From: Acidimicrobiales bacterium
GTDB taxonomy: Bacteria; Actinomycetota; Acidimicrobiia; Acidimicrobiales; VFJN01
Assembly (NCBI GenBank): GCA_035296625.1
Contig: DATHAO010000055.1
Coordinates: 8,410-72,409, forward strand
Direction: 5' to 3'
DNA length: 64,000 bases
Position 1 is the first letter of the stretch. Every line of letters begins with the position of its first letter. This document shows, piece by piece, positions 1 to 64,000 of the stretch. A program made the translations under genes and the position numbers. Below the pieces are notes generated by a model. That model was not told where the DNA came from. It ran no database searches and saw only the letters and a program-made list of their open reading frames with translations.

Positions 1-94
1 CAACAGGGCGACCGTGGCGGCCAGACGACGGTGCCCACGAACCATGCGGCGGAGAATATCCATGCCTCCGACATCGCGTAAAGTATGCCTAACC

Positions 95-805
95 ATGACT
101 GCGAGCACCGTGTCCCCCGTCGTCCTGTTCCTGCCCGCGCACGACGAGGAGGCCACCGTCGGGGCCGTCGTGGCCCGAGCCCCCGCCGCCGTGCGCGGCC
201 ACCCGGTCGTCGTGGTGGTCGTCGACGACGGGTCGACGGACGGTACGGCGCGAGCGGCGGCCGCCGCCGGGGCCCAGGTGCGGTCGCACGGCGCGAACCG
301 GGGTCTCGGCGCCGCCGTGCGGACCGGCCTGGCGCTCGGCGCCGAGCTGGACGCCGTCGCCGTGGCGTTCTGCGACGCGGACGGGGAGTACGCCCCGGAG
401 GAGCTCGAGCGCCTCGTCGGCCCCGTGCTCGACGGCCGGGCCGACTACGTCGTCGGCTCGCGCTTCGCCGGTGACGAGCGCTCGATGCACCCTCACCGGT
501 GGTTCGGCAATCGGGTGCTGACGCTGGGCGTGCGCATGCTCGTGCGCCGCTGGGGCGTGCTCGGCCTGACCGACGGCCAGTCCGGCTACCGGGTGCTGTC
601 GCCCGAGGCCGCCCGGCGGGCCGAGGTCGTCCACGACTTCAACTACGCGCAGGTGCTGACCCTCGACCTGGTGGCCAAGGGGTTCCGCTACGCCGAGGTG
701 CCCATCAGCTACCGGTTCCGGCAGCACGGGCGCTCGTTCGTGAGGCTGGGCCCGTACCTGCGCCGGGTCGTGCCGGGCGTGTGGCACGAGTTGCGCACGG
801 CGTAG
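95..805 (+). CDS. Family-2 glycosyltransferase (DPM1 / polyprenol-phosphate sugar synthase-like)
   Basis: ORF 14..805 carries GT-A/GT2 hallmarks: VVLFLPAHDEEATVGAVV, VVVVDDGSTDGT and FCDADGEY (DxD-type). I moved the start to the ATG at 95 because the upstream part is Arg-rich junk. Third-position GC is high. Confidence 0.8.
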   Translation: MTASTVSPVVLFLPAHDEEATVGAVVARAPAAVRGHPVVVVVVDDGSTDGTARAAAAAGAQVRSHGANRGLGAAVRTGLALGAELDAVAVAFCDADGEYAPEELERLVGPVLDGRADYVVGSRFAGDERSMHPHRWFGNRVLTLGVRMLVRRWGVLGLTDGQSGYRVLSPEAARRAEVVHDFNYAQVLTLDLVAKGFRYAEVPISYRFRQHGRSFVRLGPYLRRVVPGVWHELRTA

Positions 806-814
806 CGCCCGGGC

Positions 815-2200
815 TCAGTCCTCGACGACGAACGCGCGGAAGCCGTCGCGAGCCGCGGCCCACGTCCGGTGGTCGAACCCGCCGGCGGCGTCGAGGGCGT
901 CGGCGGCCGCCCACCCCATGGCGAGGGCGTGGTGGGTGTTGTCGGGGGTGAACAGACCCTGGCGGCCGAAAGTGGCCAGGCCGGGTAGGCCAGCGAGCCA
1001 TGCCTCGAGCGTGGCCAGGTCGGCGTCGTGGCCGGGGCGGTAGACGGGGTAGACGCGGGGGAGCCGGCGGCTCTCGACCTGCACCGGGCGAAGCTGCGGC
1101 AGGCCCACACGGGCCAGCTCGTCGGCCAGCCGCCCAGCCAGGGCGGCGTCGTCGGCCCGCCACGTGTCGTCACCGGCCCAGCAGGGGATCTCGGCGCACA
1201 GCACCGTGCGGTCGGCCGGCTCGCCGGGGTCGGCCCGGTAGTTGCGGGGTTCGGACACCCGGGCCGCCGCTACCTCGGGCCCGGGGAAGTAGTGGGCGTC
1301 GAACTCGGTCCACCGGGCGCGGTCAAGCACGACGTAGAGCAGCACGAGCGCCCGGTGGGCCAGCCGGCGGTCCGCTGCGGTCACGGCCTCGGGCGCTGGC
1401 GGGGCGACCGCGCGGGCCAGCGCGGAGACCGGCGCCGTCGACCACACGAGGTCGACGTCCAGCCGCTCGCCGCCGTCCAGGTGCAGCGCCCACCCGTGCC
1501 CGCCATCGCCGCGGGCGGTGAGGGCCTCGACGGTGCAGCCGAGGCGGATGTCGGCGCCGGCGGCGGTGGCCGCATCGCCCAGCGCCTCGGCGATGGCCCC
1601 GAACCCGGTGCGGGGGTAGAGGAACGTGCGGCCCTCCGGCCGGGCACCGCGCGCCAACCGGCGCACCACGTCGAGCGGACCGCCGGCGCTCACCCGGCGG
1701 CGGGCCAGCTCCCCGGCGAGCTCGGCGGGGTCGGAGTCCCACAGCTTGCGGGCGTAGGGGCCGTAGAAGGCGCGGAGCACGGCGGGACCGAGCCCGGCGC
1801 GCAGGACCTCCGCGAACGTGTCGGCCCTGGGCCGTCGCAGCGGGGACGTGAGGGCGTCGAGGCCGGCCCGGGCCGCGAAGCCCGGAGGCGCCCGGCGGAG
1901 CAGGTCGCCGGTGCGGAGCGGGAAGGCGACCCACCGGTCGAGCAGGCGGATGCGGCCGTGGCGGGGGCGGACCTGCAGGTCGTCACCCAGCAGGTCCTGC
2001 AGGGCGGCGAGGATCGGGGCCGGCGTGGCCGGGTGGAGGCGGTGGCTGCCGTGGTCGACCCGCAGGCCCGCCACCGTGAACGATCCGGCCATGCCGCCGA
2101 CCGTCGCGGCCCGGTCGACCACGACCACCTCGTGCCCGGCGCGGGCGGCGCGCCAGGCGGCGGCCAACCCAGCGGGGCCGGCCCCGACGACGCCGATCAC
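815..2200 (-). CDS. FAD/NAD(P)-binding oxidoreductase (amine-oxidase / protoporphyrinogen-oxidase-like fold)
   Basis: The N-terminus has a dinucleotide-binding motif (MIGVVGAGPAGLAAA...VVVVDRAATVGG). The protein is 461 aa. Its start overlaps the stop of the upstream ABC ATPase gene by 4 nt (2197..2200). Confidence 0.8.
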   Translation of the reverse strand: MIGVVGAGPAGLAAAWRAARAGHEVVVVDRAATVGGMAGSFTVAGLRVDHGSHRLHPATPAPILAALQDLLGDDLQVRPRHGRIRLLDRWVAFPLRTGDLLRRAPPGFAARAGLDALTSPLRRPRADTFAEVLRAGLGPAVLRAFYGPYARKLWDSDPAELAGELARRRVSAGGPLDVVRRLARGARPEGRTFLYPRTGFGAIAEALGDAATAAGADIRLGCTVEALTARGDGGHGWALHLDGGERLDVDLVWSTAPVSALARAVAPPAPEAVTAADRRLAHRALVLLYVVLDRARWTEFDAHYFPGPEVAAARVSEPRNYRADPGEPADRTVLCAEIPCWAGDDTWRADDAALAGRLADELARVGLPQLRPVQVESRRLPRVYPVYRPGHDADLATLEAWLAGLPGLATFGRQGLFTPDNTHHALAMGWAAADALDAAGGFDHRTWAAARDGFRAFVVED

Positions 2201-3324
2201 GTGCCGGGTAGGGGCCGGCTCGCCCCGCCGCCACGGGCCCCGCCGTGACCGGCCTCGGGGCCGCCGGGCGGCGCGGGATGGCCGTCGGGGCCGAAGGCCA
2301 TGGTGGGTGGGCCGTCGTAGCGAACGGCCACGGCGTCGCCCGGACCGAAGCGCGGCTGCGACCCTGCCCGGATCCGGAGCGCCGCCCCGACCCTGGGCTG
2401 CACGACGTACACGGTGTCGTGGCCGTAGAACTCGCGCTCCTCGACGGTGCCGGGCACGCCGTCGGCCCGGTCATCGAGGGGATCGAGGCGCAGCTCCTCG
2501 GGCCGGACCAGCACGCGCACGTCGCCGGCTGCCGCCCGACCGAGGGCGATGTCGCCGACAGCCGTGGCCGCCCGCGGGCCCGCCGCCTCGCCGGCGATCA
2601 GGTTGGCGTCGCCCACAAACGAGGCGACCCAGGCGGTCGCCGGGCGCGCGTAGAGCTCGGCCGGCGAGGCGTGCTGCACGACCCGGCCGTCGCTCACGAT
2701 CGCCACCTCGTCGCCCAGCAGGAACGCCTCGTCCTGGTCGTGGGTCACGAACACGGTCGTGATGCCGAGCTCGGACAGCAGGGCATGCACCTCGGCCCGG
2801 ACCTGCGCCCGCAGGGCGGCGTCGAGGTTGGAGAACGGCTCGTCGAGCAGCAGCACCTCGGGCCGGGGCGCCAGGGCCCGGGCCAGCGCCACCCGCTGCT
2901 GCTGCCCGCCCGACAGCGTGCCCGGGTGGCGGTCGCCCAGCCCGCCGAGGCCGACCATGGCGAGCACGTCGTCCACCCGCGGCCCGCGCCGCTCGCCCCG
3001 GGGGAGGCCGTACCCCACGTTGCGGGCCACGCTGAGGTGCGGAAACAGGGCCCAGTCCTGGAACACCATGCCGATGCGCCGACGCTCGGGCGCCACGTGG
3101 GTGCCGGGGCCCGCCACCAGCCGACCGCCCAGCCGCACCACGCCGGAGTCGAGCCGCTCGAGGCCGGCGATCGTGCGGAGCAACGTGGTCTTGCCACCGC
3201 CGCTGGGGCCGAGCACGGCGAGCACGGTGCCGGGCGGCACGCGCACGTCGATGCCCCGGAGCACCTCGGTGCTCCCGAAGCCCTTGCGCAGGCGCCCGAC
3301 CTCGATCGCCGCGACGGTGTTCAT
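2197..3324 (-). CDS. ABC transporter ATP-binding protein (PotA/FbpC/CysA-type importer ATPase with C-terminal TOBE-like region)
   Basis: Walker A GPSGGGKTT, ABC signature LSGGQQQRVALARAL, Walker B LLLDEPFS and H-loop VTHD are all present. No permease or solute-binding gene is adjacent. Confidence 0.9.
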   Translation of the reverse strand: MNTVAAIEVGRLRKGFGSTEVLRGIDVRVPPGTVLAVLGPSGGGKTTLLRTIAGLERLDSGVVRLGGRLVAGPGTHVAPERRRIGMVFQDWALFPHLSVARNVGYGLPRGERRGPRVDDVLAMVGLGGLGDRHPGTLSGGQQQRVALARALAPRPEVLLLDEPFSNLDAALRAQVRAEVHALLSELGITTVFVTHDQDEAFLLGDEVAIVSDGRVVQHASPAELYARPATAWVASFVGDANLIAGEAAGPRAATAVGDIALGRAAAGDVRVLVRPEELRLDPLDDRADGVPGTVEEREFYGHDTVYVVQPRVGAALRIRAGSQPRFGPGDAVAVRYDGPPTMAFGPDGHPAPPGGPEAGHGGARGGGASRPLPGT

Positions 3325-3383
3325 GTACCTTCACACGTTAGTGCCGGACTCCCTACTACGCCGTACCCGATGAGCGACCGCCG

Positions 3384-4295
3384 ATGATCGCGGTCACCGG
3401 CGCGGCCGGGTTCATCGGCCGCCACCTCGTCGCCGACCTGCGCGGGGGCGGCGACGACGTCGTCGGCCTCGACCGCCGGCCGGGCGCCGACATCGTCGCC
3501 GACCTGGTCGCCGACGACATCGCCCTCGACGTCGTGCGCAGCGCCGATGCCGTGTTCCACCTGGCCGGCGCAGGAGGCGTCCGCCGCTCCGGCCGTACCG
3601 CGGAGGCGACGTGGTGGCGCGACAACGTGCTGGCCACCGACGCCGTCCTGCGGGCCGTGCCCCGGTCGACGCCGCTCGTCGTGGCGTCGTCGTCGAGCGT
3701 CTACGGCGGCACGGCCGGACGGGCCTGCCGCGAGGGCGATCCGCTGCGGCCGCGGGGCGGCTACGCCCGCTCGAAGCTGGCGGTCGAGCGCCTCACACGG
3801 CGCCGGCTGGCCGCCGGCGGCCACGTGGCCGTAGCCCGGCCGTTCACGGTCGCCGGCGAGCACCAGCGGCCCGACATGGCGCTGGCCCGGTGGATCGCCG
3901 CCGCGGCGGCGGGCGAGCCGCTCCGGGTATTCGGCTCGCCGGCCCGGCGGCGGGACGTCACAGACGTCCGCCAGGTGGTCGCGGTGCTGGTCGCCATGGC
4001 CCGGCGTGAGGTCCTCGGCTCGCTCAACGTTGGCACCGGGACGTCGTTCACGCTGCGAGAGATGGTCGATGCCGTCGTCGAGGCGGTGGGTCCCGCCGAG
4101 ATCGTCGTCGAGCGGGCCCATCGCGACGAGGTCGAGGCCTCGCTGGCCGACACCGGCCGGTGCCGGCGGCTCCTGGGGTTCGTGCCCGTCACCGATCTGG
4201 CCGCGCTCGTCCGGCGCCAGGCGGCGGCCGCCGGGGCGGCCGCGACCGGCGGCGGACCCGCCGAGGTCCTCCGACCCGCCTCGGCCAGCGCCTGA
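3384..4295 (+). CDS. NAD-dependent epimerase/dehydratase (extended SDR)
   Basis: Rossmann motif MIAVTGAAGFIGRHL and catalytic YxxxK (GYARSKLAVE). The gene is divergent from the ABC ATPase gene across a 59-bp gap. Confidence 0.85.
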   Translation: MIAVTGAAGFIGRHLVADLRGGGDDVVGLDRRPGADIVADLVADDIALDVVRSADAVFHLAGAGGVRRSGRTAEATWWRDNVLATDAVLRAVPRSTPLVVASSSSVYGGTAGRACREGDPLRPRGGYARSKLAVERLTRRRLAAGGHVAVARPFTVAGEHQRPDMALARWIAAAAAGEPLRVFGSPARRRDVTDVRQVVAVLVAMARREVLGSLNVGTGTSFTLREMVDAVVEAVGPAEIVVERAHRDEVEASLADTGRCRRLLGFVPVTDLAALVRRQAAAAGAAATGGGPAEVLRPASASA

Positions 4296-4384
4296 CAGCC
4301 CGCCGGTCGGCGCCGGGCGCGGTGGCCCACGGGCGCCAACGGCTCGGCCTTCGGCGGCAATCCTGTCGCCTGCGCCGGGTGCGT

Positions 4385-6934
4385 TCAGGTCCCGGGCGCG
4401 GCCTCGACCGCCACCTCGACGGTGTGGGCGATGTCGGCCGAGCTGCGCCCGACGAGCAGGCGGTATGGCCCCGGGTCGACCTGCCAGCCGGGCTGGCGGG
4501 GACGGCGCCCGGTCGAGACCGGCAGGTAGGCCATGCGGGCCTCGATGTCCGGGCGGTCGGGCTGGCCGGGGTCCCAGTAGGCGAAGGCCCGGTCGCCGAG
4601 CTCGAGCCGCACCGTCGTCGTCTCGTCCGGGTCGAGCCACACCTTGGCGAAGGCCCGCAGCTCCTTGGGCGGCCGCACGAGGCGGGTCGGCGTGGGCGGC
4701 GCCACGTAGAGCTGCACGACCTCGGCGCCGCGCCGGTCGCCGGTGTTCCTGACCGGCACGTCGACCGCCAGGACCTCGCCGGGCCGCAACGACGTGGCCG
4801 ACAGGACAGGCGTGCCGATCGCGCACGCGGTGTACGACAGCCCGTGGCCGAACGGGAACCGCGTCGGCAGGTGGCGGGCCTCGAACCAGCGGTAGCCGAC
4901 GAGAACGCCTTCGCCGTAGCGCACGGCGCCGTTCTCCCCCGGGAAGTTGCCGTGCGCCGGGCCGTGCTCGACCCGCTCGGGCAGCGTGACCGGCAGGCGC
5001 CCACCCGGGTCCGTGTCGCCGACCAGCACCCCGGCCAGGGCGGACGCCATCTCCTGCCCGCCGAACCATGCCTGGAGCACGGCTCGGGCCTCGCCCGCCC
5101 AGTCGAGCGTGACCGGCGAGCCGGCGTTGACCACCACGACCGTGGCGTGGTTGGCGGCCAGCACCCGGCGGACCAGCTCGTCCTGGCGGCCGGGCAGGTC
5201 CATCGAGGCGCGGTCGTGGCCCTCGGACTCCCAGTCGCCGGTCGTTCCGACGACCACGATCGCGGCATCCGCGGCCGCGGCGGCGTCGGCGGCCCGCTGC
5301 ATCAGGTCGTCGGTGGCGGCCCGGCGCCAACCGAGGCGGAAGCCGCCGGCACCGGCCCGCTCCCAGCCCATGTACTCGACCACCACGTCCACCGGCACGT
5401 CGGCCTGGAGATCGACCGTGGCCGTGAGCTCCTCGCTGCCGTATCCGAAGAAGGCCTCACCCCGCGGCGGTCGCTCGGCCACCCCGTCGATCACCACCCG
5501 CCCGCCGACGAGCACGCGGGCGCCCGCAACCTGGACGAGGCCGAGCTCGTGGGGACCTGACTCGTCGGGTGTCACGCGGGTACGCGCCCGCAGCGACCAG
5601 CCGGCGTCGGGCACGGTCGGCGCGGGCGGGCTCATGTAGAGGGCTTCGCCGGCCGGCGAGTGGGCCACGTGGACGACCTCGCCCGCCAGGTCGGGACGGG
5701 CGTGGAACTCGAGGTCGAAGCCCGGGCCCGCGCCGCTCGGCGCCGCGGTGCGCCGCCCGGCGAGCAACGGGAGCACCTTGTCGTTGGTGCATCCCGGCTC
5801 GTGCACGATCGTCACCCCGTCGCCCAGCCGCGCCCGCAGCCCGTCGAGCGGGCTCTCGAGCCGGTGCGCCCGCAGCGACGCCGAGCCGCCGCCCATGATG
5901 TGAGCCCGCGCCGCGTTCGGGCCGATCACCGCCAAGGTGCCCAGGCGGGCGGGGTCGAGGGGTAGCAGCCCGTCGTTGGCCAGCAGCACGATGGCCTCGG
6001 CGGCGGCCCGCCGGGCGACGTCGCGGTCCTCGGGCCGCTCCTCGGCGGCCTCGACCCGCTCGGCGTCCACCGGGTCATCGAGCGCGCCGATGCGGTCGAA
6101 CGCCGTGAGGAGGCGCCGGACCTGGGCGTCGACGAGCTTCTCGTCGACGGCGCCGGACCGGACGGCGTCGGCTAGGGCCGGGCCGAACGCCCGCGCCGGG
6201 CCCGGCATCTCGAGGTCGACGCCGGCTGCCGCCGAGCCCTCGGTGTCGACGAAGCCGAACCAGTCGGTGACGACGAAGCCGTCGAAGCCCCACTCGTCGC
6301 GGGCGATGCCCTCGAGCACCTCCCGGCGCTCGGTGACCCACCGCGCGTTGAGCCGGTTGTAGGCGGTCATCAGCCCGAGCGAGCCGCCCTCGCGCACGGC
6401 TGCCTCGAAGGGGGCGAGGTAGAGCTCGCGCAGCGCCCGCTCGTCGATCTCGGAGCTGATCGTGTGGCGCTCGAACTCGGCGTCGTTGCCCACCAGGTGC
6501 TTCACCGTGGTGGCGACACCTTCGCCCTGGGCGCCCCGCACGAAGGCTGCGGCCAGGCGGCCCGAGAGCAACGGGTCCTCGGCGTAGCACTCGAAGTTGC
6601 GCCCGGCGAGCGGTGAGCGGTGGAGGTTGACGGTGGGGGCGAGGAGCACCCTGGCCGACTTGCGGCGGGCGTCGCGCCCGATGGCTGCGCCGACCTCCTC
6701 GACGAGGTCGGGATGCCAGGTGGCGCCGAGGGCGGACCCACACGGCAGGCATAGGCTCGTCGGGCCGTCGGGCCCCATGATCGAGCCGCGGGCACCGTTC
6801 GGGCCGTCGGAGAGGAAGACCGTGGGGATGCCGAGCCGGGGCACCGCCACCGTCGACCAGAAGTCGACCCCCGCCGTCAGCGCGGCCTTCTCGTCGAGCG
6901 TCAGCTTGTCGACCAGGGCATCGATCTCTGTCAC
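4385..6934 (-). CDS. Glycoside hydrolase family 3 beta-glucosidase
   Basis: 849 aa. GH3 N-terminal motifs LSDGPNGARG and KHLVGND, plus the nucleophile region GFDGFVVTDW. Confidence 0.9.
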   Translation of the reverse strand: MTEIDALVDKLTLDEKAALTAGVDFWSTVAVPRLGIPTVFLSDGPNGARGSIMGPDGPTSLCLPCGSALGATWHPDLVEEVGAAIGRDARRKSARVLLAPTVNLHRSPLAGRNFECYAEDPLLSGRLAAAFVRGAQGEGVATTVKHLVGNDAEFERHTISSEIDERALRELYLAPFEAAVREGGSLGLMTAYNRLNARWVTERREVLEGIARDEWGFDGFVVTDWFGFVDTEGSAAAGVDLEMPGPARAFGPALADAVRSGAVDEKLVDAQVRRLLTAFDRIGALDDPVDAERVEAAEERPEDRDVARRAAAEAIVLLANDGLLPLDPARLGTLAVIGPNAARAHIMGGGSASLRAHRLESPLDGLRARLGDGVTIVHEPGCTNDKVLPLLAGRRTAAPSGAGPGFDLEFHARPDLAGEVVHVAHSPAGEALYMSPPAPTVPDAGWSLRARTRVTPDESGPHELGLVQVAGARVLVGGRVVIDGVAERPPRGEAFFGYGSEELTATVDLQADVPVDVVVEYMGWERAGAGGFRLGWRRAATDDLMQRAADAAAAADAAIVVVGTTGDWESEGHDRASMDLPGRQDELVRRVLAANHATVVVVNAGSPVTLDWAGEARAVLQAWFGGQEMASALAGVLVGDTDPGGRLPVTLPERVEHGPAHGNFPGENGAVRYGEGVLVGYRWFEARHLPTRFPFGHGLSYTACAIGTPVLSATSLRPGEVLAVDVPVRNTGDRRGAEVVQLYVAPPTPTRLVRPPKELRAFAKVWLDPDETTTVRLELGDRAFAYWDPGQPDRPDIEARMAYLPVSTGRRPRQPGWQVDPGPYRLLVGRSSADIAHTVEVAVEAAPGT

Positions 6935-7323
6935 GGTCGCATCGAAGCCGGGACCGGTGCGGTCGTCAACCGTGACCGACCCGCGGTCAGGTCGGCCAGG
7001 CGGGACTCTCGAGCCGTAGCATCCACCGCCGATCGGGGCGTCTCCATACCGTCACCTCCCCCCGGCCGGCGGGGCCCTGGGTCCTCCCACGCCGTCGCGC
7101 GTCACGAGTAGTGTTCGGTGGTCGGCACGCGCACGGTACGGCCAGACCACTCCGCACCCCCGACGCGACGCCGACGAGTCGAGACGCTGGTTCGCCGTTC
7201 GCTTGTCCCGCCACAACGGTCCCTTCGTGTGCGCGCATGACCTTCGATCGGCCTTGAGCAGGGGTTCTGTGATGGTGCGGTTCGGGCGATCAGCGACGGG
7301 CGGCCGGTGTCCCGGCCTGCTCC

Positions 7324-10300
7324 GTGCCGGGTCCCGCCCAGCGGCTGCGCCACGCCGCGGAGCGCGCCGTGCACCCTGACATCCGTCGGGAGCAGGACTA
7401 CTTCGACCGGGCGCTCGCGCTCCACGAGCGCCAACGCCCGCACTCTCCGGGCGTCGACCCCGACGCCGACGCCCGGGTGCTCGACCAGCTTCGCAGCCGC
7501 CTGGCGGTGTTCCCCCAGGTCGACGCCGCCGAGGGCGTGGCCTTCGGGCGCATCGACGCCGAGGGGGAAAGCTTCTACATCGGCAAGGACGCCGTCTGGA
7601 ACGACGAGAACGAGATCGTCGTCGTCAACTGGCAGGCGCCGATCGCCGCTCCGTTCTACACGGCCTCCGCGGCCGACCCCGAGGGCATCGACGCCCGGCG
7701 GGCCTACCGCTGCCGGGCCAACCGCATCCTCGACATCGACGAGGAGGTGTTCACGGGCATTGCGCGAGCTGTGGCCCAGGGCCGCGGGCCCGTCGTGTCC
7801 GACACCCTGCTGGACGCGCTCGGCGAGACCCGCTCGGGGGCGCTGCGCGACGTCGTCGCCAGCATCCAGCGCGATCAGTACGACGTCATCACCCGCGATC
7901 CCGACCAGGTGCTCGTCGTCCAGGGCGGTCCCGGCACCGGCAAGACTCAGGTGGGCCTGCACCGCGTGTCGTGGCTGCTCCACAACCACCGCGACCGCAT
8001 CGGTCCGGGCGACGTGCTCGTCGTCGGGCCGAACCCGGCCTTCGTCCGCTACATCTCGACGGTCCTGCCCGCCCTCGGCGACCAGGCCACCGTGCAGCTG
8101 CCGATCACGGCGCTCGGGCCCCGGGTGCGCATCGGCCGCACCGACCCTCCCGAGCTGCGGCGGCTCAAGGGCGACCGGCGCATGCTGCGCGTCATCGTCA
8201 GCGGCCTGCGCAACCGCCAGCGCATCGAGACCCGGCCGATCGACCTCAAGGTCGACCGTCGCATCGTCCGCCTCGACGGCACGAGGGTCGCGGCCCGCGC
8301 CCGCCAGCTCAGCGCCCGGCCGCACAACGAGGCGTTCCGCGAACTGCGGGCGTTCCTGCTCGCCGAGGCGCGCGCCCACCTCGCCGGGCGGGCGAGCCGC
8401 AACGGCGACGACCGCGAGCCCGACGTGCGCGGCGAGGCCACCCGGGCGGTCGACGACTACCTGGCGCAGGCCTGGCCCACGCTGACGCCCCAGGCGTTCC
8501 TCGTCGACCTGCTCTCCAGCCCCGTGCAGCTGACGGCCGCCGCCGCCGGCCTGCTGACCGACGACGAGATGGCTCTGCTCGCCATCCCCGCCGACGTGCG
8601 GGTCGGGGCGTGGCAGTGGTCCGCGCACGACGTCGCGCTGCTCGACGCCGCAGACGTGCTGCTGAACGGCGCGCCGGCCACCTTCGAGCACATCGTGGTC
8701 GACGAGGCCCAGGATCTCTCCCCCATGCAGCTCGAGTCGATCCGGCGGCGGTCGCGGTCGGGTTCCATGACCCTGCTCGGCGACCTGGCGCAGGGCACGA
8801 GCCCGTGGGCGCGCGCCTCGTGGGAGGAGGTGGCGCTGCACCTCAAGCGAGACCGGGTGCCCACCGAGATCGTCGAGCTGTCCACGAGCTACCGGTTGCC
8901 CGCCGAGGTCCACGAGGTGGCGATGCGGCTGCTGCCGTCGATCGCCCCCCACCTCGAGGCGCCGGTCGCCGTGCGCGAGACCGGCTACGGGGTCGAGGTC
9001 ACCGAGGCGGCCGACCTTGCCGAGGCAACGATCGAGGCCGTCCACCGCCTGCTCGACGTGGGCATGGTGGGCATCGTCGTGCCGGCGCGGCACCGGGCCC
9101 GGGTGGCGGCGGCGCTGGAGCGGGCCGATCTGGCGTGGACGCCCGAGCTGCGGGGCGGCAGCGCCCCGATCGTGCTGCTGTCCGCCGAGGCCGCCAAGGG
9201 CCTCGAGTTCGACGGTGTGGTCGTGGTCGAGCCGGCGCTGATCATGACCGAGTCCGAGCGGGGGCTGCGCACCCTGTTCATCGCCATGACGCGGTGCACG
9301 CAGCGGTTGGCGCTCGTCCACAGCGACCCGTTGCCGGTCGAGCTGGGGACGATCGATCCCGCACCCTCGCCGCGGCGGGTGACGTCGCTGCTCCCGCCCG
9401 AGCCCGACGAGCCGGATGAGCCGTCGCCGTCGCCGTACTCGTCGTACTCGTCGCCGTTCTCGTCGTCGGGTGCCTCCGGCCAGTCCGTCCCGTCGTCGTC
9501 GGTCTCGTCATCGTCGGGTGCCTCCGCTCGGTCCCTCCCATCGTCGTCGGACCGGTCCCGTTCGCCGGGTGGCGCCGGGGCCGGACCGACCCCGTCGCGT
9601 CCGCCAACGCCGCGCTCCGCCTCGAGGGTGTCGTCGTCGGACGGCCCTGGACCGGGTGCGCCCGCGTCCTCCGGTTTGTTCGGCTCGGGGGTCGGATCGT
9701 CCGGTTCGTTCGGCTCGGGTGCCGAATCGTCCGAGTGGTCGGACTCGTCCGCGTCCGGCTCGTTCGGTCCGGACGCCGGGTCGCCGGCCGGTGCATCGCC
9801 GGCCAGGGACCGCTCCACCGACGGTGGTGCTGGGTCGTCCGGTCGCCCGGTGCCCGGGGACGACCGGTCGGTGGGCGTGTTCGGTCGCCCGGCCGACGAG
9901 CTCGACCGTGGCACCGGAGTGGACGAGCGACCCGGACCCAACGACGATCCGTCTGCCGGCTCGTCTGGCGCGGGCGTGGAGTCGTCGGACCCCGCCGCCG
10001 GATCGTCGGATCGGTCCGCCGGGTGGTCGGACCGCCCCGCCGGATCGTCGGATCGCGCCACCGAATCGATTCGCCCCGCCGGGTCGTCGGATCGCGCCGC
10101 TGAATCGGATCCCGCCGGGTCGTCGGATCGCGCCGCCGAGTCGTCGGACCGGTCCGCCGGGTCGTCGGACCTCGCCGCCCGGTGGTCGGACCGCTCCGCC
10201 GGGTCGCCGGACAACGGCGGTGCCGAGGATCCGTCCTCTGGGGCCGGTTCCGCGGGCGGGCATCGCGTCGGCGCATCCGGTCGCTCCACGCCGGCCGACG

Positions 10301-13284
10301 ACCGTCGGGCCGACCGGTCCGACCGGGTCGTGGACGATGGGCGTCCCGCGGGTGCCTTCGACCAGCGGGCGGAGGTGACCGGGGGTCGGACCAGCCCGTT
10401 CGGCAGGACCTCCGGCCCCTCGCCGACGAACCCGGAACACGACGACCCCTCCTCGCCGTCGCGCCCGGTGAACGGCCGCATCGGTGCCGGGGAGCCAGCC
10501 GCTGATCGTCCCGGGTCGTCGACCGCCGCTCGCGCGGCTGACGGGCGGGCCACGTCGGCCACCGACGAGGGGTCGCCTGCGGGCAGCCCGCCGACGTCGT
10601 TGCGGACGCCGGCCGATGGCGGCCCCAGCGGTCGCGGTGGTTTCGGCTCCAACGTGAGGGCGCCGTCCGGCGCCGTCCCGCCTGCCGCGCGCAGTGACCG
10701 CACGCCGCCGCCCGCGTCGTCCGGTCATCGCTCGACCACGCCGGCCGCCCCGACCGCTCGTAGCCCGGCCCCTCCGCCCGCCGACTCCGCCCCGCCCGAC
10801 CTGGCCGCTCGTGGCCCGGTCCGGCCGCCCGCCGACCAAACGGCCCCGGCCGCCCCGGACGCTCGTGGCCCGGTCCGGCCGCCCGCCGACCAAACTGCCC
10901 CGGCCGCCCCCGACGCTCGTGGCCCGCTCGGGCCGGCTGCCGACCCTGCCGCCGAAGGCCAGGGTCCCGCCGCCGGTATGGGCGGCGCCGCTGGATGGGC
11001 GGGGTCGCCGGAGTCCGCCGCGGGTACGGGGGCAGAGGACCGACGGGCAGTGTTCGCCGACGGCACCCCGTCGCCGTTCGGCGAGCCGCCGGGGTACGAC
11101 CCGGACGCCACGATGGCCATGCCCGGACTCGACCCCGGCGACGACTTGCCCCGCCTGCCCGAGCGGCCGACCGGCCAGTCCGACGACTTGTGCCGCCTGC
11201 CCGAGCGGCCGACCGGCCAGCCCACGGCACCGGCGGCCTCTGCGCCGCCCAGCGGGGCGGCGGCCGCCTTGCGGCGGAGCGCAGCACGGTCCGACGCCGA
11301 TCATGCCGCGCCGCCGTCGGATCTCCGCCGACCCGCCGCGCCGGCCACCCCGACCTCCTCGCCGGCCGCGCCGACGTCCGCGCCGGCGGCTTCGCCGGCC
11401 GCCCCGGCCCCTGAGCGTCGCGAGGTGGCGCCGGCGCCCCGGCCCCCGGCCGCGCTCAACGGGCGGGCGGCCACCAACGACCCGTTCGGCGGCCTGCGCC
11501 ACGGCGTCCAGGGTGATCCCGGCGATCGCCGCTCATCCTCCGCCCCGGCACCTGGGGCACCGATCGAGCGAGCTGAGGCTCCTCCCGGCGCCTCGGAGCG
11601 ATCGGCCTCCTCACCCGAGATCGCCCGACCGGCCCCGACCGCGGCCGCCGATCGGCATGCCGCCGACAGCACGCCGTACGGCGGTGACCGCCTGGGCCCC
11701 CGTCACCTGGCGGGTGCGTCCTACGGCGCCCGCCCGCCGACCTCGGCCCCTCGCCCAGGCGACGAGGGGCCGGCCTACAGTGCCGGCCCGGCGCCGGACG
11801 AGCCGGCGTTTGGCGCGCCCGTGCGGGACGGCCGGGACGAGCGCCCTGCCAACGGTGCCGGCGCGGCGCCGGACGAGCCGGCGTATGGCCCGCCCGTGCG
11901 GGACGGCGAGGAGCGCTCCGCCTTCGCCGCGGGCGCACCGTCGGGATCGCCGCCCGCCGGCCCGGCGCCGGTCCGGCCGTTCGAGCCCGGACGTACGGCC
12001 GACGGGCGCCCGCCCACCCCGCCGCCGAGCCCGAGGGACGCCGGTGGACCGGCTGCGGACCGCCCGGGCCACGGACCGGCCGACGACGACCAGCCTGCGC
12101 CCCCGCGCCGCCGCCTGGGTGGTGGGCGCCTCGTGGCCGCCGCCGGTGCGCCCGAGGCACCGCCCATCCAACCCGTGCTGAACGGCACGTCGGGCGCCGG
12201 GCCGCACCGACCGGCCGCCGAGCGATTCGAGGTGAGCGACGGCGACCCGGCCGGGGAAGACCGCGACGAGGTGGAAAGCAGCCAGATGGCAGTGGGACCG
12301 ACCGAGTTCGGCCGACCGGACAGTTCCCCTTGGCAGGAGATCGGCGGCGCCGACCCGCCGCCCGGCGGAGTGGACTGGCGGACGTCGATCCCCCGTGAGT
12401 TCGTGGCCCGCAGTTCGCCCGCTAGGCGGCCGACGCCCGGTGCCGGCCCGCTGACCGGTCCGGCCCCGGCCGGTCCCCGCGACGGCCCGGCGACCTCCGC
12501 CGGACGACCCACCCTCGAGCCGCCCGGCGCGGTCGCCGCCGGTCGTGGCCCCGCCGTCGACGCACCGGGTCAGGCGGCGCACGACCCGGCGCCGGACGCA
12601 CCCGGTCCGACGCCCGCAGATCGCGGCCCGGTGCCGGACGAGCCGGGTCGGGCCCGGATCGCCCGGCCCTCCCGCCCGCCCGGCGGCGAGGCCGGGCCCG
12701 TTGCCGGTGGGTCGCCCGCCGACGGCCTCCTCGACCGCGACGCCGGTGACCACCGGCCGGGCGCGCACATGGCCTCGAACGTGGTCCCACGGGCGTTCGT
12801 CGCCGGCAGGGCCGACGCCCGGAGGGACCGCGACGAGCCGCCGTCCGTCGAGGGCTGGACGCCCAGCGACGAGGGTCTCGGCGCCGGGTCGCATCAGCTG
12901 GGCCGGCCCGGCGGCGAGCCCGCCGGTCCCGTTCAGCCGGCCGCGCCGGTCGCGGGGACCGGCCCGGCCGACCCCGGCGGGGACGCCGGCGCCACGCCGC
13001 CGTCGGCCCTCCCCGCGCGGCTCAACGGGATCAACGGGATGGCAGGCAACCGCCGCGATCTAGCCGAGGGCGGCCCATGGAACGAGCTCGACCGCGAGAT
13101 CGCCCGGGCGGTGGCCGCCACATTGGCCGCCAAGTTGACGCGCTATGTGAACCCGAACCTGCTGCCGCTCGTCGCCGACGAGCTGGGGCGGACGTTCGGC
13201 GGCGCCCGCGACGCCGCGCCCGCCGCGCCCGAACGTCACGGAGCGTCGGACACCGATCGCTTCGGCTACGACACCGGCCACTGA
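7324..13284 (+). CDS. HelD/UvrD-like superfamily-1 helicase (first ~670 aa) continuing in frame into a ~1,300-aa low-complexity Pro/Ala/Ser/Gly/Asp-rich tail
   Basis: The N-terminal segment is SFYIGKDAVWNDENEIVVVNWQAPIAAPFY. Walker A is VVQGGPGTGKTQ, the DEAQ box is IVVDEAQDLSP, and the C-terminal helicase motifs are EAAKGLEFDGVVVVEP and LFIAMTRCTQRLALV. The ORF has no stop until 13284. Third-position GC stays high in this frame at the points I read codon by codon (9421, 10741, 12001). The GTG start at 7324 is uncertain. Confidence 0.7.
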   Translation: MPGPAQRLRHAAERAVHPDIRREQDYFDRALALHERQRPHSPGVDPDADARVLDQLRSRLAVFPQVDAAEGVAFGRIDAEGESFYIGKDAVWNDENEIVVVNWQAPIAAPFYTASAADPEGIDARRAYRCRANRILDIDEEVFTGIARAVAQGRGPVVSDTLLDALGETRSGALRDVVASIQRDQYDVITRDPDQVLVVQGGPGTGKTQVGLHRVSWLLHNHRDRIGPGDVLVVGPNPAFVRYISTVLPALGDQATVQLPITALGPRVRIGRTDPPELRRLKGDRRMLRVIVSGLRNRQRIETRPIDLKVDRRIVRLDGTRVAARARQLSARPHNEAFRELRAFLLAEARAHLAGRASRNGDDREPDVRGEATRAVDDYLAQAWPTLTPQAFLVDLLSSPVQLTAAAAGLLTDDEMALLAIPADVRVGAWQWSAHDVALLDAADVLLNGAPATFEHIVVDEAQDLSPMQLESIRRRSRSGSMTLLGDLAQGTSPWARASWEEVALHLKRDRVPTEIVELSTSYRLPAEVHEVAMRLLPSIAPHLEAPVAVRETGYGVEVTEAADLAEATIEAVHRLLDVGMVGIVVPARHRARVAAALERADLAWTPELRGGSAPIVLLSAEAAKGLEFDGVVVVEPALIMTESERGLRTLFIAMTRCTQRLALVHSDPLPVELGTIDPAPSPRRVTSLLPPEPDEPDEPSPSPYSSYSSPFSSSGASGQSVPSSSVSSSSGASARSLPSSSDRSRSPGGAGAGPTPSRPPTPRSASRVSSSDGPGPGAPASSGLFGSGVGSSGSFGSGAESSEWSDSSASGSFGPDAGSPAGASPARDRSTDGGAGSSGRPVPGDDRSVGVFGRPADELDRGTGVDERPGPNDDPSAGSSGAGVESSDPAAGSSDRSAGWSDRPAGSSDRATESIRPAGSSDRAAESDPAGSSDRAAESSDRSAGSSDLAARWSDRSAGSPDNGGAEDPSSGAGSAGGHRVGASGRSTPADDRRADRSDRVVDDGRPAGAFDQRAEVTGGRTSPFGRTSGPSPTNPEHDDPSSPSRPVNGRIGAGEPAADRPGSSTAARAADGRATSATDEGSPAGSPPTSLRTPADGGPSGRGGFGSNVRAPSGAVPPAARSDRTPPPASSGHRSTTPAAPTARSPAPPPADSAPPDLAARGPVRPPADQTAPAAPDARGPVRPPADQTAPAAPDARGPLGPAADPAAEGQGPAAGMGGAAGWAGSPESAAGTGAEDRRAVFADGTPSPFGEPPGYDPDATMAMPGLDPGDDLPRLPERPTGQSDDLCRLPERPTGQPTAPAASAPPSGAAAALRRSAARSDADHAAPPSDLRRPAAPATPTSSPAAPTSAPAASPAAPAPERREVAPAPRPPAALNGRAATNDPFGGLRHGVQGDPGDRRSSSAPAPGAPIERAEAPPGASERSASSPEIARPAPTAAADRHAADSTPYGGDRLGPRHLAGASYGARPPTSAPRPGDEGPAYSAGPAPDEPAFGAPVRDGRDERPANGAGAAPDEPAYGPPVRDGEERSAFAAGAPSGSPPAGPAPVRPFEPGRTADGRPPTPPPSPRDAGGPAADRPGHGPADDDQPAPPRRRLGGGRLVAAAGAPEAPPIQPVLNGTSGAGPHRPAAERFEVSDGDPAGEDRDEVESSQMAVGPTEFGRPDSSPWQEIGGADPPPGGVDWRTSIPREFVARSSPARRPTPGAGPLTGPAPAGPRDGPATSAGRPTLEPPGAVAAGRGPAVDAPGQAAHDPAPDAPGPTPADRGPVPDEPGRARIARPSRPPGGEAGPVAGGSPADGLLDRDAGDHRPGAHMASNVVPRAFVAGRADARRDRDEPPSVEGWTPSDEGLGAGSHQLGRPGGEPAGPVQPAAPVAGTGPADPGGDAGATPPSALPARLNGINGMAGNRRDLAEGGPWNELDREIARAVAATLAAKLTRYVNPNLLPLVADELGRTFGGARDAAPAAPERHGASDTDRFGYDTGH
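9991..10212 (+). repeat. Degenerate tandem repeats encoding about 8 copies of (P)AGSSDR(A/S) inside the helicase tail
   Basis: The unit ccgccgggtcgtcggatcgcgcc recurs with variations. The translation reads PAAGSSDRSAGWSDRPAGSSDRATESIRPAGSSDRAAESDPAGSSDRAAESSDRSAGSSDLAARWSDRSAGS. Confidence 0.8.
10807..10914 (+). repeat. 54-bp (18-aa) tandem repeat, 2 near-identical copies plus a diverged third copy downstream
   Basis: Copy 1 is 10807..10860 and copy 2 is 10861..10914. They differ at 2 of 54 positions and encode ARGPVRPPADQTAPAAPD. Confidence 0.9.
11140..11223 (+). repeat. 42-bp (14-aa) tandem repeat x2
   Basis: 11140..11181 and 11182..11223 are near-identical. They encode DDLPRLPERPTGQS and DDLCRLPERPTGQP. 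Confidence 0.9.
11781..11907 (+). repeat. 75-bp-period (25-aa) repeat x2
   Basis: The 52-bp cores at 11781..11832 and 11856..11907 differ at about 4 positions. They encode AGPAPDEPAFGAPVRDG and AGAAPDEPAYGPPVRDG. Confidence 0.85.
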
Positions 13285-13289
13285 GCCCG

Positions 13290-13334
13290 GGAACCGTCCG
13301 GCGCCCGAGCGGCCGGAACCGTCCGGCGCCCGAG
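13290..13334. repeat. Perfect 20-bp direct repeat x2 (ggaaccgtccggcgcccgag) with a 5-bp spacer, in a convergent intergenic gap
   Basis: The copies are at 13290..13309 and 13315..13334. A degenerate third copy starts near 13339. The repeat lies between the helicase stop (13284) and the stop of the PEP-utilising gene (13346). Confidence 0.9.
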
Positions 13335-13345
13335 GGGTGGGACCG

Positions 13346-15139
13346 TCAGACGGGCGGGTCGGGCGGCGCCGGTCGGCTGATCCGGACGGTGCCGGCGGCC
13401 GCGTCGACCTCGACGTGGTCGCCGGTTCGGACGGTGGCCACGACGTCCGGGACGCCCACGACGGCGGGGAGCCCCGACTCGCGGGCCAGGATGGCGGCGT
13501 GGCTGAACAGGCCGCCGCTCCCGGTCACGACGGCCGCCACGATCGGGAACAGGGCGTTGTACGACGCCGTCGTCGTCACGGTAACCAGGACGTCACCGGG
13601 CCGCAGGCCCTCCAGCGCCTGGTCAGGCCCGGTCGCGACGAACGCCCGCCCGGCGGCCGTGCCCGAACCGACGCCTAGCCCACGCAGCGTCCCCTCGCCG
13701 GCGGGGTCCCGGCCCGGGGCGTCGCCCGCCGGACCGACCGACCCGTCGGTCGACGCCGCCGCGAAGTACGCCTCCTGCGCCGCAGCGAGCGTCGCCACGT
13801 GGACCGGGAGGGGCGGCGCGCTTGCGTCCGCCCGAGCGGGCGCCGCGCCGAGCTGGACCGGCGGGTCGGCAAGGGCGGCACGCGTCCGGCGCTCCGCCCG
13901 GGCCGCCAGCACGGCCCCGTCGACGTCGGAGGGGGCGGCCGCACCGGGCGCATCAACGCGGTCCCGGGTCGGGGCGGTGACGAGGGCGGCGATCTCGTCG
14001 GGCGTCGCCTCGAACAGGTGGTCGGCTGCCGCCAGCACCCCGGCGGCGACGAGCCGGGCGCCAGTCTCCCGCACGGCTCGGCGCACGAGCCCCAGAGGCC
14101 ATGTGAAGCACAGCGCCCCGTCGTCGTCGCGCAGTTGGTAGCAGAGGCGGGCGTCCGCCAGCAGCTCGTCGAACCGGTCCCGTTCGCCGGCCGGCACCCG
14201 CCGCCGCACGGCCTCGACCGCCGCCTCCTCCGGCGACGGACCGCCCGCCGCCTCCCGCGTCGGGCCGGATCCACCGCCGGGCCGGACCGATCTGCCGACG
14301 TCGGCGCCCGCGGTGACGTCGGCAGCCGCCGGGGGCCGGGTGAGGCGGGCGATGATCGAGGCGACCACCAGGTCGGGCCGCTCGACCAGCGTGGGTTCGC
14401 ACAGGTCGTGGCCGTGCACGAGCCGGAGGCCATGGTCGCCGAGGTACCCATCGAGCGCCTCGGCCGCCGCCGGCGACGCCACCCGCACGTCGGCGAGTGT
14501 GTGCAGGTCCGCGGGCGCCGCACCGGCCTCGACCAGCGCGTCGGCGATGCGGTCCACGTGGCCGGCGGCGGCCGCGGAAGCCGGTGACGCCCCGCCGAGG
14601 AGGGCGACGACCTGGCCCACGTCGAGGCCCCAGCCGTCCGCCGCCTGGACCAGGAATCCGGCGGCGACGCCGATGCCCAGGTGCTCGAAGTGCAGCGCCC
14701 CCACGTCGGCGGCATGGGCGACGACCCGCTGGAGGTGCGTGGCCAGCGCCGGGCCGCCGAGCGAGGCGGGGTCCTCGTCCTGCAGCGCCCGGTTGGTCGC
14801 CACGACGGCCGGGCGCTCGGTCGTTGTCCAGCGCCCGACCTCGGCGCGCCAGCCCCGAGTCTCGAGCGTGACCCGTGCCGTGTCGTCGAGACCGGCGAGC
14901 GCCACCTCGCTGGCGAGGGTCCGCGGGCCGGGGGAGTAGTAGAGCCAGCCGTTGACCGCGCCCCACCGGGCATCGCGCGGCGGCAACCCCAACCGCTCCG
15001 CGCCCCGCCGCCACCCGAGGGTCATGGGCGGGAACAGCGCTGCGAACAGACCGCTCACCGGCGACGGGAAGTGCTCGCGCGTCAGCCACCAGACGCCTTG
15101 GCCCGGAGGGTCCCAGGTCAGCCGGTCGCCGTCGTCCAC
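13346..15139 (-). CDS. PEP-utilising-enzyme mobile (swivel phosphohistidine) domain protein without a recognisable ATP-grasp domain
   Basis: The C-terminus GDVLVTVTTTASYNALFPIVAAVVTGSGGLFSHAAILARESGLPAVVGV is the classic PEP-utilisers mobile domain with the catalytic His. I chose the GTG start at 15139 (VDDGDRLTWDPPGQGVWWLTREHFPSP) because the upstream part of ORF 13346..15712 is Arg-rich and overlaps the TetR gene. The start remains uncertain. Confidence 0.7.
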   Translation of the reverse strand: MDDGDRLTWDPPGQGVWWLTREHFPSPVSGLFAALFPPMTLGWRRGAERLGLPPRDARWGAVNGWLYYSPGPRTLASEVALAGLDDTARVTLETRGWRAEVGRWTTTERPAVVATNRALQDEDPASLGGPALATHLQRVVAHAADVGALHFEHLGIGVAAGFLVQAADGWGLDVGQVVALLGGASPASAAAAGHVDRIADALVEAGAAPADLHTLADVRVASPAAAEALDGYLGDHGLRLVHGHDLCEPTLVERPDLVVASIIARLTRPPAAADVTAGADVGRSVRPGGGSGPTREAAGGPSPEEAAVEAVRRRVPAGERDRFDELLADARLCYQLRDDDGALCFTWPLGLVRRAVRETGARLVAAGVLAAADHLFEATPDEIAALVTAPTRDRVDAPGAAAPSDVDGAVLAARAERRTRAALADPPVQLGAAPARADASAPPLPVHVATLAAAQEAYFAAASTDGSVGPAGDAPGRDPAGEGTLRGLGVGSGTAAGRAFVATGPDQALEGLRPGDVLVTVTTTASYNALFPIVAAVVTGSGGLFSHAAILARESGLPAVVGVPDVVATVRTGDHVEVDAAAGTVRISRPAPPDPPV

Positions 15140-15474
15140 GCCGTCAGTCTGGCGCCGTCGACGCCACGAAGGGGGCCCGTTGGGCACCTCACACCACCCT
15201 CTTCGCCACGCTGGGCGACATGGCCGATGTTGCGGACCACCTCGACGACGACGAGGGCGACGAGTCCCTCGATGCCGCTTCCGTGCCCCCCGTGCGGCTC
15301 CTTCTCGGCGGGCCGGCCAGTAGCGGGTCCACCCGGGCGTCACCGGCCGCGTAGGGACGAGAACGACCGGCCGCCCCTTGGTTTCGGCCCGGGCGCGACG
15401 CGGGCCCACCGCCGTCAGCGGCAGGCCGGGATGCCGGTCGAGGATCAGCGACGCGCCCGTCGCGACCGCTGCGA

Positions 15475-16095
15475 TCAGTCGGTGAACTTGGAGGTGGCGT
15501 ACTCGCAGGTGACGCGCCACCCCGTCTCGGGGTCGAGCTGACCGGCGAGGCACAGCTCGACGTTCGCGAGTGCGAAGCCGAGCATCCCAGCGCTCGCGGC
15601 CACCACGTCGTCCGCCGGCCCCGACATCGCCATCAGCCCGGCGAACTCGGAGGAGATCTGCACGCGGGTGGCGATCGCCGACGCCTCGACCGTCTCGTCG
15701 TGCGCGACCCACGGATCGCGGAACAGCAGCCGGTACGCCGGCGGGTTCTCGTCGAAGAACCCGAAGAGTGCCGCGAGGAGGTGTTCCATGCGGGTACGCG
15801 GCGAGAAGGGAACCTTGGCCGCCTGACGCAGGCGCTGCTGGAACTCGGTCAGCAGCTCCTGCATGACGCTCACGAACAGCTTAGCGCGCCCCTCGGGGAA
15901 GTAGTGGTAGAGCAGCCCCTTCGAAACCTTCGCGGCGGAAGCGATCTCTGCCAGACCAGAGTCGGCATAACCCGATGAGGCGAAGACTTCACGGGCAGTG
16001 GCGACGATTTCAGCACGACGGGCATTCGGGTTCTTCCGGACCCGCTTGACCGGCCTGTCGCCGCCGGCATCGGCCGCGGCTGTGGCAGAAGTCAT
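15475..16095 (-). CDS. TetR family transcriptional regulator
   Basis: HTH region RRAEIVATAREVFASSGYADSGLAEIASAAKVSKGLLYHYF. The ATG at 16095 (MTSATAAAD) was chosen from within ORF 15475..16413. Confidence 0.85.
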   Translation of the reverse strand: MTSATAAADAGGDRPVKRVRKNPNARRAEIVATAREVFASSGYADSGLAEIASAAKVSKGLLYHYFPEGRAKLFVSVMQELLTEFQQRLRQAAKVPFSPRTRMEHLLAALFGFFDENPPAYRLLFRDPWVAHDETVEASAIATRVQISSEFAGLMAMSGPADDVVAASAGMLGFALANVELCLAGQLDPETGWRVTCEYATSKFTD

Positions 16096-16109
16096 TTCGC
16101 AAGGGTAAT

Positions 16110-16136
16110 CGATGTGCGCCGATCGCGGCAACATCG
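16110..16136. promoter_or_regulatory. Inverted repeat CGATGT-N15-ACATCG, candidate TetR operator
   Basis: The sequence cgatgtgcgccgatcgcggcaacatcg lies 15 nt upstream of the TetR start codon on the minus strand. Confidence 0.4.
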
Positions 16137-16487
16137 GGCCAATATGTGGGCGAGTTATTGACGCTCGCGACGAAATACCCGCCCACAACGATCGGCGGCA
16201 CGCCCCACGGACCACCCCGAGAGCCCCATCGATGTCCGAGGACACGGGGGAACCTGTCCTCGTCGGTCCCTGCCGGGGGCCGTGGCCATCCAACGGACGG
16301 CCAGCGCGGGGTATCGCGGTGTCATTGCCAAGACCACGTCGTGCAGCGAAGTAACCTCTGTCCGCGTCACCACGTTCCGTCAGTGCGAACGAACTTGGTT
16401 CGAGTACAGACATTCGGGACGTACAGGTTTCGTGAACGTACGCGCTGGGCTATTGTGCATGGACAGCAGGTGTCGAGGGGCGGAGGG

Positions 16488-17345
16488 ATGATCAGTCCGT
16501 ACGTACGTCGATTGCGCCTGGCGGCGGAGCTGCGAGCCCTGCGAGCGGAGGCCGGGCTGACGCACGAGCAGCTGGCCAAACGGATCGGCCAGAGCCGCGC
16601 GCAGATCTCGCGCCTCGAGAACGGCCACGTCGTCGACCAGGACGACGTCATGCGCATCCTCGAGGCCCTCGGGGTCGACGACGACCGTTGGACTCAGATC
16701 ATGACGATCGCCCGCGAGGCGGGCGAGCGCGGATGGTGGGAGTCCAACAAGGCCATGGGGGACCGCCAGGCGCTCTACGCCAACCTCGAGGCCGGGGCGC
16801 AGACGATCCGAGAGTTCCAGATGACGTTCGTGCCGGGCCTGCTCCAGACCGCCGGCTTCACCCACGCACGGGTCGACGCCGACGCGGCCAGCGGCTCGAT
16901 CGGCTACATGGCCGACAAGGCGATCGAGGCCCGCATCGGTCGCCAGCGCATGTTGCGCCGGCCGGGCGGGCCGACCTACGAGGTCATCATCGACGAGCTG
17001 GCGGTCCGCCGGAGCGCCGCACCGCCCGAGGTGGTCAAGGCACAGCTCTACCACGTGGCCGCCACGGTCAACGGCAGCCGGAAGATCACCGTGCGCATCC
17101 TTCCGGTCGACGCGCAGATCGCCGGATACTCGGTGCCCCGCTCGGCATTCTCCATCTACACCTTCACCGACCCAGGCGATCCCACGGTCGTGGCGGTCGA
17201 CACGGTCACCGACGACCTCATGCTCACCGATGACGCCAGCGTGAAGCGCTACGACGAGCTGTTCGGCCGGTTGCGCGACGCCACCCTGCCCGTCGAGCAA
17301 GGCCTCGAGCTCCTCATCGACACGGCCAAGTCGGTCAGTCCCTAG
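16488..17345 (+). CDS. XRE-family HTH regulator with DUF5753-type C-terminal domain (WhiJ-like)
   Basis: HTH LRAEAGLTHEQLAKRIGQSRAQISRLENG. The C-terminal region (FQMTFVPGLLQT...) is typical of the actinobacterial XRE proteins that pair with DUF397. The ATG at 16488 is preceded by GGAGGG. Confidence 0.85.
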   Translation: MISPYVRRLRLAAELRALRAEAGLTHEQLAKRIGQSRAQISRLENGHVVDQDDVMRILEALGVDDDRWTQIMTIAREAGERGWWESNKAMGDRQALYANLEAGAQTIREFQMTFVPGLLQTAGFTHARVDADAASGSIGYMADKAIEARIGRQRMLRRPGGPTYEVIIDELAVRRSAAPPEVVKAQLYHVAATVNGSRKITVRILPVDAQIAGYSVPRSAFSIYTFTDPGDPTVVAVDTVTDDLMLTDDASVKRYDELFGRLRDATLPVEQGLELLIDTAKSVSP

Positions 17346-17662
17346 GGGACTAAAAGCCACGAGCGGTGGTCGCGGCGCCGCTGAGTGATGCCACGAGACC
17401 CTGGCGAAAAGGTTGCTATAGCGAATCATTGAAGTCAGCTCGAAAAAACCATGTGGCTGCCGACACCTCGGTCGTCGGGACCCTAGCGACCTGTGGGCAG
17501 GGCGGAAAGACGGCCCTGAGCAGGAGAAAGCCCCCGCATGCCGGGTCGGCGGCAATGTTCGCGGGCCCGCTCACCGCCGCGCGTCCCGAGAGAATGCTCC
17601 TTGCGGTACGTGGTCGTACGCGAGAATATGAGCACGTTCATAAAGTCTGGGCGGTCCAGATT

Positions 17663-17679
17663 CACGTGCTGAGCATGTG
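17663..17679. promoter_or_regulatory. 17-bp near-perfect palindrome CACGTGCT-G-AGCATGTG upstream of the DUF397 gene
   Basis: The arms match at 7 of 8 positions. A related half-site (gagcacgt) lies at about 17630. The palindrome sits 31 nt upstream of the ATG at 17710. Confidence 0.45.
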
Positions 17680-17709
17680 GCTGGTCAATTCGAGAGGAAC
17701 CACTGTCAA

Positions 17710-17919
17710 ATGACCCGACAGAGTAAGTACGCGAACTGGCGCAAGTCGAGCCTGTCCAGCGGCGGCGACAACTGCGTCGAGGTTGCGTTCGCCGTCGACG
17801 GCAGCGTCGGCGTGCGGGATTCCAAGCAGCACGGCCTGGGGCCCGTCCTCGAGTTCACGCCCGGCGAGTGGCGGGCGTTCCTCGGTGGCGTCGCGGGCGG
17901 CGAGTTCGACCGTAACTAG
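17710..17919 (+). CDS. DUF397 domain protein (BldB-like small partner of XRE/WhiJ-type regulators)
   Basis: The translation WRKSSLSSGGDNCVEVAFAVDGSVGVRDSKQHGLGPVLEFTPGEWRAFLGGVAGGEFD matches the DUF397 pattern (W.KSS.S...NCVEVA....V.VRDSK). The ATG at 17710 is preceded by GAGAGGA. Confidence 0.85.
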   Translation: MTRQSKYANWRKSSLSSGGDNCVEVAFAVDGSVGVRDSKQHGLGPVLEFTPGEWRAFLGGVAGGEFDRN

Positions 17920-18283
17920 CAGCTGACCAGGGTCGACGCGAGGGTCGGAGCCTCTGCGCATTGCAGGGCCCGGCCCTCCGTGGCCCCTCGATCGGGCTCA
18001 AGGAAGTCCTTGCGGTCAGTGCCCGTACGGATAGATACTGAGCACAATCTACGAATCTGGACAGTACAGCGGCGCGATTTAATCGTGCCGCTGGTCAGTA
18101 TCTAAGACTTCGCAAAAGGACCAGCACGATGTCCCTCGCGAGCGACACCGGGCCCGCCCCCCGGATGCGGCCCGCATCGGCAGCGCCCGCCGCCGGCATC
18201 ATGCGGGCGTCGGGTCGCCGACATCCAGGGCCCCGCCCACACGCTCACGCCGTAGCCGTGGTCCTAGACGCGGAGCGTCGGCC

Positions 18284-18664
18284 GTGAGGCGCTTCCTGGC
18301 CGCCGCCGGCGTCGCCGCTGCGGCCTACGTGGCCGGCCGCCGCCACCAGCCGCCGGTCCCCGTCGCCGCCGGCCTGGGCTCCTTCGGCGAGCTCTCCGAG
18401 ATCGACCGGCGGCTGAGCGAGCTCGAGCGCACCGCCGACGCCGCGCACATCCCCGTGCCGGCCGCCGCCGTGCGTGCCGATCGGCTCGACAAGCCCTACA
18501 CCGTGTTCCACTACGAGACGCTGGCCAACCAGGTCGCCCACGAGCGCCAGATCGCCGAGCTGCACGGCCGTCTGCGCGAGGTCGAGGGCGCCGAGCGCGG
18601 GGCACGGGTCCTGCGGCTCGCCGATCGATCCGAGCGCATCGTCGGGGGCCGACGCCATGGGTGA
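18284..18664 (+). CDS. Hypothetical protein (N-terminal hydrophobic helix followed by a predicted coiled-coil)
   Basis: Third-position GC is very high when read codon by codon. GGAG lies 8 nt upstream of the GTG start. I recognise no family. The antisense ORF 18245..19606 is Arg-rich junk. Confidence 0.6.
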   Translation: MRRFLAAAGVAAAAYVAGRRHQPPVPVAAGLGSFGELSEIDRRLSELERTADAAHIPVPAAAVRADRLDKPYTVFHYETLANQVAHERQIAELHGRLREVEGAERGARVLRLADRSERIVGGRRHG

Positions 18665-18854
18665 CGCGCTGCGCCGGGCGTGGCGCGGCCTCGTGCGGGC
18701 CCGCGACTGCGGTGCCTCGGGCTGGCGGCTGCGGGTGGGCGCCACCGACGGCAACGGCGGCGCGGTCTGCCCCCTGTGCAGCCGCCACGTGCGGACGCGG
18801 CTCGACGCGGGCGCGCGGCACCGCGTCGAGGTGATCCCCACCCACGCCCCCTGA
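18657..18854 (+). CDS. Hypothetical small Cys-containing protein (65 aa, C-x20-CxxC-x2-H)
   Basis: The ATG at 18657 overlaps the upstream stop in the junction ATGGGTGA, an 8-nt overlap that suggests translational coupling. GC3 is high. The translation is MGDALRRAWRGLVRARDCGASGWRLRVGATDGNGGAVCPLCSRHVRTRLD... Confidence 0.5.
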   Translation: MGDALRRAWRGLVRARDCGASGWRLRVGATDGNGGAVCPLCSRHVRTRLDAGARHRVEVIPTHAP

Positions 18855-18894
18855 CCGCGGCGAAGCCGGCGCGGGCGGGCTGGTGCGCGGGTGG

Positions 18895-19530
18895 TCAGGG
18901 CCCGGTCGGGGCGCTGGCCAGGGTCGGGACCCGGTCGAGGTCGAGGCCGGCGGCCAGCTGGTCGAACGCCTCCTCGATCACGTCGCCCAGGTCGCCGCGG
19001 TCCTCGCGGGCCTGCCAGGCCGTGATCGCCACCCGGGTGGCCCCGAGCGCGGCGCTGACCACGAGCCCCGGATAGGTGTCGAGGTCGGGGTCGAGCCGCG
19101 TACGCCGGGCGATCTCCTCGGCGAGGCCCCGCTCGACCTCGGCGAAGCGCGAGGCGTAACGGGCGGCGAGCGCGGGGTAGCGCTGCAGCAGCCCGTGGCG
19201 CACCCGCCAGTCGCCGGCGCTGGCCTCGAGGCCGTCGAGCACGCTGTGCACGGCCGCCAGCAGGGCATCGAGCGGAGGTTCGTCGGCCGGTCGGGTCAGA
19301 AGGCCGTGCAGCAGGTTCGAGGAGTGGGCGGGGCCCAGGCCGACGATGGCGTCGTCCTTGGAGGCGAAGTAGTTGAAGAACGTCCGGGGCGACACGCCCG
19401 CCGCCTCGGCGATGGCTTCGACGGTCACCCCTTCGGGGCCGTGCCGATCCGCCAGTCGCAGCGCGGCCGACGACAGCGCCCGCCGGGTTTCGGCCTTCTT
19501 CCGCTCTCGCAGCCCCTCGGCCATCCTCAC
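18895..19530 (-). CDS. TetR family transcriptional regulator
   Basis: HTH RERKKAETRRALSSAALRLADRHGPEGVTVEAIAEAAGVSPRTFFNYF. Confidence 0.85.
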   Translation of the reverse strand: MRMAEGLRERKKAETRRALSSAALRLADRHGPEGVTVEAIAEAAGVSPRTFFNYFASKDDAIVGLGPAHSSNLLHGLLTRPADEPPLDALLAAVHSVLDGLEASAGDWRVRHGLLQRYPALAARYASRFAEVERGLAEEIARRTRLDPDLDTYPGLVVSAALGATRVAITAWQAREDRGDLGDVIEEAFDQLAAGLDLDRVPTLASAPTGP

Positions 19531-19922
19531 CGTCCGGTGCTCGTGTGCCCCACGGAGACCCGCTCCGCCCCACTCCCGGCCCGGTTGTAGTCGATGGGGG
19601 CCCCATCCGGGGAGGTGAGCCCGCGGCCGGCGTCGATGGCGGCGAGCGCGGCGGCGGTGAGGGCGGCGTCGACCGGCACCATGTCGGCCGACTCCAAGGC
19701 GCCGCTACGGGTCGATGCTCCGTCGCGCCGAGCCTGGCCCGATGCCGTGCGGAGCGGGACCTCCCGCACCAGCAGCGTGAGGAGGAAGCCGACGACGAGC
19801 ACGGGCACGGCCACGCGGAAGACGCCGGTGATCGCCTCGGCGAACGCCTGGGCCAGTTCGGCCCGCTCGCCGGCCGGGAGCCGGCCGATGTCGGCGGGCG
19901 TCATGTTCGTCGGCCCGGCCAT
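19527..19922 (-). CDS. Small membrane protein resembling the last TM helix and tail of an MFS (EmrB/QacA-type) efflux pump, possibly a 5'-truncated remnant
   Basis: There is one hydrophobic helix (VFRVAVPVLVVGFLLTLLVREVPLR). This pattern is common at MFS C-termini. GC3 is high. The gene overlaps the downstream TetR start by 4 nt. Confidence 0.45.
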   Translation of the reverse strand: MAGPTNMTPADIGRLPAGERAELAQAFAEAITGVFRVAVPVLVVGFLLTLLVREVPLRTASGQARRDGASTRSGALESADMVPVDAALTAAALAAIDAGRGLTSPDGAPIDYNRAGSGAERVSVGHTSTGR

Positions 19923-19939
19923 CTGGCCACGCTACTGCC

Positions 19940-19964
19940 CAAACTTGCAGACGATGCAACTTTG
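19940..19964. promoter_or_regulatory. Inverted repeat CAAACTTGCA-N5-TGCAACTTTG (9/10 match), candidate TetR operator
   Basis: It lies 18 nt upstream of the ATG at 19922, in an AT-richer patch. Confidence 0.45.
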
Positions 19965-20009
19965 TAGGGAGTGCATGTGTTCCCGGTCGGCGGTGGAGGA
20001 TCGGACGGG

Positions 20010-20315
20010 TCAGGCGCCGGGGTCCTCCCCGATCTCGCGCAGGCCGGCGGCCAGGGCGTCCCGCAGGCGGCGGGCGGTGGCCGGAGCCAGATGGGCGGTG
20101 AGGCCGGTGCCGTTGCGCCCGGCCTCCTCGACGTTCAGCTCGACCCGCAGGTCGGCGCAGCCCTCGCAGTCGTCGACCACGCTGACGGCCCATGCCGTGC
20201 GGGCCCGCTCGTCGTCTTCGTCGGGGTGGTCGTCCAGGCCGAAATCGATCGACTTCTTCACGCCCAGAGTCAAGCAGGCGGCGGCAGCCAGCAGGACGCT
20301 TCGCCGATGCTCCAA
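20010..20315 (-). CDS. Small hypothetical exported or lipid-anchored protein downstream of the sensor kinase
   Basis: The N-terminal hydrophobic segment SVLLAAAACLTLG has a weak lipobox-like Cys. GC3 is good. The start lies 33 nt after the kinase stop. Confidence 0.55.
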   Translation of the reverse strand: MEHRRSVLLAAAACLTLGVKKSIDFGLDDHPDEDDERARTAWAVSVVDDCEGCADLRVELNVEEAGRNGTGLTAHLAPATARRLRDALAAGLREIGEDPGA

Positions 20316-20348
20316 CCCCGCTTGGGATCCCCCAAGCCCGATCGGGTG

Positions 20349-22091
20349 TCAGGCCGGCCGGCGCGATCGGTCGGACAGGGCCGACGGCGAGGGAGCCGGG
20401 TGGCCCTGGGCGAGCGCCGCTGCTGGCCGCGGGCGGGCGGGGTCCGCTCCGGCAGGCGGCGCCTGGCGGGGGAGCAGGACCCGGAACGTCGCACCGGCAC
20501 CGGGCGCCGTGTCGACCTCCACCCGGCCGCCGTGCGCGGCGGTGATGGCGGCGACGATCGACAGCCCGAGCCCCGTGCCGCCCTGGGCCCGGCTGCGAGC
20601 GGCGTCGGTGCGGTAGAAACGCTCGAACACCCGCTCCGCCTGGTCCGGCGTCAGCCCCGGTCCCTCGTCGCGCACCTCGACGACCGCCACCTCGCCCAGG
20701 TCGGCGGCCAGCCCCCGGCCCACCCGCACCGTCACCGGCGTGCCGTCCGGCGTGTGGGTGAGCGCGTTGTCGACCAGGTTCGTGAGGACCTGGCGGAGGC
20801 GGGCCTCGTCGCCCGCCAAGGTGACGCCGACTCCGACCGAACCGGCGTCAGGGAAGCCCGGTTCCCGGGCCTGCGCGACGCCGGTTCGGTCCGCGACCTC
20901 GGTCGCTGCGGGCACGGCGCTGGTGGACGCGGCCGGCGTGTCGGTCGGGTCGACCACCAGGCGGATCGTGCGGTCGGGGGCGCGGGTGCGGGCCGCCTCG
21001 ACGGCGTCGGCCGCCACGACCACGAGGTCCACTGGGCCGTGGGCCAGCGGTCGCTGCTGGTCGAGGCGGGCCAGCTGCAGCAGATCGTCGACGAGCAGGC
21101 CCATGCGGGTGGCCTCCGCCTCGACGCGGGCGAGCAAGCGGCTGACGTCGACCGCGTCGGTCACGGCCCCCTGGCGGTGCAGCTCGGCGAAACCCCGGAT
21201 CGAGGTGAGCGGCGTGCGCAGCTCGTGGCTAGCGTCGGCCACGAAGCGCCGCATCTTCTCCTCGGAGCGCCGCGCCGCCGTCTCCGAGATCTCCCGCGCC
21301 CGGAACGCGGTCTCGATCTGCTCGAGCATGGCGTTCAGCGCCCGTCCGAGGCGGCCGACCTCGGTTCCCTCATCCTGGTCGGCGATGCGGCGGGACAGGT
21401 CGCCCGCGGCGATGGCGGCCGCCGTCTCCTCGATCTCGGTGAGCGGGCGCATCGCTGTCCGCACCAGGGTGTACGAGGCGAGGGCGAGGCCAGCGAGCAC
21501 GATGGCACCGACCACCAGGTCGATGTGGAGCAGGTTGCCGACCGTGGCGTCCACCTCGTCGAGGCTCGTGGCGACGAGCAGTGTCGCCCGCCGACCCTCG
21601 AGGGGGGTCGCGAGCACCCGCCACGACGGCCCCCCGCCCGCCGAGTCGACGGTGAAGGGTTCGTCGGCCCGGGCGGCGGCCTGCAGCAGGTCGAGGGCCG
21701 GGAGGTCGGGCGCGCCCTCGTCGCCCCGGAGCGGCGCATTGAACGTGACGATCCGCGCTCCCTCGGCGTCCTGCACGACGGCCTGGAAGTCGCTGGGCAG
21801 GATCTGGTCGCCGGTGCCCTCCTGGCCGGGCAGGCTCGGCTCGCCGGTGAGCCGGCTGGTCGCCGCCCGGAGCTGGTCGTCGGCCCGGTCGACGAGGTAG
21901 CCGCGGAGCAGGCGCACACCGAAGACGCCCGTGAGCGCCAGGCCGAGCGCGGTGAGCGCCAGCAGTGCCGAGATGAGGCGCAGCCAGAGGGGCGACTGCC
22001 GTCGCCGGGCGCGGTGGGCCTCGCCGGACCCGGCCGCCCGGGCCGCGGTCATCGGCACGGAACCGGCGCCGGGGGCGGCGGCCTGGCTCAC
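20349..22091 (-). CDS. Sensor histidine kinase (two TM helices, HAMP, HisKA, HATPase_c)
   Basis: H-box RRFVADASHELRTPLTSIRGF, N-box LRQVLTNLVDNALTHTP, and G-boxes DEGPGL and GGTGLGLSIV. I prefer the GTG at 22091, which overlaps the regulator stop in a GTGA junction. An ATG at 22052 is the alternative start. Confidence 0.85.
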   Translation of the reverse strand: MSQAAAPGAGSVPMTAARAAGSGEAHRARRRQSPLWLRLISALLALTALGLALTGVFGVRLLRGYLVDRADDQLRAATSRLTGEPSLPGQEGTGDQILPSDFQAVVQDAEGARIVTFNAPLRGDEGAPDLPALDLLQAAARADEPFTVDSAGGGPSWRVLATPLEGRRATLLVATSLDEVDATVGNLLHIDLVVGAIVLAGLALASYTLVRTAMRPLTEIEETAAAIAAGDLSRRIADQDEGTEVGRLGRALNAMLEQIETAFRAREISETAARRSEEKMRRFVADASHELRTPLTSIRGFAELHRQGAVTDAVDVSRLLARVEAEATRMGLLVDDLLQLARLDQQRPLAHGPVDLVVVAADAVEAARTRAPDRTIRLVVDPTDTPAASTSAVPAATEVADRTGVAQAREPGFPDAGSVGVGVTLAGDEARLRQVLTNLVDNALTHTPDGTPVTVRVGRGLAADLGEVAVVEVRDEGPGLTPDQAERVFERFYRTDAARSRAQGGTGLGLSIVAAITAAHGGRVEVDTAPGAGATFRVLLPRQAPPAGADPARPRPAAALAQGHPAPSPSALSDRSRRPA

Positions 22092-22852
22092 GGGGCGCCG
22101 CGGGGCGCCCGAAGCACGTAGCCGACCCCGCGCACCGTGTGGATCAGCGGCACCACGCCGCCGCCGTCGAGCTTCCGGCGCAGGTAGGAGATGTACGACT
22201 CGACGATGTTGGCGTCGCCGTCGAAGTCGTAGCTCCACACGTGGTCGAGGATCTGCGCCTTGGACAGGACGCGCCCGGCGTTGACCATCAGGTAGCGCAG
22301 CAGGTTGAACTCGGTCGGCGAGAGCGTGACCTCGCGCCCGGCGCGGAACACCTCGTGGCTGTCCTCGTCGAGCTCGAGGTCGGCGACGGTGAGGTGGGGC
22401 GGGGCCCCGCCGGTGACGGCGCCGGTGCGGCGCAGGATCGCCCGGATGCGGGCGATCACCTCCTCGAGGCTGAACGGCTTGGTGACGTAGTCGTCGCCAC
22501 CGAGCGTCAAGCCGGTCACCTTGTCCTCGTTGGCGTCGCGGGCGGTGAGGAACAGCACCGGCAGCGGTCGGTTGGCCGCCTGCAGGCGCCGCAGCACGAC
22601 GAAGCCGTCGATGTCGGGCAGCATCACGTCGAGCACCACAAGGTCCGGGTGGACGCGCTCGACAGTCTTCACCGCGTCGGTTCCGGTCAGAGCTGTCGCC
22701 ACCGCGAAGCCGGCGAACCGCAGGCTGGCCGCCAGCAGCTCGACGATGTTGGGCTCGTCGTCGACCACGAGCAGGCGGGCCTCCGGCGTGCCGCCGTTCG
22801 TCGGGGGCAAGATGTCGGTCACGGTGGTCCCGGTGGGGTCATGCTGATCCAC
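22088..22852 (-). CDS. OmpR/PhoB-family response regulator
   Basis: Receiver domain LLVVDDEPNIVELL...DLVVLDVMLPDIDG...KPF, followed by a winged-helix domain LSPTEFNLLRYLM...VRGVGYVL. Confidence 0.9.
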   Translation of the reverse strand: MDQHDPTGTTVTDILPPTNGGTPEARLLVVDDEPNIVELLAASLRFAGFAVATALTGTDAVKTVERVHPDLVVLDVMLPDIDGFVVLRRLQAANRPLPVLFLTARDANEDKVTGLTLGGDDYVTKPFSLEEVIARIRAILRRTGAVTGGAPPHLTVADLELDEDSHEVFRAGREVTLSPTEFNLLRYLMVNAGRVLSKAQILDHVWSYDFDGDANIVESYISYLRRKLDGGGVVPLIHTVRGVGYVLRAPRGAP

Positions 22853-22901
22853 GACGGTACTGCTGCGTTGGCGGGCCCATGGGGTCCAGCCTGCGCCGTA
22901 G

Positions 22902-22945
22902 GGCTGTGCACGGGCTGGGCACGACCTGGGAGGACCCTGGGAGCG
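22902..22945. promoter_or_regulatory. Four direct repeats phased at 11 bp in the divergent regulator/HtrA promoter region
   Basis: The units are gggctgtgcac, gggctgggcac, gacctgggagg and accctgggagc. Direct repeats spaced by one helical turn are the typical architecture of OmpR-family binding sites. Confidence 0.4.
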
Positions 22946-23008
22946 ACGTCCAGGATATTCACAGGTGCCGCCCAGTTCCCCCGCAGGCTATGGGGTCAGT
23001 GTGCAGCC

Positions 23009-24640
23009 ATGGCCGAAGAGCTGAGCACCACCGGGACCGGCACGGGTCCCCAGTCACCGTCGCAACCGGTGACCCATGGCGAGCCCGCCGCCCCTCGCGA
23101 GTCCGCCCCGTCGCACCCCGCCGTCCCGCCGTCAGGCGGGGGGATGTCGCCCGGCCGCCCCACGTCGCCGCCGTCGCTCCCGCCCGTGCCGTCCGCCCCG
23201 CCCGCCGCCGGGACGGGCGGCCCGATGGCTCCGGGCGGGGCCACGCCCGTCGGCGCGCCGAGCGGCTTCGGCGCGCCCGACGCTCCAGGTGGGTTCGGCA
23301 CTCCCGGTGGGCCCGGCGCCTCCGGTGGTCCCACTGGTCGCAGCGGCCCCGGTGCCCAGGGTTCCGGCGGCCCGGCGGGCCCTGGCCCCGGCCACGCTGG
23401 TCCGGGCGTCCCTGGCTCCGGCGTCCCTGGTTCCGGCGCCGTCGGCCCCGGGGCTCCCGGCCATGGCGCCGCACCACCTGCACCCCCGGCCCCGGACGCC
23501 GCCCCCGGGCGCCCCACACCCTCCGGCCGGGGCCGCCGGGCCGCGGCCGCGGCCGGGGTGCTCGCCCTCGTGCTGGGCGCCGGCACCGGCGGCGCCCTGA
23601 TCGCCCTGGCGATCGACGACGATCCCGAGCCCCCCGCCGCCACCAGCCTGAACGCCGCAGCGACCGCCCGCGAGGCCGGTTCCTCCGGCGACAGCGAGCC
23701 CGACGAGCCCCTGTCCCAGGTGGCTGACACCGTCCTGCCGAGCGTCGTGTCGATCACCATCGACACGGACCGGGGCGAGGCCCAGGGCTCGGGCGTCGTG
23801 ATCAGCGACGACGGCATGATCCTCACGAACAACCATGTGGCCGCCGAGGCCGCGGGCGACGGCGCGGACATGTCCGTGGCCTTCTCCGATGGCCAGACAG
23901 CGGACGCCGACGTCGTCGGTACCGACCCCGCCAGCGACCTGGCCGTCATCCAGGCGCAGGACGTCAGCGACCTGACGCCCGCCACGCTCGGGAGCAGCGA
24001 CGACCTCCACGTCGGTGACACGGTCCTCGCCATCGGGAGCCCGCTCGGGCTCGACGGCTCGGTGACCTCCGGCATCGTCAGCGCCCTCAACCGGGCGATC
24101 ACCCTGGGCGGCGCCCAGCAGTCGCCGTTCGGCTCGTCAGACTCGCCGACGGCGGTCATCGACGCCATCCAGACCGATGCCGCCATCAACCCCGGCAACT
24201 CGGGCGGCGCCCTCATCAACGCCCGGGGCGAGGTCATCGGCATCAACACCGCCATCGCGTCCACCGCAGGAGGCACGACGGGCCAGTCAGGCAACATCGG
24301 CGTCGGCTTCGCCATCCCCATCGACGAAGCCCGGTCGATCGCCCAGCAGCTCATCGACGACGGCGTGGCCACCCACGCCTTCCTGGGCGTGCAGATCGCC
24401 GACGCCGACTCGAGCGGCGCCCTGATCGGGAACCTCGAGTCCGAGAGCCCGGCTCGCGAGGCCGGCCTCGAGGAGGGCGACATCGTGACCGCCGTCGACG
24501 GCGACGCCGTCAGCGACGCCACCGACCTCACCGCCGCCATCCGGGGCCACGCCCCGGGCGACAAGGTCGAGCTCACCTACACCCGGGACGGCGACGAGAA
24601 CACCGCTCAGGTCACGCTCGGCACGCTCCCCGCCGACTGA
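23009..24640 (+). CDS. HtrA/DegP-family trypsin-like serine protease with PDZ domain and a Pro/Gly-rich N-terminal region plus TM anchor
   Basis: Catalytic triad contexts LTNNHV, SDLAVIQ and GNSGGALIN. A PDZ-like C-terminus follows. The TM helix is AAAAGVLALVLGAGTGGALIALAI. The ATG at 23009 was chosen from within ORF 22139..24640. Confidence 0.9.
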   Translation: MAEELSTTGTGTGPQSPSQPVTHGEPAAPRESAPSHPAVPPSGGGMSPGRPTSPPSLPPVPSAPPAAGTGGPMAPGGATPVGAPSGFGAPDAPGGFGTPGGPGASGGPTGRSGPGAQGSGGPAGPGPGHAGPGVPGSGVPGSGAVGPGAPGHGAAPPAPPAPDAAPGRPTPSGRGRRAAAAAGVLALVLGAGTGGALIALAIDDDPEPPAATSLNAAATAREAGSSGDSEPDEPLSQVADTVLPSVVSITIDTDRGEAQGSGVVISDDGMILTNNHVAAEAAGDGADMSVAFSDGQTADADVVGTDPASDLAVIQAQDVSDLTPATLGSSDDLHVGDTVLAIGSPLGLDGSVTSGIVSALNRAITLGGAQQSPFGSSDSPTAVIDAIQTDAAINPGNSGGALINARGEVIGINTAIASTAGGTTGQSGNIGVGFAIPIDEARSIAQQLIDDGVATHAFLGVQIADADSSGALIGNLESESPAREAGLEEGDIVTAVDGDAVSDATDLTAAIRGHAPGDKVELTYTRDGDENTAQVTLGTLPAD

Positions 24641-24654
24641 ACATCCTTCCCCCA

Positions 24655-24700
24655 CCCCGTCCCCCCGGCCACCGGCTCCCCTCGGTGACCGGGGGACGGG
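24655..24700 (+). terminator. GC-rich hairpin (~17-bp stem, 8-nt loop) downstream of the HtrA gene
   Basis: The arm ccccgtccccccggccaccg pairs with cggtgaccgggggacggg, with one mismatch and one bulge. It starts 15 nt after the stop. There is no U-tract. Confidence 0.5.
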
Positions 24701-24894
24701 CGCGTCACGGGACGGGCGTCGCCGTCCTGGTCGACATCGAGCGGCAAGGCCGTGCCCGTGGCGGTGTGGATGCGCATGGCGAGCGGGCCGACGCGGCGTC
24801 GGAGCCGGGCGATGACGCCGTCGGCGCCCGGACGTCGGACGGCATCCGGTCCGCCGGGTCCTCAGGGACGGGTGTCGTCGTCAGACCTCGTCCC

Positions 24895-25503
<609 letters not shown>

Positions 25504-25755
25504 TCATGCCGCCCCCTCTCCGTCGCCTGTCGTGGCGCTCACCGAGCTGACCGTACGGGAGGTCGGGCCCATGAACGCACCCTTTCGCGTTACCTCCGTG
25601 CGGAATGATGCTGACACTTTTCTGTCCACCCTGGGGTGCGGGCGTCGCCGGTGGGCCGATCCGCCCGTTCTGGGGACCGAGTTGGTTGCCGGCAACCGCT
25701 TCGGTCCCCAGAACGGGGCCGGGGCGCGACGAGGGGCGGGCGACCAGGACCGGGG

Positions 25756-26112
25756 CTAGGAGACGCAGAACTCGTTGCCCTCGGGGTCGGCCATGACGGT
25801 CCAGGCGTGGCCGTACTCGTCCTTGTCCGCGACGCGCCGGGCGCCGAGGCCGACGAGGCGGTCCACCTCGACCTCGCGGTCGTCGGAGGCGAGGTCGACG
25901 TGCACGCGGTTCTTGACGGTCTTGGCCTCGGGCACCTTGCTGAAGAAGAAGCTCGGTCCCGCCGCACCATCGCCGGCGCCGGCCTCTCCGATCGATACGA
26001 AGAAGGGCGTGGGGTCCGGGTCGAGAGGGCGGTCGAGGGCCGCCGACCAGAAGCGTGCGACGGCTTCGGGGTCGTCGCAGTCGAACGTCACGTTGTTGAG
26101 GCGCAGGCTCAT
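25756..26112 (-). CDS. VOC (glyoxalase-like) family protein
   Basis: The translation VTFDCDDPEAVARFWSAALDRPL...VHVDLASDD...GHAWTVMADPEGNEFCV is typical of the Glyoxalase-like domain family. Confidence 0.8.
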   Translation of the reverse strand: MSLRLNNVTFDCDDPEAVARFWSAALDRPLDPDPTPFFVSIGEAGAGDGAAGPSFFFSKVPEAKTVKNRVHVDLASDDREVEVDRLVGLGARRVADKDEYGHAWTVMADPEGNEFCVS

Positions 26113-26244
26113 GGTGGTGTCTCCTCCTGGACCGACTGGTGGATTCTGGGCGCGGAACGGGCCGGGGCGTCGGTCACGTGTTACCCGGGGAGCCTGCCGT
26201 CTCCCCCTGGGGGAGGGTCAACGCCGAGCCGTCGGGGCGGGGCG

Positions 26245-26829
26245 ATGGCGTCGCGGTTGGGCGACCGGCTCTCGCGGCGGCACACTCGCGGCATGGACAT
26301 CGGCGGGGGTGCGCACGCGACGCTGTTCCTGCCGCCCGATGTCGCCGCGCCGCTCGACCAGATCCGGCGCGTCTTCGATCCCGCCTTCGCCGCGCAGATC
26401 GGGTTGCACGCCACACTGACCTACCCCGACGAGACCCCGCACCCCGGCCTGCTCGCCCAGCGCCTGGACGAGCTGGGGGAGTGGTCGGGCCCGATCCCGC
26501 TGCTGCTCACCGAGGTCGTCCCCTACGGGGAACCGCCGGACCCGCGCCGGGGCCTCCAGGTGCGCACCGACGACGTGTCCGGCGCCTATCTCGGCGCCCG
26601 CGCCCAGCTGCTCGCGCCGCCGTGCACGCCTCACGGGGTCGACGAGGCCGTGCCCCACATCACGCTGGTCCACCCGATCACCTCCCAGCGGGGGCCCGAG
26701 GCCTGGGCTGCTCTGGCCGGCCGGCGCATCGACACCGAGGTCACGATCGAGCGGGTGGCGCTCGTGGCGTGGGACGGCGCCGGGTGGCCGTCGTCGAAGG
26801 TGGTCCGCCTCACCGGCGGGCCCTGGTAG
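26245..26829 (+). CDS. 2H phosphoesterase superfamily protein (2'-5' RNA ligase-like)
   Basis: Two HxT motifs are present, LHATLTY and PHITLVH. The start is the ATG at 26245, with an alternative ATG at 26293. The upstream part of ORF 25636..26829 is antisense to the VOC gene. Confidence 0.65.
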   Translation: MASRLGDRLSRRHTRGMDIGGGAHATLFLPPDVAAPLDQIRRVFDPAFAAQIGLHATLTYPDETPHPGLLAQRLDELGEWSGPIPLLLTEVVPYGEPPDPRRGLQVRTDDVSGAYLGARAQLLAPPCTPHGVDEAVPHITLVHPITSQRGPEAWAALAGRRIDTEVTIERVALVAWDGAGWPSSKVVRLTGGPW

Positions 26830-26849
26830 CGCCCCTCGTCGGGGGGTCG

Positions 26850-27674
26850 TCACGGCCGGGCGAGCAGCTCGCCGTTGATGATCACGAAGACCCCGTCCGG
26901 CCCCTCGGCCCAGGCGTGCCAGGCGGCCGCGATGTCGGCCAGCTCGGTGGCCGTCGCCACGCCGTAGGACACGGCCTGGTGGGCCACCGACGACGACACG
27001 ATGCGCTCGGCCCACATGGCGGCCCACCAGCGACGGTCGTCGGGTGTGGCGAAGGTCCAGGTCGACGTCGTGAACGTGGTGTCGGTCAACCCCGCAGCCC
27101 GTGCCCACACCGGTAGATGCCGGGCGGCGGCCGCGTCGGCCCCGTTCCGTTGCGTCACCGCCAGGTACACCTCGAGCCAGCGGTCGAGCCCCGGGGAGTC
27201 CGGCGCCCAGGTCATCGCCGGGTAGTCGGCGTCGCGCACGGCGACGAGCCCGCCGGGGCGGACGAGCCCGGCCATGGCCCGCAGGGCCCCCACCGGGTCG
27301 CGGAGGTGCTGGAGCACCTGGTGCGCGTGCACGACGTCGAAGCCGCCCGCTCCATCGGGACCGGCTGCGAGCTCGAGCGACCGGAAGTCGCCCACGGCGA
27401 ACGAGACGTTCGCCACGCCGGCCTCCTCGGCGTGCGCGCGTGCCCGGTCGACCACGTCGGCCGCCACGTCGACGCCGACCACGCGCCCCGGCGCGACGCG
27501 CCGTGCCAGGTCCACGGTCAGGGTGCCCGGACCGCAGCCCACGTCGAGCAGCGAGGTCCCGGGGGTCAGGTGGGGGAGCAGGTAGGCGGCCGAGTTGGCC
27601 GCGGTGCGCCAGCGGTGGGACCGCAGGACCGCCTCGCTGTGGCCGTGGGTGTAGACGTCGTCGGTGCCTGCCAT
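26850..27674 (-). CDS. Class I SAM-dependent methyltransferase
   Basis: Motif I is LLDVGCGPGTLT and the post-I acidic residue is in VVGVDV. The start is probably the ATG at 27674 (MAGTDDVYTHGHS). The ORF extends to 27737. Confidence 0.8.
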   Translation of the reverse strand: MAGTDDVYTHGHSEAVLRSHRWRTAANSAAYLLPHLTPGTSLLDVGCGPGTLTVDLARRVAPGRVVGVDVAADVVDRARAHAEEAGVANVSFAVGDFRSLELAAGPDGAGGFDVVHAHQVLQHLRDPVGALRAMAGLVRPGGLVAVRDADYPAMTWAPDSPGLDRWLEVYLAVTQRNGADAAAARHLPVWARAAGLTDTTFTTSTWTFATPDDRRWWAAMWAERIVSSSVAHQAVSYGVATATELADIAAAWHAWAEGPDGVFVIINGELLARP

Positions 27675-27786
27675 CGGCGGCATCCTCGCACCGTCACGGT
27701 CGCCGCCACCCAGCGTTCGGCGCGCCACGTCCGCCAAACCTCGGGGTGGACGGCGGCCAGGCGCAGCGTGGCCGTCGTGCCGGATC

Positions 27787-27826
27787 GTGCCCCGCCGTGC
27801 CCCGCCGCGCCCCGCCGCGCCACGCC
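27787..27826. repeat. 10-bp tandem repeat x4 (gtgccccgcc, gtgccccgcc, gcgccccgcc, gcgccacgcc)
   Basis: Read directly from the sequence. It lies in the divergent intergenic region between the methyltransferase and YihY genes. Confidence 0.85.
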
Positions 27827-27910
27827 GCGGACCCCCCAGAGGCGACCTCCGACCGGGCGGCCGTGACGCAGCGCGTGTGTAAGCACGCGGTGCGTGGGTA
27901 GCCCGGCCGC

Positions 27911-28909
27911 ATGGCTTCGATCACGTCCTTCCTTCGGGGCAACCACGAGGACGACCGCGGACGCACCGCCGATCGACCGACCGAGATCCCGGCGCGCGGC
28001 TGGAAGGACGTGCTGACCCGCGTGAAGGCCGACATCAAGCGCGACGACGTGACCCTGCTGTCGGCCGGCGTGGCGTTCTACGCCCTCCTGTCGCTGGTGC
28101 CGGGCCTGGTTGCGCTCGTCTCGGTCTACGGGCTGGTGGCCGACCCGGCCGACATCCAGCGCAACATCGACGACATGCTCGCTGCCGCCCCCAAGGAGGT
28201 GCAGGAGCTGGTGTCGTCCCAGCTGTCCGACATCGTCGAGAGCTCGCCCAGCGGCCTGCGCCTGGGTGCCCTCGTCGGTCTCGTCGTCGCGCTGTGGTCG
28301 GCCTCGTCCGGCGTGAAGAACCTGATGACGGCGGTCAACCGGGCGTACCACGAGGACGAGACCCGGGGCTTCTTCAAGCTGCGGGGTACCGCCATCTTCC
28401 TCACGATCGCCCTCGTGGCGATCGGTGCGGTCGGCCTGGGAGTCGTCGTGGCGCCGGCCGCCCTCGACTCCGGCGGTGCGCTCGGCGTGGCGCGCGACGT
28501 CCTCGGGATCGTCCGCTGGCCGATCGCCGCCCTGCTCATCCTGGTCGGCCTGGCGCTGATCTACCGGTTCGGCCCGGACCGCGACAACCCGCGCTGGGGC
28601 TGGGCCTCGACCGGGGCGATCGTCGCCGCCGTCCTGTGGCTGGCGGCCTCGATCGGCTTCTCGTTCTACACGGCGAACTTCGGCAGCTACAACGAGACCT
28701 ACGGGGCCCTCGGCGCAATCGTGGTCGTGATGCTGTGGCTCTGGATCAGCGCCTTCGCCATCATCACCGGGGCCGAGCTGAACGGTGAGAGCGAGCGCCA
28801 GACGGTCTCCGACACCACCACCGGTGGGTCGAAGCCGCTCGGCGAGCGCGACGCCTACGCAGCCGACACGATCGGACCGGAGGCCGGCGAGGTGTCCGAC
28901 CGCAGCTGA
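27911..28909 (+). CDS. YihY/BrkB-family membrane protein
   Basis: The N-terminus WKDVLTRVKADIKRDDVTLLSAGVAFYALLSLVP is followed by multiple TM helices and the C-terminal LWLWISAFAIITGAELN, which is the family signature. Confidence 0.85.
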   Translation: MASITSFLRGNHEDDRGRTADRPTEIPARGWKDVLTRVKADIKRDDVTLLSAGVAFYALLSLVPGLVALVSVYGLVADPADIQRNIDDMLAAAPKEVQELVSSQLSDIVESSPSGLRLGALVGLVVALWSASSGVKNLMTAVNRAYHEDETRGFFKLRGTAIFLTIALVAIGAVGLGVVVAPAALDSGGALGVARDVLGIVRWPIAALLILVGLALIYRFGPDRDNPRWGWASTGAIVAAVLWLAASIGFSFYTANFGSYNETYGALGAIVVVMLWLWISAFAIITGAELNGESERQTVSDTTTGGSKPLGERDAYAADTIGPEAGEVSDRS

Positions 28910-28979
28910 CGGACCCACCGCCGCGGGTCGTCCGGGGCCCACTCGCCGCCCGCCCGCCGGTCGGGGCCGGGTGAGGGGG

Positions 28980-29588
28980 TCAGGAGGCCGGGGTCACCGG
29001 GCGGTGGGCCCGGACCAGCGTGTCCAGCGCGGGCCGGTCGGCGCCGTCCACCGGTCGCTCGACCGTCTCGGCCCGCTCGATCACGAGGCCGGGCAGCAGG
29101 GCGGTCACCGTCGCCGGATCGAGCAGAACGGTGGGGTCCTGCGGCCCGCCCACGCCCTCGGCGATGTTGCGGCGGTCGTGGCCCACGACGAGCACGGTCC
29201 CGCCGGGAGCGACGGCCGGCAACACCGGGCCGAGCGCCGCCGCCAGCTCGTCGGCGTCCAGCTGCAGGTAGGCGATCACCACGAGGTCGAAGGGGCCGGG
29301 TGGGTCCCACGTCGTGACGTCGGCCTCCACCCAGGTGACGGCGTCGCCCCGAGGTGCGGCGCCTGCCAGGCGCCGTCCCTTGCCGAGGGCCACGGCCGAG
29401 AAGTCCGCGGCGACGACCCGCCAGCCCCGGCCGGCGAGCCACAGGGCGTTGCGTCCCTCACCGCAGGCCAGGTCGAGGGCCCGTCCCGGCGGGAGGTCGG
29501 CGGTCTGGTCGGCCACCAGGCGGTTCGGGCCGGCCGACCAGACGAGCTCGACGGCGGCGTAGCGGCGGTCCCAGTCCTCGGCCCGCAC
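28980..29588 (-). CDS. Class I SAM-dependent methyltransferase (TehB-like)
   Basis: WDRRY...ALDLACGEGRNALWLAGRGWRVVAADFS. The GTG at 29588 avoids a 32-nt overlap with the upstream DinB gene. An ATG at 29624 is the alternative start. Confidence 0.75.
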   Translation of the reverse strand: MRAEDWDRRYAAVELVWSAGPNRLVADQTADLPPGRALDLACGEGRNALWLAGRGWRVVAADFSAVALGKGRRLAGAAPRGDAVTWVEADVTTWDPPGPFDLVVIAYLQLDADELAAALGPVLPAVAPGGTVLVVGHDRRNIAEGVGGPQDPTVLLDPATVTALLPGLVIERAETVERPVDGADRPALDTLVRAHRPVTPAS

Positions 29589-29592
29589 GGCG

Positions 29593-30108
29593 TCACTCGC
29601 CCGTGACGCCGTCGATGCTTTCACGGAGGAGGTCGGCGTGGCCGTTGTGGCGGGCCGTCTCCTCGATCATGTGCAGCACGATCCACCGGGCGCTGAAGCG
29701 CTCCCCGGTGCGCCGGCTCTGGTTGACCGACAGCGTGCCCAGGTCGCCCACCTCGGCGAGTGCCGCCCGGCTCCGGGCGCATGCGTCGTCGTACAGCCCG
29801 AACACGTACGCCGGGTCGTCGCCGGGAGCGCTGGTCAACTCCCAGTCCTCGTCGTCGTCCCACGGGGCGCTGGCCCAGGGCTCGGCGCGGGGCCGACCGA
29901 GCATGATGTGGCCGAACCAGTGGTCCTCGTTGAGCGCCGCGTGCTTCACGAGGCCGATCAGCGTGAGCGTCGACGGAGGGTGGGTGCGGGCCAGCTGCTC
30001 ACGGTCGAGGCCCGCGGCCTTCCCGACCAGGGTGGCGCGGTGGAAGTCGAGGAACTGGCCGAGCATGGCGAGCTCGGGGGCCTGGGTGTCGGGGTCGGTG
30101 CGGTCCAC
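29593..30108 (-). CDS. DinB-family (DUF664 / mycothiol-transferase-like) protein
   Basis: FLDFHRATLVGKAAGL...LIGLVKHAALNEDHWF...LHMIEETARHNGHADLLRE. The start is the GTG at 30108 or the ATG at 30066. The rest of ORF 29593..30981 is Arg-rich. Confidence 0.75.
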   Translation of the reverse strand: MDRTDPDTQAPELAMLGQFLDFHRATLVGKAAGLDREQLARTHPPSTLTLIGLVKHAALNEDHWFGHIMLGRPRAEPWASAPWDDDEDWELTSAPGDDPAYVFGLYDDACARSRAALAEVGDLGTLSVNQSRRTGERFSARWIVLHMIEETARHNGHADLLRESIDGVTGE

Positions 30109-30308
30109 TGGCGCGGAGGCTACCGACCCCGGGGCACCATCCGCCCCGGGCCCCGGGCCCCGGGTCCAGGTCAGGCGCCCGGTGCTCGACGACCGCGGAG
30201 CACGGCGCTGGCGCCCGGCGGCAGCCCGAAGTCGAGCCCGTGTCGGGCTTCTGGCAGCGCTAGATGCCGACGGGCGAAGGAACCGCTGCCAGAACGGCGC
30301 GCGAATGC

Positions 30309-30698
30309 TTACGGTCGTCGGTCGGCGTACGAGCGGAACTCGACCATCAGGCCGTCGGGATCCCGCACGTAGACCGACTCGCCGTCGCCCCGTGCCCCGT
30401 AGCGCGGTCCGGCGTCGATGACCTCGAGCTCGTCGGCCAGGGCCCGGCGGTCGGTCTCGCTGACCACGAAGCAGATGTGGTCGAGGTGCCCGCGCCCGGT
30501 GCCGTCGTCCCATCCGTGGGGGATGATGTCGATGATCGTGGCGGCGTCGACCCGCAGCGACGGGAACGGGGCCTCGCCGCTGCGCCACTCGTCGATGCGG
30601 ACGCCGTCGAGCCCGGCGTGCCGGCCGTACCAGGCGAGCGTCTTCTCGACGTCGTCGACGATCAGGACGATGTGGTCGAGCGCCAGGGCGGTGGCCAT
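30309..30698 (-). CDS. VOC/glyoxalase family protein
   Basis: LDHIVLIVDDVEKTLAWY...HLDHICFVV...VYVRDPDGLMVEF. The ATG at 30698 is preceded by GAGGAGG. Confidence 0.8.
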   Translation of the reverse strand: MATALALDHIVLIVDDVEKTLAWYGRHAGLDGVRIDEWRSGEAPFPSLRVDAATIIDIIPHGWDDGTGRGHLDHICFVVSETDRRALADELEVIDAGPRYGARGDGESVYVRDPDGLMVEFRSYADRRP

Positions 30699-30856
30699 GG
30701 GCGGTCCTCCTCGGGGCGTCGGGGCGGCACCCGGGCGGGGCGCCCGCGCCCATCCCACCCCACGCCGGTCGAGACGTCCAGGCGATCGGCCGGGAACCCG
30801 GGCAGCCACGCCGATCGTCACACCCGCCGACAGCGGTGGTCGGAGGAGAAGGCGAC

Positions 30857-32026
30857 ATGGCGAGACGACGGTTCGTGGCGGCGGTGGCGATGGCCCTGCC
30901 CGTGGCGGTGGTGCTGGCCGACCCGGCCGGCGCCTGCGGTGGCCTGGTCGGGGAGAACGGCACGATCGAGCTGACCCGCACGACGACGCTGGCGGCCTAC
31001 ACCGATGGCGTGGAGCGGTACGTGACGGCGTTCGAGTTCAGCGGCGAGGGCGAATCGGTGGGCTCCATCGTGCCCCTGCCCGACGTGCCCACCGACGTGA
31101 CGCGGGCCGGCGATTGGACGTTGCAGCGCCTCGCCCAGGAGGTGGCGCCGCCCGCGGTCCGGGCGCGCGGTGCCGAGGAGCTGGCGCTGACGGCCCAGGA
31201 CGCCGAGGTGGTGCTCGAGACACAGGTCGACGCGCTCGACACCACCGTGCTGCGGGGGGGCGGCGACGAGGTGGGCCGGTGGGCCCTCGAGAACGGCTTC
31301 CTGCTCACGCCGGACGCACCCGAGGTGCTGGACCACTACGCCCGGCGCAGCCCCGTGTTCATGGCCGCCAGGTTCGACGCCCAGCGGGCCGAGGACCTCG
31401 GCCAGGGCGCCGGTGACAGCACGCCGATCATGGCCACGATCCCCACCGACGACCCGTGGGTGCCGGTCCACATCCTCGGACTGGGCCTCGACGACGAGCG
31501 GGCGGTCGAGGCCGACGTGTTCCTGCTCACCGACGAGGAGCCGCAGCTGCTGGCCGGCGGCGACGGCCTCACCGTGGCGCGCAGCGAGCAGGCGTCGCCG
31601 TCCCTGCTCGCCGACCTGCGCTCGGACGTGGGCATGGCGTGGGTACCTCGCGACATGTGGCTGTCCTACCTGCAGCTCGACGCCCCGGCGGGCGAGTTGG
31701 ACTACGACCTGGCCGTGTCGACCACCCCGGGCGTCGAGCCCTCGCTGGCCGATGCCGGCGTGGACGAGCCGGCGGCCGCCGCCCCGGTCCCGGAGGGCGA
31801 CGGCGGGAGCAACGCCACGCCGTGGCCGCTGGTGGCCGCGGTGGCCGGGGGCCTCGTGCTCGCCGGGGGAGTCGTCGTGGCCCGCCGCCGCTCGCTCTCA
31901 CCGGCGGCCGCGCCGGCGTCGCCGTCGGCACGGGCGGCCGCGCCGGCGTCGCCGTCGGCACCGACGGTCGGCCTGGTTTCGCCGTCGGCACCGACGGTCC
32001 CGCCGGCGTCGGGGAACCGGTCGTGA
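30857..32026 (+). CDS. DUF2330-like secreted protein with C-terminal TM anchor
   Basis: A signal peptide (MARRRFVAAVAMALPVAVVLADPAGA) is followed directly by CGG. The C-terminal TM helix is PWPLVAAVAGGLVLAGGVVVA. The ATG at 30857 lies 8 nt after GGAGGAG. The family assignment is from memory of the ACGG N-terminus and the overall architecture. Confidence 0.6.
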   Translation: MARRRFVAAVAMALPVAVVLADPAGACGGLVGENGTIELTRTTTLAAYTDGVERYVTAFEFSGEGESVGSIVPLPDVPTDVTRAGDWTLQRLAQEVAPPAVRARGAEELALTAQDAEVVLETQVDALDTTVLRGGGDEVGRWALENGFLLTPDAPEVLDHYARRSPVFMAARFDAQRAEDLGQGAGDSTPIMATIPTDDPWVPVHILGLGLDDERAVEADVFLLTDEEPQLLAGGDGLTVARSEQASPSLLADLRSDVGMAWVPRDMWLSYLQLDAPAGELDYDLAVSTTPGVEPSLADAGVDEPAAAAPVPEGDGGSNATPWPLVAAVAGGLVLAGGVVVARRRSLSPAAAPASPSARAAAPASPSAPTVGLVSPSAPTVPPASGNRS

Positions 32027-32517
32027 CCCCGGTCCCGCAGCCGCGGGCTCGAAGGCGGCGGGTGGCGGCCAGGATCGTGCTGGCCGCCGGCGCCCTCGCC
32101 GCGTGCGGGGTCGGGGCGGCGGCCGGACCGGCCGGCCAGGGCGGACAGGCCGGCGAGCTCGGGAGCACCCCGCCGCTCGGACCCGGCACCGTCACCGTCG
32201 AGCTGGGCGTCGCGCACTCGGCGTTCACGGGCGGCGACGTCCGGGTCGTCGCGGGCACCACCGTGCGGTTCGTGCTTGACAACGGTGACCCGATCGGCCA
32301 CGAGCTGATCGTCGGACCGCCGGAGGTCCATGCCCGCCACGCCACCGGCCACGAGGCATCGCACCCGCCGGTGCCCGGCGAGGTCTCCGTGGGCCCGAAC
32401 GGCCGGGCCGAGACGACCTACACCTTCGACGAGCCCGGCACGGTCGAGTACGCCTGCCACCTGCCCGGGCACTACGCCTACGGCATGCACGGCGAGATCG
32501 CGGTCGTCCCCGCCTGA
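32023..32517 (+). CDS. Cupredoxin (plastocyanin/azurin-like) copper-binding protein, probable lipoprotein or exported
   Basis: Type-1 copper ligand pattern: IGHEL ... YACHLPGHYAYGMHG (C-x4-H-x4-M). The N-terminal segment is RIVLAAGALAACG. The GTG start overlaps the DUF2330 stop in a GTGA junction. Confidence 0.8.
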   Translation: MTPVPQPRARRRRVAARIVLAAGALAACGVGAAAGPAGQGGQAGELGSTPPLGPGTVTVELGVAHSAFTGGDVRVVAGTTVRFVLDNGDPIGHELIVGPPEVHARHATGHEASHPPVPGEVSVGPNGRAETTYTFDEPGTVEYACHLPGHYAYGMHGEIAVVPA

Positions 32518-32615
32518 GGAGGGCCGCCGCCGGCCCCTCGACGGCGCCCCGGCCCGGCCGCGGTCGGACCCCTCACCCGCGGTCGACGCCGGGCGGGCGG
32601 CCGGGGCGACCTACC

Positions 32616-34604
32616 GTGACGGACATGGACCCGCGCGGGGAGATCCTCTGGCAGCCGGCTCCCGACGTCCGGGAGCGGAGCCGCATCGGGCAGTACCTCA
32701 CCTGGCTCGAGGAGGAGCGGGGCCGGAGCGTCGACGGCTACGACGACCTGTGGCGGTGGTCGGTCACCGACCTCGACGGCTTCTGGCGGTCGATCTGGGA
32801 CCACTTCCACCTCGAGTCGTCGACCCCGGTCAGCACCGCGCTCGCCGACCGGACGATGCCCGGCGCGCGCTGGTTCCCCGGCGCGACGCTCAACTACGCG
32901 GCCCATGCCCTGCGCAGCGAGCCGAACGGGCCGGCGATCGTGGCCCGGTCCCAGACCCGCGACCGGGTCGAGCTGCACATCGACGAGCTCCGTGAGCAGG
33001 TGGCCCGCTGTCGCGCCGGACTCGTCCGCCTGGGCGTCCGCCGCGGCGACCGCGTCGCCGCCTACCTGCCGACGATCCCCGAGGCCGTCGTGGCGTTCCT
33101 GGCGGCCGCCAGCCTGGGGGCGGTCTGGTCGTCGTGCGCGCCCGAGTTCGGCACCCGCAGCGTCGTCGACCGCCTGCGCCAGATCGCGCCCGCCGTCCTG
33201 CTGGCCGTGGACGGCTATCGCTACGGCGCCAAGGCCGTCGACCGGGCCGCCGAGGTGGCGGCCATCCGGGCCGACCTTCCGTCGCTCCGGGCGGTCGTCA
33301 CGGTGCCCTACCTCGACCCCGCCGCCCGGCTTGCCGGCACGCTGACCTGGGCCGAGCTGCTCGGCGACTCCGGCGACGAGGCTGGCGCCGCCGACGCTGG
33401 AGAGCTGACGTTCGCTGGCGTGCCGTTCGACCACCCGCTCTACGTCCTCTACTCCTCCGGCACGACCGGCCTGCCCAAGCCGATCGTGCATGGTCACGGC
33501 GGCATCCTCCTGGAGCACCACAAGGTGCTGGCGCTCCACAACGACCTCGGCCCCGGCGACCGGTTCCTGTGGTTCACCACGACCGGTTGGATGATGTGGA
33601 ACTACCTGGTGTCGGGCCTGCTGGTCGGCGCGACGCTTGTGCTCGTCGACGGCGACCCCGGCCACCCCGACCTCGGCGCGCTCTGGCGCCTCGCAGGGGA
33701 GGAGGGCGTCACGTTGTTCGGCACCTCGGCGCCGTTCCTCATGGCCTGTCGCAAGGCCGGCGTCGAGCCGGCGGAGATCGCGGACCTGTCGGCGCTGCAC
33801 AGCGTGGGGTCGACCGGGGCACCGTTGCCGGCCGAGGGCTTCGACTGGGTCCACGACGCGGTCGGGCCCGCCGTGCTGCTGTCGTCGATCAGCGGCGGCA
33901 CCGACGTGTGCACGGCGTTCGTGGGCGGCTGCCCGCTCGTTCCCGTCCGCCGCGGCGAGATCTCCTGCCGCTACCTGGGCGTGGCCGTCGAGGCGTGGGA
34001 CGAGGACGGCCGACCCGTCGTCGGCGAGCAGGGCGAGCTGGTGGTCACCGCCCCGATGCCGTCGATGCCGGTGGGGTTCTGGGGCGACGACGACGGCACC
34101 CGGCTGCGGGCCGCCTACTTCGAGCGCCACCCCGGCGTGTGGACGCACGGCGACTGGATCACGCTGCTGCCGGACGGCGCCAGCATCATCACCGGCCGCT
34201 CGGACGCCACGCTGAACCGGGGCGGGGTGCGGATGGGGACGGCCGAGCTCTACGCGGTCGTCGAGGGCTTCGACGAGGTCGCGGACAGCCTTGTCGTGCA
34301 CCTCGACGACCCTCGCGGCGGGCCGGGCCGCCTGCTGCTGTTCGTGGCCCCGGCGCCCGGCCGGCGGCTCGACGACGACCTGCGGGCCCGCCTGGTGAGG
34401 GCGCTGCGGACCGACCTGTCGCCCCGCCACGTCCCGGACGAGATCCACGAGGTGCCGGGCGTGCCGCGCACGCTGTCGGGCAAGAAGCTGGAGGTGCCGG
34501 TCAAGCGCATCCTCGGCGGCGCCGATCCCGACGTGGCCGCCAGCCGGGGAAGCCTGTCCAACCCCGAGGTTCTCGACGCCTACGCCACGTTCGGCGGCGC
34601 CTGA
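32616..34604 (+). CDS. Acetoacetyl-CoA synthetase (acetoacetate-CoA ligase)
   Basis: 662 aa. The N-terminus ILWQPAPDVRERSRIGQYLTWLEE...YDDLWRWSVTDLDGFWRSIW is characteristic of this enzyme. The AMP-binding motif is YSSGTTGLPKPIVH. The protein ends with SGKKLEVPVKR. Confidence 0.85.
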   Translation: MTDMDPRGEILWQPAPDVRERSRIGQYLTWLEEERGRSVDGYDDLWRWSVTDLDGFWRSIWDHFHLESSTPVSTALADRTMPGARWFPGATLNYAAHALRSEPNGPAIVARSQTRDRVELHIDELREQVARCRAGLVRLGVRRGDRVAAYLPTIPEAVVAFLAAASLGAVWSSCAPEFGTRSVVDRLRQIAPAVLLAVDGYRYGAKAVDRAAEVAAIRADLPSLRAVVTVPYLDPAARLAGTLTWAELLGDSGDEAGAADAGELTFAGVPFDHPLYVLYSSGTTGLPKPIVHGHGGILLEHHKVLALHNDLGPGDRFLWFTTTGWMMWNYLVSGLLVGATLVLVDGDPGHPDLGALWRLAGEEGVTLFGTSAPFLMACRKAGVEPAEIADLSALHSVGSTGAPLPAEGFDWVHDAVGPAVLLSSISGGTDVCTAFVGGCPLVPVRRGEISCRYLGVAVEAWDEDGRPVVGEQGELVVTAPMPSMPVGFWGDDDGTRLRAAYFERHPGVWTHGDWITLLPDGASIITGRSDATLNRGGVRMGTAELYAVVEGFDEVADSLVVHLDDPRGGPGRLLLFVAPAPGRRLDDDLRARLVRALRTDLSPRHVPDEIHEVPGVPRTLSGKKLEVPVKRILGGADPDVAASRGSLSNPEVLDAYATFGGA

Positions 34605-34644
34605 ACCAAACGGGCGTTGGGTTCCCCCGCCGGGTCGTGGCACG

Positions 34645-36144
34645 ATGTCTGACGTCGCATCAGATGTTGCCGGGACCGAGGGGAAGCACGTGGAGATCAA
34701 GGACAGGCTCTACATCGGCGGCGCGTGGGTCGCCCCGTCGACGACCAACGCCATCGAGGTGATCAGCCCGGCCACCGAAGAGCCGATCGCCCGGGTGCCC
34801 GAGGCCGCCGAGGCCGACATCGATCGGGCGGTCGAGGCCGCGAAGGCGGCGCTCACCGGCCCGTACCAGCAACTCACCGCCGAGGAGCGGGCCGAGCTGA
34901 TCACGCGGCTCAGCCAGGCGATCGGAGCCCGCAGCCAGGAGTTCGCCGACACGATCACCGCCGAGATGGGCTCCCCGTCGAGCTGGTCGATCATGGGCCA
35001 GGTGCTCTCCGCGACGATGGTGCTCGACGGCTGGGCCGATCTCGTGCGCAGCTACCCGTTCGAGGAGCTCCGTGCCGGCGCGCTCGGGCCGAACCTGGTC
35101 CGCAAGGAGCCGGTCGGCGTCGTCGCCGGGATCATCCCCTGGAACGTGCCGCTGTTCCTGATCGCCGTGAAGCTCGGCGGCGCGCTGGCCTCGGGGTCGC
35201 CGATCGTGCTGAAGCCGTCGCCCGAGACCCCACTCGACGCGTACCTCGTCGGCGAGCTGCTCGACGAGGTCGGCGTACCCGCCGGCATGGTGTCGATCCT
35301 CCCGGCCGGCCGCGAGGTGGGCGAGTACCTCGTGCGCCACCGCGGCGTCGACAAGGTCAGCTTCACGGGCTCGACCGCGGCGGGCCGCAAGGTCGGCGCG
35401 ATCTGCGGCGAGATGCTGAAGACCTGCACGCTCGAGCTCGGCGGCAAGTCGGCGGCCATCGTGCTCGACGACGCCGACCTGGCGACGTCGATCCCGCTGC
35501 TCATGCCGTCCGCGCTCATGAACAACGGCGAGGCCTGCATCGCCCAGACCCGAATCCTGGCCTCCCGTTCCCGCTACGACGAGGTGGTCGACGCCCTCGC
35601 GGAGGCCGTGAAGGGCACGACGGTGGGCGATCCCACCGACCCGACCGTCGCGGTCGGCCCCCTCGTGGCCGAGCGCCAGCGCGACCGGGTCCTCGGCTAC
35701 ATCGAGAAGGGCCGGAGCGAGGGCGCCCGCCTCGCCGTGGGCGGAGGCCGGCCCGCCGGACTGGACAAGGGCTGGTACGTCGAGCCGACGCTGTTCACCG
35801 ACGTCGACAACGGCATGACGATCGCCCAGGAGGAGATCTTCGGCCCCGTGCTGTCGGTCATCGCCTATGACGACGAGGCCGATGCCGTGCGCATCGCCAA
35901 CGACAGCGACTACGGGCTGTCGGGCTCCGTGTGGACGGCGGATGTCGAGCGGGGCCTGGGCGTGGCCCGCCAGGTCCGCACCGGCACCTACGGCATCAAC
36001 AGCTTCGGCACGCTCGACCTGCGCAACCCGTTCGGCGGCTACAAGGCCTCGGGCGTGGGCCGCGAGCTGGGACCGGAGGGCCTCGAGGCGTTCCTCGAGA
36101 CGAAGACCGTCATCCTGCCGATGGACTACGTGCCGCCGTCCTGA
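34645..36144 (+). CDS. NAD(P)-dependent aldehyde dehydrogenase
   Basis: FTGSTAAGRKV, ELGGKSAAIV and the catalytic Cys in NNGEACIAQTR. Confidence 0.9.
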   Translation: MSDVASDVAGTEGKHVEIKDRLYIGGAWVAPSTTNAIEVISPATEEPIARVPEAAEADIDRAVEAAKAALTGPYQQLTAEERAELITRLSQAIGARSQEFADTITAEMGSPSSWSIMGQVLSATMVLDGWADLVRSYPFEELRAGALGPNLVRKEPVGVVAGIIPWNVPLFLIAVKLGGALASGSPIVLKPSPETPLDAYLVGELLDEVGVPAGMVSILPAGREVGEYLVRHRGVDKVSFTGSTAAGRKVGAICGEMLKTCTLELGGKSAAIVLDDADLATSIPLLMPSALMNNGEACIAQTRILASRSRYDEVVDALAEAVKGTTVGDPTDPTVAVGPLVAERQRDRVLGYIEKGRSEGARLAVGGGRPAGLDKGWYVEPTLFTDVDNGMTIAQEEIFGPVLSVIAYDDEADAVRIANDSDYGLSGSVWTADVERGLGVARQVRTGTYGINSFGTLDLRNPFGGYKASGVGRELGPEGLEAFLETKTVILPMDYVPPS

Positions 36145-36166
36145 GGTTGCGCCGATCGGCGCAGCC
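36145..36166 (+). terminator. Hairpin immediately after the aldehyde dehydrogenase stop (9-bp stem, GATC loop)
   Basis: The sequence ggttgcgcc-gatc-ggcgcagcc is nearly a perfect palindrome. Confidence 0.5.
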
Positions 36167-36212
36167 GTGACCCATCCGCGTGTCCTGGGAGGCCCCGGTT
36201 TGACCGCGGCGG

Positions 36213-36623
36213 GTGGCGGGCCGGACCATGGCGCGCATGCGCCCCCGGCTCGCCCTCGCTGCCACCCTCGCCCTGGCGTGGACCGTGTGGGCGCTGGCCG
36301 GGCCCGGTGCCGCCCTCGCCGAGCCCACCGCCGACGCAGCTCCGGCGCACCCGGTCCACGCGGTCCACGCGGTCCACGCGGCGACCACCGCGCACGCCGC
36401 CCAGGCCGACCCGGGCGACGACCCCGACGGCGATCCCAGCACCGACGACAGCGTGGTGCCCGACCAGAACATCATCCCCCGGCCCAACTCGGGCCGCGAG
36501 CCCGGCGAGGCGGGGGACAGGGGCGGCGCGCTGCAGATCGCCGTGTTCCTGGCGATCGTGGGCGGCGTCGGGCTGATCGCGGCGCTGGTCGTGCGGGAGT
36601 CGCGCCGCAGCCGCCAGGCCTAG
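36213..36623 (+). CDS. Small exported protein with C-terminal TM anchor and a His-Ala-Val repeat
   Basis: The signal peptide is MARMRPRLALAATLALAWTVWALAGPGAALA, which fits an alternative ATG at 36228. The C-terminal helix is LQIAVFLAIVGGVGLIAALVV, followed by the basic tail RESRRSRQ. Confidence 0.6.
   Translation: MAGRTMARMRPRLALAATLALAWTVWALAGPGAALAEPTADAAPAHPVHAVHAVHAATTAHAAQADPGDDPDGDPSTDDSVVPDQNIIPRPNSGREPGEAGDRGGALQIAVFLAIVGGVGLIAALVVRESRRSRQA
36352..36378 (+). repeat. 9-bp tandem repeat x3 (cggtccacg) encoding (V/A)H(A) repeats
   Basis: Read directly from the sequence. The translation is HPVHAVHAVHA. Confidence 0.85.
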
Positions 36624-36629
36624 GTCCGC

Positions 36630-38018
36630 TCAGCCGACCGGGGCGAACTCCTCGCAGCCCCGATAGCCGTTGACGAAGCCGGTGCGAAGGGCGTCGGTGC
36701 GCTCGAACACCGAGCCCGTGTCCTCCGTGGAGACGTCGTAGGCGAGGAAGCCCATGATGCCCTCGTCGAGGTCGCCGGCCGACATGATCAGGTTGTCGGG
36801 CTGGAAGTCCGCGCGCTCGAAGCTCGAGAACGCCCACACGCCGGTCAGGCAGTCGGCCTGCAGGCTGGCGGCGCGCCCCTCGTCGAGGCCGAACTGCACC
36901 TGCGCGGCCAGCGCGTACAGCCGGGCGATCTCGGAGGCCACCGCGAAGTCGCCGATCTCGTAGAGGTCCTCGGCCAGGCCGGCGCGGTCGAACAGGGCGA
37001 TGTTCTCGTCTTCGCAGTAGGCGGCCGCGTAGCGCAGAGCCTCGCCCGACAGCTGCTCGCCGCCGCAGGTCACCTCGTCGATGGCGGGGTCGACGAGCAC
37101 GAGGTCGTCGACCGGCCGCCAGTTGAGGCCGAGCTGGTCGAACAGGACGTCGTAGAAGGCGTTGAGGTCGACCTCGAGCCGGGTGAGCAGGCCGGCATCG
37201 CTGCCCTCGTCGTCGAGGCGCAGGTTGCCCCGGCTGCTCTCCTCGCCCGGGTCGAACGGCATCTCCACGATGGGCAGGCGGGTGCGCGGGTACTCGGCGC
37301 AGCGGGCGGCCCCTTTCTCGAAGCCGTCCTGGAACGAGCCGATGCGGTCGAAGCCGCTGCCGTGGGCGAGCGGGTCGTCCGCGCTCGTGCCGGGCGCGTC
37401 GCTGATGGCCACAAGGCCGGCCAGGCTGGCATCGAGGGCGGACGCGTCGACCTGGAACGACCGGCTGTGGCCGGCGGCGACCTCGGCGGTCCACGCCCCG
37501 GCGAAGCAGTCGGCCTGCAGCTCGAGCACGATCGTCGGGCCGTCGTCGCCCGAGCGGGCCTGGATGGCGTGGCCGTACTCGTGGGCGAACACGATGCCGA
37601 TCGTGAACGCCCCGAACTGCTCGTTGATCCACGGGAGCAGCCGGGCGGCGTCCCACGCGATCAGGTCGCTGCCGGCGCAGTAGAACGCGTTGTTGGCGAT
37701 CTCCTCATAGGACGGGCGCGGGTCGCCGCAGGGCGGCATCTCGGTGTCGGGCCCGTAGGGGTGCAGGCCGCCGGCCAACGGGGCGAGGTCGCCGCCGTAG
37801 ACCTCGGGGTAGGTCCGCTCCCAGTAGGCGATGACGTCGTCGATGGCGGCGAACGCCACGGCTCCCGGGTCGCCGACGGGCAGGGGTGCGCCGTCACCGA
37901 CGCCGACGACATCGCCGCTGAGCGGGTTCCTGTCCGCCTGGTCGGCGCACGCCGTCGCCACGAGCACCAGCACGACGGAGCCCGCGAGCGCCCCCAACCG
38001 TGGCCGCCACCCCGTCAC
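36630..38018 (-). CDS. Putative neutral zinc metallopeptidase-family lipoprotein (YpfJ-like)
   Basis: Lipobox VLVLVATAC. HExxH is present in VFAHEYGHAIQ, followed by LQADCFAGAW. The GTG start at 38018 is preceded by AAGGAGG. Confidence 0.75.
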   Translation of the reverse strand: MTGWRPRLGALAGSVVLVLVATACADQADRNPLSGDVVGVGDGAPLPVGDPGAVAFAAIDDVIAYWERTYPEVYGGDLAPLAGGLHPYGPDTEMPPCGDPRPSYEEIANNAFYCAGSDLIAWDAARLLPWINEQFGAFTIGIVFAHEYGHAIQARSGDDGPTIVLELQADCFAGAWTAEVAAGHSRSFQVDASALDASLAGLVAISDAPGTSADDPLAHGSGFDRIGSFQDGFEKGAARCAEYPRTRLPIVEMPFDPGEESSRGNLRLDDEGSDAGLLTRLEVDLNAFYDVLFDQLGLNWRPVDDLVLVDPAIDEVTCGGEQLSGEALRYAAAYCEDENIALFDRAGLAEDLYEIGDFAVASEIARLYALAAQVQFGLDEGRAASLQADCLTGVWAFSSFERADFQPDNLIMSAGDLDEGIMGFLAYDVSTEDTGSVFERTDALRTGFVNGYRGCEEFAPVG

Positions 38019-38131
38019 CGGGCCTCCTTCCGCCGTTCGCAGGACTCGCCGTCGGGAGCCCGTACGGACGCTACCGCAGGCAAAGAGGCCCGCCGAGCCG
38101 GCCCCGGCCGGGCGCCGTAGCCTCGGGTGCG

Positions 38132-40795
38132 GTGGACGACACGACGACGGTTCCCCCGGCCTACCCCGCAGCGTGGGAGGCGGACGTGGTGCTCGCCGAC
38201 GGGGCGACCGTCCACGTGCGGCCGATCCGGCCCGACGACGGGCCCCGCCTCGTCGACTTCCACGGCCGGCAGTCGCCCGAGAGCATCTACTTCCGGTACT
38301 TCACGCCGCGCCCCCATCTCTCGGACAAGGAGGTCGACCACTTCACACACGTGGACTACGTCGACCGCATGGCTTTCGTGGCGCTGCTGGACGAGGAGCT
38401 GATCGGCGTGGCCCGCTACGACCGCTGGCCGACCCGCTCCGAGGCCGAGGTGGCGTTCTTCGTCGATGACCGCCACAAGGGCCGGGGCATGGCCACGCTC
38501 CTGCTCGAGTACCTGGCCGCCGCCGCCCGGCAGGCCGGCATCAGCGCGTTCACGGCCACCGTCCTGCCCACGAACCATCGCATGGTGGGCGTGTTCCGCC
38601 AGGCGGGGTTCCAGACCCGCTCGTCGTTCGAGGAGGGGGTCATCGAGGTGCATCTCGATCTGCAGCCGACACCGGAGGCCGAGGCGGCGATCGAGGCCCG
38701 GGCGGCCCACGCCGCGGCCGAGGCGGTCCGTCTCCTCCTCGCGCCTCGCTCCGTGGCGGTGATCGGTGCCGGCCGCGCCCGCACGAGCGTCGGCCACGCC
38801 GTGCTGCGCAACCTCGTCCTCCACGAGTTCACGGGTCCGGTGTACCCGGTCAACAAGACGGCGGCCCACGTCGCCGGCGTGCCCGCAGTGCCCAGCCTCG
38901 AGGCGATCGACGGGCCGGTCGACCTGGCGATCGTGGTCGTGCCGGCCGCCGAGGTGCCGGGCGTGGTCGAGGACTGCGGCCACAAGGGGGTCAAGGCGGT
39001 CATCGTCATCTCCGCCGGCTTCGCGGAGGCCGGGCCGGAGGGCGAGGCGTTGTCGGCGGCCGTCGTGCGCACCGCCCGTCGCTTCGGCATACGCGTGCTC
39101 GGGCCGAACTGCCTCGGCGTGATCAACACCGACCCGAAGGTGCGGTTGCACGCCACGTTCGCCACGCCCGAGACCCACCGCGGGCCCGTGGCGCTGCTCT
39201 CGGAGTCGGGCACGATCGGGGGGGTCATCCTGGACCACATCGGCGCCGCGGGCCTCGGCGCCTCGACGTTCGCGGCGATCGGCAACCGGGCCGACGTGTC
39301 GGCCAACGACCTGCTGCAGTGGTGGGCCGACGACGACCGCACCGAACTGGTCCTGCTCTACCTCGAGTCGTTCGGCAACGCCCGGAAGTTCAGCCGCATC
39401 GCCCGCGAGGTCGGCCGCACGAAGCCCATCGTGGCCGTGAAGAGCGGGGGAGCGGCCCGGGCCTATCCGTCGGTCGGCGCGGAGGTGTCCGAGGCCACGG
39501 TGGACGCCCTGCTGCGCCAGACCGGCATCGTGCGCGTCGACACGCTGGCCCAGCTGCTCGACGTCTCCCGCGTGCTCTCGTGCCAGCCACGGCCGGCCGG
39601 CCGCCGGGTGGCTCTCGTCGGCAACGGCGGGGGGTCCCTGGCTCTGGCGGCCGACGCCTGCGTCGACGCCGGCCTGGCGCTCGCCACCCTGGGCCCGGGC
39701 GTGGAGGAGTCCGTCGGCCGGTCGGCCCGGATCCGCTCGGGCACGGTCGACCTCGGCTTCGAGTCCGGCGGCGCAGACCTCGAGGCGGCGCTGCGGGCGC
39801 TCATGGCCGACGAGGGGGTCGACAGCGTGCTGGCCGTCGTGGCCCCCGCGCCCCGCCAGAGCACGACGGACCTGACCGCGGCCGTCGAGGCGGCGGCCGC
39901 CGCGGCCGGCGAGACGACGCTCGTGGCGTGCGTGTTCGGCGAGCACCCCGTGGCCATCGTCCTCGAGGGCCGTGGGAAGGTGCCGATCTTCGACTTTCCC
40001 GATGACGCCGCCTACGCGCTGGGCCGGGTCACCCAGTACGCGCTGTGGCGCTCGCAGCCGGAGGGCCGATTCGTCGTGCCCGACGGCGCGCGCCCAGCGG
40101 ACGCCCGGGCGCTCGTGGCGGAGGCACTGGTCGCGGGTGAGCGCGGGTGGCTGCCGAACTCGGTGGCCCTCGAGGTGCTCGCCGCGGCCGGGCTCGCCCC
40201 GGTGCCCTCCTGCCTCGTCGATGAGGTGCGCGGCGCGGTCGCCGCCGCCGCGGAGACCGGTTACCCGGTCGTCGCCAAGGCGTTCCACCGCTCCCGGCTC
40301 GCCAAGTCCGAGGTCGGGGGCGTGGCGCTCGACGTGCACGACGAGACCGAGCTGCGGGCCGCGCTCGCCCGCATGGAGGCGGCGCTCGGGGCGGCGGCGT
40401 GGCCGATGGTCATCCAGCCGATGGTCGAGCCGGGCGTCGACCTGGCCGTGACCGTGAGCGACAGCCACCTCGTCGGTCCCGTGCTCTCGTTCGGCCCGGG
40501 CGGCGTGGCCACCGCGCTGACCGCCGCCCAGGTGCAGGTCCTGCCACTCACCGACCGCGACGCGGCCCAGCTCGTGGTCTCGTCCCCGGTGGCCGCGGTG
40601 CTCGACGAGGTGGGCCGCGCCCGGATCGAGGACGTGCTGCTGCGCGTCGGCGCCCTGGTCGAGGAGGCGCCTGAGATCGTCGGCCTCGAGCTGAACCCGA
40701 TCATCGTGTCCGGTGGCGGGGCGGCCATCGCGGACGCCCACCTGCGGGTGGCGCCGGTCGAGCGCGATCCGCTGCCGCCGGTCCGCCGGGTCTGA
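38132..40795 (+). CDS. GNAT acetyltransferase fused to an NDP-forming acyl-CoA synthetase-like region (PatA-type protein acetyltransferase architecture)
   Basis: The N-terminal GNAT is VAFFVDDRHKGRGMATLLLEYL. It is followed by a CoA-binding domain (PRSVAVIGAGR...), succinyl-CoA-synthetase-like domains and an ATP-grasp domain. The GTG start at 38132 is uncertain. Confidence 0.8.
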   Translation: MDDTTTVPPAYPAAWEADVVLADGATVHVRPIRPDDGPRLVDFHGRQSPESIYFRYFTPRPHLSDKEVDHFTHVDYVDRMAFVALLDEELIGVARYDRWPTRSEAEVAFFVDDRHKGRGMATLLLEYLAAAARQAGISAFTATVLPTNHRMVGVFRQAGFQTRSSFEEGVIEVHLDLQPTPEAEAAIEARAAHAAAEAVRLLLAPRSVAVIGAGRARTSVGHAVLRNLVLHEFTGPVYPVNKTAAHVAGVPAVPSLEAIDGPVDLAIVVVPAAEVPGVVEDCGHKGVKAVIVISAGFAEAGPEGEALSAAVVRTARRFGIRVLGPNCLGVINTDPKVRLHATFATPETHRGPVALLSESGTIGGVILDHIGAAGLGASTFAAIGNRADVSANDLLQWWADDDRTELVLLYLESFGNARKFSRIAREVGRTKPIVAVKSGGAARAYPSVGAEVSEATVDALLRQTGIVRVDTLAQLLDVSRVLSCQPRPAGRRVALVGNGGGSLALAADACVDAGLALATLGPGVEESVGRSARIRSGTVDLGFESGGADLEAALRALMADEGVDSVLAVVAPAPRQSTTDLTAAVEAAAAAAGETTLVACVFGEHPVAIVLEGRGKVPIFDFPDDAAYALGRVTQYALWRSQPEGRFVVPDGARPADARALVAEALVAGERGWLPNSVALEVLAAAGLAPVPSCLVDEVRGAVAAAAETGYPVVAKAFHRSRLAKSEVGGVALDVHDETELRAALARMEAALGAAAWPMVIQPMVEPGVDLAVTVSDSHLVGPVLSFGPGGVATALTAAQVQVLPLTDRDAAQLVVSSPVAAVLDEVGRARIEDVLLRVGALVEEAPEIVGLELNPIIVSGGGAAIADAHLRVAPVERDPLPPVRRV

Positions 40796-40810
40796 CGGAC
40801 GCCCGCCCGG

Positions 40811-41938
40811 TCAGGCGGGACGGGGCTCGCGGGGCAGGCCGAGCGTGCGCTCGCCCAGGATGTTGCGCAGGATCTGCGTCGTGCCGCCCATGATCGTGTA
40901 GGCGGGCGCATATGCGATGTTTCGGCTCACCCGGTGGGCCAGCCCCGGCTCGGCCAGCATGGCCGCGGCGCCGAGCGCCCGGCCGCAGAAGCCGGCGATG
41001 CGCTGCTCGAGCTCGGTGCAGAACGTCTTCGTGGCCGCCGAGAACTGCGGCGGGGCCTGGCCCAGCGTCTCTCGCAGCACGAGTAGCCGGCCGATGCGGT
41101 AGCCCGACTCGATGGCGGCGATCTCCTGGCGCACGAGTGGGTCGGCCCGGTCGGCCAGCGGCAGGCAGTCCTCGTAGAGCCGGCGGTTCGACACCAGCCG
41201 GTCGATGCCGCCACGCTCGTGTTCCATCTGGCGCATCACCTGGCGGAACGAGCCGTTCAGCTCGCCCACCATGTTGGCGGCCGGCACGCGCACGTCCTCG
41301 AAGAAGACCTCGCAGAAGTGGCGGCTGCCGGTCATGTCGAGGATCGGCTTCACCGAGACGCCCGGCGCCTGCATGTCGACGACGAACTCGGAGAGGCCCT
41401 CGTGGGGCCGGGCGTCGGGATCGGTGCGGCAGATGAGGTAGCACCAGTCGGCGTCCGCCGCGCCCGATGTCCAGATCTTCTGGCCGTTGACGACCCACTC
41501 GTCGCCGTCTCGCTCGGCCTTCGTGCGGATGCCGGCGACGTTCGATCCGGCGTCGGGCTCGCTCATGCCGATGCACCACATCGACGTCCCGCCGATGATG
41601 CCCGGTAGCCATCGGCGGCGCTGCTCGTCGTCACCGTAGGTAAGCAGCGACGGGCCCATCTGCCGGTCGGCGAACCACGCGGCGGCGATCGGGGCGCCCG
41701 TGCTGATCAGCGCCTCGAACACGACGAAGCGCTCCATGGCGCTGCGCCCGCCGCCGCCGTGCTCGACCGGCCAGGTCATGCCCAGCCAGCCGCGCATGCC
41801 GAGCTCCTCGGCGAACGCCCGGTCGTGGCCGGTGATCCACGTGTCCTCGGGGACCTCGACGCGCTTGGCCGCCGCGCGGCCCACCTCGAGGGCCTCGTCG
41901 CGCAGGGCCTGGAGCTCGGAAGCCAACACGAAGTCCAT
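40811..41938 (-). CDS. Acyl-CoA dehydrogenase
   Basis: CIGMSEPDAGSN, DEWVVNGQKIWTSGA and the C-terminal IMGGTTQILRNILGE. The ATG is at 41938 (MDFVLASEL). Confidence 0.9.
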   Translation of the reverse strand: MDFVLASELQALRDEALEVGRAAAKRVEVPEDTWITGHDRAFAEELGMRGWLGMTWPVEHGGGGRSAMERFVVFEALISTGAPIAAAWFADRQMGPSLLTYGDDEQRRRWLPGIIGGTSMWCIGMSEPDAGSNVAGIRTKAERDGDEWVVNGQKIWTSGAADADWCYLICRTDPDARPHEGLSEFVVDMQAPGVSVKPILDMTGSRHFCEVFFEDVRVPAANMVGELNGSFRQVMRQMEHERGGIDRLVSNRRLYEDCLPLADRADPLVRQEIAAIESGYRIGRLLVLRETLGQAPPQFSAATKTFCTELEQRIAGFCGRALGAAAMLAEPGLAHRVSRNIAYAPAYTIMGGTTQILRNILGERTLGLPREPRPA

Positions 41939-41996
41939 GGTGGGCGACGGTATCGCCGTGCCGGCCGGGGCCACGACTCGGTAGCCTCCGACGGCG

Positions 41997-42500
41997 GTGG
42001 AGATCAGGGCCGTGCACCCCGACGAGCACCGTTTCCTGGGCGAGCTGACCGTGGCCGCGTACCGGGCCATCAACCCGGGCGACCACGACGGCGCTCTCGA
42101 CGACTACGAGGCCGAGCTGCGCGACGTGGCGGGCCGGGCGGCCGAGGCCGAGGTGCTCGTTGCCGTCGACGGCGACGGCACGGTGCTGGGTGGCGTCACC
42201 TACGTGCCGGGGCACACCTCGCCGTCGGCCGAGTTCTCCGAGCGCGACGCCGCGGGCATACGCATGCTGGCCGTCGACCCCGAGGCCCAGGGGCGGGGGG
42301 TGGGCGAGGCGCTCACCCGGGCCTGCATCGACCGCGCCACGGCGGCCGGGCGCGCCCAGCTGCTGCTGCACTCCACCCCGTGGATGACGACGGCCCACCG
42401 GCTCTACGTGCGCCTCGGCTTCGCCCGCGACCCGGGCCGGGACTGGGAGATCGAGCCGGGCTTCGTGCTCCGCGCCTTCCGCCTGCCGCTCGACGCCTGA
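41997..42500 (+). CDS. GNAT family N-acetyltransferase
   Basis: The acetyl-CoA-binding motif is MLAVDPEAQGRGVGEALTRACIDRA. The start is a GTG. Confidence 0.8.
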   Translation: MEIRAVHPDEHRFLGELTVAAYRAINPGDHDGALDDYEAELRDVAGRAAEAEVLVAVDGDGTVLGGVTYVPGHTSPSAEFSERDAAGIRMLAVDPEAQGRGVGEALTRACIDRATAAGRAQLLLHSTPWMTTAHRLYVRLGFARDPGRDWEIEPGFVLRAFRLPLDA

Positions 42501-42672
42501 CGAGCGGCGGGCGGGGCGCGGCGGCCGGGTCGGTCCCGCCTGCCGGGCATCCCGGCGTTCAGTCAGCGGGTCGACGATGCCATGGTGAGCAGATGCGACC
42601 AGTGTGTCCATGGTCACACGCAATTCTGTGCGTAGTCGGCGCCGTACGTAACGCGTTCGCCCACTGATCGAG

Positions 42673-43221
42673 TCAGGAGCTGGACGGTTGGCCCAGGCCG
42701 TCCAGCACGACGGCGCCCGGCAGGCGGCCGAGCAGGGCTCCCGGGAGGAGCAGCTTCGAGTCGCGCAGCCCGCTGCCCACGACGACCCGGTCGGCGGCGA
42801 CGACGGCGCCGTCGACGAGCACCGGCCACGACGGCGGCAGGCCGACCGGGGTGATGCCCCCGTAGGCCATGCCTGTCTCGGCGACCGCCACGTCCATCGG
42901 CGCGAAGGATGCCTTCTTCGCCTGCAGGTGCCGGCGGACCCGCCCGTTGACGTCGGCCCGGGTCGTGGCCAGCACCATGCAGGCGGCGAAGGATCGGTCC
43001 GGGCCCCGCTTGGCCGCCACGACCACGCAGTTCGCCGACTCGTCGAGACCCACGCCGTAGGCGTCGCAGAACGCGGCGGTGTCCGCGAGGTCGGGGTCGA
43101 TGGCGGCGACGAGGACCGTGGTTTGGTCGGCGTCGTCGAGCGCCGCGAGCGCCGCGCCGACGGGGACGGCGAGCAGATCGGGGCGGGTGGTGGCGGGGGT
43201 CCAGTCAAGTGTGCCGACCAT
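42673..43221 (-). CDS. YbaK/EbsC-type aminoacyl-tRNA editing domain protein
   Basis: CVVVAAKRG...ACMVLATTRADVN...ASFAPMDVAVAETGMAYGGITPVGLP resembles the YbaK/ProRS-associated deacylase domain. Confidence 0.6.
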   Translation of the reverse strand: MVGTLDWTPATTRPDLLAVPVGAALAALDDADQTTVLVAAIDPDLADTAAFCDAYGVGLDESANCVVVAAKRGPDRSFAACMVLATTRADVNGRVRRHLQAKKASFAPMDVAVAETGMAYGGITPVGLPPSWPVLVDGAVVAADRVVVGSGLRDSKLLLPGALLGRLPGAVVLDGLGQPSSS

Positions 43222-43331
43222 GCCCCGCAGTCTGCCCGCCGAGCCGGGACCGCCCCGACCGGGCGGTTGGCGCACGACGGTCGGTCCGACCGGTTCGACG
43301 GCGGTAGCGTCGGGCCGCTACAACCCGGGCC

Positions 43332-44204
43332 GTGCTCGACGAGGTGCTGGTGCCGCCGCCCGAGGCCGGACGGGTGTTCCGGGCGGGCCGGCGCGTCCGT
43401 CTGGCGGACGCCGATCCGACGGGCCGCCTGCGCCTCGACGCCTGCGCCCGCTACCTGCAGGACATCGGCAACGACGACACGGCCGAGAGCGGCATCGACG
43501 ACCCGGCGACCACCTGGGTGGCGCGCCGGGCGGTGATCGACGTCCACCGGCCGCCCGTGTGGCAGGAGTGGCTCGGCCTCGCGACGTGGTGCGGCGGCAC
43601 GGGCGGCCGGTGGGCCGAGCGGCGTCTGGCGCTGGCTGGCGAGCGCGGCGGCCGCGTCGAGATCGCCACGCTGTGGGTGCACGTCGACGTGACCACGATG
43701 GCTCCGGCGCGGCTGCCCGAGGCGTTCGTCGCCGCCTATGCGTCGGCGGCCGGTGGCCGCAGGGTGTCGAGCCGGCGCTGGCTCGACGGGCCGCCACCGC
43801 CCGGGCCCGCCGTGGCCACCCGCGCGTGGCCTCTGCGGGCGGTCGACGTCGACCTCCTCGGCCACGTCAACAACGCCGCCTACTGGGCGGCCGTGGAGGA
43901 GCTGCTGCTCGGCGGCCCGGCGGGCTCGGCCTCCGAGGAGCCCGCGCCGGACGGTCCGGCGCCGGGAGCCGCCCGCCACCCGCTGCTCGCCGCGCCGCAT
44001 CGGGCCGTCATCGAGTACGGCGCAGGCATCGCCCCCGGCGCCCCGGTCGAGCTGGTGACGATGTCGTCGCCCGGGCGTGTGTCCGTCTGGTTCACCGTCG
44101 CGGGCACCGCCCACGCCACGGCCACCGTGGGACCGCTGCCGGACGGCGGATCCGTTCCGCACGGCCGGCTGAGGGCACGCGGCGGCCGGTCCGGCCTCGA
44201 CTAG
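43332..44204 (+). CDS. Acyl-ACP thioesterase-like (double hotdog) protein
   Basis: RVRLADADPTGRLRLDACARYLQDIG...WPLRAVDVDLLGHVNNAAYW. Confidence 0.7.
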   Translation: MLDEVLVPPPEAGRVFRAGRRVRLADADPTGRLRLDACARYLQDIGNDDTAESGIDDPATTWVARRAVIDVHRPPVWQEWLGLATWCGGTGGRWAERRLALAGERGGRVEIATLWVHVDVTTMAPARLPEAFVAAYASAAGGRRVSSRRWLDGPPPPGPAVATRAWPLRAVDVDLLGHVNNAAYWAAVEELLLGGPAGSASEEPAPDGPAPGAARHPLLAAPHRAVIEYGAGIAPGAPVELVTMSSPGRVSVWFTVAGTAHATATVGPLPDGGSVPHGRLRARGGRSGLD

Positions 44205-44214
44205 CTCGGCCGGA

Positions 44215-45159
44215 TCAGTCGGCGAGGAGGACGATCTTGCCGAGCTTGCCGCCGTCCGCGAACCGTTCGTAGGCGGCTGCCGCCTCCGCCATCGGGAACG
44301 TGGCCGCCAGCGGCACGGTGATCCGTCCGTCGGCGAGCAGCGGCAGCACGTGGCGCTCGACCCGGCGGGCGGCGAGCGCCTTGTCCTCCAGGGGCCGCGA
44401 CCGCAGCGTCGAGCCGTGGATCCGTCCCCGGGTCGCCATGAGAGCCAGCAGGTCGACCTCGGCCCGGAACCCGGCACCCACGCCGATCACCGCGATCCGC
44501 CCGGCGGTGGCCAGAGCCGCCAGGTTCGCCGGCATGTTCGGGGCCCCCACCAGCTCGAGCACGACGTCGAAGGGCCCGCGCTCGCCGAAGCCGTCGGGGG
44601 CCACGACCGTGGCCCCGAGTGCGGCCACGCCCGCCCGCTGGGCGACGGACCGCACGGTGGCGACCACGTCGGCCCCCGCGGCCACCGCCAGCTCGACCGC
44701 GGCCGTGCCGACGCCGCCGGCGGCGCCGTGCACGCAGACCCGCTCGCCCATGCCCAGCTCGCACTGGGCGAAGAGCGCGTCGTGGGCGGTCGTGTAGTTC
44801 TCGGGTACGCCGCCGGCGCGCTCCCACGACACCCCATCGGGGACCGGCACGGCCAGCGGCTCGGGCACTGCGGCCAGCTCGGCCTGCGCGGCCCCGGCCA
44901 CCACGGCCATTACCCGGTCGCCGACGGTGAAGCGCTGGCAGCGCTCGCCGGCGGCCACGACCTCACCTGCCATCTCCAGGCCCGGGATGTCCGGCGGTGC
45001 CGTGCCGGGCGGCGGCGGGTAGAAGCCGTCCCGCTGCATGAGATCACCGCGGCACACCCCGGCGGCTCGCACGCGCACGATCAGCTCGGTCGGCCCGGCT
45101 ACGGGGTCGGGGTGCTCGCGCCACTGGAGGGCGCCGTCCACGATGGTCACGGCCCACAT
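44215..45159 (-). CDS. NADPH:quinone oxidoreductase / zeta-crystallin-type MDR
   Basis: VRVRAAGVCRGDLMQRDGFYPPPPG, and the nucleotide-binding motif VCVHGAAGGVGTAAVELA. Confidence 0.85.
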   Translation of the reverse strand: MWAVTIVDGALQWREHPDPVAGPTELIVRVRAAGVCRGDLMQRDGFYPPPPGTAPPDIPGLEMAGEVVAAGERCQRFTVGDRVMAVVAGAAQAELAAVPEPLAVPVPDGVSWERAGGVPENYTTAHDALFAQCELGMGERVCVHGAAGGVGTAAVELAVAAGADVVATVRSVAQRAGVAALGATVVAPDGFGERGPFDVVLELVGAPNMPANLAALATAGRIAVIGVGAGFRAEVDLLALMATRGRIHGSTLRSRPLEDKALAARRVERHVLPLLADGRITVPLAATFPMAEAAAAYERFADGGKLGKIVLLAD

Positions 45160-45170
45160 CGGGCCGGAGG

Positions 45171-46091
45171 CTACCGGCCGGCCTCGTCCAGCCTAGGGTG
45201 GACACCGGGTTGGTCGGCGGCGGCCACGATCTCGCGAATCGTCTCGTCGACGACCCGCGCTGGGGCCGACAGGCGGGCGCGGCGGCTGTGGGCGAGGCCG
45301 ACCCGGCGACGGGCCAGGCCGTCGACCGGCACGCGGTGCCAGGCGCCGGTGATCCACGCCGGCACCGCGGAGGAGGGTAGGACGGCGGGGCCGAAGCCCT
45401 CGAAGGCCAGCGACGCCACGAGGCGGAGGCCGTCGACCTCGGCCAAAGGGCGCAGGGCGACGCCCGCCTGGGCGGCCTCGCGGTCCAGCTCGTCGCGGAA
45501 CGCCGTGCCCTGCGGTTCGAGCAGCAGCTCGTGGGCCGCCAGCTCGGCGAGGTCGATGCGCTCGTGCTTGGCGAGCGGGTGGCCGTCGGGGGCCACGACG
45601 ATGCGGTCCTCGTCGAAGAGGGGGCGGCTGACGAGATCGGGGTCGGGGATCGGCAGGTTCACGACCGCGAGGTCGAGCGCCTCGCTCAGCAGCTGGGGGA
45701 GCAGCGACGTCGTGGTGGCGTCGACCACCACGACTCCCACCTTCGGATGCCGCTCGCGCATCACCTCGAGCAGCCGGGGCACGAGCCAGCGCCCGACCGT
45801 GCCGATGCAGCCGAGGCGGACGCTGCCCGACACGTCGTGCATGAGCGCATCGACGTCCGCGCGCAGGGCGTCGAGCTCGTGGCGGATGCGCCGGGCCCGG
45901 GCGACGACGACGTCGCCCTCGTCGGTCAGCGCCCCGGAGGTACGGTCGACCAGCGTGGCGCTCAGCTCGCGCTCGAGCCGCGCCACGTGCGTGGACACGT
46001 TCGACTGAACCGTGTGGAGCAACCGGGCGGCGCCGGAGAACGAGCCGGCTTCCGCCACGGCCACGAGGGCGGCGAGCTGACGAAGGTCCAT
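45171..46091 (-). CDS. LysR family transcriptional regulator
   Basis: MDLRQLAALVAVAEAGSFSGAARLLHTVQSNVSTHVARLE, followed by a LysR substrate-binding domain. Confidence 0.9.
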   Translation of the reverse strand: MDLRQLAALVAVAEAGSFSGAARLLHTVQSNVSTHVARLERELSATLVDRTSGALTDEGDVVVARARRIRHELDALRADVDALMHDVSGSVRLGCIGTVGRWLVPRLLEVMRERHPKVGVVVVDATTTSLLPQLLSEALDLAVVNLPIPDPDLVSRPLFDEDRIVVAPDGHPLAKHERIDLAELAAHELLLEPQGTAFRDELDREAAQAGVALRPLAEVDGLRLVASLAFEGFGPAVLPSSAVPAWITGAWHRVPVDGLARRRVGLAHSRRARLSAPARVVDETIREIVAAADQPGVHPRLDEAGR

Positions 46092-46126
46092 CGCTCAACA
46101 TGATGGCACCTATCGGAAACAACTGT

Positions 46127-46155
46127 TTGACGCATCGGCCGGCTCGTCCCACAAT
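46127..46155 (+). promoter_or_regulatory. Candidate sigma-70-type promoter for the 6C RNA (TTGACG-17 nt-CACAAT)
   Basis: TTGACG is at 46127..46132 and CACAAT at 46150..46155. The predicted transcription start is near 46162. Confidence 0.45.
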
Positions 46156-46161
46156 GGCTGT

Positions 46162-46288
46162 ACACGAGCGGCGTAGGAATCCCCCCTCCGAAGCCGTTCG
46201 ATTAGAGGTGCCGCAGACGGGATCCCCCCTCCGCTGCGAAGCACCCGTAGGAGCCGACCGATCACCCGCGGTCGGCTCCTTCCGTTTT
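46162..46288 (+). ncRNA. 6C: 6C-family small RNA (two stem-loops with CCCCCC loops plus an intrinsic terminator)
   Basis: Stem-loop 1 pairs cgagcggc (46165..46172) with gccgttcg (46193..46200), and an inner GGA/TCC helix closes the loop AUCCCCCC. Stem-loop 2 pairs ggtgc-cgcag (46207..46216) with ctgcg...gcacc (46234..46245), and an inner GGA/TCC helix closes the loop UCCCCCC. The terminator pairs ggagccgaccg (46250..46260) with cggtcggctcc (46269..46279) and is followed by ttccgtttt. Confidence 0.8.
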
Positions 46289-46346
46289 CCGGTGGCTCCG
46301 CCCGCCACCCCGCAGCAGCGGCGTCCGGGCTGTACGGTCGGCCCCG

Positions 46347-47819
46347 ATGAGTGCCACCGCCACCCCGGGACCCGTCGCCGACGGTCGCCGTCCGCAGGCC
46401 GCGGCCTTCTTCGACCTCGACCGCACGCTGCTCAGCGGCGCCAGCGGCCCGGCCTACAGCCAGGCCATGCGCGACGCCGGGGTGATCACGCAGGGCCCCG
46501 TGCCCGGCGAGTCGCTGCTCTATCGGTTCTTCGACCTGGTGGGTGAGACCCGCCCGGCCATGCTCCTCACCCGCCAGGGAGCCCGGCTGGCCAAGGGCTG
46601 GTCCAGCGCCGAGGTGCGCGAGGCCGGGCGCATCGCCGCCGGGCGCCTCGTCGACGTCGTCCAGCCCTACGCCCGGCCGCTGCTCGACGGGCACCGCCGG
46701 GCCGGGCGGCCCGTGGTCATGGCGACCACCACGCCGGTCGACATGGTGGGCCCTCTGGCCGACGCGCTCGGCTTCGACGACGTGATCGCCACCCGCTACG
46801 GGACCGGCCCCGATGGCCGCTACGACGGCACTATCGACGGCGAGTTCGTCTGGGGTCCGGGCAAGCTACGGGCCGTGCGGGCCTGGGCCGACGACCACGG
46901 CGTCGACGTCGGCGCCAGCTGGGCGTACTCCGACAGCCTCTACGACCGCCCGCTGCTCGGCGCCGTCGCCCACCCCGTGGCCGTCAACCCCGACCTGCGG
47001 CTGCAGGCCGTGGCGACGCTGCGGCGGTGGCCGATCGTGCACCTCGACGTGCCCGCCGGAGTGGCGAAGCTGCCGATCATCGGGCTCGAGCTGCAGCGCA
47101 TCGGCCAGTACGCCCTGCGCCCCGAGCTGCTGCCCTACGCCCGCTTCACGTTCTCCGGCCTCGAGCACATCCCGGACGACGGCCCGGCGATCCTCGTGTC
47201 GAACCACCGCAGCTACTTCGACCCGGTCGCGCTGGCGCTCGCGTTCGCTCGCCGCCACCGGCCCGTGCGGTTTCTCGGCAAGCGTGAGGTCTTCGACGCC
47301 CCCGTCGTCGGCCCCGTCGTGCGGGCCATGGGCGGCATCCCCGTCGACCGGGCCAGCGGGTCGAGCGAGCCGCTCGAGCAGGCCGCGGTGGCGCTCGGGG
47401 CGGGCGAGCTCGTGGCGATCCTCCCCCAGGGCACGATCCCGCGCGGGCCCGCGTTCTTCGACCCCGAGCTGAAGGGCCGATGGGGCGCAGCCCGCCTGGC
47501 GGCCATGACCGGCGTGCCGGTCGTGCCCATCGGGCTGTGGGGCACCGAGCGCGTGTGGCCGCGCCGCGAGCGTGTCCCCCGCATGTGGAACCTCACGAAC
47601 CCCGCCCACGTCTCGGTGGCGGTGGGGCCACCCGTCACGCTCAAGCTGCGCTCACCCGCCGCGGACACCCGCAGGATCATGGCGGCGATCGCCGACCTGC
47701 TGCCGCCCGAGGCCCGCGAGGGCCGCACGCCGACGGCCGAGGAGCTCGCCCTCACCTACCCCACCGGCTACCGAGGCGACCCCGAGGCCGAGACGGAGCG
47801 CCGCCCCGGCGAGGACTGA
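46347..47819 (+). CDS. HAD-IB hydrolase fused to a lysophospholipid (PlsC-type) acyltransferase
   Basis: HAD motif I is FFDLDRTLL. The acyltransferase H(x)4D motif is VSNHRSYFDP, with a later PQGTIPRG block. Confidence 0.85.
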   Translation: MSATATPGPVADGRRPQAAAFFDLDRTLLSGASGPAYSQAMRDAGVITQGPVPGESLLYRFFDLVGETRPAMLLTRQGARLAKGWSSAEVREAGRIAAGRLVDVVQPYARPLLDGHRRAGRPVVMATTTPVDMVGPLADALGFDDVIATRYGTGPDGRYDGTIDGEFVWGPGKLRAVRAWADDHGVDVGASWAYSDSLYDRPLLGAVAHPVAVNPDLRLQAVATLRRWPIVHLDVPAGVAKLPIIGLELQRIGQYALRPELLPYARFTFSGLEHIPDDGPAILVSNHRSYFDPVALALAFARRHRPVRFLGKREVFDAPVVGPVVRAMGGIPVDRASGSSEPLEQAAVALGAGELVAILPQGTIPRGPAFFDPELKGRWGAARLAAMTGVPVVPIGLWGTERVWPRRERVPRMWNLTNPAHVSVAVGPPVTLKLRSPAADTRRIMAAIADLLPPEAREGRTPTAEELALTYPTGYRGDPEAETERRPGED

Positions 47820-47850
47820 GCACGGCCCGGCTGAGCGGATCCGCGGATGG

Positions 47851-49755
47851 TCACGGTCGTCTTCTCGGCCGCTGGGCGGCCGAGAGGTCGAGCGACGGGC
47901 TATCTCCGCTCGTGGAGCCTTCGGGACCGGGCCGCTGGGCCACGGCTGCGCCCGTCGGTGCCGCCTCTCCGGCCGAGTCGCGCACCCAGCGCCCGCGGCC
48001 GGACGTCTTGGCCGCGCGCATGGCGTCGTCGGCTCGCTGGAGCACATCGTCGACCGGCCCCTCGGCCACCGACGCCACGCCGATGCTGGCGTCGAGGTGC
48101 ACCTCGTAGGACGAGCCGGGCAGCGGGGTGATCGGCTCGCGGAGGACCTCGAGCAGTCGGGCCGCCACGACCTCGACGGCGTCGGGTGTGGTCAGCCGCT
48201 CGCACAGCACGGCGAACTCGTCGCCGCCGATGCGGGCCACCAGGTCGCCGGGCCGCAGGGCGTCGAGCAGCCGCCCGCCCACCGCGGCCAGCACGCGGTC
48301 GCCGACCGGGTGCCCGAGTTGCTCGTTGACCGGCTTGAAGTGGTCGAGGTCGAGGTAGATCACGGCGGCCTGGTCTTCGCCGGAGCGGGCCACCGCGGCG
48401 AGCCGGTCGATGAACGCCGGGCGATTCGCCAACCCGGTGAGCGGGTCGTGGGTGGCGGCGAAGCGCAACGTGGTGTGGCTTCGGTCCCATTGCAGCGTGA
48501 GACGCAGCAGGTGGCCGACGCGCCGCACGGTCGTCCAGTTGAAGCGGCTCGGGCGGCCGGCCCGGGTGCGCCACACCACAATGGCGGCGGCGGGTTCCCC
48601 GTCGCCCGGCAGCGCCACGGGGTGAACCCAGCAGGCCTCGTAGCCCTCGGCCCGGGCACGGGCAGCCAGCGCGGGCGGCAACTCGTCCAGCTCGGCGAAG
48701 TGGTCCTTGCCGGAGTGCACGGCCCGGGTCCACGGCGCGCAGGGGTCGGCCTCCAGCAGCCCGCCGGCCCGCCCCGCGGTCGCCTCGAACCGGTTGCCGG
48801 TCCAGCGGTCGCCGATCGCCACCGCGGTCTCGGGCACCATCTCCTCGAGGGCGGCGACCAGCTCGGCGAGCACCTCGGCCACCGGAGCGCCCTCGCCCAT
48901 GGCCCCGATCGCCAGGTCGAGGGCGCGCTCGTAGCCCACTCGGCGAACGTGGACGACGTACCAGGGCAGGCCCGTGCGCCGCGTCGTGAGGACGGACAAC
49001 TCGCAGGGCAGGTGCCGCCCATCGGCGTGCACCAGGTCGACGGGTAGGCCCACGCCGCCCCACGGCGTGATCTCGAACGCCTCGTCGATCACGCCGAACG
49101 CCTCGTAGACCTCGCCCAGCGACTGGGGAGCGACCACGCTGTCGAAGCGGGTGCCCACGAGCTGGTCTGGCCGCCACCCGAAGAACCGCTCCATCGAGGC
49201 GCCCGCCCACACGATCGTTCCGTCCGGGTCGATCAGCGAGACGGGGAAGAGCGCGTGGTCGGCCATCGCCGCGAAGGACTCGGCGGTCGGGCCCGAGGCC
49301 TGGACCAGCTCGATGCGGTTGCCGAACGGGTCGTCGGTGTGGGCCCGCACCGTGCCCGGCACGTCCTCGGCGGGCCGCACGTCGTGACCCGCGGCGGTGA
49401 TCCGGGCGGCCAGGGCGCCGAGGTCGGCGACCACGAGCACCGGGTGGGCCTTGCGCGCCGGGCGGAAGGGGTCCTCGACGCCCAGGTGCAGGGTCACCTG
49501 CGGTCCCTCGAACCAGCACCCGCCCCGCACGGCCAGCGCGGGGGGCTTGGGCACGGGGCGCAGCCCGAGCAGGTCGCCGTAGAAGCGGTGGGCGGCGGCG
49601 ACCGCCTCGTGGCCGGCGGGCATCGCCAGCTGGACGTGGTCGATGCCGAGCAGGAGCGGGGCGTCGGGGGGCGCGGCCGGCCCGTCCGGCCGTGGGGACG
49701 CCGCCTCGGCCGGGGGGCCGGGGGCCTCGGGGGGATCGTGCTCGGGGCGAACCAT
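47851..49755 (-). CDS. Diguanylate cyclase with N-terminal VOC/glyoxalase-like domain, a PAS domain and a GAF-like region
   Basis: VOC-like domain: GIDHVQLAMPAGHE...HPVLVVAD...DPFGNRIELV. PAS: LIDPDGTIVWAGASMERFFGWRPDQLVG. GGDEF domain: DPLTGLANRPAF...YLDLDHFKPVNEQLGHPVGD...RIGGDEFAV, with an RxxD I-site (RPGD) 5 residues upstream. The ATG start at 49755 is uncertain. Confidence 0.8.
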   Translation of the reverse strand: MVRPEHDPPEAPGPPAEAASPRPDGPAAPPDAPLLLGIDHVQLAMPAGHEAVAAAHRFYGDLLGLRPVPKPPALAVRGGCWFEGPQVTLHLGVEDPFRPARKAHPVLVVADLGALAARITAAGHDVRPAEDVPGTVRAHTDDPFGNRIELVQASGPTAESFAAMADHALFPVSLIDPDGTIVWAGASMERFFGWRPDQLVGTRFDSVVAPQSLGEVYEAFGVIDEAFEITPWGGVGLPVDLVHADGRHLPCELSVLTTRRTGLPWYVVHVRRVGYERALDLAIGAMGEGAPVAEVLAELVAALEEMVPETAVAIGDRWTGNRFEATAGRAGGLLEADPCAPWTRAVHSGKDHFAELDELPPALAARARAEGYEACWVHPVALPGDGEPAAAIVVWRTRAGRPSRFNWTTVRRVGHLLRLTLQWDRSHTTLRFAATHDPLTGLANRPAFIDRLAAVARSGEDQAAVIYLDLDHFKPVNEQLGHPVGDRVLAAVGGRLLDALRPGDLVARIGGDEFAVLCERLTTPDAVEVVAARLLEVLREPITPLPGSSYEVHLDASIGVASVAEGPVDDVLQRADDAMRAAKTSGRGRWVRDSAGEAAPTGAAVAQRPGPEGSTSGDSPSLDLSAAQRPRRRP

Positions 49756-49938
49756 TCGATCAGCCGCCGCTCGGGGATTGGGGACCGGACCTCGACGTGC
49801 CGCGGGCGACGAGCCCGGGCCGGAGCTTCGTCGCACCGGCCGGACGTCGAGCCCCCAGACGGGCCGAGGCGGTCATCTTGTCACCCGCGGGCCCGCCCCG
49901 CAGCCCGGGGGTCGGCGTTTGCCCGAGGGCGGCCGGGC

Positions 49939-49957
49939 AGACAAGTCTGTGACAAGT
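49939..49957. promoter_or_regulatory. Repeated GACAAGT motifs, 11 bp apart, overlapping the GntR start codon
   Basis: In agacaagtctgtgacaagt the direct copies are at 49940..49946 and 49951..49957. An inverted copy (cttgtca) lies at 49877..49883. Confidence 0.35.
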
Positions 49958-50687
49958 GCGCGAGGTCCGCTACCGATCGATCGCCGACGAGCTGCGGGGC
50001 CGCGTGGAGGCCGGTGAGTTCGGCCGGGGCCGACTCCTGCCCAGCGAGAGCGAGCTGTCGACCGCCTACGGGGTCAGCCGGGTCACCGTGCGCAAGGCGC
50101 TCGAGCTGCTGCGCGACGAGGGCCTGATCGACGCCCGGCAGGGCTTCGGCTGGTTCGTGGCGACCGACCCGGTGCGCCAGTCGCTGGCCCGCCTGGGCAC
50201 GATCGAGGAGCAGCTGGAGGCGCTCGGCAGCGCGTCGGAGCGGCGCATCGTGAGCTTCGGCGTCGTGCCGGCGCCGCCCCGGGCGCGCCAGGTTCTGGGC
50301 GCCGGCTCGGTGCTCGAGGCGCGGCGCGTGAACCTGGCCGACGGCGAGCCGTTCGCCCGGGTCACCGTGTGGTGCCCCGAGGACGTGGCCGCCGGCCTGT
50401 CGCGGGCCGAGGTCCAGCGAGCACCGTTCTACGACCTGGTCGGCGCGGCCATCGGCTCGGCCACCCAGACGATAGGGGCGGTGGCCGCCGGGCCCGAGGA
50501 CGCCGCCCTGCTCGCCGTGCCGGTCGGCTCCCCGATGCTGCGCTGCGAGCGGATCACCCGCGACGCCCGGGAGTCACCAGTGCTCCTGTCGGAGTTCGTG
50601 TTCCCGGCGCACCGCACCGAGTTCGTGGTCGAGCTGAATCGCGTCGAGCCCTCGATCGGCCCGTCCGGCCTCCGCCTCGTCCAGTAA
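49956..50687 (+). CDS. GntR family regulator (HutC subfamily, UTRA effector domain)
   Basis: The winged HTH is LPSESELSTAYGVSRVTVRKALELLRDEGLIDARQGFGWFV, followed by a UTRA-like C-terminal domain. The start is a GTG. Confidence 0.85.
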   Translation: MREVRYRSIADELRGRVEAGEFGRGRLLPSESELSTAYGVSRVTVRKALELLRDEGLIDARQGFGWFVATDPVRQSLARLGTIEEQLEALGSASERRIVSFGVVPAPPRARQVLGAGSVLEARRVNLADGEPFARVTVWCPEDVAAGLSRAEVQRAPFYDLVGAAIGSATQTIGAVAAGPEDAALLAVPVGSPMLRCERITRDARESPVLLSEFVFPAHRTEFVVELNRVEPSIGPSGLRLVQ

Positions 50688-50701
50688 TGGCGGCGCGGCC
50701 G

Positions 50702-53464
50702 TCAGGTCCTCCGGACGGATTCGGGCGTCGCGGCGCCCACGCACGCCGTGGGCAGCGGCACGGCCGGGTCGAGACGGGGGGCCTCGACGGGCGGTACGCC
50801 CGCCACGTCGACGCAGTAGTCCGCTCCGATCTGCGCCATGACCTCCGCCGGCACGAGCAGCCCGGTCCCCGGCCCGGCGTCGAGCCGGCGGGGTGCGGCG
50901 CCGGCCGTGAGCAGCTGCAGCACGTAGGCGGGCCCGTCGGGGCCGTCCCAATCGAGTAGCAGACCACCGTCCAGGGGGACGGCGCGGATGGCCGTCGCCG
51001 GGTTGGGCGTAGGGACGGTAGCCATCGGGGCGCTCGCGGGCGTGGCCTGGCTCGTCGGCGTTGTGGCCGTGCGGTCGGCCGAGCCCGGGCCCGCGCTGTC
51101 CTCACCCGTGGCCACCAGGTAGGCGCCCCCCAGGCCGAGCACGACCACGACGACGAGCAGCACGATGACCGGCAGCGCGGGAGGCCCGGCCCGCACGCCG
51201 GGGCGCCCGGGGCCCGGCGCAGGCGGGCGCGGCTCGGTGTCGACGTCGATGCCGGTCAGGGACCGGCCGCCGGATGCTGCGCCGTCGGACGCGCCGGCCC
51301 GTCCGTCGATGCGCGACCCGAAGCCGGGCCGGGTGCCTCCCTCGCGCTCGAGGCGCTGGCGCTCCAGCCGGGCCTGGCGGGCCCGCTCGAGGGCGCTAGA
51401 CGCGTTGCTGCGCTCGCCGCTCTCGACCGGACGGGCCGGCCGGGGCTCCCGCCGGTGGGCGCGGTCGTGGCTGCGGCGGGAGCGCGACTCGCCCGGAACC
51501 TCGCCGGCGGCGGTCCCGTCGGGCGCGCCGCGGGCCTGGTCGGCTCCGGCGAGGTCGCCCGCCGGCCCGGCGCCGTGCGCGCTCGACATGCCGTTGAGGC
51601 CGGTAGTGGCGCCCGCGCTGTCGGGCGGGGTGTCGGTCGAGCCGAACGCCGCCCACCAGGGGCGAGCCTCATCCTCCTCGCCCGATCCGTTGCCGGCGAT
51701 GTCACCGGTGGAGGGGCCCGTGCCAGGCATCGACGTGGTGGCGGCCCACGGGGGCCCGCCGCCGTCGCCGGGACGCCACGGGCTGTCGGCGGTGGCGGGT
51801 GCGCGGCCGAGGTCGGGTGCGGGGCCGGGGGTCCAGTCGGCGGTGGCGGGTGCGCGGCCGAGGTCGGGTGCGGGGCCGGTCCAGTCCGCGGCCGCCGAGA
51901 GGTGGTGGTCGTCGGCGGCCCCGGGGTGCCAAGGGCGGTCGTCGGCGCCGCCAGGGTGGGCGGCCGGGACGCCCGGCGTCGGGACGGCGGGGTCGGCCAG
52001 CCACGACCAGTCGGGACGGGGCTCGGCCGCAGGCTCGTCGCCCGCGCCCGAGGACCCGCCGGCCGGTGACGTCGGCAACGGGTCGAACCCGCCCCCGATC
52101 GGGACACCGGCCACGCCCGGGCCACCGGACCCGAGCACCGCCGGCCGCGCATCGGCGACGGGAGCGCGGTCGACGCTGCCGGCCAGGCGCCCGGCCAGGT
52201 CGGACAGCGTCGCCCAGGGGGTGCCGTCCGGGGCCGTGCCGGCCGTTGCGGCGACCGAGGCGTCGTCGGGCCACGGGAACGCAGGCACCTCCGAGCCAGC
52301 CGGCCCCCGGGGCGCCGCCGGCGTCGGGTCGTCGGAGGCTTCCGGCGTGCGGTCGGGCCCGAGCGGGGCGCGCGGCGTCAGCAGGGGCGCGACGGGAGCC
52401 ACAGGCAGTCCAGCTTCCGTCGCCGGGACGGGCGTTGCGGGCGGCGGGACGGGCGCCGTCTCAGGACCGGCGGGCGCCGCCGCGAAGCTGGCGTGGGCCA
52501 CCCCGGGACCGGCGGGCGCTGCCGCAGAACCGGCGGGCGCCGCCGCGGAACTGGCGGGCGCCGCCCCCGGGCCCGCCGGGGAGTCGCCCGGCACGGCGAG
52601 GTCGGCGACGATCGGCTCGGTGACCTCCATGCCGGCCAGCCGCTGGGCGTCCTGCAGGGCCCAGGCAAGCTCGAGCACCTGCTGCTGGCGCTTGCCCGGC
52701 GTATGGGTGAGCGCGGTGCGGAGGGCGTCCTCGAGGCCGGGCGGCACGTCGGACCGCTGGATCGTCGGCATCGGCATCTGCAGGATGCGCAGCAGCAGCG
52801 ACGCCGTCGAGTCCACCACGCCGCAGGTGGCGTGCGGCGGCTGGCCGACCAGCAGCGTGTAGATCACCGACGCGAGCGAGTAGACGTCGGTGGCCGCCGA
52901 CAGGTCCGTGCTCTCGAGCACCTCGGGCGGGGCGTGGTAGGGGATCGACCGGTCGAGCGCCGCGCTGATTCCGGCCGGCTGGCCGAACTCGGTGAGGCCG
53001 GCCTCGGTGAGCACCGGCTGGCCCTCGGCGCTGAGCAGGATGAGGTCGGGCGCCACGCCGCCGTGCACCACCCCGGCCCGGTGCGCCGTCTCCAGGGCCC
53101 CGGCGAGCGCGATGCCCATGCGCAGGACGGGTTCGACCGCGAGCACGCCGCTCGTGGCCAGCAACCCGTGGGTCGTCGTGCGCTCGTGCCCGTCGCTCAC
53201 CACGTACAGGCGCCCGTCGTCGAGGCGGCCGCTCGCATGGATGGTGACCAGGTGGGGGTGCTGGCCCAGCCGCCGGGCGGTCGCGACGGCTCGGTCGAAC
53301 CGCCGCCGGGAGGCGTCGTCGCTGACGCGTCCGTAGACCGTGACCGTCACCGCGCCCCCGTAGGCGTCGCTGTCGGCGGCGTAGAGGGTGCACGCCGGGC
53401 GGTCGCCGAGGAGGGAGAGGCTACGGCAGTTGGGGATCGCCGGGGCACCAGAGTCGCCACGCAT
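50702..53464 (-). CDS. Membrane-anchored Ser/Thr protein kinase-like protein with degenerated catalytic motifs (pseudokinase), a long disordered linker and a small extracytoplasmic C-terminal domain
   Basis: Kinase-fold landmarks are retained: YHAPPEV (the APE region), DVYSLASVIYTLLVG and LTHTPGKR. The TM helix is LPVIVLLVVVVVLGLGGAYLV. The ATG at 53464 was chosen from within ORF 50702..53701. Confidence 0.7.
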   Translation of the reverse strand: MRGDSGAPAIPNCRSLSLLGDRPACTLYAADSDAYGGAVTVTVYGRVSDDASRRRFDRAVATARRLGQHPHLVTIHASGRLDDGRLYVVSDGHERTTTHGLLATSGVLAVEPVLRMGIALAGALETAHRAGVVHGGVAPDLILLSAEGQPVLTEAGLTEFGQPAGISAALDRSIPYHAPPEVLESTDLSAATDVYSLASVIYTLLVGQPPHATCGVVDSTASLLLRILQMPMPTIQRSDVPPGLEDALRTALTHTPGKRQQQVLELAWALQDAQRLAGMEVTEPIVADLAVPGDSPAGPGAAPASSAAAPAGSAAAPAGPGVAHASFAAAPAGPETAPVPPPATPVPATEAGLPVAPVAPLLTPRAPLGPDRTPEASDDPTPAAPRGPAGSEVPAFPWPDDASVAATAGTAPDGTPWATLSDLAGRLAGSVDRAPVADARPAVLGSGGPGVAGVPIGGGFDPLPTSPAGGSSGAGDEPAAEPRPDWSWLADPAVPTPGVPAAHPGGADDRPWHPGAADDHHLSAAADWTGPAPDLGRAPATADWTPGPAPDLGRAPATADSPWRPGDGGGPPWAATTSMPGTGPSTGDIAGNGSGEEDEARPWWAAFGSTDTPPDSAGATTGLNGMSSAHGAGPAGDLAGADQARGAPDGTAAGEVPGESRSRRSHDRAHRREPRPARPVESGERSNASSALERARQARLERQRLEREGGTRPGFGSRIDGRAGASDGAASGGRSLTGIDVDTEPRPPAPGPGRPGVRAGPPALPVIVLLVVVVVLGLGGAYLVATGEDSAGPGSADRTATTPTSQATPASAPMATVPTPNPATAIRAVPLDGGLLLDWDGPDGPAYVLQLLTAGAAPRRLDAGPGTGLLVPAEVMAQIGADYCVDVAGVPPVEAPRLDPAVPLPTACVGAATPESVRRT
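51785..51879. repeat. 51-bp tandem repeat x2 inside the pseudokinase linker
   Basis: Perfect 44-bp cores (gtcggcggtggcgggtgcgcggccgaggtcgggtgcggggccgg) lie at 51785..51828 and 51836..51879. On the minus strand they encode PAPDLGRAPATADW repeats. Confidence 0.9.
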
Positions 53465-53541
53465 GACGGACGGCGAATCTACACCGTCCCCGGGGCGCCG
53501 GATCCCGGAACGAGGGCCCGGCGCCCCTCGCGCGCAGTTCG

Positions 53542-56500
53542 TCACACGCTGCCGACGCGCCCCGCCTGCTCGCCCTCGATGCGACGCATCTGGCTCTTGG
53601 GGAGCACGTGCCACACGTGCTCGGCCATCTCGTCCCAGCGGTCGAGCACCTTGAGCGATCGCGGCGAGGCCGTCAGCTCGGCGTGCCGCTCGACCAGCCA
53701 CCGCACCTCCTGCAGAGCGGCCGCGTCGGGGCGGAACGCGTCGACGAGGTCCGGGTTGAGGCGGGTGGCGAGCCGGTCGAAGCGGTCGTCGAACAGGAAC
53801 GCCTGGCCACCGGTCATCCCGGCGCCCAGGTTCCAGCCGACACGGCCCAGCACGACGACCGTGCCGCCGGTCATGTACTCGCAGCAGTGGTCGCCGGCGG
53901 CCTCCACGACCGCGGTCGCCCCCGAGTTGCGCACGGCGAAGCGCTCACCGGCCGCCCCGGCGATGTACAGCTCGCCGCCGGTGGCGCCGTAGAGGCACGT
54001 GTTGCCGGCGAGCACCGGCACGTCGGAGCCGTCGTTGGCTGGGCGGCGGATCGTCACGATGCCACCGCCCATGCCCTTGCCCACATAGTCGTTGGCCTCG
54101 CCGGTCAGCTCGATCTCGACGCCGTGGGTGAGGAAGGCGGCGAAGCTCTGGCCGGCGGTGCCGGTCAGGCGCACCCGCGCCGTGCCGCGGGGCGGCAGCT
54201 CGCCGTATTCGAGGGCGATGGCCCCCGACAGCGAGGCGCCGATGGCCCGGTCGGCGTTGCCGATCGCGTACGCGAGCTCGATGTCGTCGCCGTCCCACAC
54301 GCGGCGGAAGGCGTCGGCGAGCAGCTGGTCGCCCAGCTCCGCCCGCGGGTCCTGCAGTGCCACCCGCTCGACGAAGCGGCGGGGCCCATCGGTGTCGGCC
54401 GGCGCCTCGAGCAGCGGCGCCAGGTCCATGGCGTCGGCCCGCTCGTTGCCGGTGCGCCGCTGGCGGAGCAGGTCGACGCGGCCGATCGCCTCGTCGAGGC
54501 TGCGCAGGCCCAGCTTGGCGAGGTAGCCGCGCACCTCCTCGGCCACGAACAGGAAGTACGCCGCCACGCCCTCGGGCGTGCCGGTGAAGTTGGCCCGCAG
54601 GTGCGCCCGCTGGGTGGCCACCCCGGGCTTGCAGGTGTCGCGGTGGCAGGCCCGCAGCATGATGCAACCCTCGGCGATCATCGCCGCGGTGCCGAAGCTG
54701 TACTCGTCCGCGCCGAGCAGGGCGCTGACTATGACCTCGCGGCCGGTGAGGAACCCGCCGTCGACCCGGAGGCGCACGCGGCTGCGCAGGCCGTTGTCGA
54801 CCAGCGCCCGCTGGGCGTCGACCAGGCCGAGCTCCCAGGGGAGGCCGGCGTGCTTGATCGACGAGAGGGGGCTGGCGCCAGTGCCGCCGTTCTGGCCGCT
54901 GATGTGGACCACGTCGGCCAGGGCCTTTACGCAGCCGGCGGCGATCGTGCCGATGCCGTCCTCGGAGACGAGCTTCACCGACACCTGGGCGGCGTTGACC
55001 TGCTTGAGGTCGTAGATGAGCTGCGCCAGGTCCTCGATGGAGTAGATGTCGTGGTGGGGCGGCGGCGAGATCAGACCGACGCCGGGCTGGGTGTGGCGCA
55101 GGCGGGCGATCTCGGCCGAGACCTTGTGGCCGGGCAGCTGGCCGCCCTCGCCGGGCTTGGACCCCTGCGCCATCTTGATCTGCAGCTCGTCGGCGTGCGC
55201 GAGGTATTCGGGGGTGACGCCGAAGCGGCCCGAGGCGATCTGCTTGATCTTCGAGTTCTTGTCGTCGCGGCCCTGGCCACGGGTCCTGTACCGGTAGGGG
55301 TCCTCGCCGCCCTCGCCGCAGTTCGACAGGGCCCCGAGCAGGTTCATGGCCTGGGACAGCGTCTCGTGGGCCTCCTTCGACAGAGCGCCGTGCGACATGG
55401 CCCCGGTCGAGAAGCGTTTGGCGATCGTGCTGGCCGGCTCGACCTCGTCGAGCGGGACCGGCGGACCGGCGGGCGCCAGCTCCAGCAGGTCGTGCAGCTC
55501 GATCAGGGGCCGGTCGTTCGCCATCTTGGCGAACGCGTCGTAGCGCTCCGACGACTCTGACCGGATCGCCGACTGCAGCAGGTGGGCCGCGACCATCTCG
55601 CGGGTCTGGCCGTCCGTCGGGGGCTCCTGCACGAGCGTGAGGTCGTTCAGGGCCTGGACCGTGTCCTTGTCCTTGCCGTGGGGCTCACCGCCCTTGCGCA
55701 CCCGGTAGAAGCCAGGCGAGTCGAGGTCGACCCGATCGGCCCAGGCGACCGCGTGGCGGCGGAGAGCGTCCTCGGTCAGCGCCCGCCACCCGATGCCGCC
55801 CACGACGTTTGGCGTCCCGGTGAAGCACAGGTCCACGACCTCGGGCGCGAGGCCGACAACCTCGAAGATCTGGGCGCCGCGGTACGAGTCGACAGTCGAG
55901 ATGCCCATCTTCGAGAGGATCTTCAGCACGCCGGCCTCGACCGCCGCCTGGTAGTTGATCTGCGCCTCGGGGCTGGTGGCCTCGCCCTCGTCGCCCTCGT
56001 CGGCCTCGGAGGCCACGGTCGCCAGCGCGAGGCGCGGGCAGATCGCGTCCGCACCGAAGCCGAGCAGCGCGGCGAAGGTGTGCACGTCGACGACGTCGTC
56101 GGCTACCAGGACCAGCGAGGTGAGCGACCGCAGCCGGCCGACCACGAGCGCCTGGTGCACGGCGCCGGTGGCGAGCAGGGAGGGGATCGGGGCCCGGTCG
56201 GGGCTCGCGTCGCCGGTCTCGAGCACGAGCGTGCCCGCCCCGCCCTCGACGGCGGCCACGGCCTCGTCGCGCAGGCGCTCGATGGCGGTGCGCAGCCCCT
56301 CGGCGCCCTCCGCCACCGGGAACGTCACGTCCAGCGGGATGACCGGCCACGGCGCCCGGTCGGTGAGCGCCAGGTTGTCGACGCCCGCCGGGTACAGGAA
56401 GAACGAGGGCAGCGTCAGCATGCGTGCCGCATCCTCGGTCTCGGACAGCAGCGGCGCCCGGGGGCCGAGCAGCGTGCGCAGGCTCATCACCAGGCGTTCG

Positions 56501-58086
56501 CGCAGCGGGTCGATCGGCGGGTTCGTCACCTGGGCGAAGCGCTGGCGCAGGAAGTGGCCAACCGCCCGGGGTCGGGGCGCCAGGTTGGGCAGCGGCGAGT
56601 CGTCGCCCATCGAGAACGTCGGCTCGTGCGCGCTCTCGGCCATTGGCCGCAGCACCATCGACAGCTCTTCCTTGGTGAACCCGTTCATGGCCTGGCGGGG
56701 GGCCAGGTCCTCGGGGACCTCGAGCGTCGGCGTGCCGGGGTCGAGCCGGTAGAACCCGTCGTCCGCCCAACGGGCGTAGGGGGCGGCGGCCGAGATGCGC
56801 TCCTGGCAGGCGTCGTCGTCGAGCAGCCCCCGGGTGGGGTCGACGAAGAGCATCTGGCCGGGCCCGAGGCGGCCGCGGGTGACCTGGCCATGGCCCGACA
56901 CGTCGATGGCCCCGACCTCGGAGCACACGCCGATGAAGCCGTCGTCGCAGACCTGGTAGCGCAGCGGCCGCAGGCCGTTGCGGTCGAGCCGGGCGCCGAC
57001 GCCGATGCCGTCGGTGAACACGACGCCGGCGGGCCCGTCCCAGGGCTCCATCAGCGCCGAGTGGTAGCGGTAGAAGCCGCGGACGGCGGGGTCGAGGTCG
57101 CTGACGTTCTCCCAGGCCGAGGGCATGACCATCGCCATGACGTGACGGATGTCGCGCCCGGCCCGGGTGAGGACGTCGACCGCGGCGTCGAGCTTGCCCG
57201 AGTCGGAGTCGGCGTCGTCGAGCAGCGGGCGGAACAGCTCCTCGGGGCCGAGGCCGGCCTCCTCGGTGCCGAACGTGGCCCGGCCCCGCATCCGCCGCTC
57301 GTTGCCCCACAGGGCGTTGATCTCGCCGTTGTGGCACAGGGTGCGGAACGGCTGGGCCCGCTCCCACGTCGAGAGCGTGTTCGTCGAGAACCGCTGGTGG
57401 AAGATGGCGAAACTGCCTGCGAACCGGTCGTCGTGCAGATCCAGGAAGAAGTCGGCGACCGCGTCGGCCGGCGACAGGCCCTTGTAGACGAGCGTGCGGA
57501 ACGAGCACGACGCCACGTACGTCCCCGGGGCGTGCTGGTGGATGCGCCTGCGGAACCGCAGGGCGCGGCGCTCGTCGTCGCCGCCGTCGTCCGCGGCCGT
57601 GCGGAACAGCACCTGGGCGAAGCGGGGGGCGGTCTCGCGAGCGAGGTCGCCGAGCGCCGTCGGGTCGGTCGGCGGGTCGCGCCAGTCGACGACGGTCAGG
57701 CCCTCGGCCGTGGCGGCCTCGTCGACGGCCTTGCGGGGGTCGTCGCCCCGCACGAACAGGACGGCGACACCCGTGCGCTCGCCGAAGATCGCCGACGGGA
57801 TCGGCAGCAGGAGGCCCGAGCCGTCGGCGGTGCGGGCGTCGGCGGCGACGGCTCCCCGGTGCTTGACGCAGGCGAGGCCGTGGAGCGCCGCCGTGACGAT
57901 CTCCCGCGACGCTCGGCCCCGGGCATCGGCGACGAAGCCGATGCCACACGCATCTCTCTCGGGGGTCGTGGGGGGGAGCAAGGCGCGCACCTCCTGCCAG
58001 GGCGGCGAGCAAGCTCGCCGTACCGATGTGGTCGTCGCGGTGGGCTGCGAGAGGCTGCCGACGACGCGTCGGCTCGTCCAGCTCAC
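53542..58086 (-). CDS. gltB: Glutamate synthase large subunit
   Basis: The translation has about 1,500 aa. The Ntn-amidotransferase N-terminus is ERDACGIGFVAD. FMN-binding, Fe-S and C-terminal GXGXG domains follow (MAQGSKPGEGGQLPG, CHRDTCKPGVATQ, GGELYIAGAAGERF). The true start is probably internal: a TTG at 57981 lies 8 nt after AGGAGG. Confidence 0.9.
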   Translation of the reverse strand: MSWTSRRVVGSLSQPTATTTSVRRACSPPWQEVRALLPPTTPERDACGIGFVADARGRASREIVTAALHGLACVKHRGAVAADARTADGSGLLLPIPSAIFGERTGVAVLFVRGDDPRKAVDEAATAEGLTVVDWRDPPTDPTALGDLARETAPRFAQVLFRTAADDGGDDERRALRFRRRIHQHAPGTYVASCSFRTLVYKGLSPADAVADFFLDLHDDRFAGSFAIFHQRFSTNTLSTWERAQPFRTLCHNGEINALWGNERRMRGRATFGTEEAGLGPEELFRPLLDDADSDSGKLDAAVDVLTRAGRDIRHVMAMVMPSAWENVSDLDPAVRGFYRYHSALMEPWDGPAGVVFTDGIGVGARLDRNGLRPLRYQVCDDGFIGVCSEVGAIDVSGHGQVTRGRLGPGQMLFVDPTRGLLDDDACQERISAAAPYARWADDGFYRLDPGTPTLEVPEDLAPRQAMNGFTKEELSMVLRPMAESAHEPTFSMGDDSPLPNLAPRPRAVGHFLRQRFAQVTNPPIDPLRERLVMSLRTLLGPRAPLLSETEDAARMLTLPSFFLYPAGVDNLALTDRAPWPVIPLDVTFPVAEGAEGLRTAIERLRDEAVAAVEGGAGTLVLETGDASPDRAPIPSLLATGAVHQALVVGRLRSLTSLVLVADDVVDVHTFAALLGFGADAICPRLALATVASEADEGDEGEATSPEAQINYQAAVEAGVLKILSKMGISTVDSYRGAQIFEVVGLAPEVVDLCFTGTPNVVGGIGWRALTEDALRRHAVAWADRVDLDSPGFYRVRKGGEPHGKDKDTVQALNDLTLVQEPPTDGQTREMVAAHLLQSAIRSESSERYDAFAKMANDRPLIELHDLLELAPAGPPVPLDEVEPASTIAKRFSTGAMSHGALSKEAHETLSQAMNLLGALSNCGEGGEDPYRYRTRGQGRDDKNSKIKQIASGRFGVTPEYLAHADELQIKMAQGSKPGEGGQLPGHKVSAEIARLRHTQPGVGLISPPPHHDIYSIEDLAQLIYDLKQVNAAQVSVKLVSEDGIGTIAAGCVKALADVVHISGQNGGTGASPLSSIKHAGLPWELGLVDAQRALVDNGLRSRVRLRVDGGFLTGREVIVSALLGADEYSFGTAAMIAEGCIMLRACHRDTCKPGVATQRAHLRANFTGTPEGVAAYFLFVAEEVRGYLAKLGLRSLDEAIGRVDLLRQRRTGNERADAMDLAPLLEAPADTDGPRRFVERVALQDPRAELGDQLLADAFRRVWDGDDIELAYAIGNADRAIGASLSGAIALEYGELPPRGTARVRLTGTAGQSFAAFLTHGVEIELTGEANDYVGKGMGGGIVTIRRPANDGSDVPVLAGNTCLYGATGGELYIAGAAGERFAVRNSGATAVVEAAGDHCCEYMTGGTVVVLGRVGWNLGAGMTGGQAFLFDDRFDRLATRLNPDLVDAFRPDAAALQEVRWLVERHAELTASPRSLKVLDRWDEMAEHVWHVLPKSQMRRIEGEQAGRVGSV

Positions 58087-58232
58087 GAGTGGTGATCATC
58101 CGGGGGCGACTTCCGCGACGTTGAGAGAAGCGGGCGCCATTGCCCGGAGCCCCATAGGCGATCGGATCAGGTTAACCCACGACCTGCCCCGAACGGTGAT
58201 CCTTACGCGGCCCTGACCTGCGGCCCGATCCG

Positions 58233-60206
58233 TCAGCGGCGGGGGATCACGAAGACGGCCGCGGGCTCGCCGATCTCGGCCATCTCGGTCACGCGGTCCC
58301 GAACGTCGGCCGGGGCCCGATCCTCGATGGCGATCGCCATCAGCGCCCCATCGACGGCGGGCACCAGGTCGCCGAGGCCGGCGGCGAGGAGGTCGTCGAC
58401 CACGTCGTCGTGCAGCTCGGCGTAGCGTCGCCGGTCGGCGTCGGAGCGCAGGTCGACCTTCGCCACCTCGATCGCCGCCGGGTCGTCCCTCCAGATCGCG
58501 ATGTCGTCGCCGACCGACAGGTGGACCTCGGCGTCCTCGGCGCCCGGGGCCATGACGCGGTGCTCCACCGCGCCGGTGCCGTGGAACTCGGGCACTCCGA
58601 CGTCGAAGCCTTGGCGGTCGAGCTCGAGCAGCAGGCCGAAGCCGGTGGCCCCGATCGCCACGGGGTCGGTCCAGGTGACGAGGTAGCGGGCCTCGCGCCC
58701 GCCGACGCCCGCCTCGTCGGCGGCGAGGGCGCCGACGGTGTCCGGGGCCAGCACGCGCAGCTGATCGGACTGGCCCGCCGCCGGCTCCTCGGCGTCGCGG
58801 GCGTCGAGCGTGAACAGCCCCGTCCACACCGCGACGACGGCGACAAGAGCCCACGACCCGATGCGGGCGGCGCGGCGCGGGTCGGACAGCGGGCCCGGAC
58901 CGGTGCCCCGGGCGGCCAGCGCGGCGCACAGCGTCCACACGGTGGCGACGACGACCAGGATCGCGATGCCCCAGGCCCAGAGCGCCAGGTAGTACCAGAC
59001 CTCGCCGAAGATGCGGCTGGCTGACACGACGCCCAGGACGAGCACGACGGCGACGAGCGCGTGCAGGCGCAGCAGGGCGGCGTGGCGCAACCGCCACGCC
59101 ATCGCCACGGCGCCGAGCCAGACGACGAGCAGGGCCGCGGCGGGCAGGAGCGAGCCGGACGTGGCGATGTCACCGGTGAGCAGGCGCCACAGGTTCAGAT
59201 GCACACCCACCAGCTCCGCCCCGACGCCCAGGCCGACCGACTCCTCGGACGGGTTCCGGAAGCTCTCGACGATCATCGAGGCGTTGCCCGGGTCGTTCGT
59301 GAGCTGGTCGAGCAGGGGCGGCGTCCACAGCAGCAGGCCGAGCAGCAGCGACCCGCCACCCCAGCGCAGCAGTGGCCGCCGGGCCGCGGTGTCGCGCCGG
59401 TGCACGAACGCCCACACGGCGGCGGCCGCCACGGTCAGGCCGGCCACGCCGCCGATGAGGCCCAGGTACGAGACGTGGGTCTGCATGCAGAACGAGCCGG
59501 CGAACACGGCCAAGGGCAGCATCGCTAGGTCGCCGCACAGCACCGACCAGATGGCGAGCAGGAACAGCAGCCACCACAGCACCGGCATGTACGGGTTCCA
59601 CGGCTCGACGAACACGCCGGTGCCGTAGGCGTGGAGCAGCACGGCCAGGGCGGCGCCGAACCCGAGCGCGAGGCGTAGGCCGCCCCGCCGGTGGGCCACG
59701 CCCAGGATGCCGGCCATGGCCACGACGTGCAGCGCCACCGATGCCGCCTGGAGGGCGAACGCCGTGGTGCCGAACAGCTTGTAGAACGGCCACAGCGCCA
59801 GGAAGCTCAGCGGGCCCGGGTGGCTGCCCTGCTCGCCGTAGGCCTGGATGCGCCCGGCCAGCCCGACGAGCGGCGTGTGCCGGCCGCCGACGTCGCGGAC
59901 CCGCAGCTCGGTCTGCGCCAGATCGAGGAGGGGGTACCAGCGCGGGCTGTGCAGCACGGCGACCGCCACCACCAGGGGGACGGCGAGCACGGCCAGCAGC
60001 AGCGCCACGAGCGTCGGCGAGCGTCGTCCCTCGTCGAGGGGCACGGCGCCGGGCAGGGGTGCGCCGCGACCGGGGTCGACGACCTCGGTGCCGCCCGTCC
60101 CGCGACCGCCTCGGCGCTCGCCGGCGGCCGTGGCGGCGCCGGTGCCCGCGGCCGTCGGGCGCGGAGCGGCGGCCGGGGTGCCGGTGCCGGTCTCCGTGTC
60201 GGTCAC
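58233..60206 (-). CDS. Uncharacterised polytopic membrane protein (about 12 TM helices plus a ~200-aa C-terminal soluble domain), possible GT-C-fold glycosyltransferase; paralogue 1
   Basis: 657 aa, counted from the GTG at 60206, which overlaps the upstream stop in a GTGA junction. There are many hydrophobic helices. The first loop, RWYPLLDLAQTELRVRDVG...GSHPGP, is conserved with the neighbouring paralogue. The rest of ORF 58233..61508 is an out-of-frame read through that paralogue. Confidence 0.7.
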   Translation of the reverse strand: MTDTETGTGTPAAAPRPTAAGTGAATAAGERRGGRGTGGTEVVDPGRGAPLPGAVPLDEGRRSPTLVALLLAVLAVPLVVAVAVLHSPRWYPLLDLAQTELRVRDVGGRHTPLVGLAGRIQAYGEQGSHPGPLSFLALWPFYKLFGTTAFALQAASVALHVVAMAGILGVAHRRGGLRLALGFGAALAVLLHAYGTGVFVEPWNPYMPVLWWLLFLLAIWSVLCGDLAMLPLAVFAGSFCMQTHVSYLGLIGGVAGLTVAAAAVWAFVHRRDTAARRPLLRWGGGSLLLGLLLWTPPLLDQLTNDPGNASMIVESFRNPSEESVGLGVGAELVGVHLNLWRLLTGDIATSGSLLPAAALLVVWLGAVAMAWRLRHAALLRLHALVAVVLVLGVVSASRIFGEVWYYLALWAWGIAILVVVATVWTLCAALAARGTGPGPLSDPRRAARIGSWALVAVVAVWTGLFTLDARDAEEPAAGQSDQLRVLAPDTVGALAADEAGVGGREARYLVTWTDPVAIGATGFGLLLELDRQGFDVGVPEFHGTGAVEHRVMAPGAEDAEVHLSVGDDIAIWRDDPAAIEVAKVDLRSDADRRRYAELHDDVVDDLLAAGLGDLVPAVDGALMAIAIEDRAPADVRDRVTEMAEIGEPAAVFVIPRR

Positions 60207-62188
60207 CGCGACACCTCGCCGACGAACACGGCCACCGGCTGCGGGATGGCGTTCAGCCGGTCGAAGACGGCCGCCAGGTCGGCGGGCATGCGCGCGTCGA
60301 TGGCGGCGGCCATGCGGACGCGCTCGAACGTGCCGGCCAGGTCGTGGAGCCCCTCGGCCTCGAGGCGGTCGACGATCTGGCGGTCGATCCGTCGGGTCTC
60401 CGCCTGCTCCGCCTGGGACCGGGGCTCGTAGACCGACACCTGGTCCACGCCGGGCCGCGACCGCCAGGCCGCGATGTCGGCATCGCCCACCGACACGTGG
60501 ACCTCGGCGTCGGCCTCGTCGGCACGCATGGTGCGGTGGGCGCCGACGGCCACGTCGTTGAACGGCTGGTCGTCGGTGCTGACGTCGAAGCCGTGCCGTT
60601 CCAGGTCGAGCAGCAGGCTGAAACCCGGCGAGCCTAGGTCGACCGGGTCGACCCAGGTGACGAGGTAGGTGCCGTCGCGGCCGCCGCCCGGCACGTCGCC
60701 CCGGCCCAGCGCGGCGATCGTGTCCGGCGCCAGCTGTCGCAAGGCGGCGGACACGCGGGGATCGGGATCGTCGGTCCCGGTGGCGTCGGCGATGAACAGC
60801 AGGGCCGGCACCAACGCCAGCACCGTCAACACCGCGGGCCGAACCCACGCCGGCGGTTCGGCGGCGACCGGCGCCGCCGCGGTGGCCTCCTGGTCCTCGG
60901 CCGAGCCCGAGTCCGGCGCCGGCTCGGGCGCCCGGGCCAGGGCGACACCCACGGCCACGACGGCGGTGGCCACCACGGCGCCCAGCGTCAGGGCGATCGT
61001 GCCGCCCAACCAGTACGTGAGGTACGCCCAGGCCACGCCGAAGATGCGGCTGATGGACACCACGGCCAGCACCAGCGCGGCGCCGACGACGGCGTGCAGG
61101 CGCAGCAGCTTGCCGTGCCGCAGCCAGGCGGCCACCGCCACCGCCACGGCCCAGGCCACCAGCAGCGTCACGGCGGGTGCGTTCGTCCTGGCCGGATCGG
61201 CGCCCACGAAGGCCAGGGGGTCGAGGCGCGCCAGGAACAGGTCCCACGCCGGCCGCAGGCCCAGCGGCTCGTCGGCCGGATGCCCGAAGTTCTCGACGAT
61301 GATCGACAGGTTGCCCGGCGAGTTGGCCAGCTGCTGGACGATGGGCGGCAGCCACAGCAGCAGGCCCAGCCCGGCGCTCGCCGCGCCCCAGACGGCGATC
61401 CGGCGCCTCTGCCCGCGTCGCCGTACGGCCACGACCACCAGCCATGCCGCCGTGACGGCCAGCAACCCGCCGACGAGGCCGACGTAGGGCACGTGGGTCT
61501 GTGCGCACAGGCTCCCCGCTACGACCACCACGGCCAGCAGGGGCAGGTCGTCACACAGCACCGACCACACGCCGAGCAGCACGACCGCCCACCACAGCAC
61601 GGGGAAGTGCGGGTTCCAGGGCATGGTGACCAGCTCGGGTCCGTAGTAGCGCAGCAGGAGCCCCATGCCGGCGGCCACGCCCACGGCGCCCTGGGGACCC
61701 CAGCGCCGGTAACCGATCCACACGGCGAGCCCGATGGCCACGACGTCGAGCACCACGCCGGCGGCCTGCATCGACCACGCGCTGCTGCCCAGCAGCCGGT
61801 AGACCGGCGCCATCGAGTAGAAGCTGATGGGGCCCGGGTGGCTGCCCTGCTGGCCGAAGCCGAAGATGCGGCCGCCCAACCCCACGAGCGGCGGGTGGCT
61901 GGACCCCACGTCGCGGATCCGCATCTCGATCTGGGCCATGTCGACCGAGGGGTACCAGCGGGGCGTCCGCTGGATCGCCAGGGAGATGCCTAGCGGCAGC
62001 GCCAGCAGCGTCGTGAGCCCGGCCACGAGCGCCCGGCGGCGCCGGGCCTCGCCGGTGTCGCGCTCGCTGGCGTCCGCCCCCGCGGTGCCGGCGGCCCGGC
62101 CCTCGGCCTCGTCGGCCGACCCGCCGGCGGGGCGGCTGTCGCGATCGACGCTCTCGGCGGCGCCGAGCTGGTCGATCGCGCCGCTCAC
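60203..62188 (-). CDS. Uncharacterised polytopic membrane protein, paralogue 2 of 58233..60206
   Basis: 661 aa. It is collinear with paralogue 1, and roughly half the positions are identical in the stretches I aligned by eye. The GTG start overlaps the upstream SDR stop in a GTGA junction. Confidence 0.7.
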   Translation of the reverse strand: MSGAIDQLGAAESVDRDSRPAGGSADEAEGRAAGTAGADASERDTGEARRRRALVAGLTTLLALPLGISLAIQRTPRWYPSVDMAQIEMRIRDVGSSHPPLVGLGGRIFGFGQQGSHPGPISFYSMAPVYRLLGSSAWSMQAAGVVLDVVAIGLAVWIGYRRWGPQGAVGVAAGMGLLLRYYGPELVTMPWNPHFPVLWWAVVLLGVWSVLCDDLPLLAVVVVAGSLCAQTHVPYVGLVGGLLAVTAAWLVVVAVRRRGQRRRIAVWGAASAGLGLLLWLPPIVQQLANSPGNLSIIVENFGHPADEPLGLRPAWDLFLARLDPLAFVGADPARTNAPAVTLLVAWAVAVAVAAWLRHGKLLRLHAVVGAALVLAVVSISRIFGVAWAYLTYWLGGTIALTLGAVVATAVVAVGVALARAPEPAPDSGSAEDQEATAAAPVAAEPPAWVRPAVLTVLALVPALLFIADATGTDDPDPRVSAALRQLAPDTIAALGRGDVPGGGRDGTYLVTWVDPVDLGSPGFSLLLDLERHGFDVSTDDQPFNDVAVGAHRTMRADEADAEVHVSVGDADIAAWRSRPGVDQVSVYEPRSQAEQAETRRIDRQIVDRLEAEGLHDLAGTFERVRMAAAIDARMPADLAAVFDRLNAIPQPVAVFVGEVSR

Positions 62189-63216
62189 GGCAACCGCTTG
62201 AGCAGCTTCAGCAGGCCGAGCTTGACCGGCGACTGGTGGTGCGACCGGTCACCCGCCCCCAGCGTGGACCGGTTGGCCAGGAACCACTCGTACGATTCGA
62301 TGACCGCGGACGCGTTGGAGTGCCGGGGCTGCCAGCCCAGCTCCTCCTGCGCCTTGGACGTGTCGAACCACAGCGACTCGCCGTAGACCAGCCAGTGGTA
62401 GGGCGCGAAGGGGGCGGCGCCCATCTCGGCCACGGCCCGCATGGCGGCCCGTGCCGGCCCGGTGGGGAGCGAGCGGACCCGTGACCCGGTGCCGGCGTGG
62501 TCGACCAGCGCCTGCAGCGTCTCGCGCATGGTGCCGAACTCCGTGGCGCCGATGTTGTAGGTGGCCGGCTTCTCCCGGTCGGCGGCCCGCAGGGAGGCGT
62601 GGGCCAGGTCGTTGGCGTGGACGAACTGGTAGACGTTGTCGCCCCCGCCCAGCACGTACACGGGCGCGCCCTCGGCCACGAACTCGAACAGCACGGCGAT
62701 GATGCCCAACCGGCCGTGCCCGAGAATCGTTCGGGGCCGCACGATCGACACGTCGAGCCCGGCGTCCGCGGCGTCGCGGCACAGGAACTCGGCCTCGAGC
62801 TTGGCCTTGCCGTAGGCCTCCAGCGGGCGGCCGGGCGTCTCCTCCGTGACCGGGTTCGTCTCCGGGATGCCGAAGATCGCGCTCGACGAGGTGTGCACCA
62901 CCTTGCCGACGCCTGTGTCGCGGGCCGCCAGCAGCACGTTGGCCGTGCCGGTCACGTTGACCGACCAGAACAGCTCGCGATCCTTGGCCAGGGGGACCTG
63001 CGCCACGTTGTTGAGCACGACGTCGATGCCCTCGCAGGCGCTGCGCATGGTGTCGAGGTCCCGCACGTCGCCTGCGACATACTCGAGTTCGTCGGCGCGG
63101 TCGCCCGGCGGGTTGAGGTCGAGGACCCGCACCCGGTCACCACGGTCGAGGGCCAGGCCCGTGAGGATGGACCCGAAGTAGCCGCTCCCGCCGGTGACGA
63201 GGACGGTCCTGGCCAT
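62185..63216 (-). CDS. NAD-dependent epimerase/dehydratase (extended SDR)
   Basis: MARTVLVTGGSGYFGS, with catalytic YGKAKLEAE. The ATG at 63216 shares one nucleotide with the upstream stop (TGATG). Confidence 0.85.
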   Translation of the reverse strand: MARTVLVTGGSGYFGSILTGLALDRGDRVRVLDLNPPGDRADELEYVAGDVRDLDTMRSACEGIDVVLNNVAQVPLAKDRELFWSVNVTGTANVLLAARDTGVGKVVHTSSSAIFGIPETNPVTEETPGRPLEAYGKAKLEAEFLCRDAADAGLDVSIVRPRTILGHGRLGIIAVLFEFVAEGAPVYVLGGGDNVYQFVHANDLAHASLRAADREKPATYNIGATEFGTMRETLQALVDHAGTGSRVRSLPTGPARAAMRAVAEMGAAPFAPYHWLVYGESLWFDTSKAQEELGWQPRHSNASAVIESYEWFLANRSTLGAGDRSHHQSPVKLGLLKLLKRLP

Positions 63217-64000
63217 CAGATGCGCTCCCCGTGGTCGAGGCACCAGCGGATGCTGGCCCGCATGCCCTCCCGCAGCCCCACGGTCGGCTCGTAGCCCAGC
63301 TCGTCGCGGGCGCGGGAGATGTCGCAGGCGATCGTGTGGTTGAGCTCGCCCAGCACGTGCAGTGCCTGCAGGTAGCGGCCCCGGCTCTGCAGCAGGGCGT
63401 CGGCCCGCTCCGCCATCCGGGCGGCCACGCGGGGGATGCGGGGCTTGGGACCGGACACGGTCAGGCCCTCGTCCTCGAGCGCCAGGCGGACCGTATCGAG
63501 GATCTCGCGCAGCTCGTACGGCTCGGCGTCGGCCACCCAGTACGCGTTGCCGGGCGCCTTCTCCGACACCTCGGCCCTGAGGAGGCCCTGCACCAGGTTG
63601 TCCGTGTAGGCCATGGAGCGGCGCTGGGTGCCGTCGCCCACCAGCGGGAACCGGCCCTTGCGGATGGCCGAGAAGAACTGGCTCTGGCGGGGCGGCTGGT
63701 AGGGACCGTAGAACCACGGCGCCCGCACCATGACCGTTGGGATGTCGCCGCGCTCGTGGGTCTTGCGGACCAGCTGCTCGGCCTCGAGCTTGGACTGCCC
63801 GTAACCCATGTACGGGTCGTAAGGCGAGTCCTCGGTGAACACGTGGTCGGGCGACGGGTTCACGCCGAACGGCGAGTTCGACGACACGTGCACGAAGCGC
63901 GTGGCGCCGGACCGGCGGGCCCGGTCGATGACCATCTGCGTGCCGCCGACGTTGACGTCGAAGAACTCCCGCGTCGACGTGCGCGGGTGGATCACGGCGG
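63216..64000 (-). CDS. NAD-dependent epimerase/dehydratase (extended SDR), 5'-partial at the window edge
   Basis: FVHVSSNSPFG and catalytic YGQSKLEAE. The reading frame is still open at position 64000, so the N-terminal Rossmann motif lies outside the window. Confidence 0.8.
   Translation of the reverse strand, partial: AVIHPRTSTREFFDVNVGGTQMVIDRARRSGATRFVHVSSNSPFGVNPSPDHVFTEDSPYDPYMGYGQSKLEAEQLVRKTHERGDIPTVMVRAPWFYGPYQPPRQSQFFSAIRKGRFPLVGDGTQRRSMAYTDNLVQGLLRAEVSEKAPGNAYWVADAEPYELREILDTVRLALEDEGLTVSGPKPRIPRVAARMAERADALLQSRGRYLQALHVLGELNHTIACDISRARDELGYEPTVGLREGMRASIRWCLDHGERI

Follow-up and report, generated by a model that had tools for sequence, protein, structure and literature searches.

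The window, that is, the whole 64-kb stretch of DNA that was analysed, comes from an uncultured Acidimicrobiales bacterium and carries a gene for a degenerate Hanks-type kinase placed immediately behind the gene of the large subunit of glutamate synthase (gltB). The features of the locus are as follows.

50702..53464, minus strand: whole pseudokinase gene, starting at ATG 53464 (920 codons and a stop)
53542..58086, minus strand: gltB, immediately upstream, given as context (NCBIfam NF008730, 1510 bits)
53492..53527, minus strand: GC-rich hairpin, downstream of the gltB stop and ahead of the TAGATT box, which may be the gltB terminator (MFE)
53476..53481, minus strand: TAGATT, -10-like box 11 nt ahead of the ATG, candidate promoter with a short leader or none (locus alignment)
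49956..50687, plus strand: convergent GntR/UTRA regulator, directly downstream (Pfam GntR and UTRA, synteny)

The listed open reading frame 50702..53701 (minus strand) is real and contains the pseudokinase gene, whose start was placed at the ATG of position 53464 (920-aa product), because the N-termini of the homologues (MGGESGAPAIPHCRSLS...) define it. Third-position GC content lies between 0.84 and 0.99 in each 100-codon window of the frame, indicating coding along all 920 codons, and an identical protein (P0001, 100%) is annotated as “MAG TPA: protein kinase [Acidimicrobiales bacterium]”. The gene is not decaying. Its product is divided into the following parts.

52595..53464, minus strand: pseudokinase domain of Hanks-type fold with degenerate catalytic sites, residues 1-290 (Pfam, PDB phmmer, AF2, Foldseek)
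53381..53410, minus strand: Gly-loop remnant LGDRPACTLY, residues 19-28, GxGxxG pattern lost
53330..53350, minus strand: beta3 strand VTVTVYG, residues 39-45, with Thr42 for the ATP-binding Lys (HMMER against PknA VAVKVL)
53033..53071, minus strand: catalytic-loop remnant VVHGGVAPDLILL, residues 132-144 (HMMER against HRDVKPGN of PknA and HRDVKPEN of PknE)
52994..53011, minus strand: LTEAGL, residues 152-157, DFG replaced by E-A-G (HMMER against PknE VDFGI and PknA TDFGI)
52919..52939, minus strand: YHAPPEV, residues 176-182, kept APE/P+1 region, a motif also found in the active sister kinases
51179..52594, minus strand: cytoplasmic low-complexity linker, residues 291-762 (~475 aa; A 20%, P 17%, G 15%, D 8%)
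52450..52580, minus strand: tandem repeat in the linker, 21/63-nt period, AAAPAGS-like peptide, residues 301-334 (TRF score 125-178)
51785..51886, minus strand: duplicated peptide DWTGPAPDLGRAPATA / DWTPGPAPDLGRAPATAD, residues 527-560 (TRF 51796-51878, period 18, score 80)
51341..51397, minus strand: motif SALERARQARLERQRLERE, residues 690-708, in the distal linker ~55 residues N-terminal of the transmembrane (TM) helix, recurring in the family
51110..51178, minus strand: single TM helix ALPVIVLLVVVVVLGLGGAYLVA, residues 763-785 (hydropathy scan)
50705..51109, minus strand: extracytoplasmic region, residues 786-920, 135 aa (hydropathy and family alignment)
50738..50995, minus strand: FN3-like beta-sandwich core, residues 824-909 (AF2 and Foldseek)

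The kinase homology proposed in an earlier, sequence-only reading is borne out by a Pfam Pkinase match over residues 55-259 (PF00069, E=6.7e-12, 45.8 bits against a cut-off of 31.7) and by PDB phmmer matches far above chance to Mtb PknE (E=5e-16) and PknA (E=3e-15), PknB also being matched. Residues 1-290 adopt a bilobal kinase fold in the AF2 model (pLDDT 88.8, pTM 0.88), for which the best Foldseek matches are Mtb PknB and PknA (E~1e-16, TM 0.73-0.83). All the strings on which that reading relied (LGDRPACTLY, VTVTVYG, VVHGGVAPDLILL, LTEAGL, YHAPPEV and DVYSLASVIYTLLVG, the last at residues 193-207) are present, and its by-eye placement of the catalytic positions coincides with the HMMER alignment at T42, HGGVAPDL and EAG, the alphaC Glu being lost as well. 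Specifically, VTVT aligns with VAVK, Thr42 lying opposite K42 of PknA; RE-A becomes RA-V, with A59 in place of the alphaC Glu; HRDxKxxN becomes H-G-G-V-A-P-D-L, with H134-G135-G136 opposite H-R-D and the catalytic-loop Lys and Asn also gone; and E154-A155-G156 stands opposite D-F-G. Glu154 is a conservative swap for the DFG Asp, and might contact a metal there. In the Gly-loop, Arg22 is what we take to be the replacement for the second Gly of GxGxxG (own alignment to the Mtb PknB sequence), and G-[ED]-R at this loop is common to family subgroups A-C. The possibility that a Lys/Asp/Asp triad had been misaligned, raised beforehand, finds no triad in the protein: its sole lysine among 920 residues is K258, in the C-lobe. 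By sequence definition the protein is thus a pseudokinase, with the beta3 Lys, HRD Asp and DFG Asp all lost; judged from the aligned positions, the residues for ATP/Mg binding and phosphate transfer have all disappeared from a kinase fold that is itself retained.

Beyond this domain the protein is bitopic, with a long disordered linker, one TM helix and a small extracytoplasmic FN3-like domain; the Arg-rich side before the helix and the acidic side after it give an N-in/C-out topology. The ~470-aa Pro/Ala/Gly/Asp-rich linker with repeats and the single TM helix followed by ~140 extracytoplasmic residues that had been read from the sequence agree with the ~475 aa, the two TRF repeat regions (52450-52580 and 51796-51878), TM helix 763-785 and 135 residues found here, and the full receptor-kinase layout recognised at that time recurs in an active sister kinase, adjoining the pseudokinase in some relatives. 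Across the family, linkers vary from 147 to 750 aa and are not alignable (BLAST of homologues covers about 31% of the query), while the kinase domain and the TM helix are conserved. Nonetheless, AL[EDN]RAR[QE]AR occurs in 15 of 87 family linkers and in none of the active sisters, and the motif is also found in the pseudokinases of loci L007 and L009. The TM consensus, gppALPvivL..vVavL.lGvaWlV.tGdD, is strongly conserved among the pseudokinases and differs in the active sisters. Structure prediction of the extracellular part, suggested earlier as a check, yielded an FN3-like beta-sandwich core of seven strands (pLDDT 86.8), and nearly all of the top 50 Foldseek PDB matches are FN3 (prob ~1.0), but with E values of 6e-3 to 8e-2 and TM of 0.4-0.64; Pfam fn3 gives no match for this protein and a weak one in 2 of 29 relatives. 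The outer domain contains an invariant W and an invariant Cys pair, C884 and C908 (alignment A1), and carries a disulfide. Subgroup C has lost this domain, with ~27 residues left after the TM helix, and sensing by it is therefore not essential to the family.

The pseudokinase clade is found in Acidimicrobiales/Acidimicrobiia metagenome-assembled genomes only, and comprises 87 clusters at 90% identity (~32 at 50% identity by exhaustive profile search). Among the 87, whose domains are 43-78% identical, the beta3 Lys is absent throughout (87/87), with Thr at that column in nearly all. The other substitutions are graded by subgroup (HGD+DIG, HGD+ETG, HGG+DLG, HGG+EAG): the HRD Asp is retained as HGD in ~70/87, in subgroups B and C, which make up most of the family, and an Asp stands at the DFG-Asp column (DIG/DLG/DTG/DMG) in ~30/87, subgroup C keeping the DxG Asp. 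Residual nucleotide binding or some odd activity may accordingly persist in subgroups B and C. The clade is monophyletic in 100 of 100 NJ bootstraps, and is joined in 99 of 100 replicates by a clade of active sister kinases with intact VAVK, HRDVKPxN and DFG, which have YHAPPEV, LAGALETAHRAG and ASLLLRILQ in common with the pseudokinases, together with a TM helix and an FN3-like outer domain. Since such a sister lies directly downstream of the pseudokinase in some genomes (L003, L007/L008/L010 and L009), a tandem duplication is the most likely origin of the pseudokinase. The dead state is ancient and held by selection in a family restricted to the Acidimicrobiales/Acidimicrobiia.

As for the neighbourhood, gltB is found directly upstream in 22/22 species-representative loci and in all the metagenome loci examined, the gap being 78 bp here; no gltD follows gltB in the window or in the related loci with listed gene calls. 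Of 27 aligned loci, 25 have the TAGATT box in this position and the other two have TAGGGT, within otherwise variable intergenic DNA, and GTAGATTC is found once in the window, where 0.12 occurrences would be expected; the conservation of the box suggests that the pseudokinase has a promoter of its own. The 70 nt upstream of the box fold with an MFE of -40.1 kcal/mol (z=-1.5), the relatives averaging z -0.5 with a hairpin not consistently present, and a consensus terminator scan found none. The gltB adjacency is part of a block of generally conserved order (GntR, GGDEF, HAD-acyltransferase). Downstream, the GntR/UTRA gene sits where relatives have the active kinase block, the active kinase being absent from the locus here. 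The search for an active Ser/Thr kinase or FHA partner, also suggested by the sequence-only reading, showed an active kinase in tandem in some relatives; apart from the pseudokinase, the 64-kb window encodes neither a kinase nor an FHA protein or PP2C phosphatase. A partner is hypothetical in this genome because the active paralogue is missing from the locus.

On this basis, the protein probably works alongside Hanks kinases as a non-catalytic scaffold in the membrane or as their allosteric partner, the role that we infer as the most likely; a scaffolding or allosteric role, as the earlier reading had put forward, plausibly fits the conservation and origin of the family. Catalysis would play no part in its action: the pseudokinase would be a docking or allosteric module anchored in the membrane, and partners would bind to the preserved surfaces of its C-lobe (alphaE, P+1/APE, alphaF, the ASLLLRILQ helix and the conserved C-terminal tail), to the unusually conserved TM helix and to the short linker motifs. 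The likeliest partner would be a Hanks kinase, namely the active paralogue where present and otherwise another kinase, other signalling proteins being further candidates; the protein could thereby work as a kinase-modulating dimerisation partner, or as a phosphorylatable scaffold like the MviN pseudokinase domain. Such non-catalytic roles of bacterial pseudokinases (MviN, EssB/YukC) have been reviewed (PMC12599244).

Other readings of the gene have to be weighed against this one. High-GC genomes yield many long spurious ORFs, and with 45.8 bits this protein scores poorly in Pfam by kinase standards (the active neighbour in L003 reaches 143 bits), which could point to a decaying pseudogene or an annotation artefact; this reading is effectively refuted by the correct codon-position GC pattern across the 920 codons, the domain order kept full-length in dozens of genomes, the invariance of structural residues and the confident structure models of both the kinase and the outer domain. 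A non-canonical kinase or other nucleotide-using enzyme, binding ATP through different residues as in WNK, POMK, SelO or SidJ, is a good deal less remote and still very improbable: Glu154 at the DFG-Asp position could bind metal, Arg22 and other arginines could touch phosphates, as has been proposed for ActPs2/DYD/DLHK (PMC12599244), and relatives retain HGD and D-I-G, but this protein has simultaneously lost the beta3 Lys, the alphaC Glu and, from the catalytic loop, the catalytic Asp together with the Lys and Asn, no lysine besides K258 is available in the whole protein, and the HRD and DFG replacements differ by subgroup (HGG/HGD; EAG/ETG/DIG/DLG), which argues for relaxed constraint rather than a new site. 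We give similarly little credence to an accessory membrane part of a type VII-like secretion system, resembling the EssB/YukC pseudokinase that contacts the FHA domains of EssC. The topology agrees with that of EssB/YukC (cytoplasmic N-terminal pseudokinase, one TM, outer domain); a WXG100 gene and an FHA-FtsK/SpoIIIE ATPase gene lie 7-10 kb downstream in relatives with the tandem kinase, and homologues of the latter protein occur near related kinases in other Actinomycetota. However, WXG100, FtsK/SpoIIIE and FHA genes are absent from the 64-kb window and from within 10 kb at most family loci, the secretion genes go with the active-kinase block rather than with the pseudokinase, and the domain is a recent Hanks-kinase derivative with no YukC Pfam match at E<=10.

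The position behind gltB raises the possibility of a dedicated regulator of glutamate synthase or nitrogen assimilation, co-expressed with gltB and acting directly or via an FHA protein, by reference to the actinobacterial PknG/PknB-GarA-GltS circuit; we consider this unlikely, yet the least so among the alternatives. It draws on the short gap, on the same-strand gltB kept upstream throughout the 22 species representatives and the metagenome loci across subgroups only 44-55% identical, on the missing gltD behind gltB, and on the activation of glutamate synthase in mycobacteria by GarA, which is under the control of Ser/Thr kinases (PMC5448819). Against it, the conserved -10-like box and the strong hairpin after the gltB stop here suggest a separate transcript, unrelated neighbour genes are just as syntenic, and no FHA gene lies in the 64-kb window. 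Furthermore, the conserved order may reflect inheritance rather than selection, because all the loci belong to one order, and the functional tie is weak given the generally conserved block and the apparent promoter; the fixed place behind gltB thus suggests a link to glutamate/nitrogen metabolism only weakly. Slightly more speculative is a heteromeric receptor pair formed by the pseudokinase and its active FN3-receptor sister, a bacterial counterpart of HER3/EGFR or BIR2/BAK1, which would relay an extracytoplasmic cue to glutamate synthase or nitrogen assimilation; in lineages that, like this one, have lost the live kinase from the locus, the dead receptor would have become the conserved core of the pathway, signalling by its linker motifs and TM helix with no kinase dedicated to it. 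The non-catalytic scaffold or allosteric partner remains the preferred reading.

Acidimicrobiia are an abundant, uncultured group of soil and water, and the fixed post-gltB position provides a concrete hypothesis on the control of nitrogen assimilation in them. The family also offers a clean natural experiment, with dead and live receptor kinases of identical architecture adjacent in some genomes and the dead one alone in others, and could reveal the route from receptor kinase to scaffold and the surfaces kept once catalysis is lost. No general principle is altered by it. Bacterial pseudokinases have been catalogued and hardly studied by experiment, and both the atlas and the review call for one tractable representative per family (10.1101/2025.01.12.632604; PMC12599244).

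Bacterial pseudokinases are already known as a kind, with seven families catalogued (atlas, bioRxiv 10.1101/2025.01.12.632604; review, PMC12599244), and the present family is apparently undescribed; the atlas draws on RefSeq/UniProt, and “Acidimicrobi” is absent from its text. ActPs1, ActPs2 and ActPs3 are similar in their Hanks-type fold, their occurrence in Actinomycetota, a TM C-terminal to the domain, the full triad substitution seen in this protein, a derivation of each from an active sister family and a presumed non-catalytic role. They are set apart, by their descriptions, through Thr instead of Arg at beta3, HGG/HGD instead of HRN and a DFG that is replaced here, not deleted; besides, the HRD Asp kept in most of the present family is lost in 99-100% of ActPs1/2 and 97% of ActPs3. 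The triad substitution of ActPs1 (99-100% of members) applies to this protein, but ~70/87 relatives keep the HRD Asp and ~30 the DFG Asp; the G-helix deletion of ActPs1 (~60% of members) is not seen, a helix being predicted at 220-229 with no ~20-residue deletion, and no PQQ Pfam match corresponds to its C-terminal PQQ2 domain. ActPs2 (beta3 Arg, HRD Asp to Asn, DFG deleted) differs from Thr42, Gly136 and E-A-G, and its insertions of ~30 aa and ~200-250 aa have no place in a domain of normal length (290 aa). The ~40-residue activation-loop deletion of ActPs3 contrasts with the 19 residues from EAG to YHAPPE, a stretch only two residues longer in the active sisters. The hallmarks of DYD (DYD plus beta3 Arg), DLHK (helicase/DNA2 fusion), GLW (for HRD) and CP1 (COG3899 fusion) are likewise missing here.

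EssB/YukC of firmicute type VIIb systems is comparably bitopic, its N-terminal pseudokinase lying in the cytoplasm and its C-terminal domain outside the cell, and type VII-like genes lie near the tandem loci of some relatives; the present protein is not a homologue by sequence, with no YukC Pfam match at E<=10, and the window has neither a WXG100 nor an FtsK/SpoIIIE homologue. PknB, PknA and PknE provide the best sequence and structure matches and the same order of kinase domain, linker, single TM and extracellular sensor in N-in topology, but the present protein is catalytically dead, its linker is far longer (~475 aa), and outside the membrane it has one FN3-like module in place of a PASTA, DsbG-like or beta-propeller domain. 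As to a PASTA kinase (PknB/Stk1), NF033483 covers the kinase part only (72.9 bits against a cut-off of 450), and the outer domain is FN3-like. EGFR/HER2 with HER3 and plant BAK1 with BIR2 are eukaryotic kinase/pseudokinase receptor pairs and, like this family, include a dead receptor paralogue next to a live one with matching architecture; in this family the two are encoded side by side in some genomes. The eukaryotic pairs evolved separately, and the locus here lacks the live partner. Mtb MviN (Rv3910) resembles the present protein in having an intracellular ATP-blind kinase-like domain on an actinobacterial membrane protein, although in MviN a lipid II flippase is joined to that domain and the activation loop is shortened, whereas the present one is N-terminal in a bitopic, receptor-like protein with a full-length activation segment. 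The present domain is nearer to PknB/PknA/PknE than to MviN: its 60 best matches by sequence in the PDB and its 50 best by structure consist of PknE/A/B/I, Stk1 and eukaryotic kinases, with MviN not among them. The MviN domain is a scaffold that is phosphorylated by PknB and then recruits an FHA protein (PMC12599244), and is the best-documented precedent for a possible mode of action of the present protein.

The protein in question is encoded on the minus strand of the window, and the following features are needed to describe its gene:

50702-53701, minus strand: open reading frame (ORF) containing the pseudokinase, from the ORF list
53542-58086, minus strand: gltB, glutamate synthase large subunit, full length (NCBIfam, 1510 bits)
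53476-53481, minus strand: TAGATT hexamer, from the upstream alignment
52450-52580 and 51796-51878: tandem repeats of the linker

Translation starts at the ATG at 53464, 78 bp past the gltB stop, a choice supported by close homologues, whose N-terminus (MGGESGAPAIPHCRSLS...) is the same as that of the query. The 920-aa product is 100% identical to the database entry “MAG TPA: protein kinase [Acidimicrobiales bacterium]”; the exact protein was not found on public contigs, and the genomic context discussed below was drawn from loci of homologues. G+C content is about 75% in the window, and the in-frame third-position value (GC3) of the gene lies between 0.84 and 0.99 across all 100-codon windows, which marks the whole length of the frame as coding.

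The Pfam Pkinase profile matches residues 55-259 with 45.8 bits (cut-off 31.7; E=6.7e-12), and the closest solved relatives by sequence are PknE, PknA, PknI and PknB of M. tuberculosis (Mtb), together with StkP (E=1e-16 to 1e-12). AlphaFold2 models residues 1-290 with confidence (pLDDT 88.8, pTM 0.88), and among solved structures those of PknB and PknA from Mtb come nearest (E about 1e-16). The catalytic residues of this fold are nonetheless replaced in the HMMER alignments.

Catalytic columns of the query
VAVK column: VTVT, Lys replaced by Thr42
alphaC RE-A column: RA-V, Glu replaced by Ala59
HRDVKPxN column: H134-G-G-V-A-P-D-L141
DFG column: E154-A-G

In our own alignment to Mtb PknB, Arg22 takes the place of the second glycine of the Gly-loop; at the back-to-back N-lobe dimer interface (R10/L33/D76 of Mtb PknB), the salt-bridge pair seems absent from dead and live paralogues alike. 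The sequence-only reading had placed these catalytic columns by eye, and the alignments return the same ones, with every peptide string it quoted located where it had been reported. The misaligned Lys/Asp/Asp triad it considered as a possible refutation does not exist: K258, in the C-lobe, is the sole lysine of the 920 residues, so that a migrated, WNK-style lysine is impossible. The family median is likewise only two lysines per kinase domain, a scarcity attributable to the extreme G+C bias. As far as analysis of this kind reaches, the pseudokinase interpretation is therefore supported; the assertion that every motif has degenerated is accurate for the query but not for most of its relatives, which retain the HRD aspartate.

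About 95 close relatives were retrieved from a large protein collection (43-78% identity across the kinase domain), and those with a named source all come from Acidimicrobiales MAGs. Eighty-seven aligned domains lack the beta3 lysine (almost always Thr), the alphaC glutamate and the Gly-loop pattern, and their clade was recovered in every one of 100 neighbour-joining bootstrap replicates. When 1.84 billion representatives were searched exhaustively with a profile, some 32 clusters at 50% identity carried the pseudokinase signature, beyond which the scores fall to ordinary kinases. Four subgroups can be distinguished within the family.

Subgroups of the pseudokinase family
A: catalytic loop HGG; DFG position E-[AV]-G; contains the query
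B: catalytic loop HGD...R; DFG position E-T-G; majority of the family
C: catalytic loop HGD; DFG position D-I-G
D: catalytic loop HGG; DFG position D-L-G; GxG of the Gly-loop retained

In a subgroup D locus (L005:10776-14381), the pseudokinase is succeeded by an unknown small ORF and by a gene for a large, polymorphic-toxin-like RHS-repeat/YD-shell protein.

The nearest catalytically intact kinases (the database proteins P0059, P0060 and P0083, among others) show 42-44% identity to the query and keep VAVK, HRDVKPxN and DFG intact. They share with the pseudokinases the same layout of linker, transmembrane (TM) helix and FN3-like outer domain, as well as the family-specific strings YHAPPEV, LAGALETAHRAG, ASLLLRILQ and a C-terminal G.xVTEPVV tail; both groups clustered together in 99 of 100 replicates. 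The mean p-distance to outgroup kinases is 0.69 for the pseudokinase clade against 0.60 for the active sisters, the usual acceleration once catalysis is lost. The degenerate state of the family is ancient and has been preserved. Loci of relatives (L007/L008/L010, L003 and L009) present the order gltB, pseudokinase, active kinase on one strand, most simply explained by a tandem duplication after which the upstream copy lost its activity. When the window was searched by tblastn with an active sister and an unrelated kinase, only the pseudokinase matched and no second kinase was found.

Beyond the kinase domain, residues 291-762 of the query form a low-complexity linker (A 20%, P 17%, G 15%, D 8%). 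Linkers range from 147 to 750 residues across the family and do not align, and two short motifs recur in them: AL[EDN]RAR[QE]AR in 15 of the 87, with the query copy about 55 residues N-terminal to the TM helix, and [AP]W[YF][TS]D in 28; neither is present in the active sisters. The TM helix itself is one strongly hydrophobic segment (ALPVIVLLVVVVVLGLGGAYLVA, residues 763-785), well conserved in the family, as is the kinase domain (TM consensus gppALPvivL..vVavL.lGvaWlV.tGdD), and the arginines before it and acidic residues after it indicate an N-in/C-out topology. This leaves the last 135 residues outside the membrane. Modelled from a 29-sequence alignment, they form a confidently predicted seven-strand beta sandwich (pLDDT 86.8) whose best PDB matches are nearly all fibronectin type III; match probabilities are about 1, but the E-values are weak, the lowest being 6e-3. 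The Pfam fn3 profile has no match in the query and a faint one in only two relatives. Two cysteines (C884 and C908) and one tryptophan are invariant in the alignment, which fits a disulfide-stabilised extracytoplasmic module. In the loci retrieved for comparison, a profile of this domain matched no ORFs other than those of kinases and pseudokinases, and in a word-index-limited search of a large database it returned short fragments only, with no other architectures. The outer domain has been lost in subgroup C, whose proteins end about 27 residues past the TM helix.

The pseudokinase was found (at least 49% identity) at 22 loci of GTDB species representatives, which are without exception MAGs of Acidimicrobiales, Acidimicrobiia or unclassified Actinomycetota. 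In all 22, and likewise in the metagenome contigs examined, the gene immediately upstream on that strand is gltB. In the window and in the Acidimicrobiales loci L001-L031, gltD never follows gltB, its position being taken by the pseudokinase; of the window ORFs analysed with Pfam, none resembled gltD. Downstream, two arrangements occur. The query and most subgroup B and C loci have an immediately adjacent convergent GntR/UTRA regulator, followed by a GGDEF protein and a HAD-acyltransferase. In the tandem loci, the pseudokinase is followed by the active kinase, a TgpA-like transglutaminase, DUF58, a MoxR ATPase and a large fn3 protein. On the contig carrying P0094, this active-kinase block sits between pseudokinase and GntR, the interval from which it is missing as a whole, kinase included, in the window and most relatives. 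A search of the window for the TgpA-DUF58-MoxR-fn3 genes found them absent, and Pfam analysis of about 45 window ORFs revealed no FHA, PP2C or second kinase. Across loci, then, it is the pseudokinase that stays constant and the live kinase that varies.

Several other genes of these neighbourhoods can be mentioned. The TgpA-DUF58-MoxR-fn3 genes are convergent to the active sister kinase (L007:12212-19763, L009:11624-18680 and the P0094 contig), the fn3 protein having about 850 aa. They are adjoined by a WXG100 gene and an FHA-FtsK/SpoIIIE (EssC/EccC-like) ATPase of type VII secretion-like character (L009:18725-21650, L007:20060-22105), both searched for in the window and absent from it; the FHA protein also has homologues some 3 kb away from related kinases at loci of Microbacterium, Cellulosimicrobium and further Actinomycetota. 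Past GntR, the PAS-GGDEF diguanylate cyclase is a separate 661-aa ORF in the window (47851-49836, minus strand) and is called as a 1339-aa aconitase fusion in a relative (L001:13467-17486); an aconitase gene stands beside GntR on the P0094 contig. Just upstream of gltB, two mutually similar ORFs (by tblastn) of about 570-680 aa (58233-59951 and 60203-62248, both minus strand), without Pfam or NCBIfam match, keep their synteny with the two NAD-dependent epimerases at nearly every related locus; they could represent an uncharacterised cell-envelope/glycan module.

The 130 nt preceding the start codon were compared across 27 aligned loci. TAGATT occurs 11 nt before the ATG in 25 of them and TAGGGT in the other two, the rest of the intergenic sequence being variable; the octamer GTAGATTC has a single occurrence in the 64-kb window, where 0.12 would be expected. 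The actinobacterial -10 consensus is TANNNT, and TAGATT looks like such a box. No Shine-Dalgarno sequence precedes the ATG, and an mRNA from this candidate would have almost no leader. Between the gltB stop and the box, the window has a strong, GC-rich hairpin at 53492-53527, the 70-nt segment around it folding with about -40 kcal/mol. The box was detected solely by alignment of upstream regions, a sigma-70/terminator consensus scan around the gene giving no match. Transcription from a promoter of its own is thus probable for the gene; read-through from gltB may also occur. A conserved terminator after gltB is not supported, since relatives do not regularly show such a hairpin and their upstream regions are no more stable than shuffles (mean z -0.5). 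An Rfam scan of the whole window returned no RNA family.

Elsewhere in the window, positions 16001-18000 have a G+C of 0.66, compared with about 0.75 in the remainder. This stretch, which includes a TetR-family gene as well as an HTH_31+DUF5753 regulator (16146-17345), may have been acquired. A frame that runs for 2003 codons from stop to stop (7273-13284, plus strand) gives short UvrD-helicase/AAA matches confined to its first 700 residues, the remaining 1300 or so being without Pfam match. A HAMP-HisKA histidine kinase, an OmpR-type response regulator and a trypsin-PDZ (HtrA-like) protease are grouped at 20349-24640, an arrangement similar to MprAB-PepD, the mycobacterial envelope-stress module; positions 24895-25503 encode a P-II nitrogen regulator.

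What has been conserved in this family is a membrane-anchored kinase fold, devoid of catalytic residues and derived from a live receptor kinase, with conservation concentrated in the structural core of the domain, the C-lobe surfaces and the TM helix. Such a protein would work without catalysis, either by docking to a Hanks kinase or influencing it allosterically, or by serving as a scaffold that can be phosphorylated, and the linker motifs and TM helix might supply further partner contacts. There is precedent in the same phylum: the pseudokinase domain of MviN is phosphorylated by PknB and then recruits an FHA protein (PMC12599244). Mycobacteria have a circuit that links kinases, GarA and glutamate synthase (PMC5448819); taken with the adjacency of gltB, this makes participation in the control of nitrogen and glutamate a reasonable, if weak, suggestion.

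Hanks-type pseudokinases are a recognised class in bacteria, with seven families described in a 2025 atlas and a review: ActPs1-3, GLW, CP1, DYD and DLHK (bioRxiv 10.1101/2025.01.12.632604; PMC12599244). Full-text literature searches found no paper on kinases or pseudokinases of Acidimicrobiia, nor any tying a pseudokinase to glutamate synthase. Judged by the published descriptions, the family of the query does not show the defining features of ActPs2, ActPs3/MviN, GLW, DYD, DLHK or CP1, and it is a poor fit to ActPs1, as the query has a G-helix and no PQQ domain and most members retain the HRD aspartate. The group is accordingly a further member of this known class and probably a new family within it. 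Nothing about it is surprising in principle; it is well defined, however, and its live/dead paralogue pair and strict genomic association make specific experiments possible.
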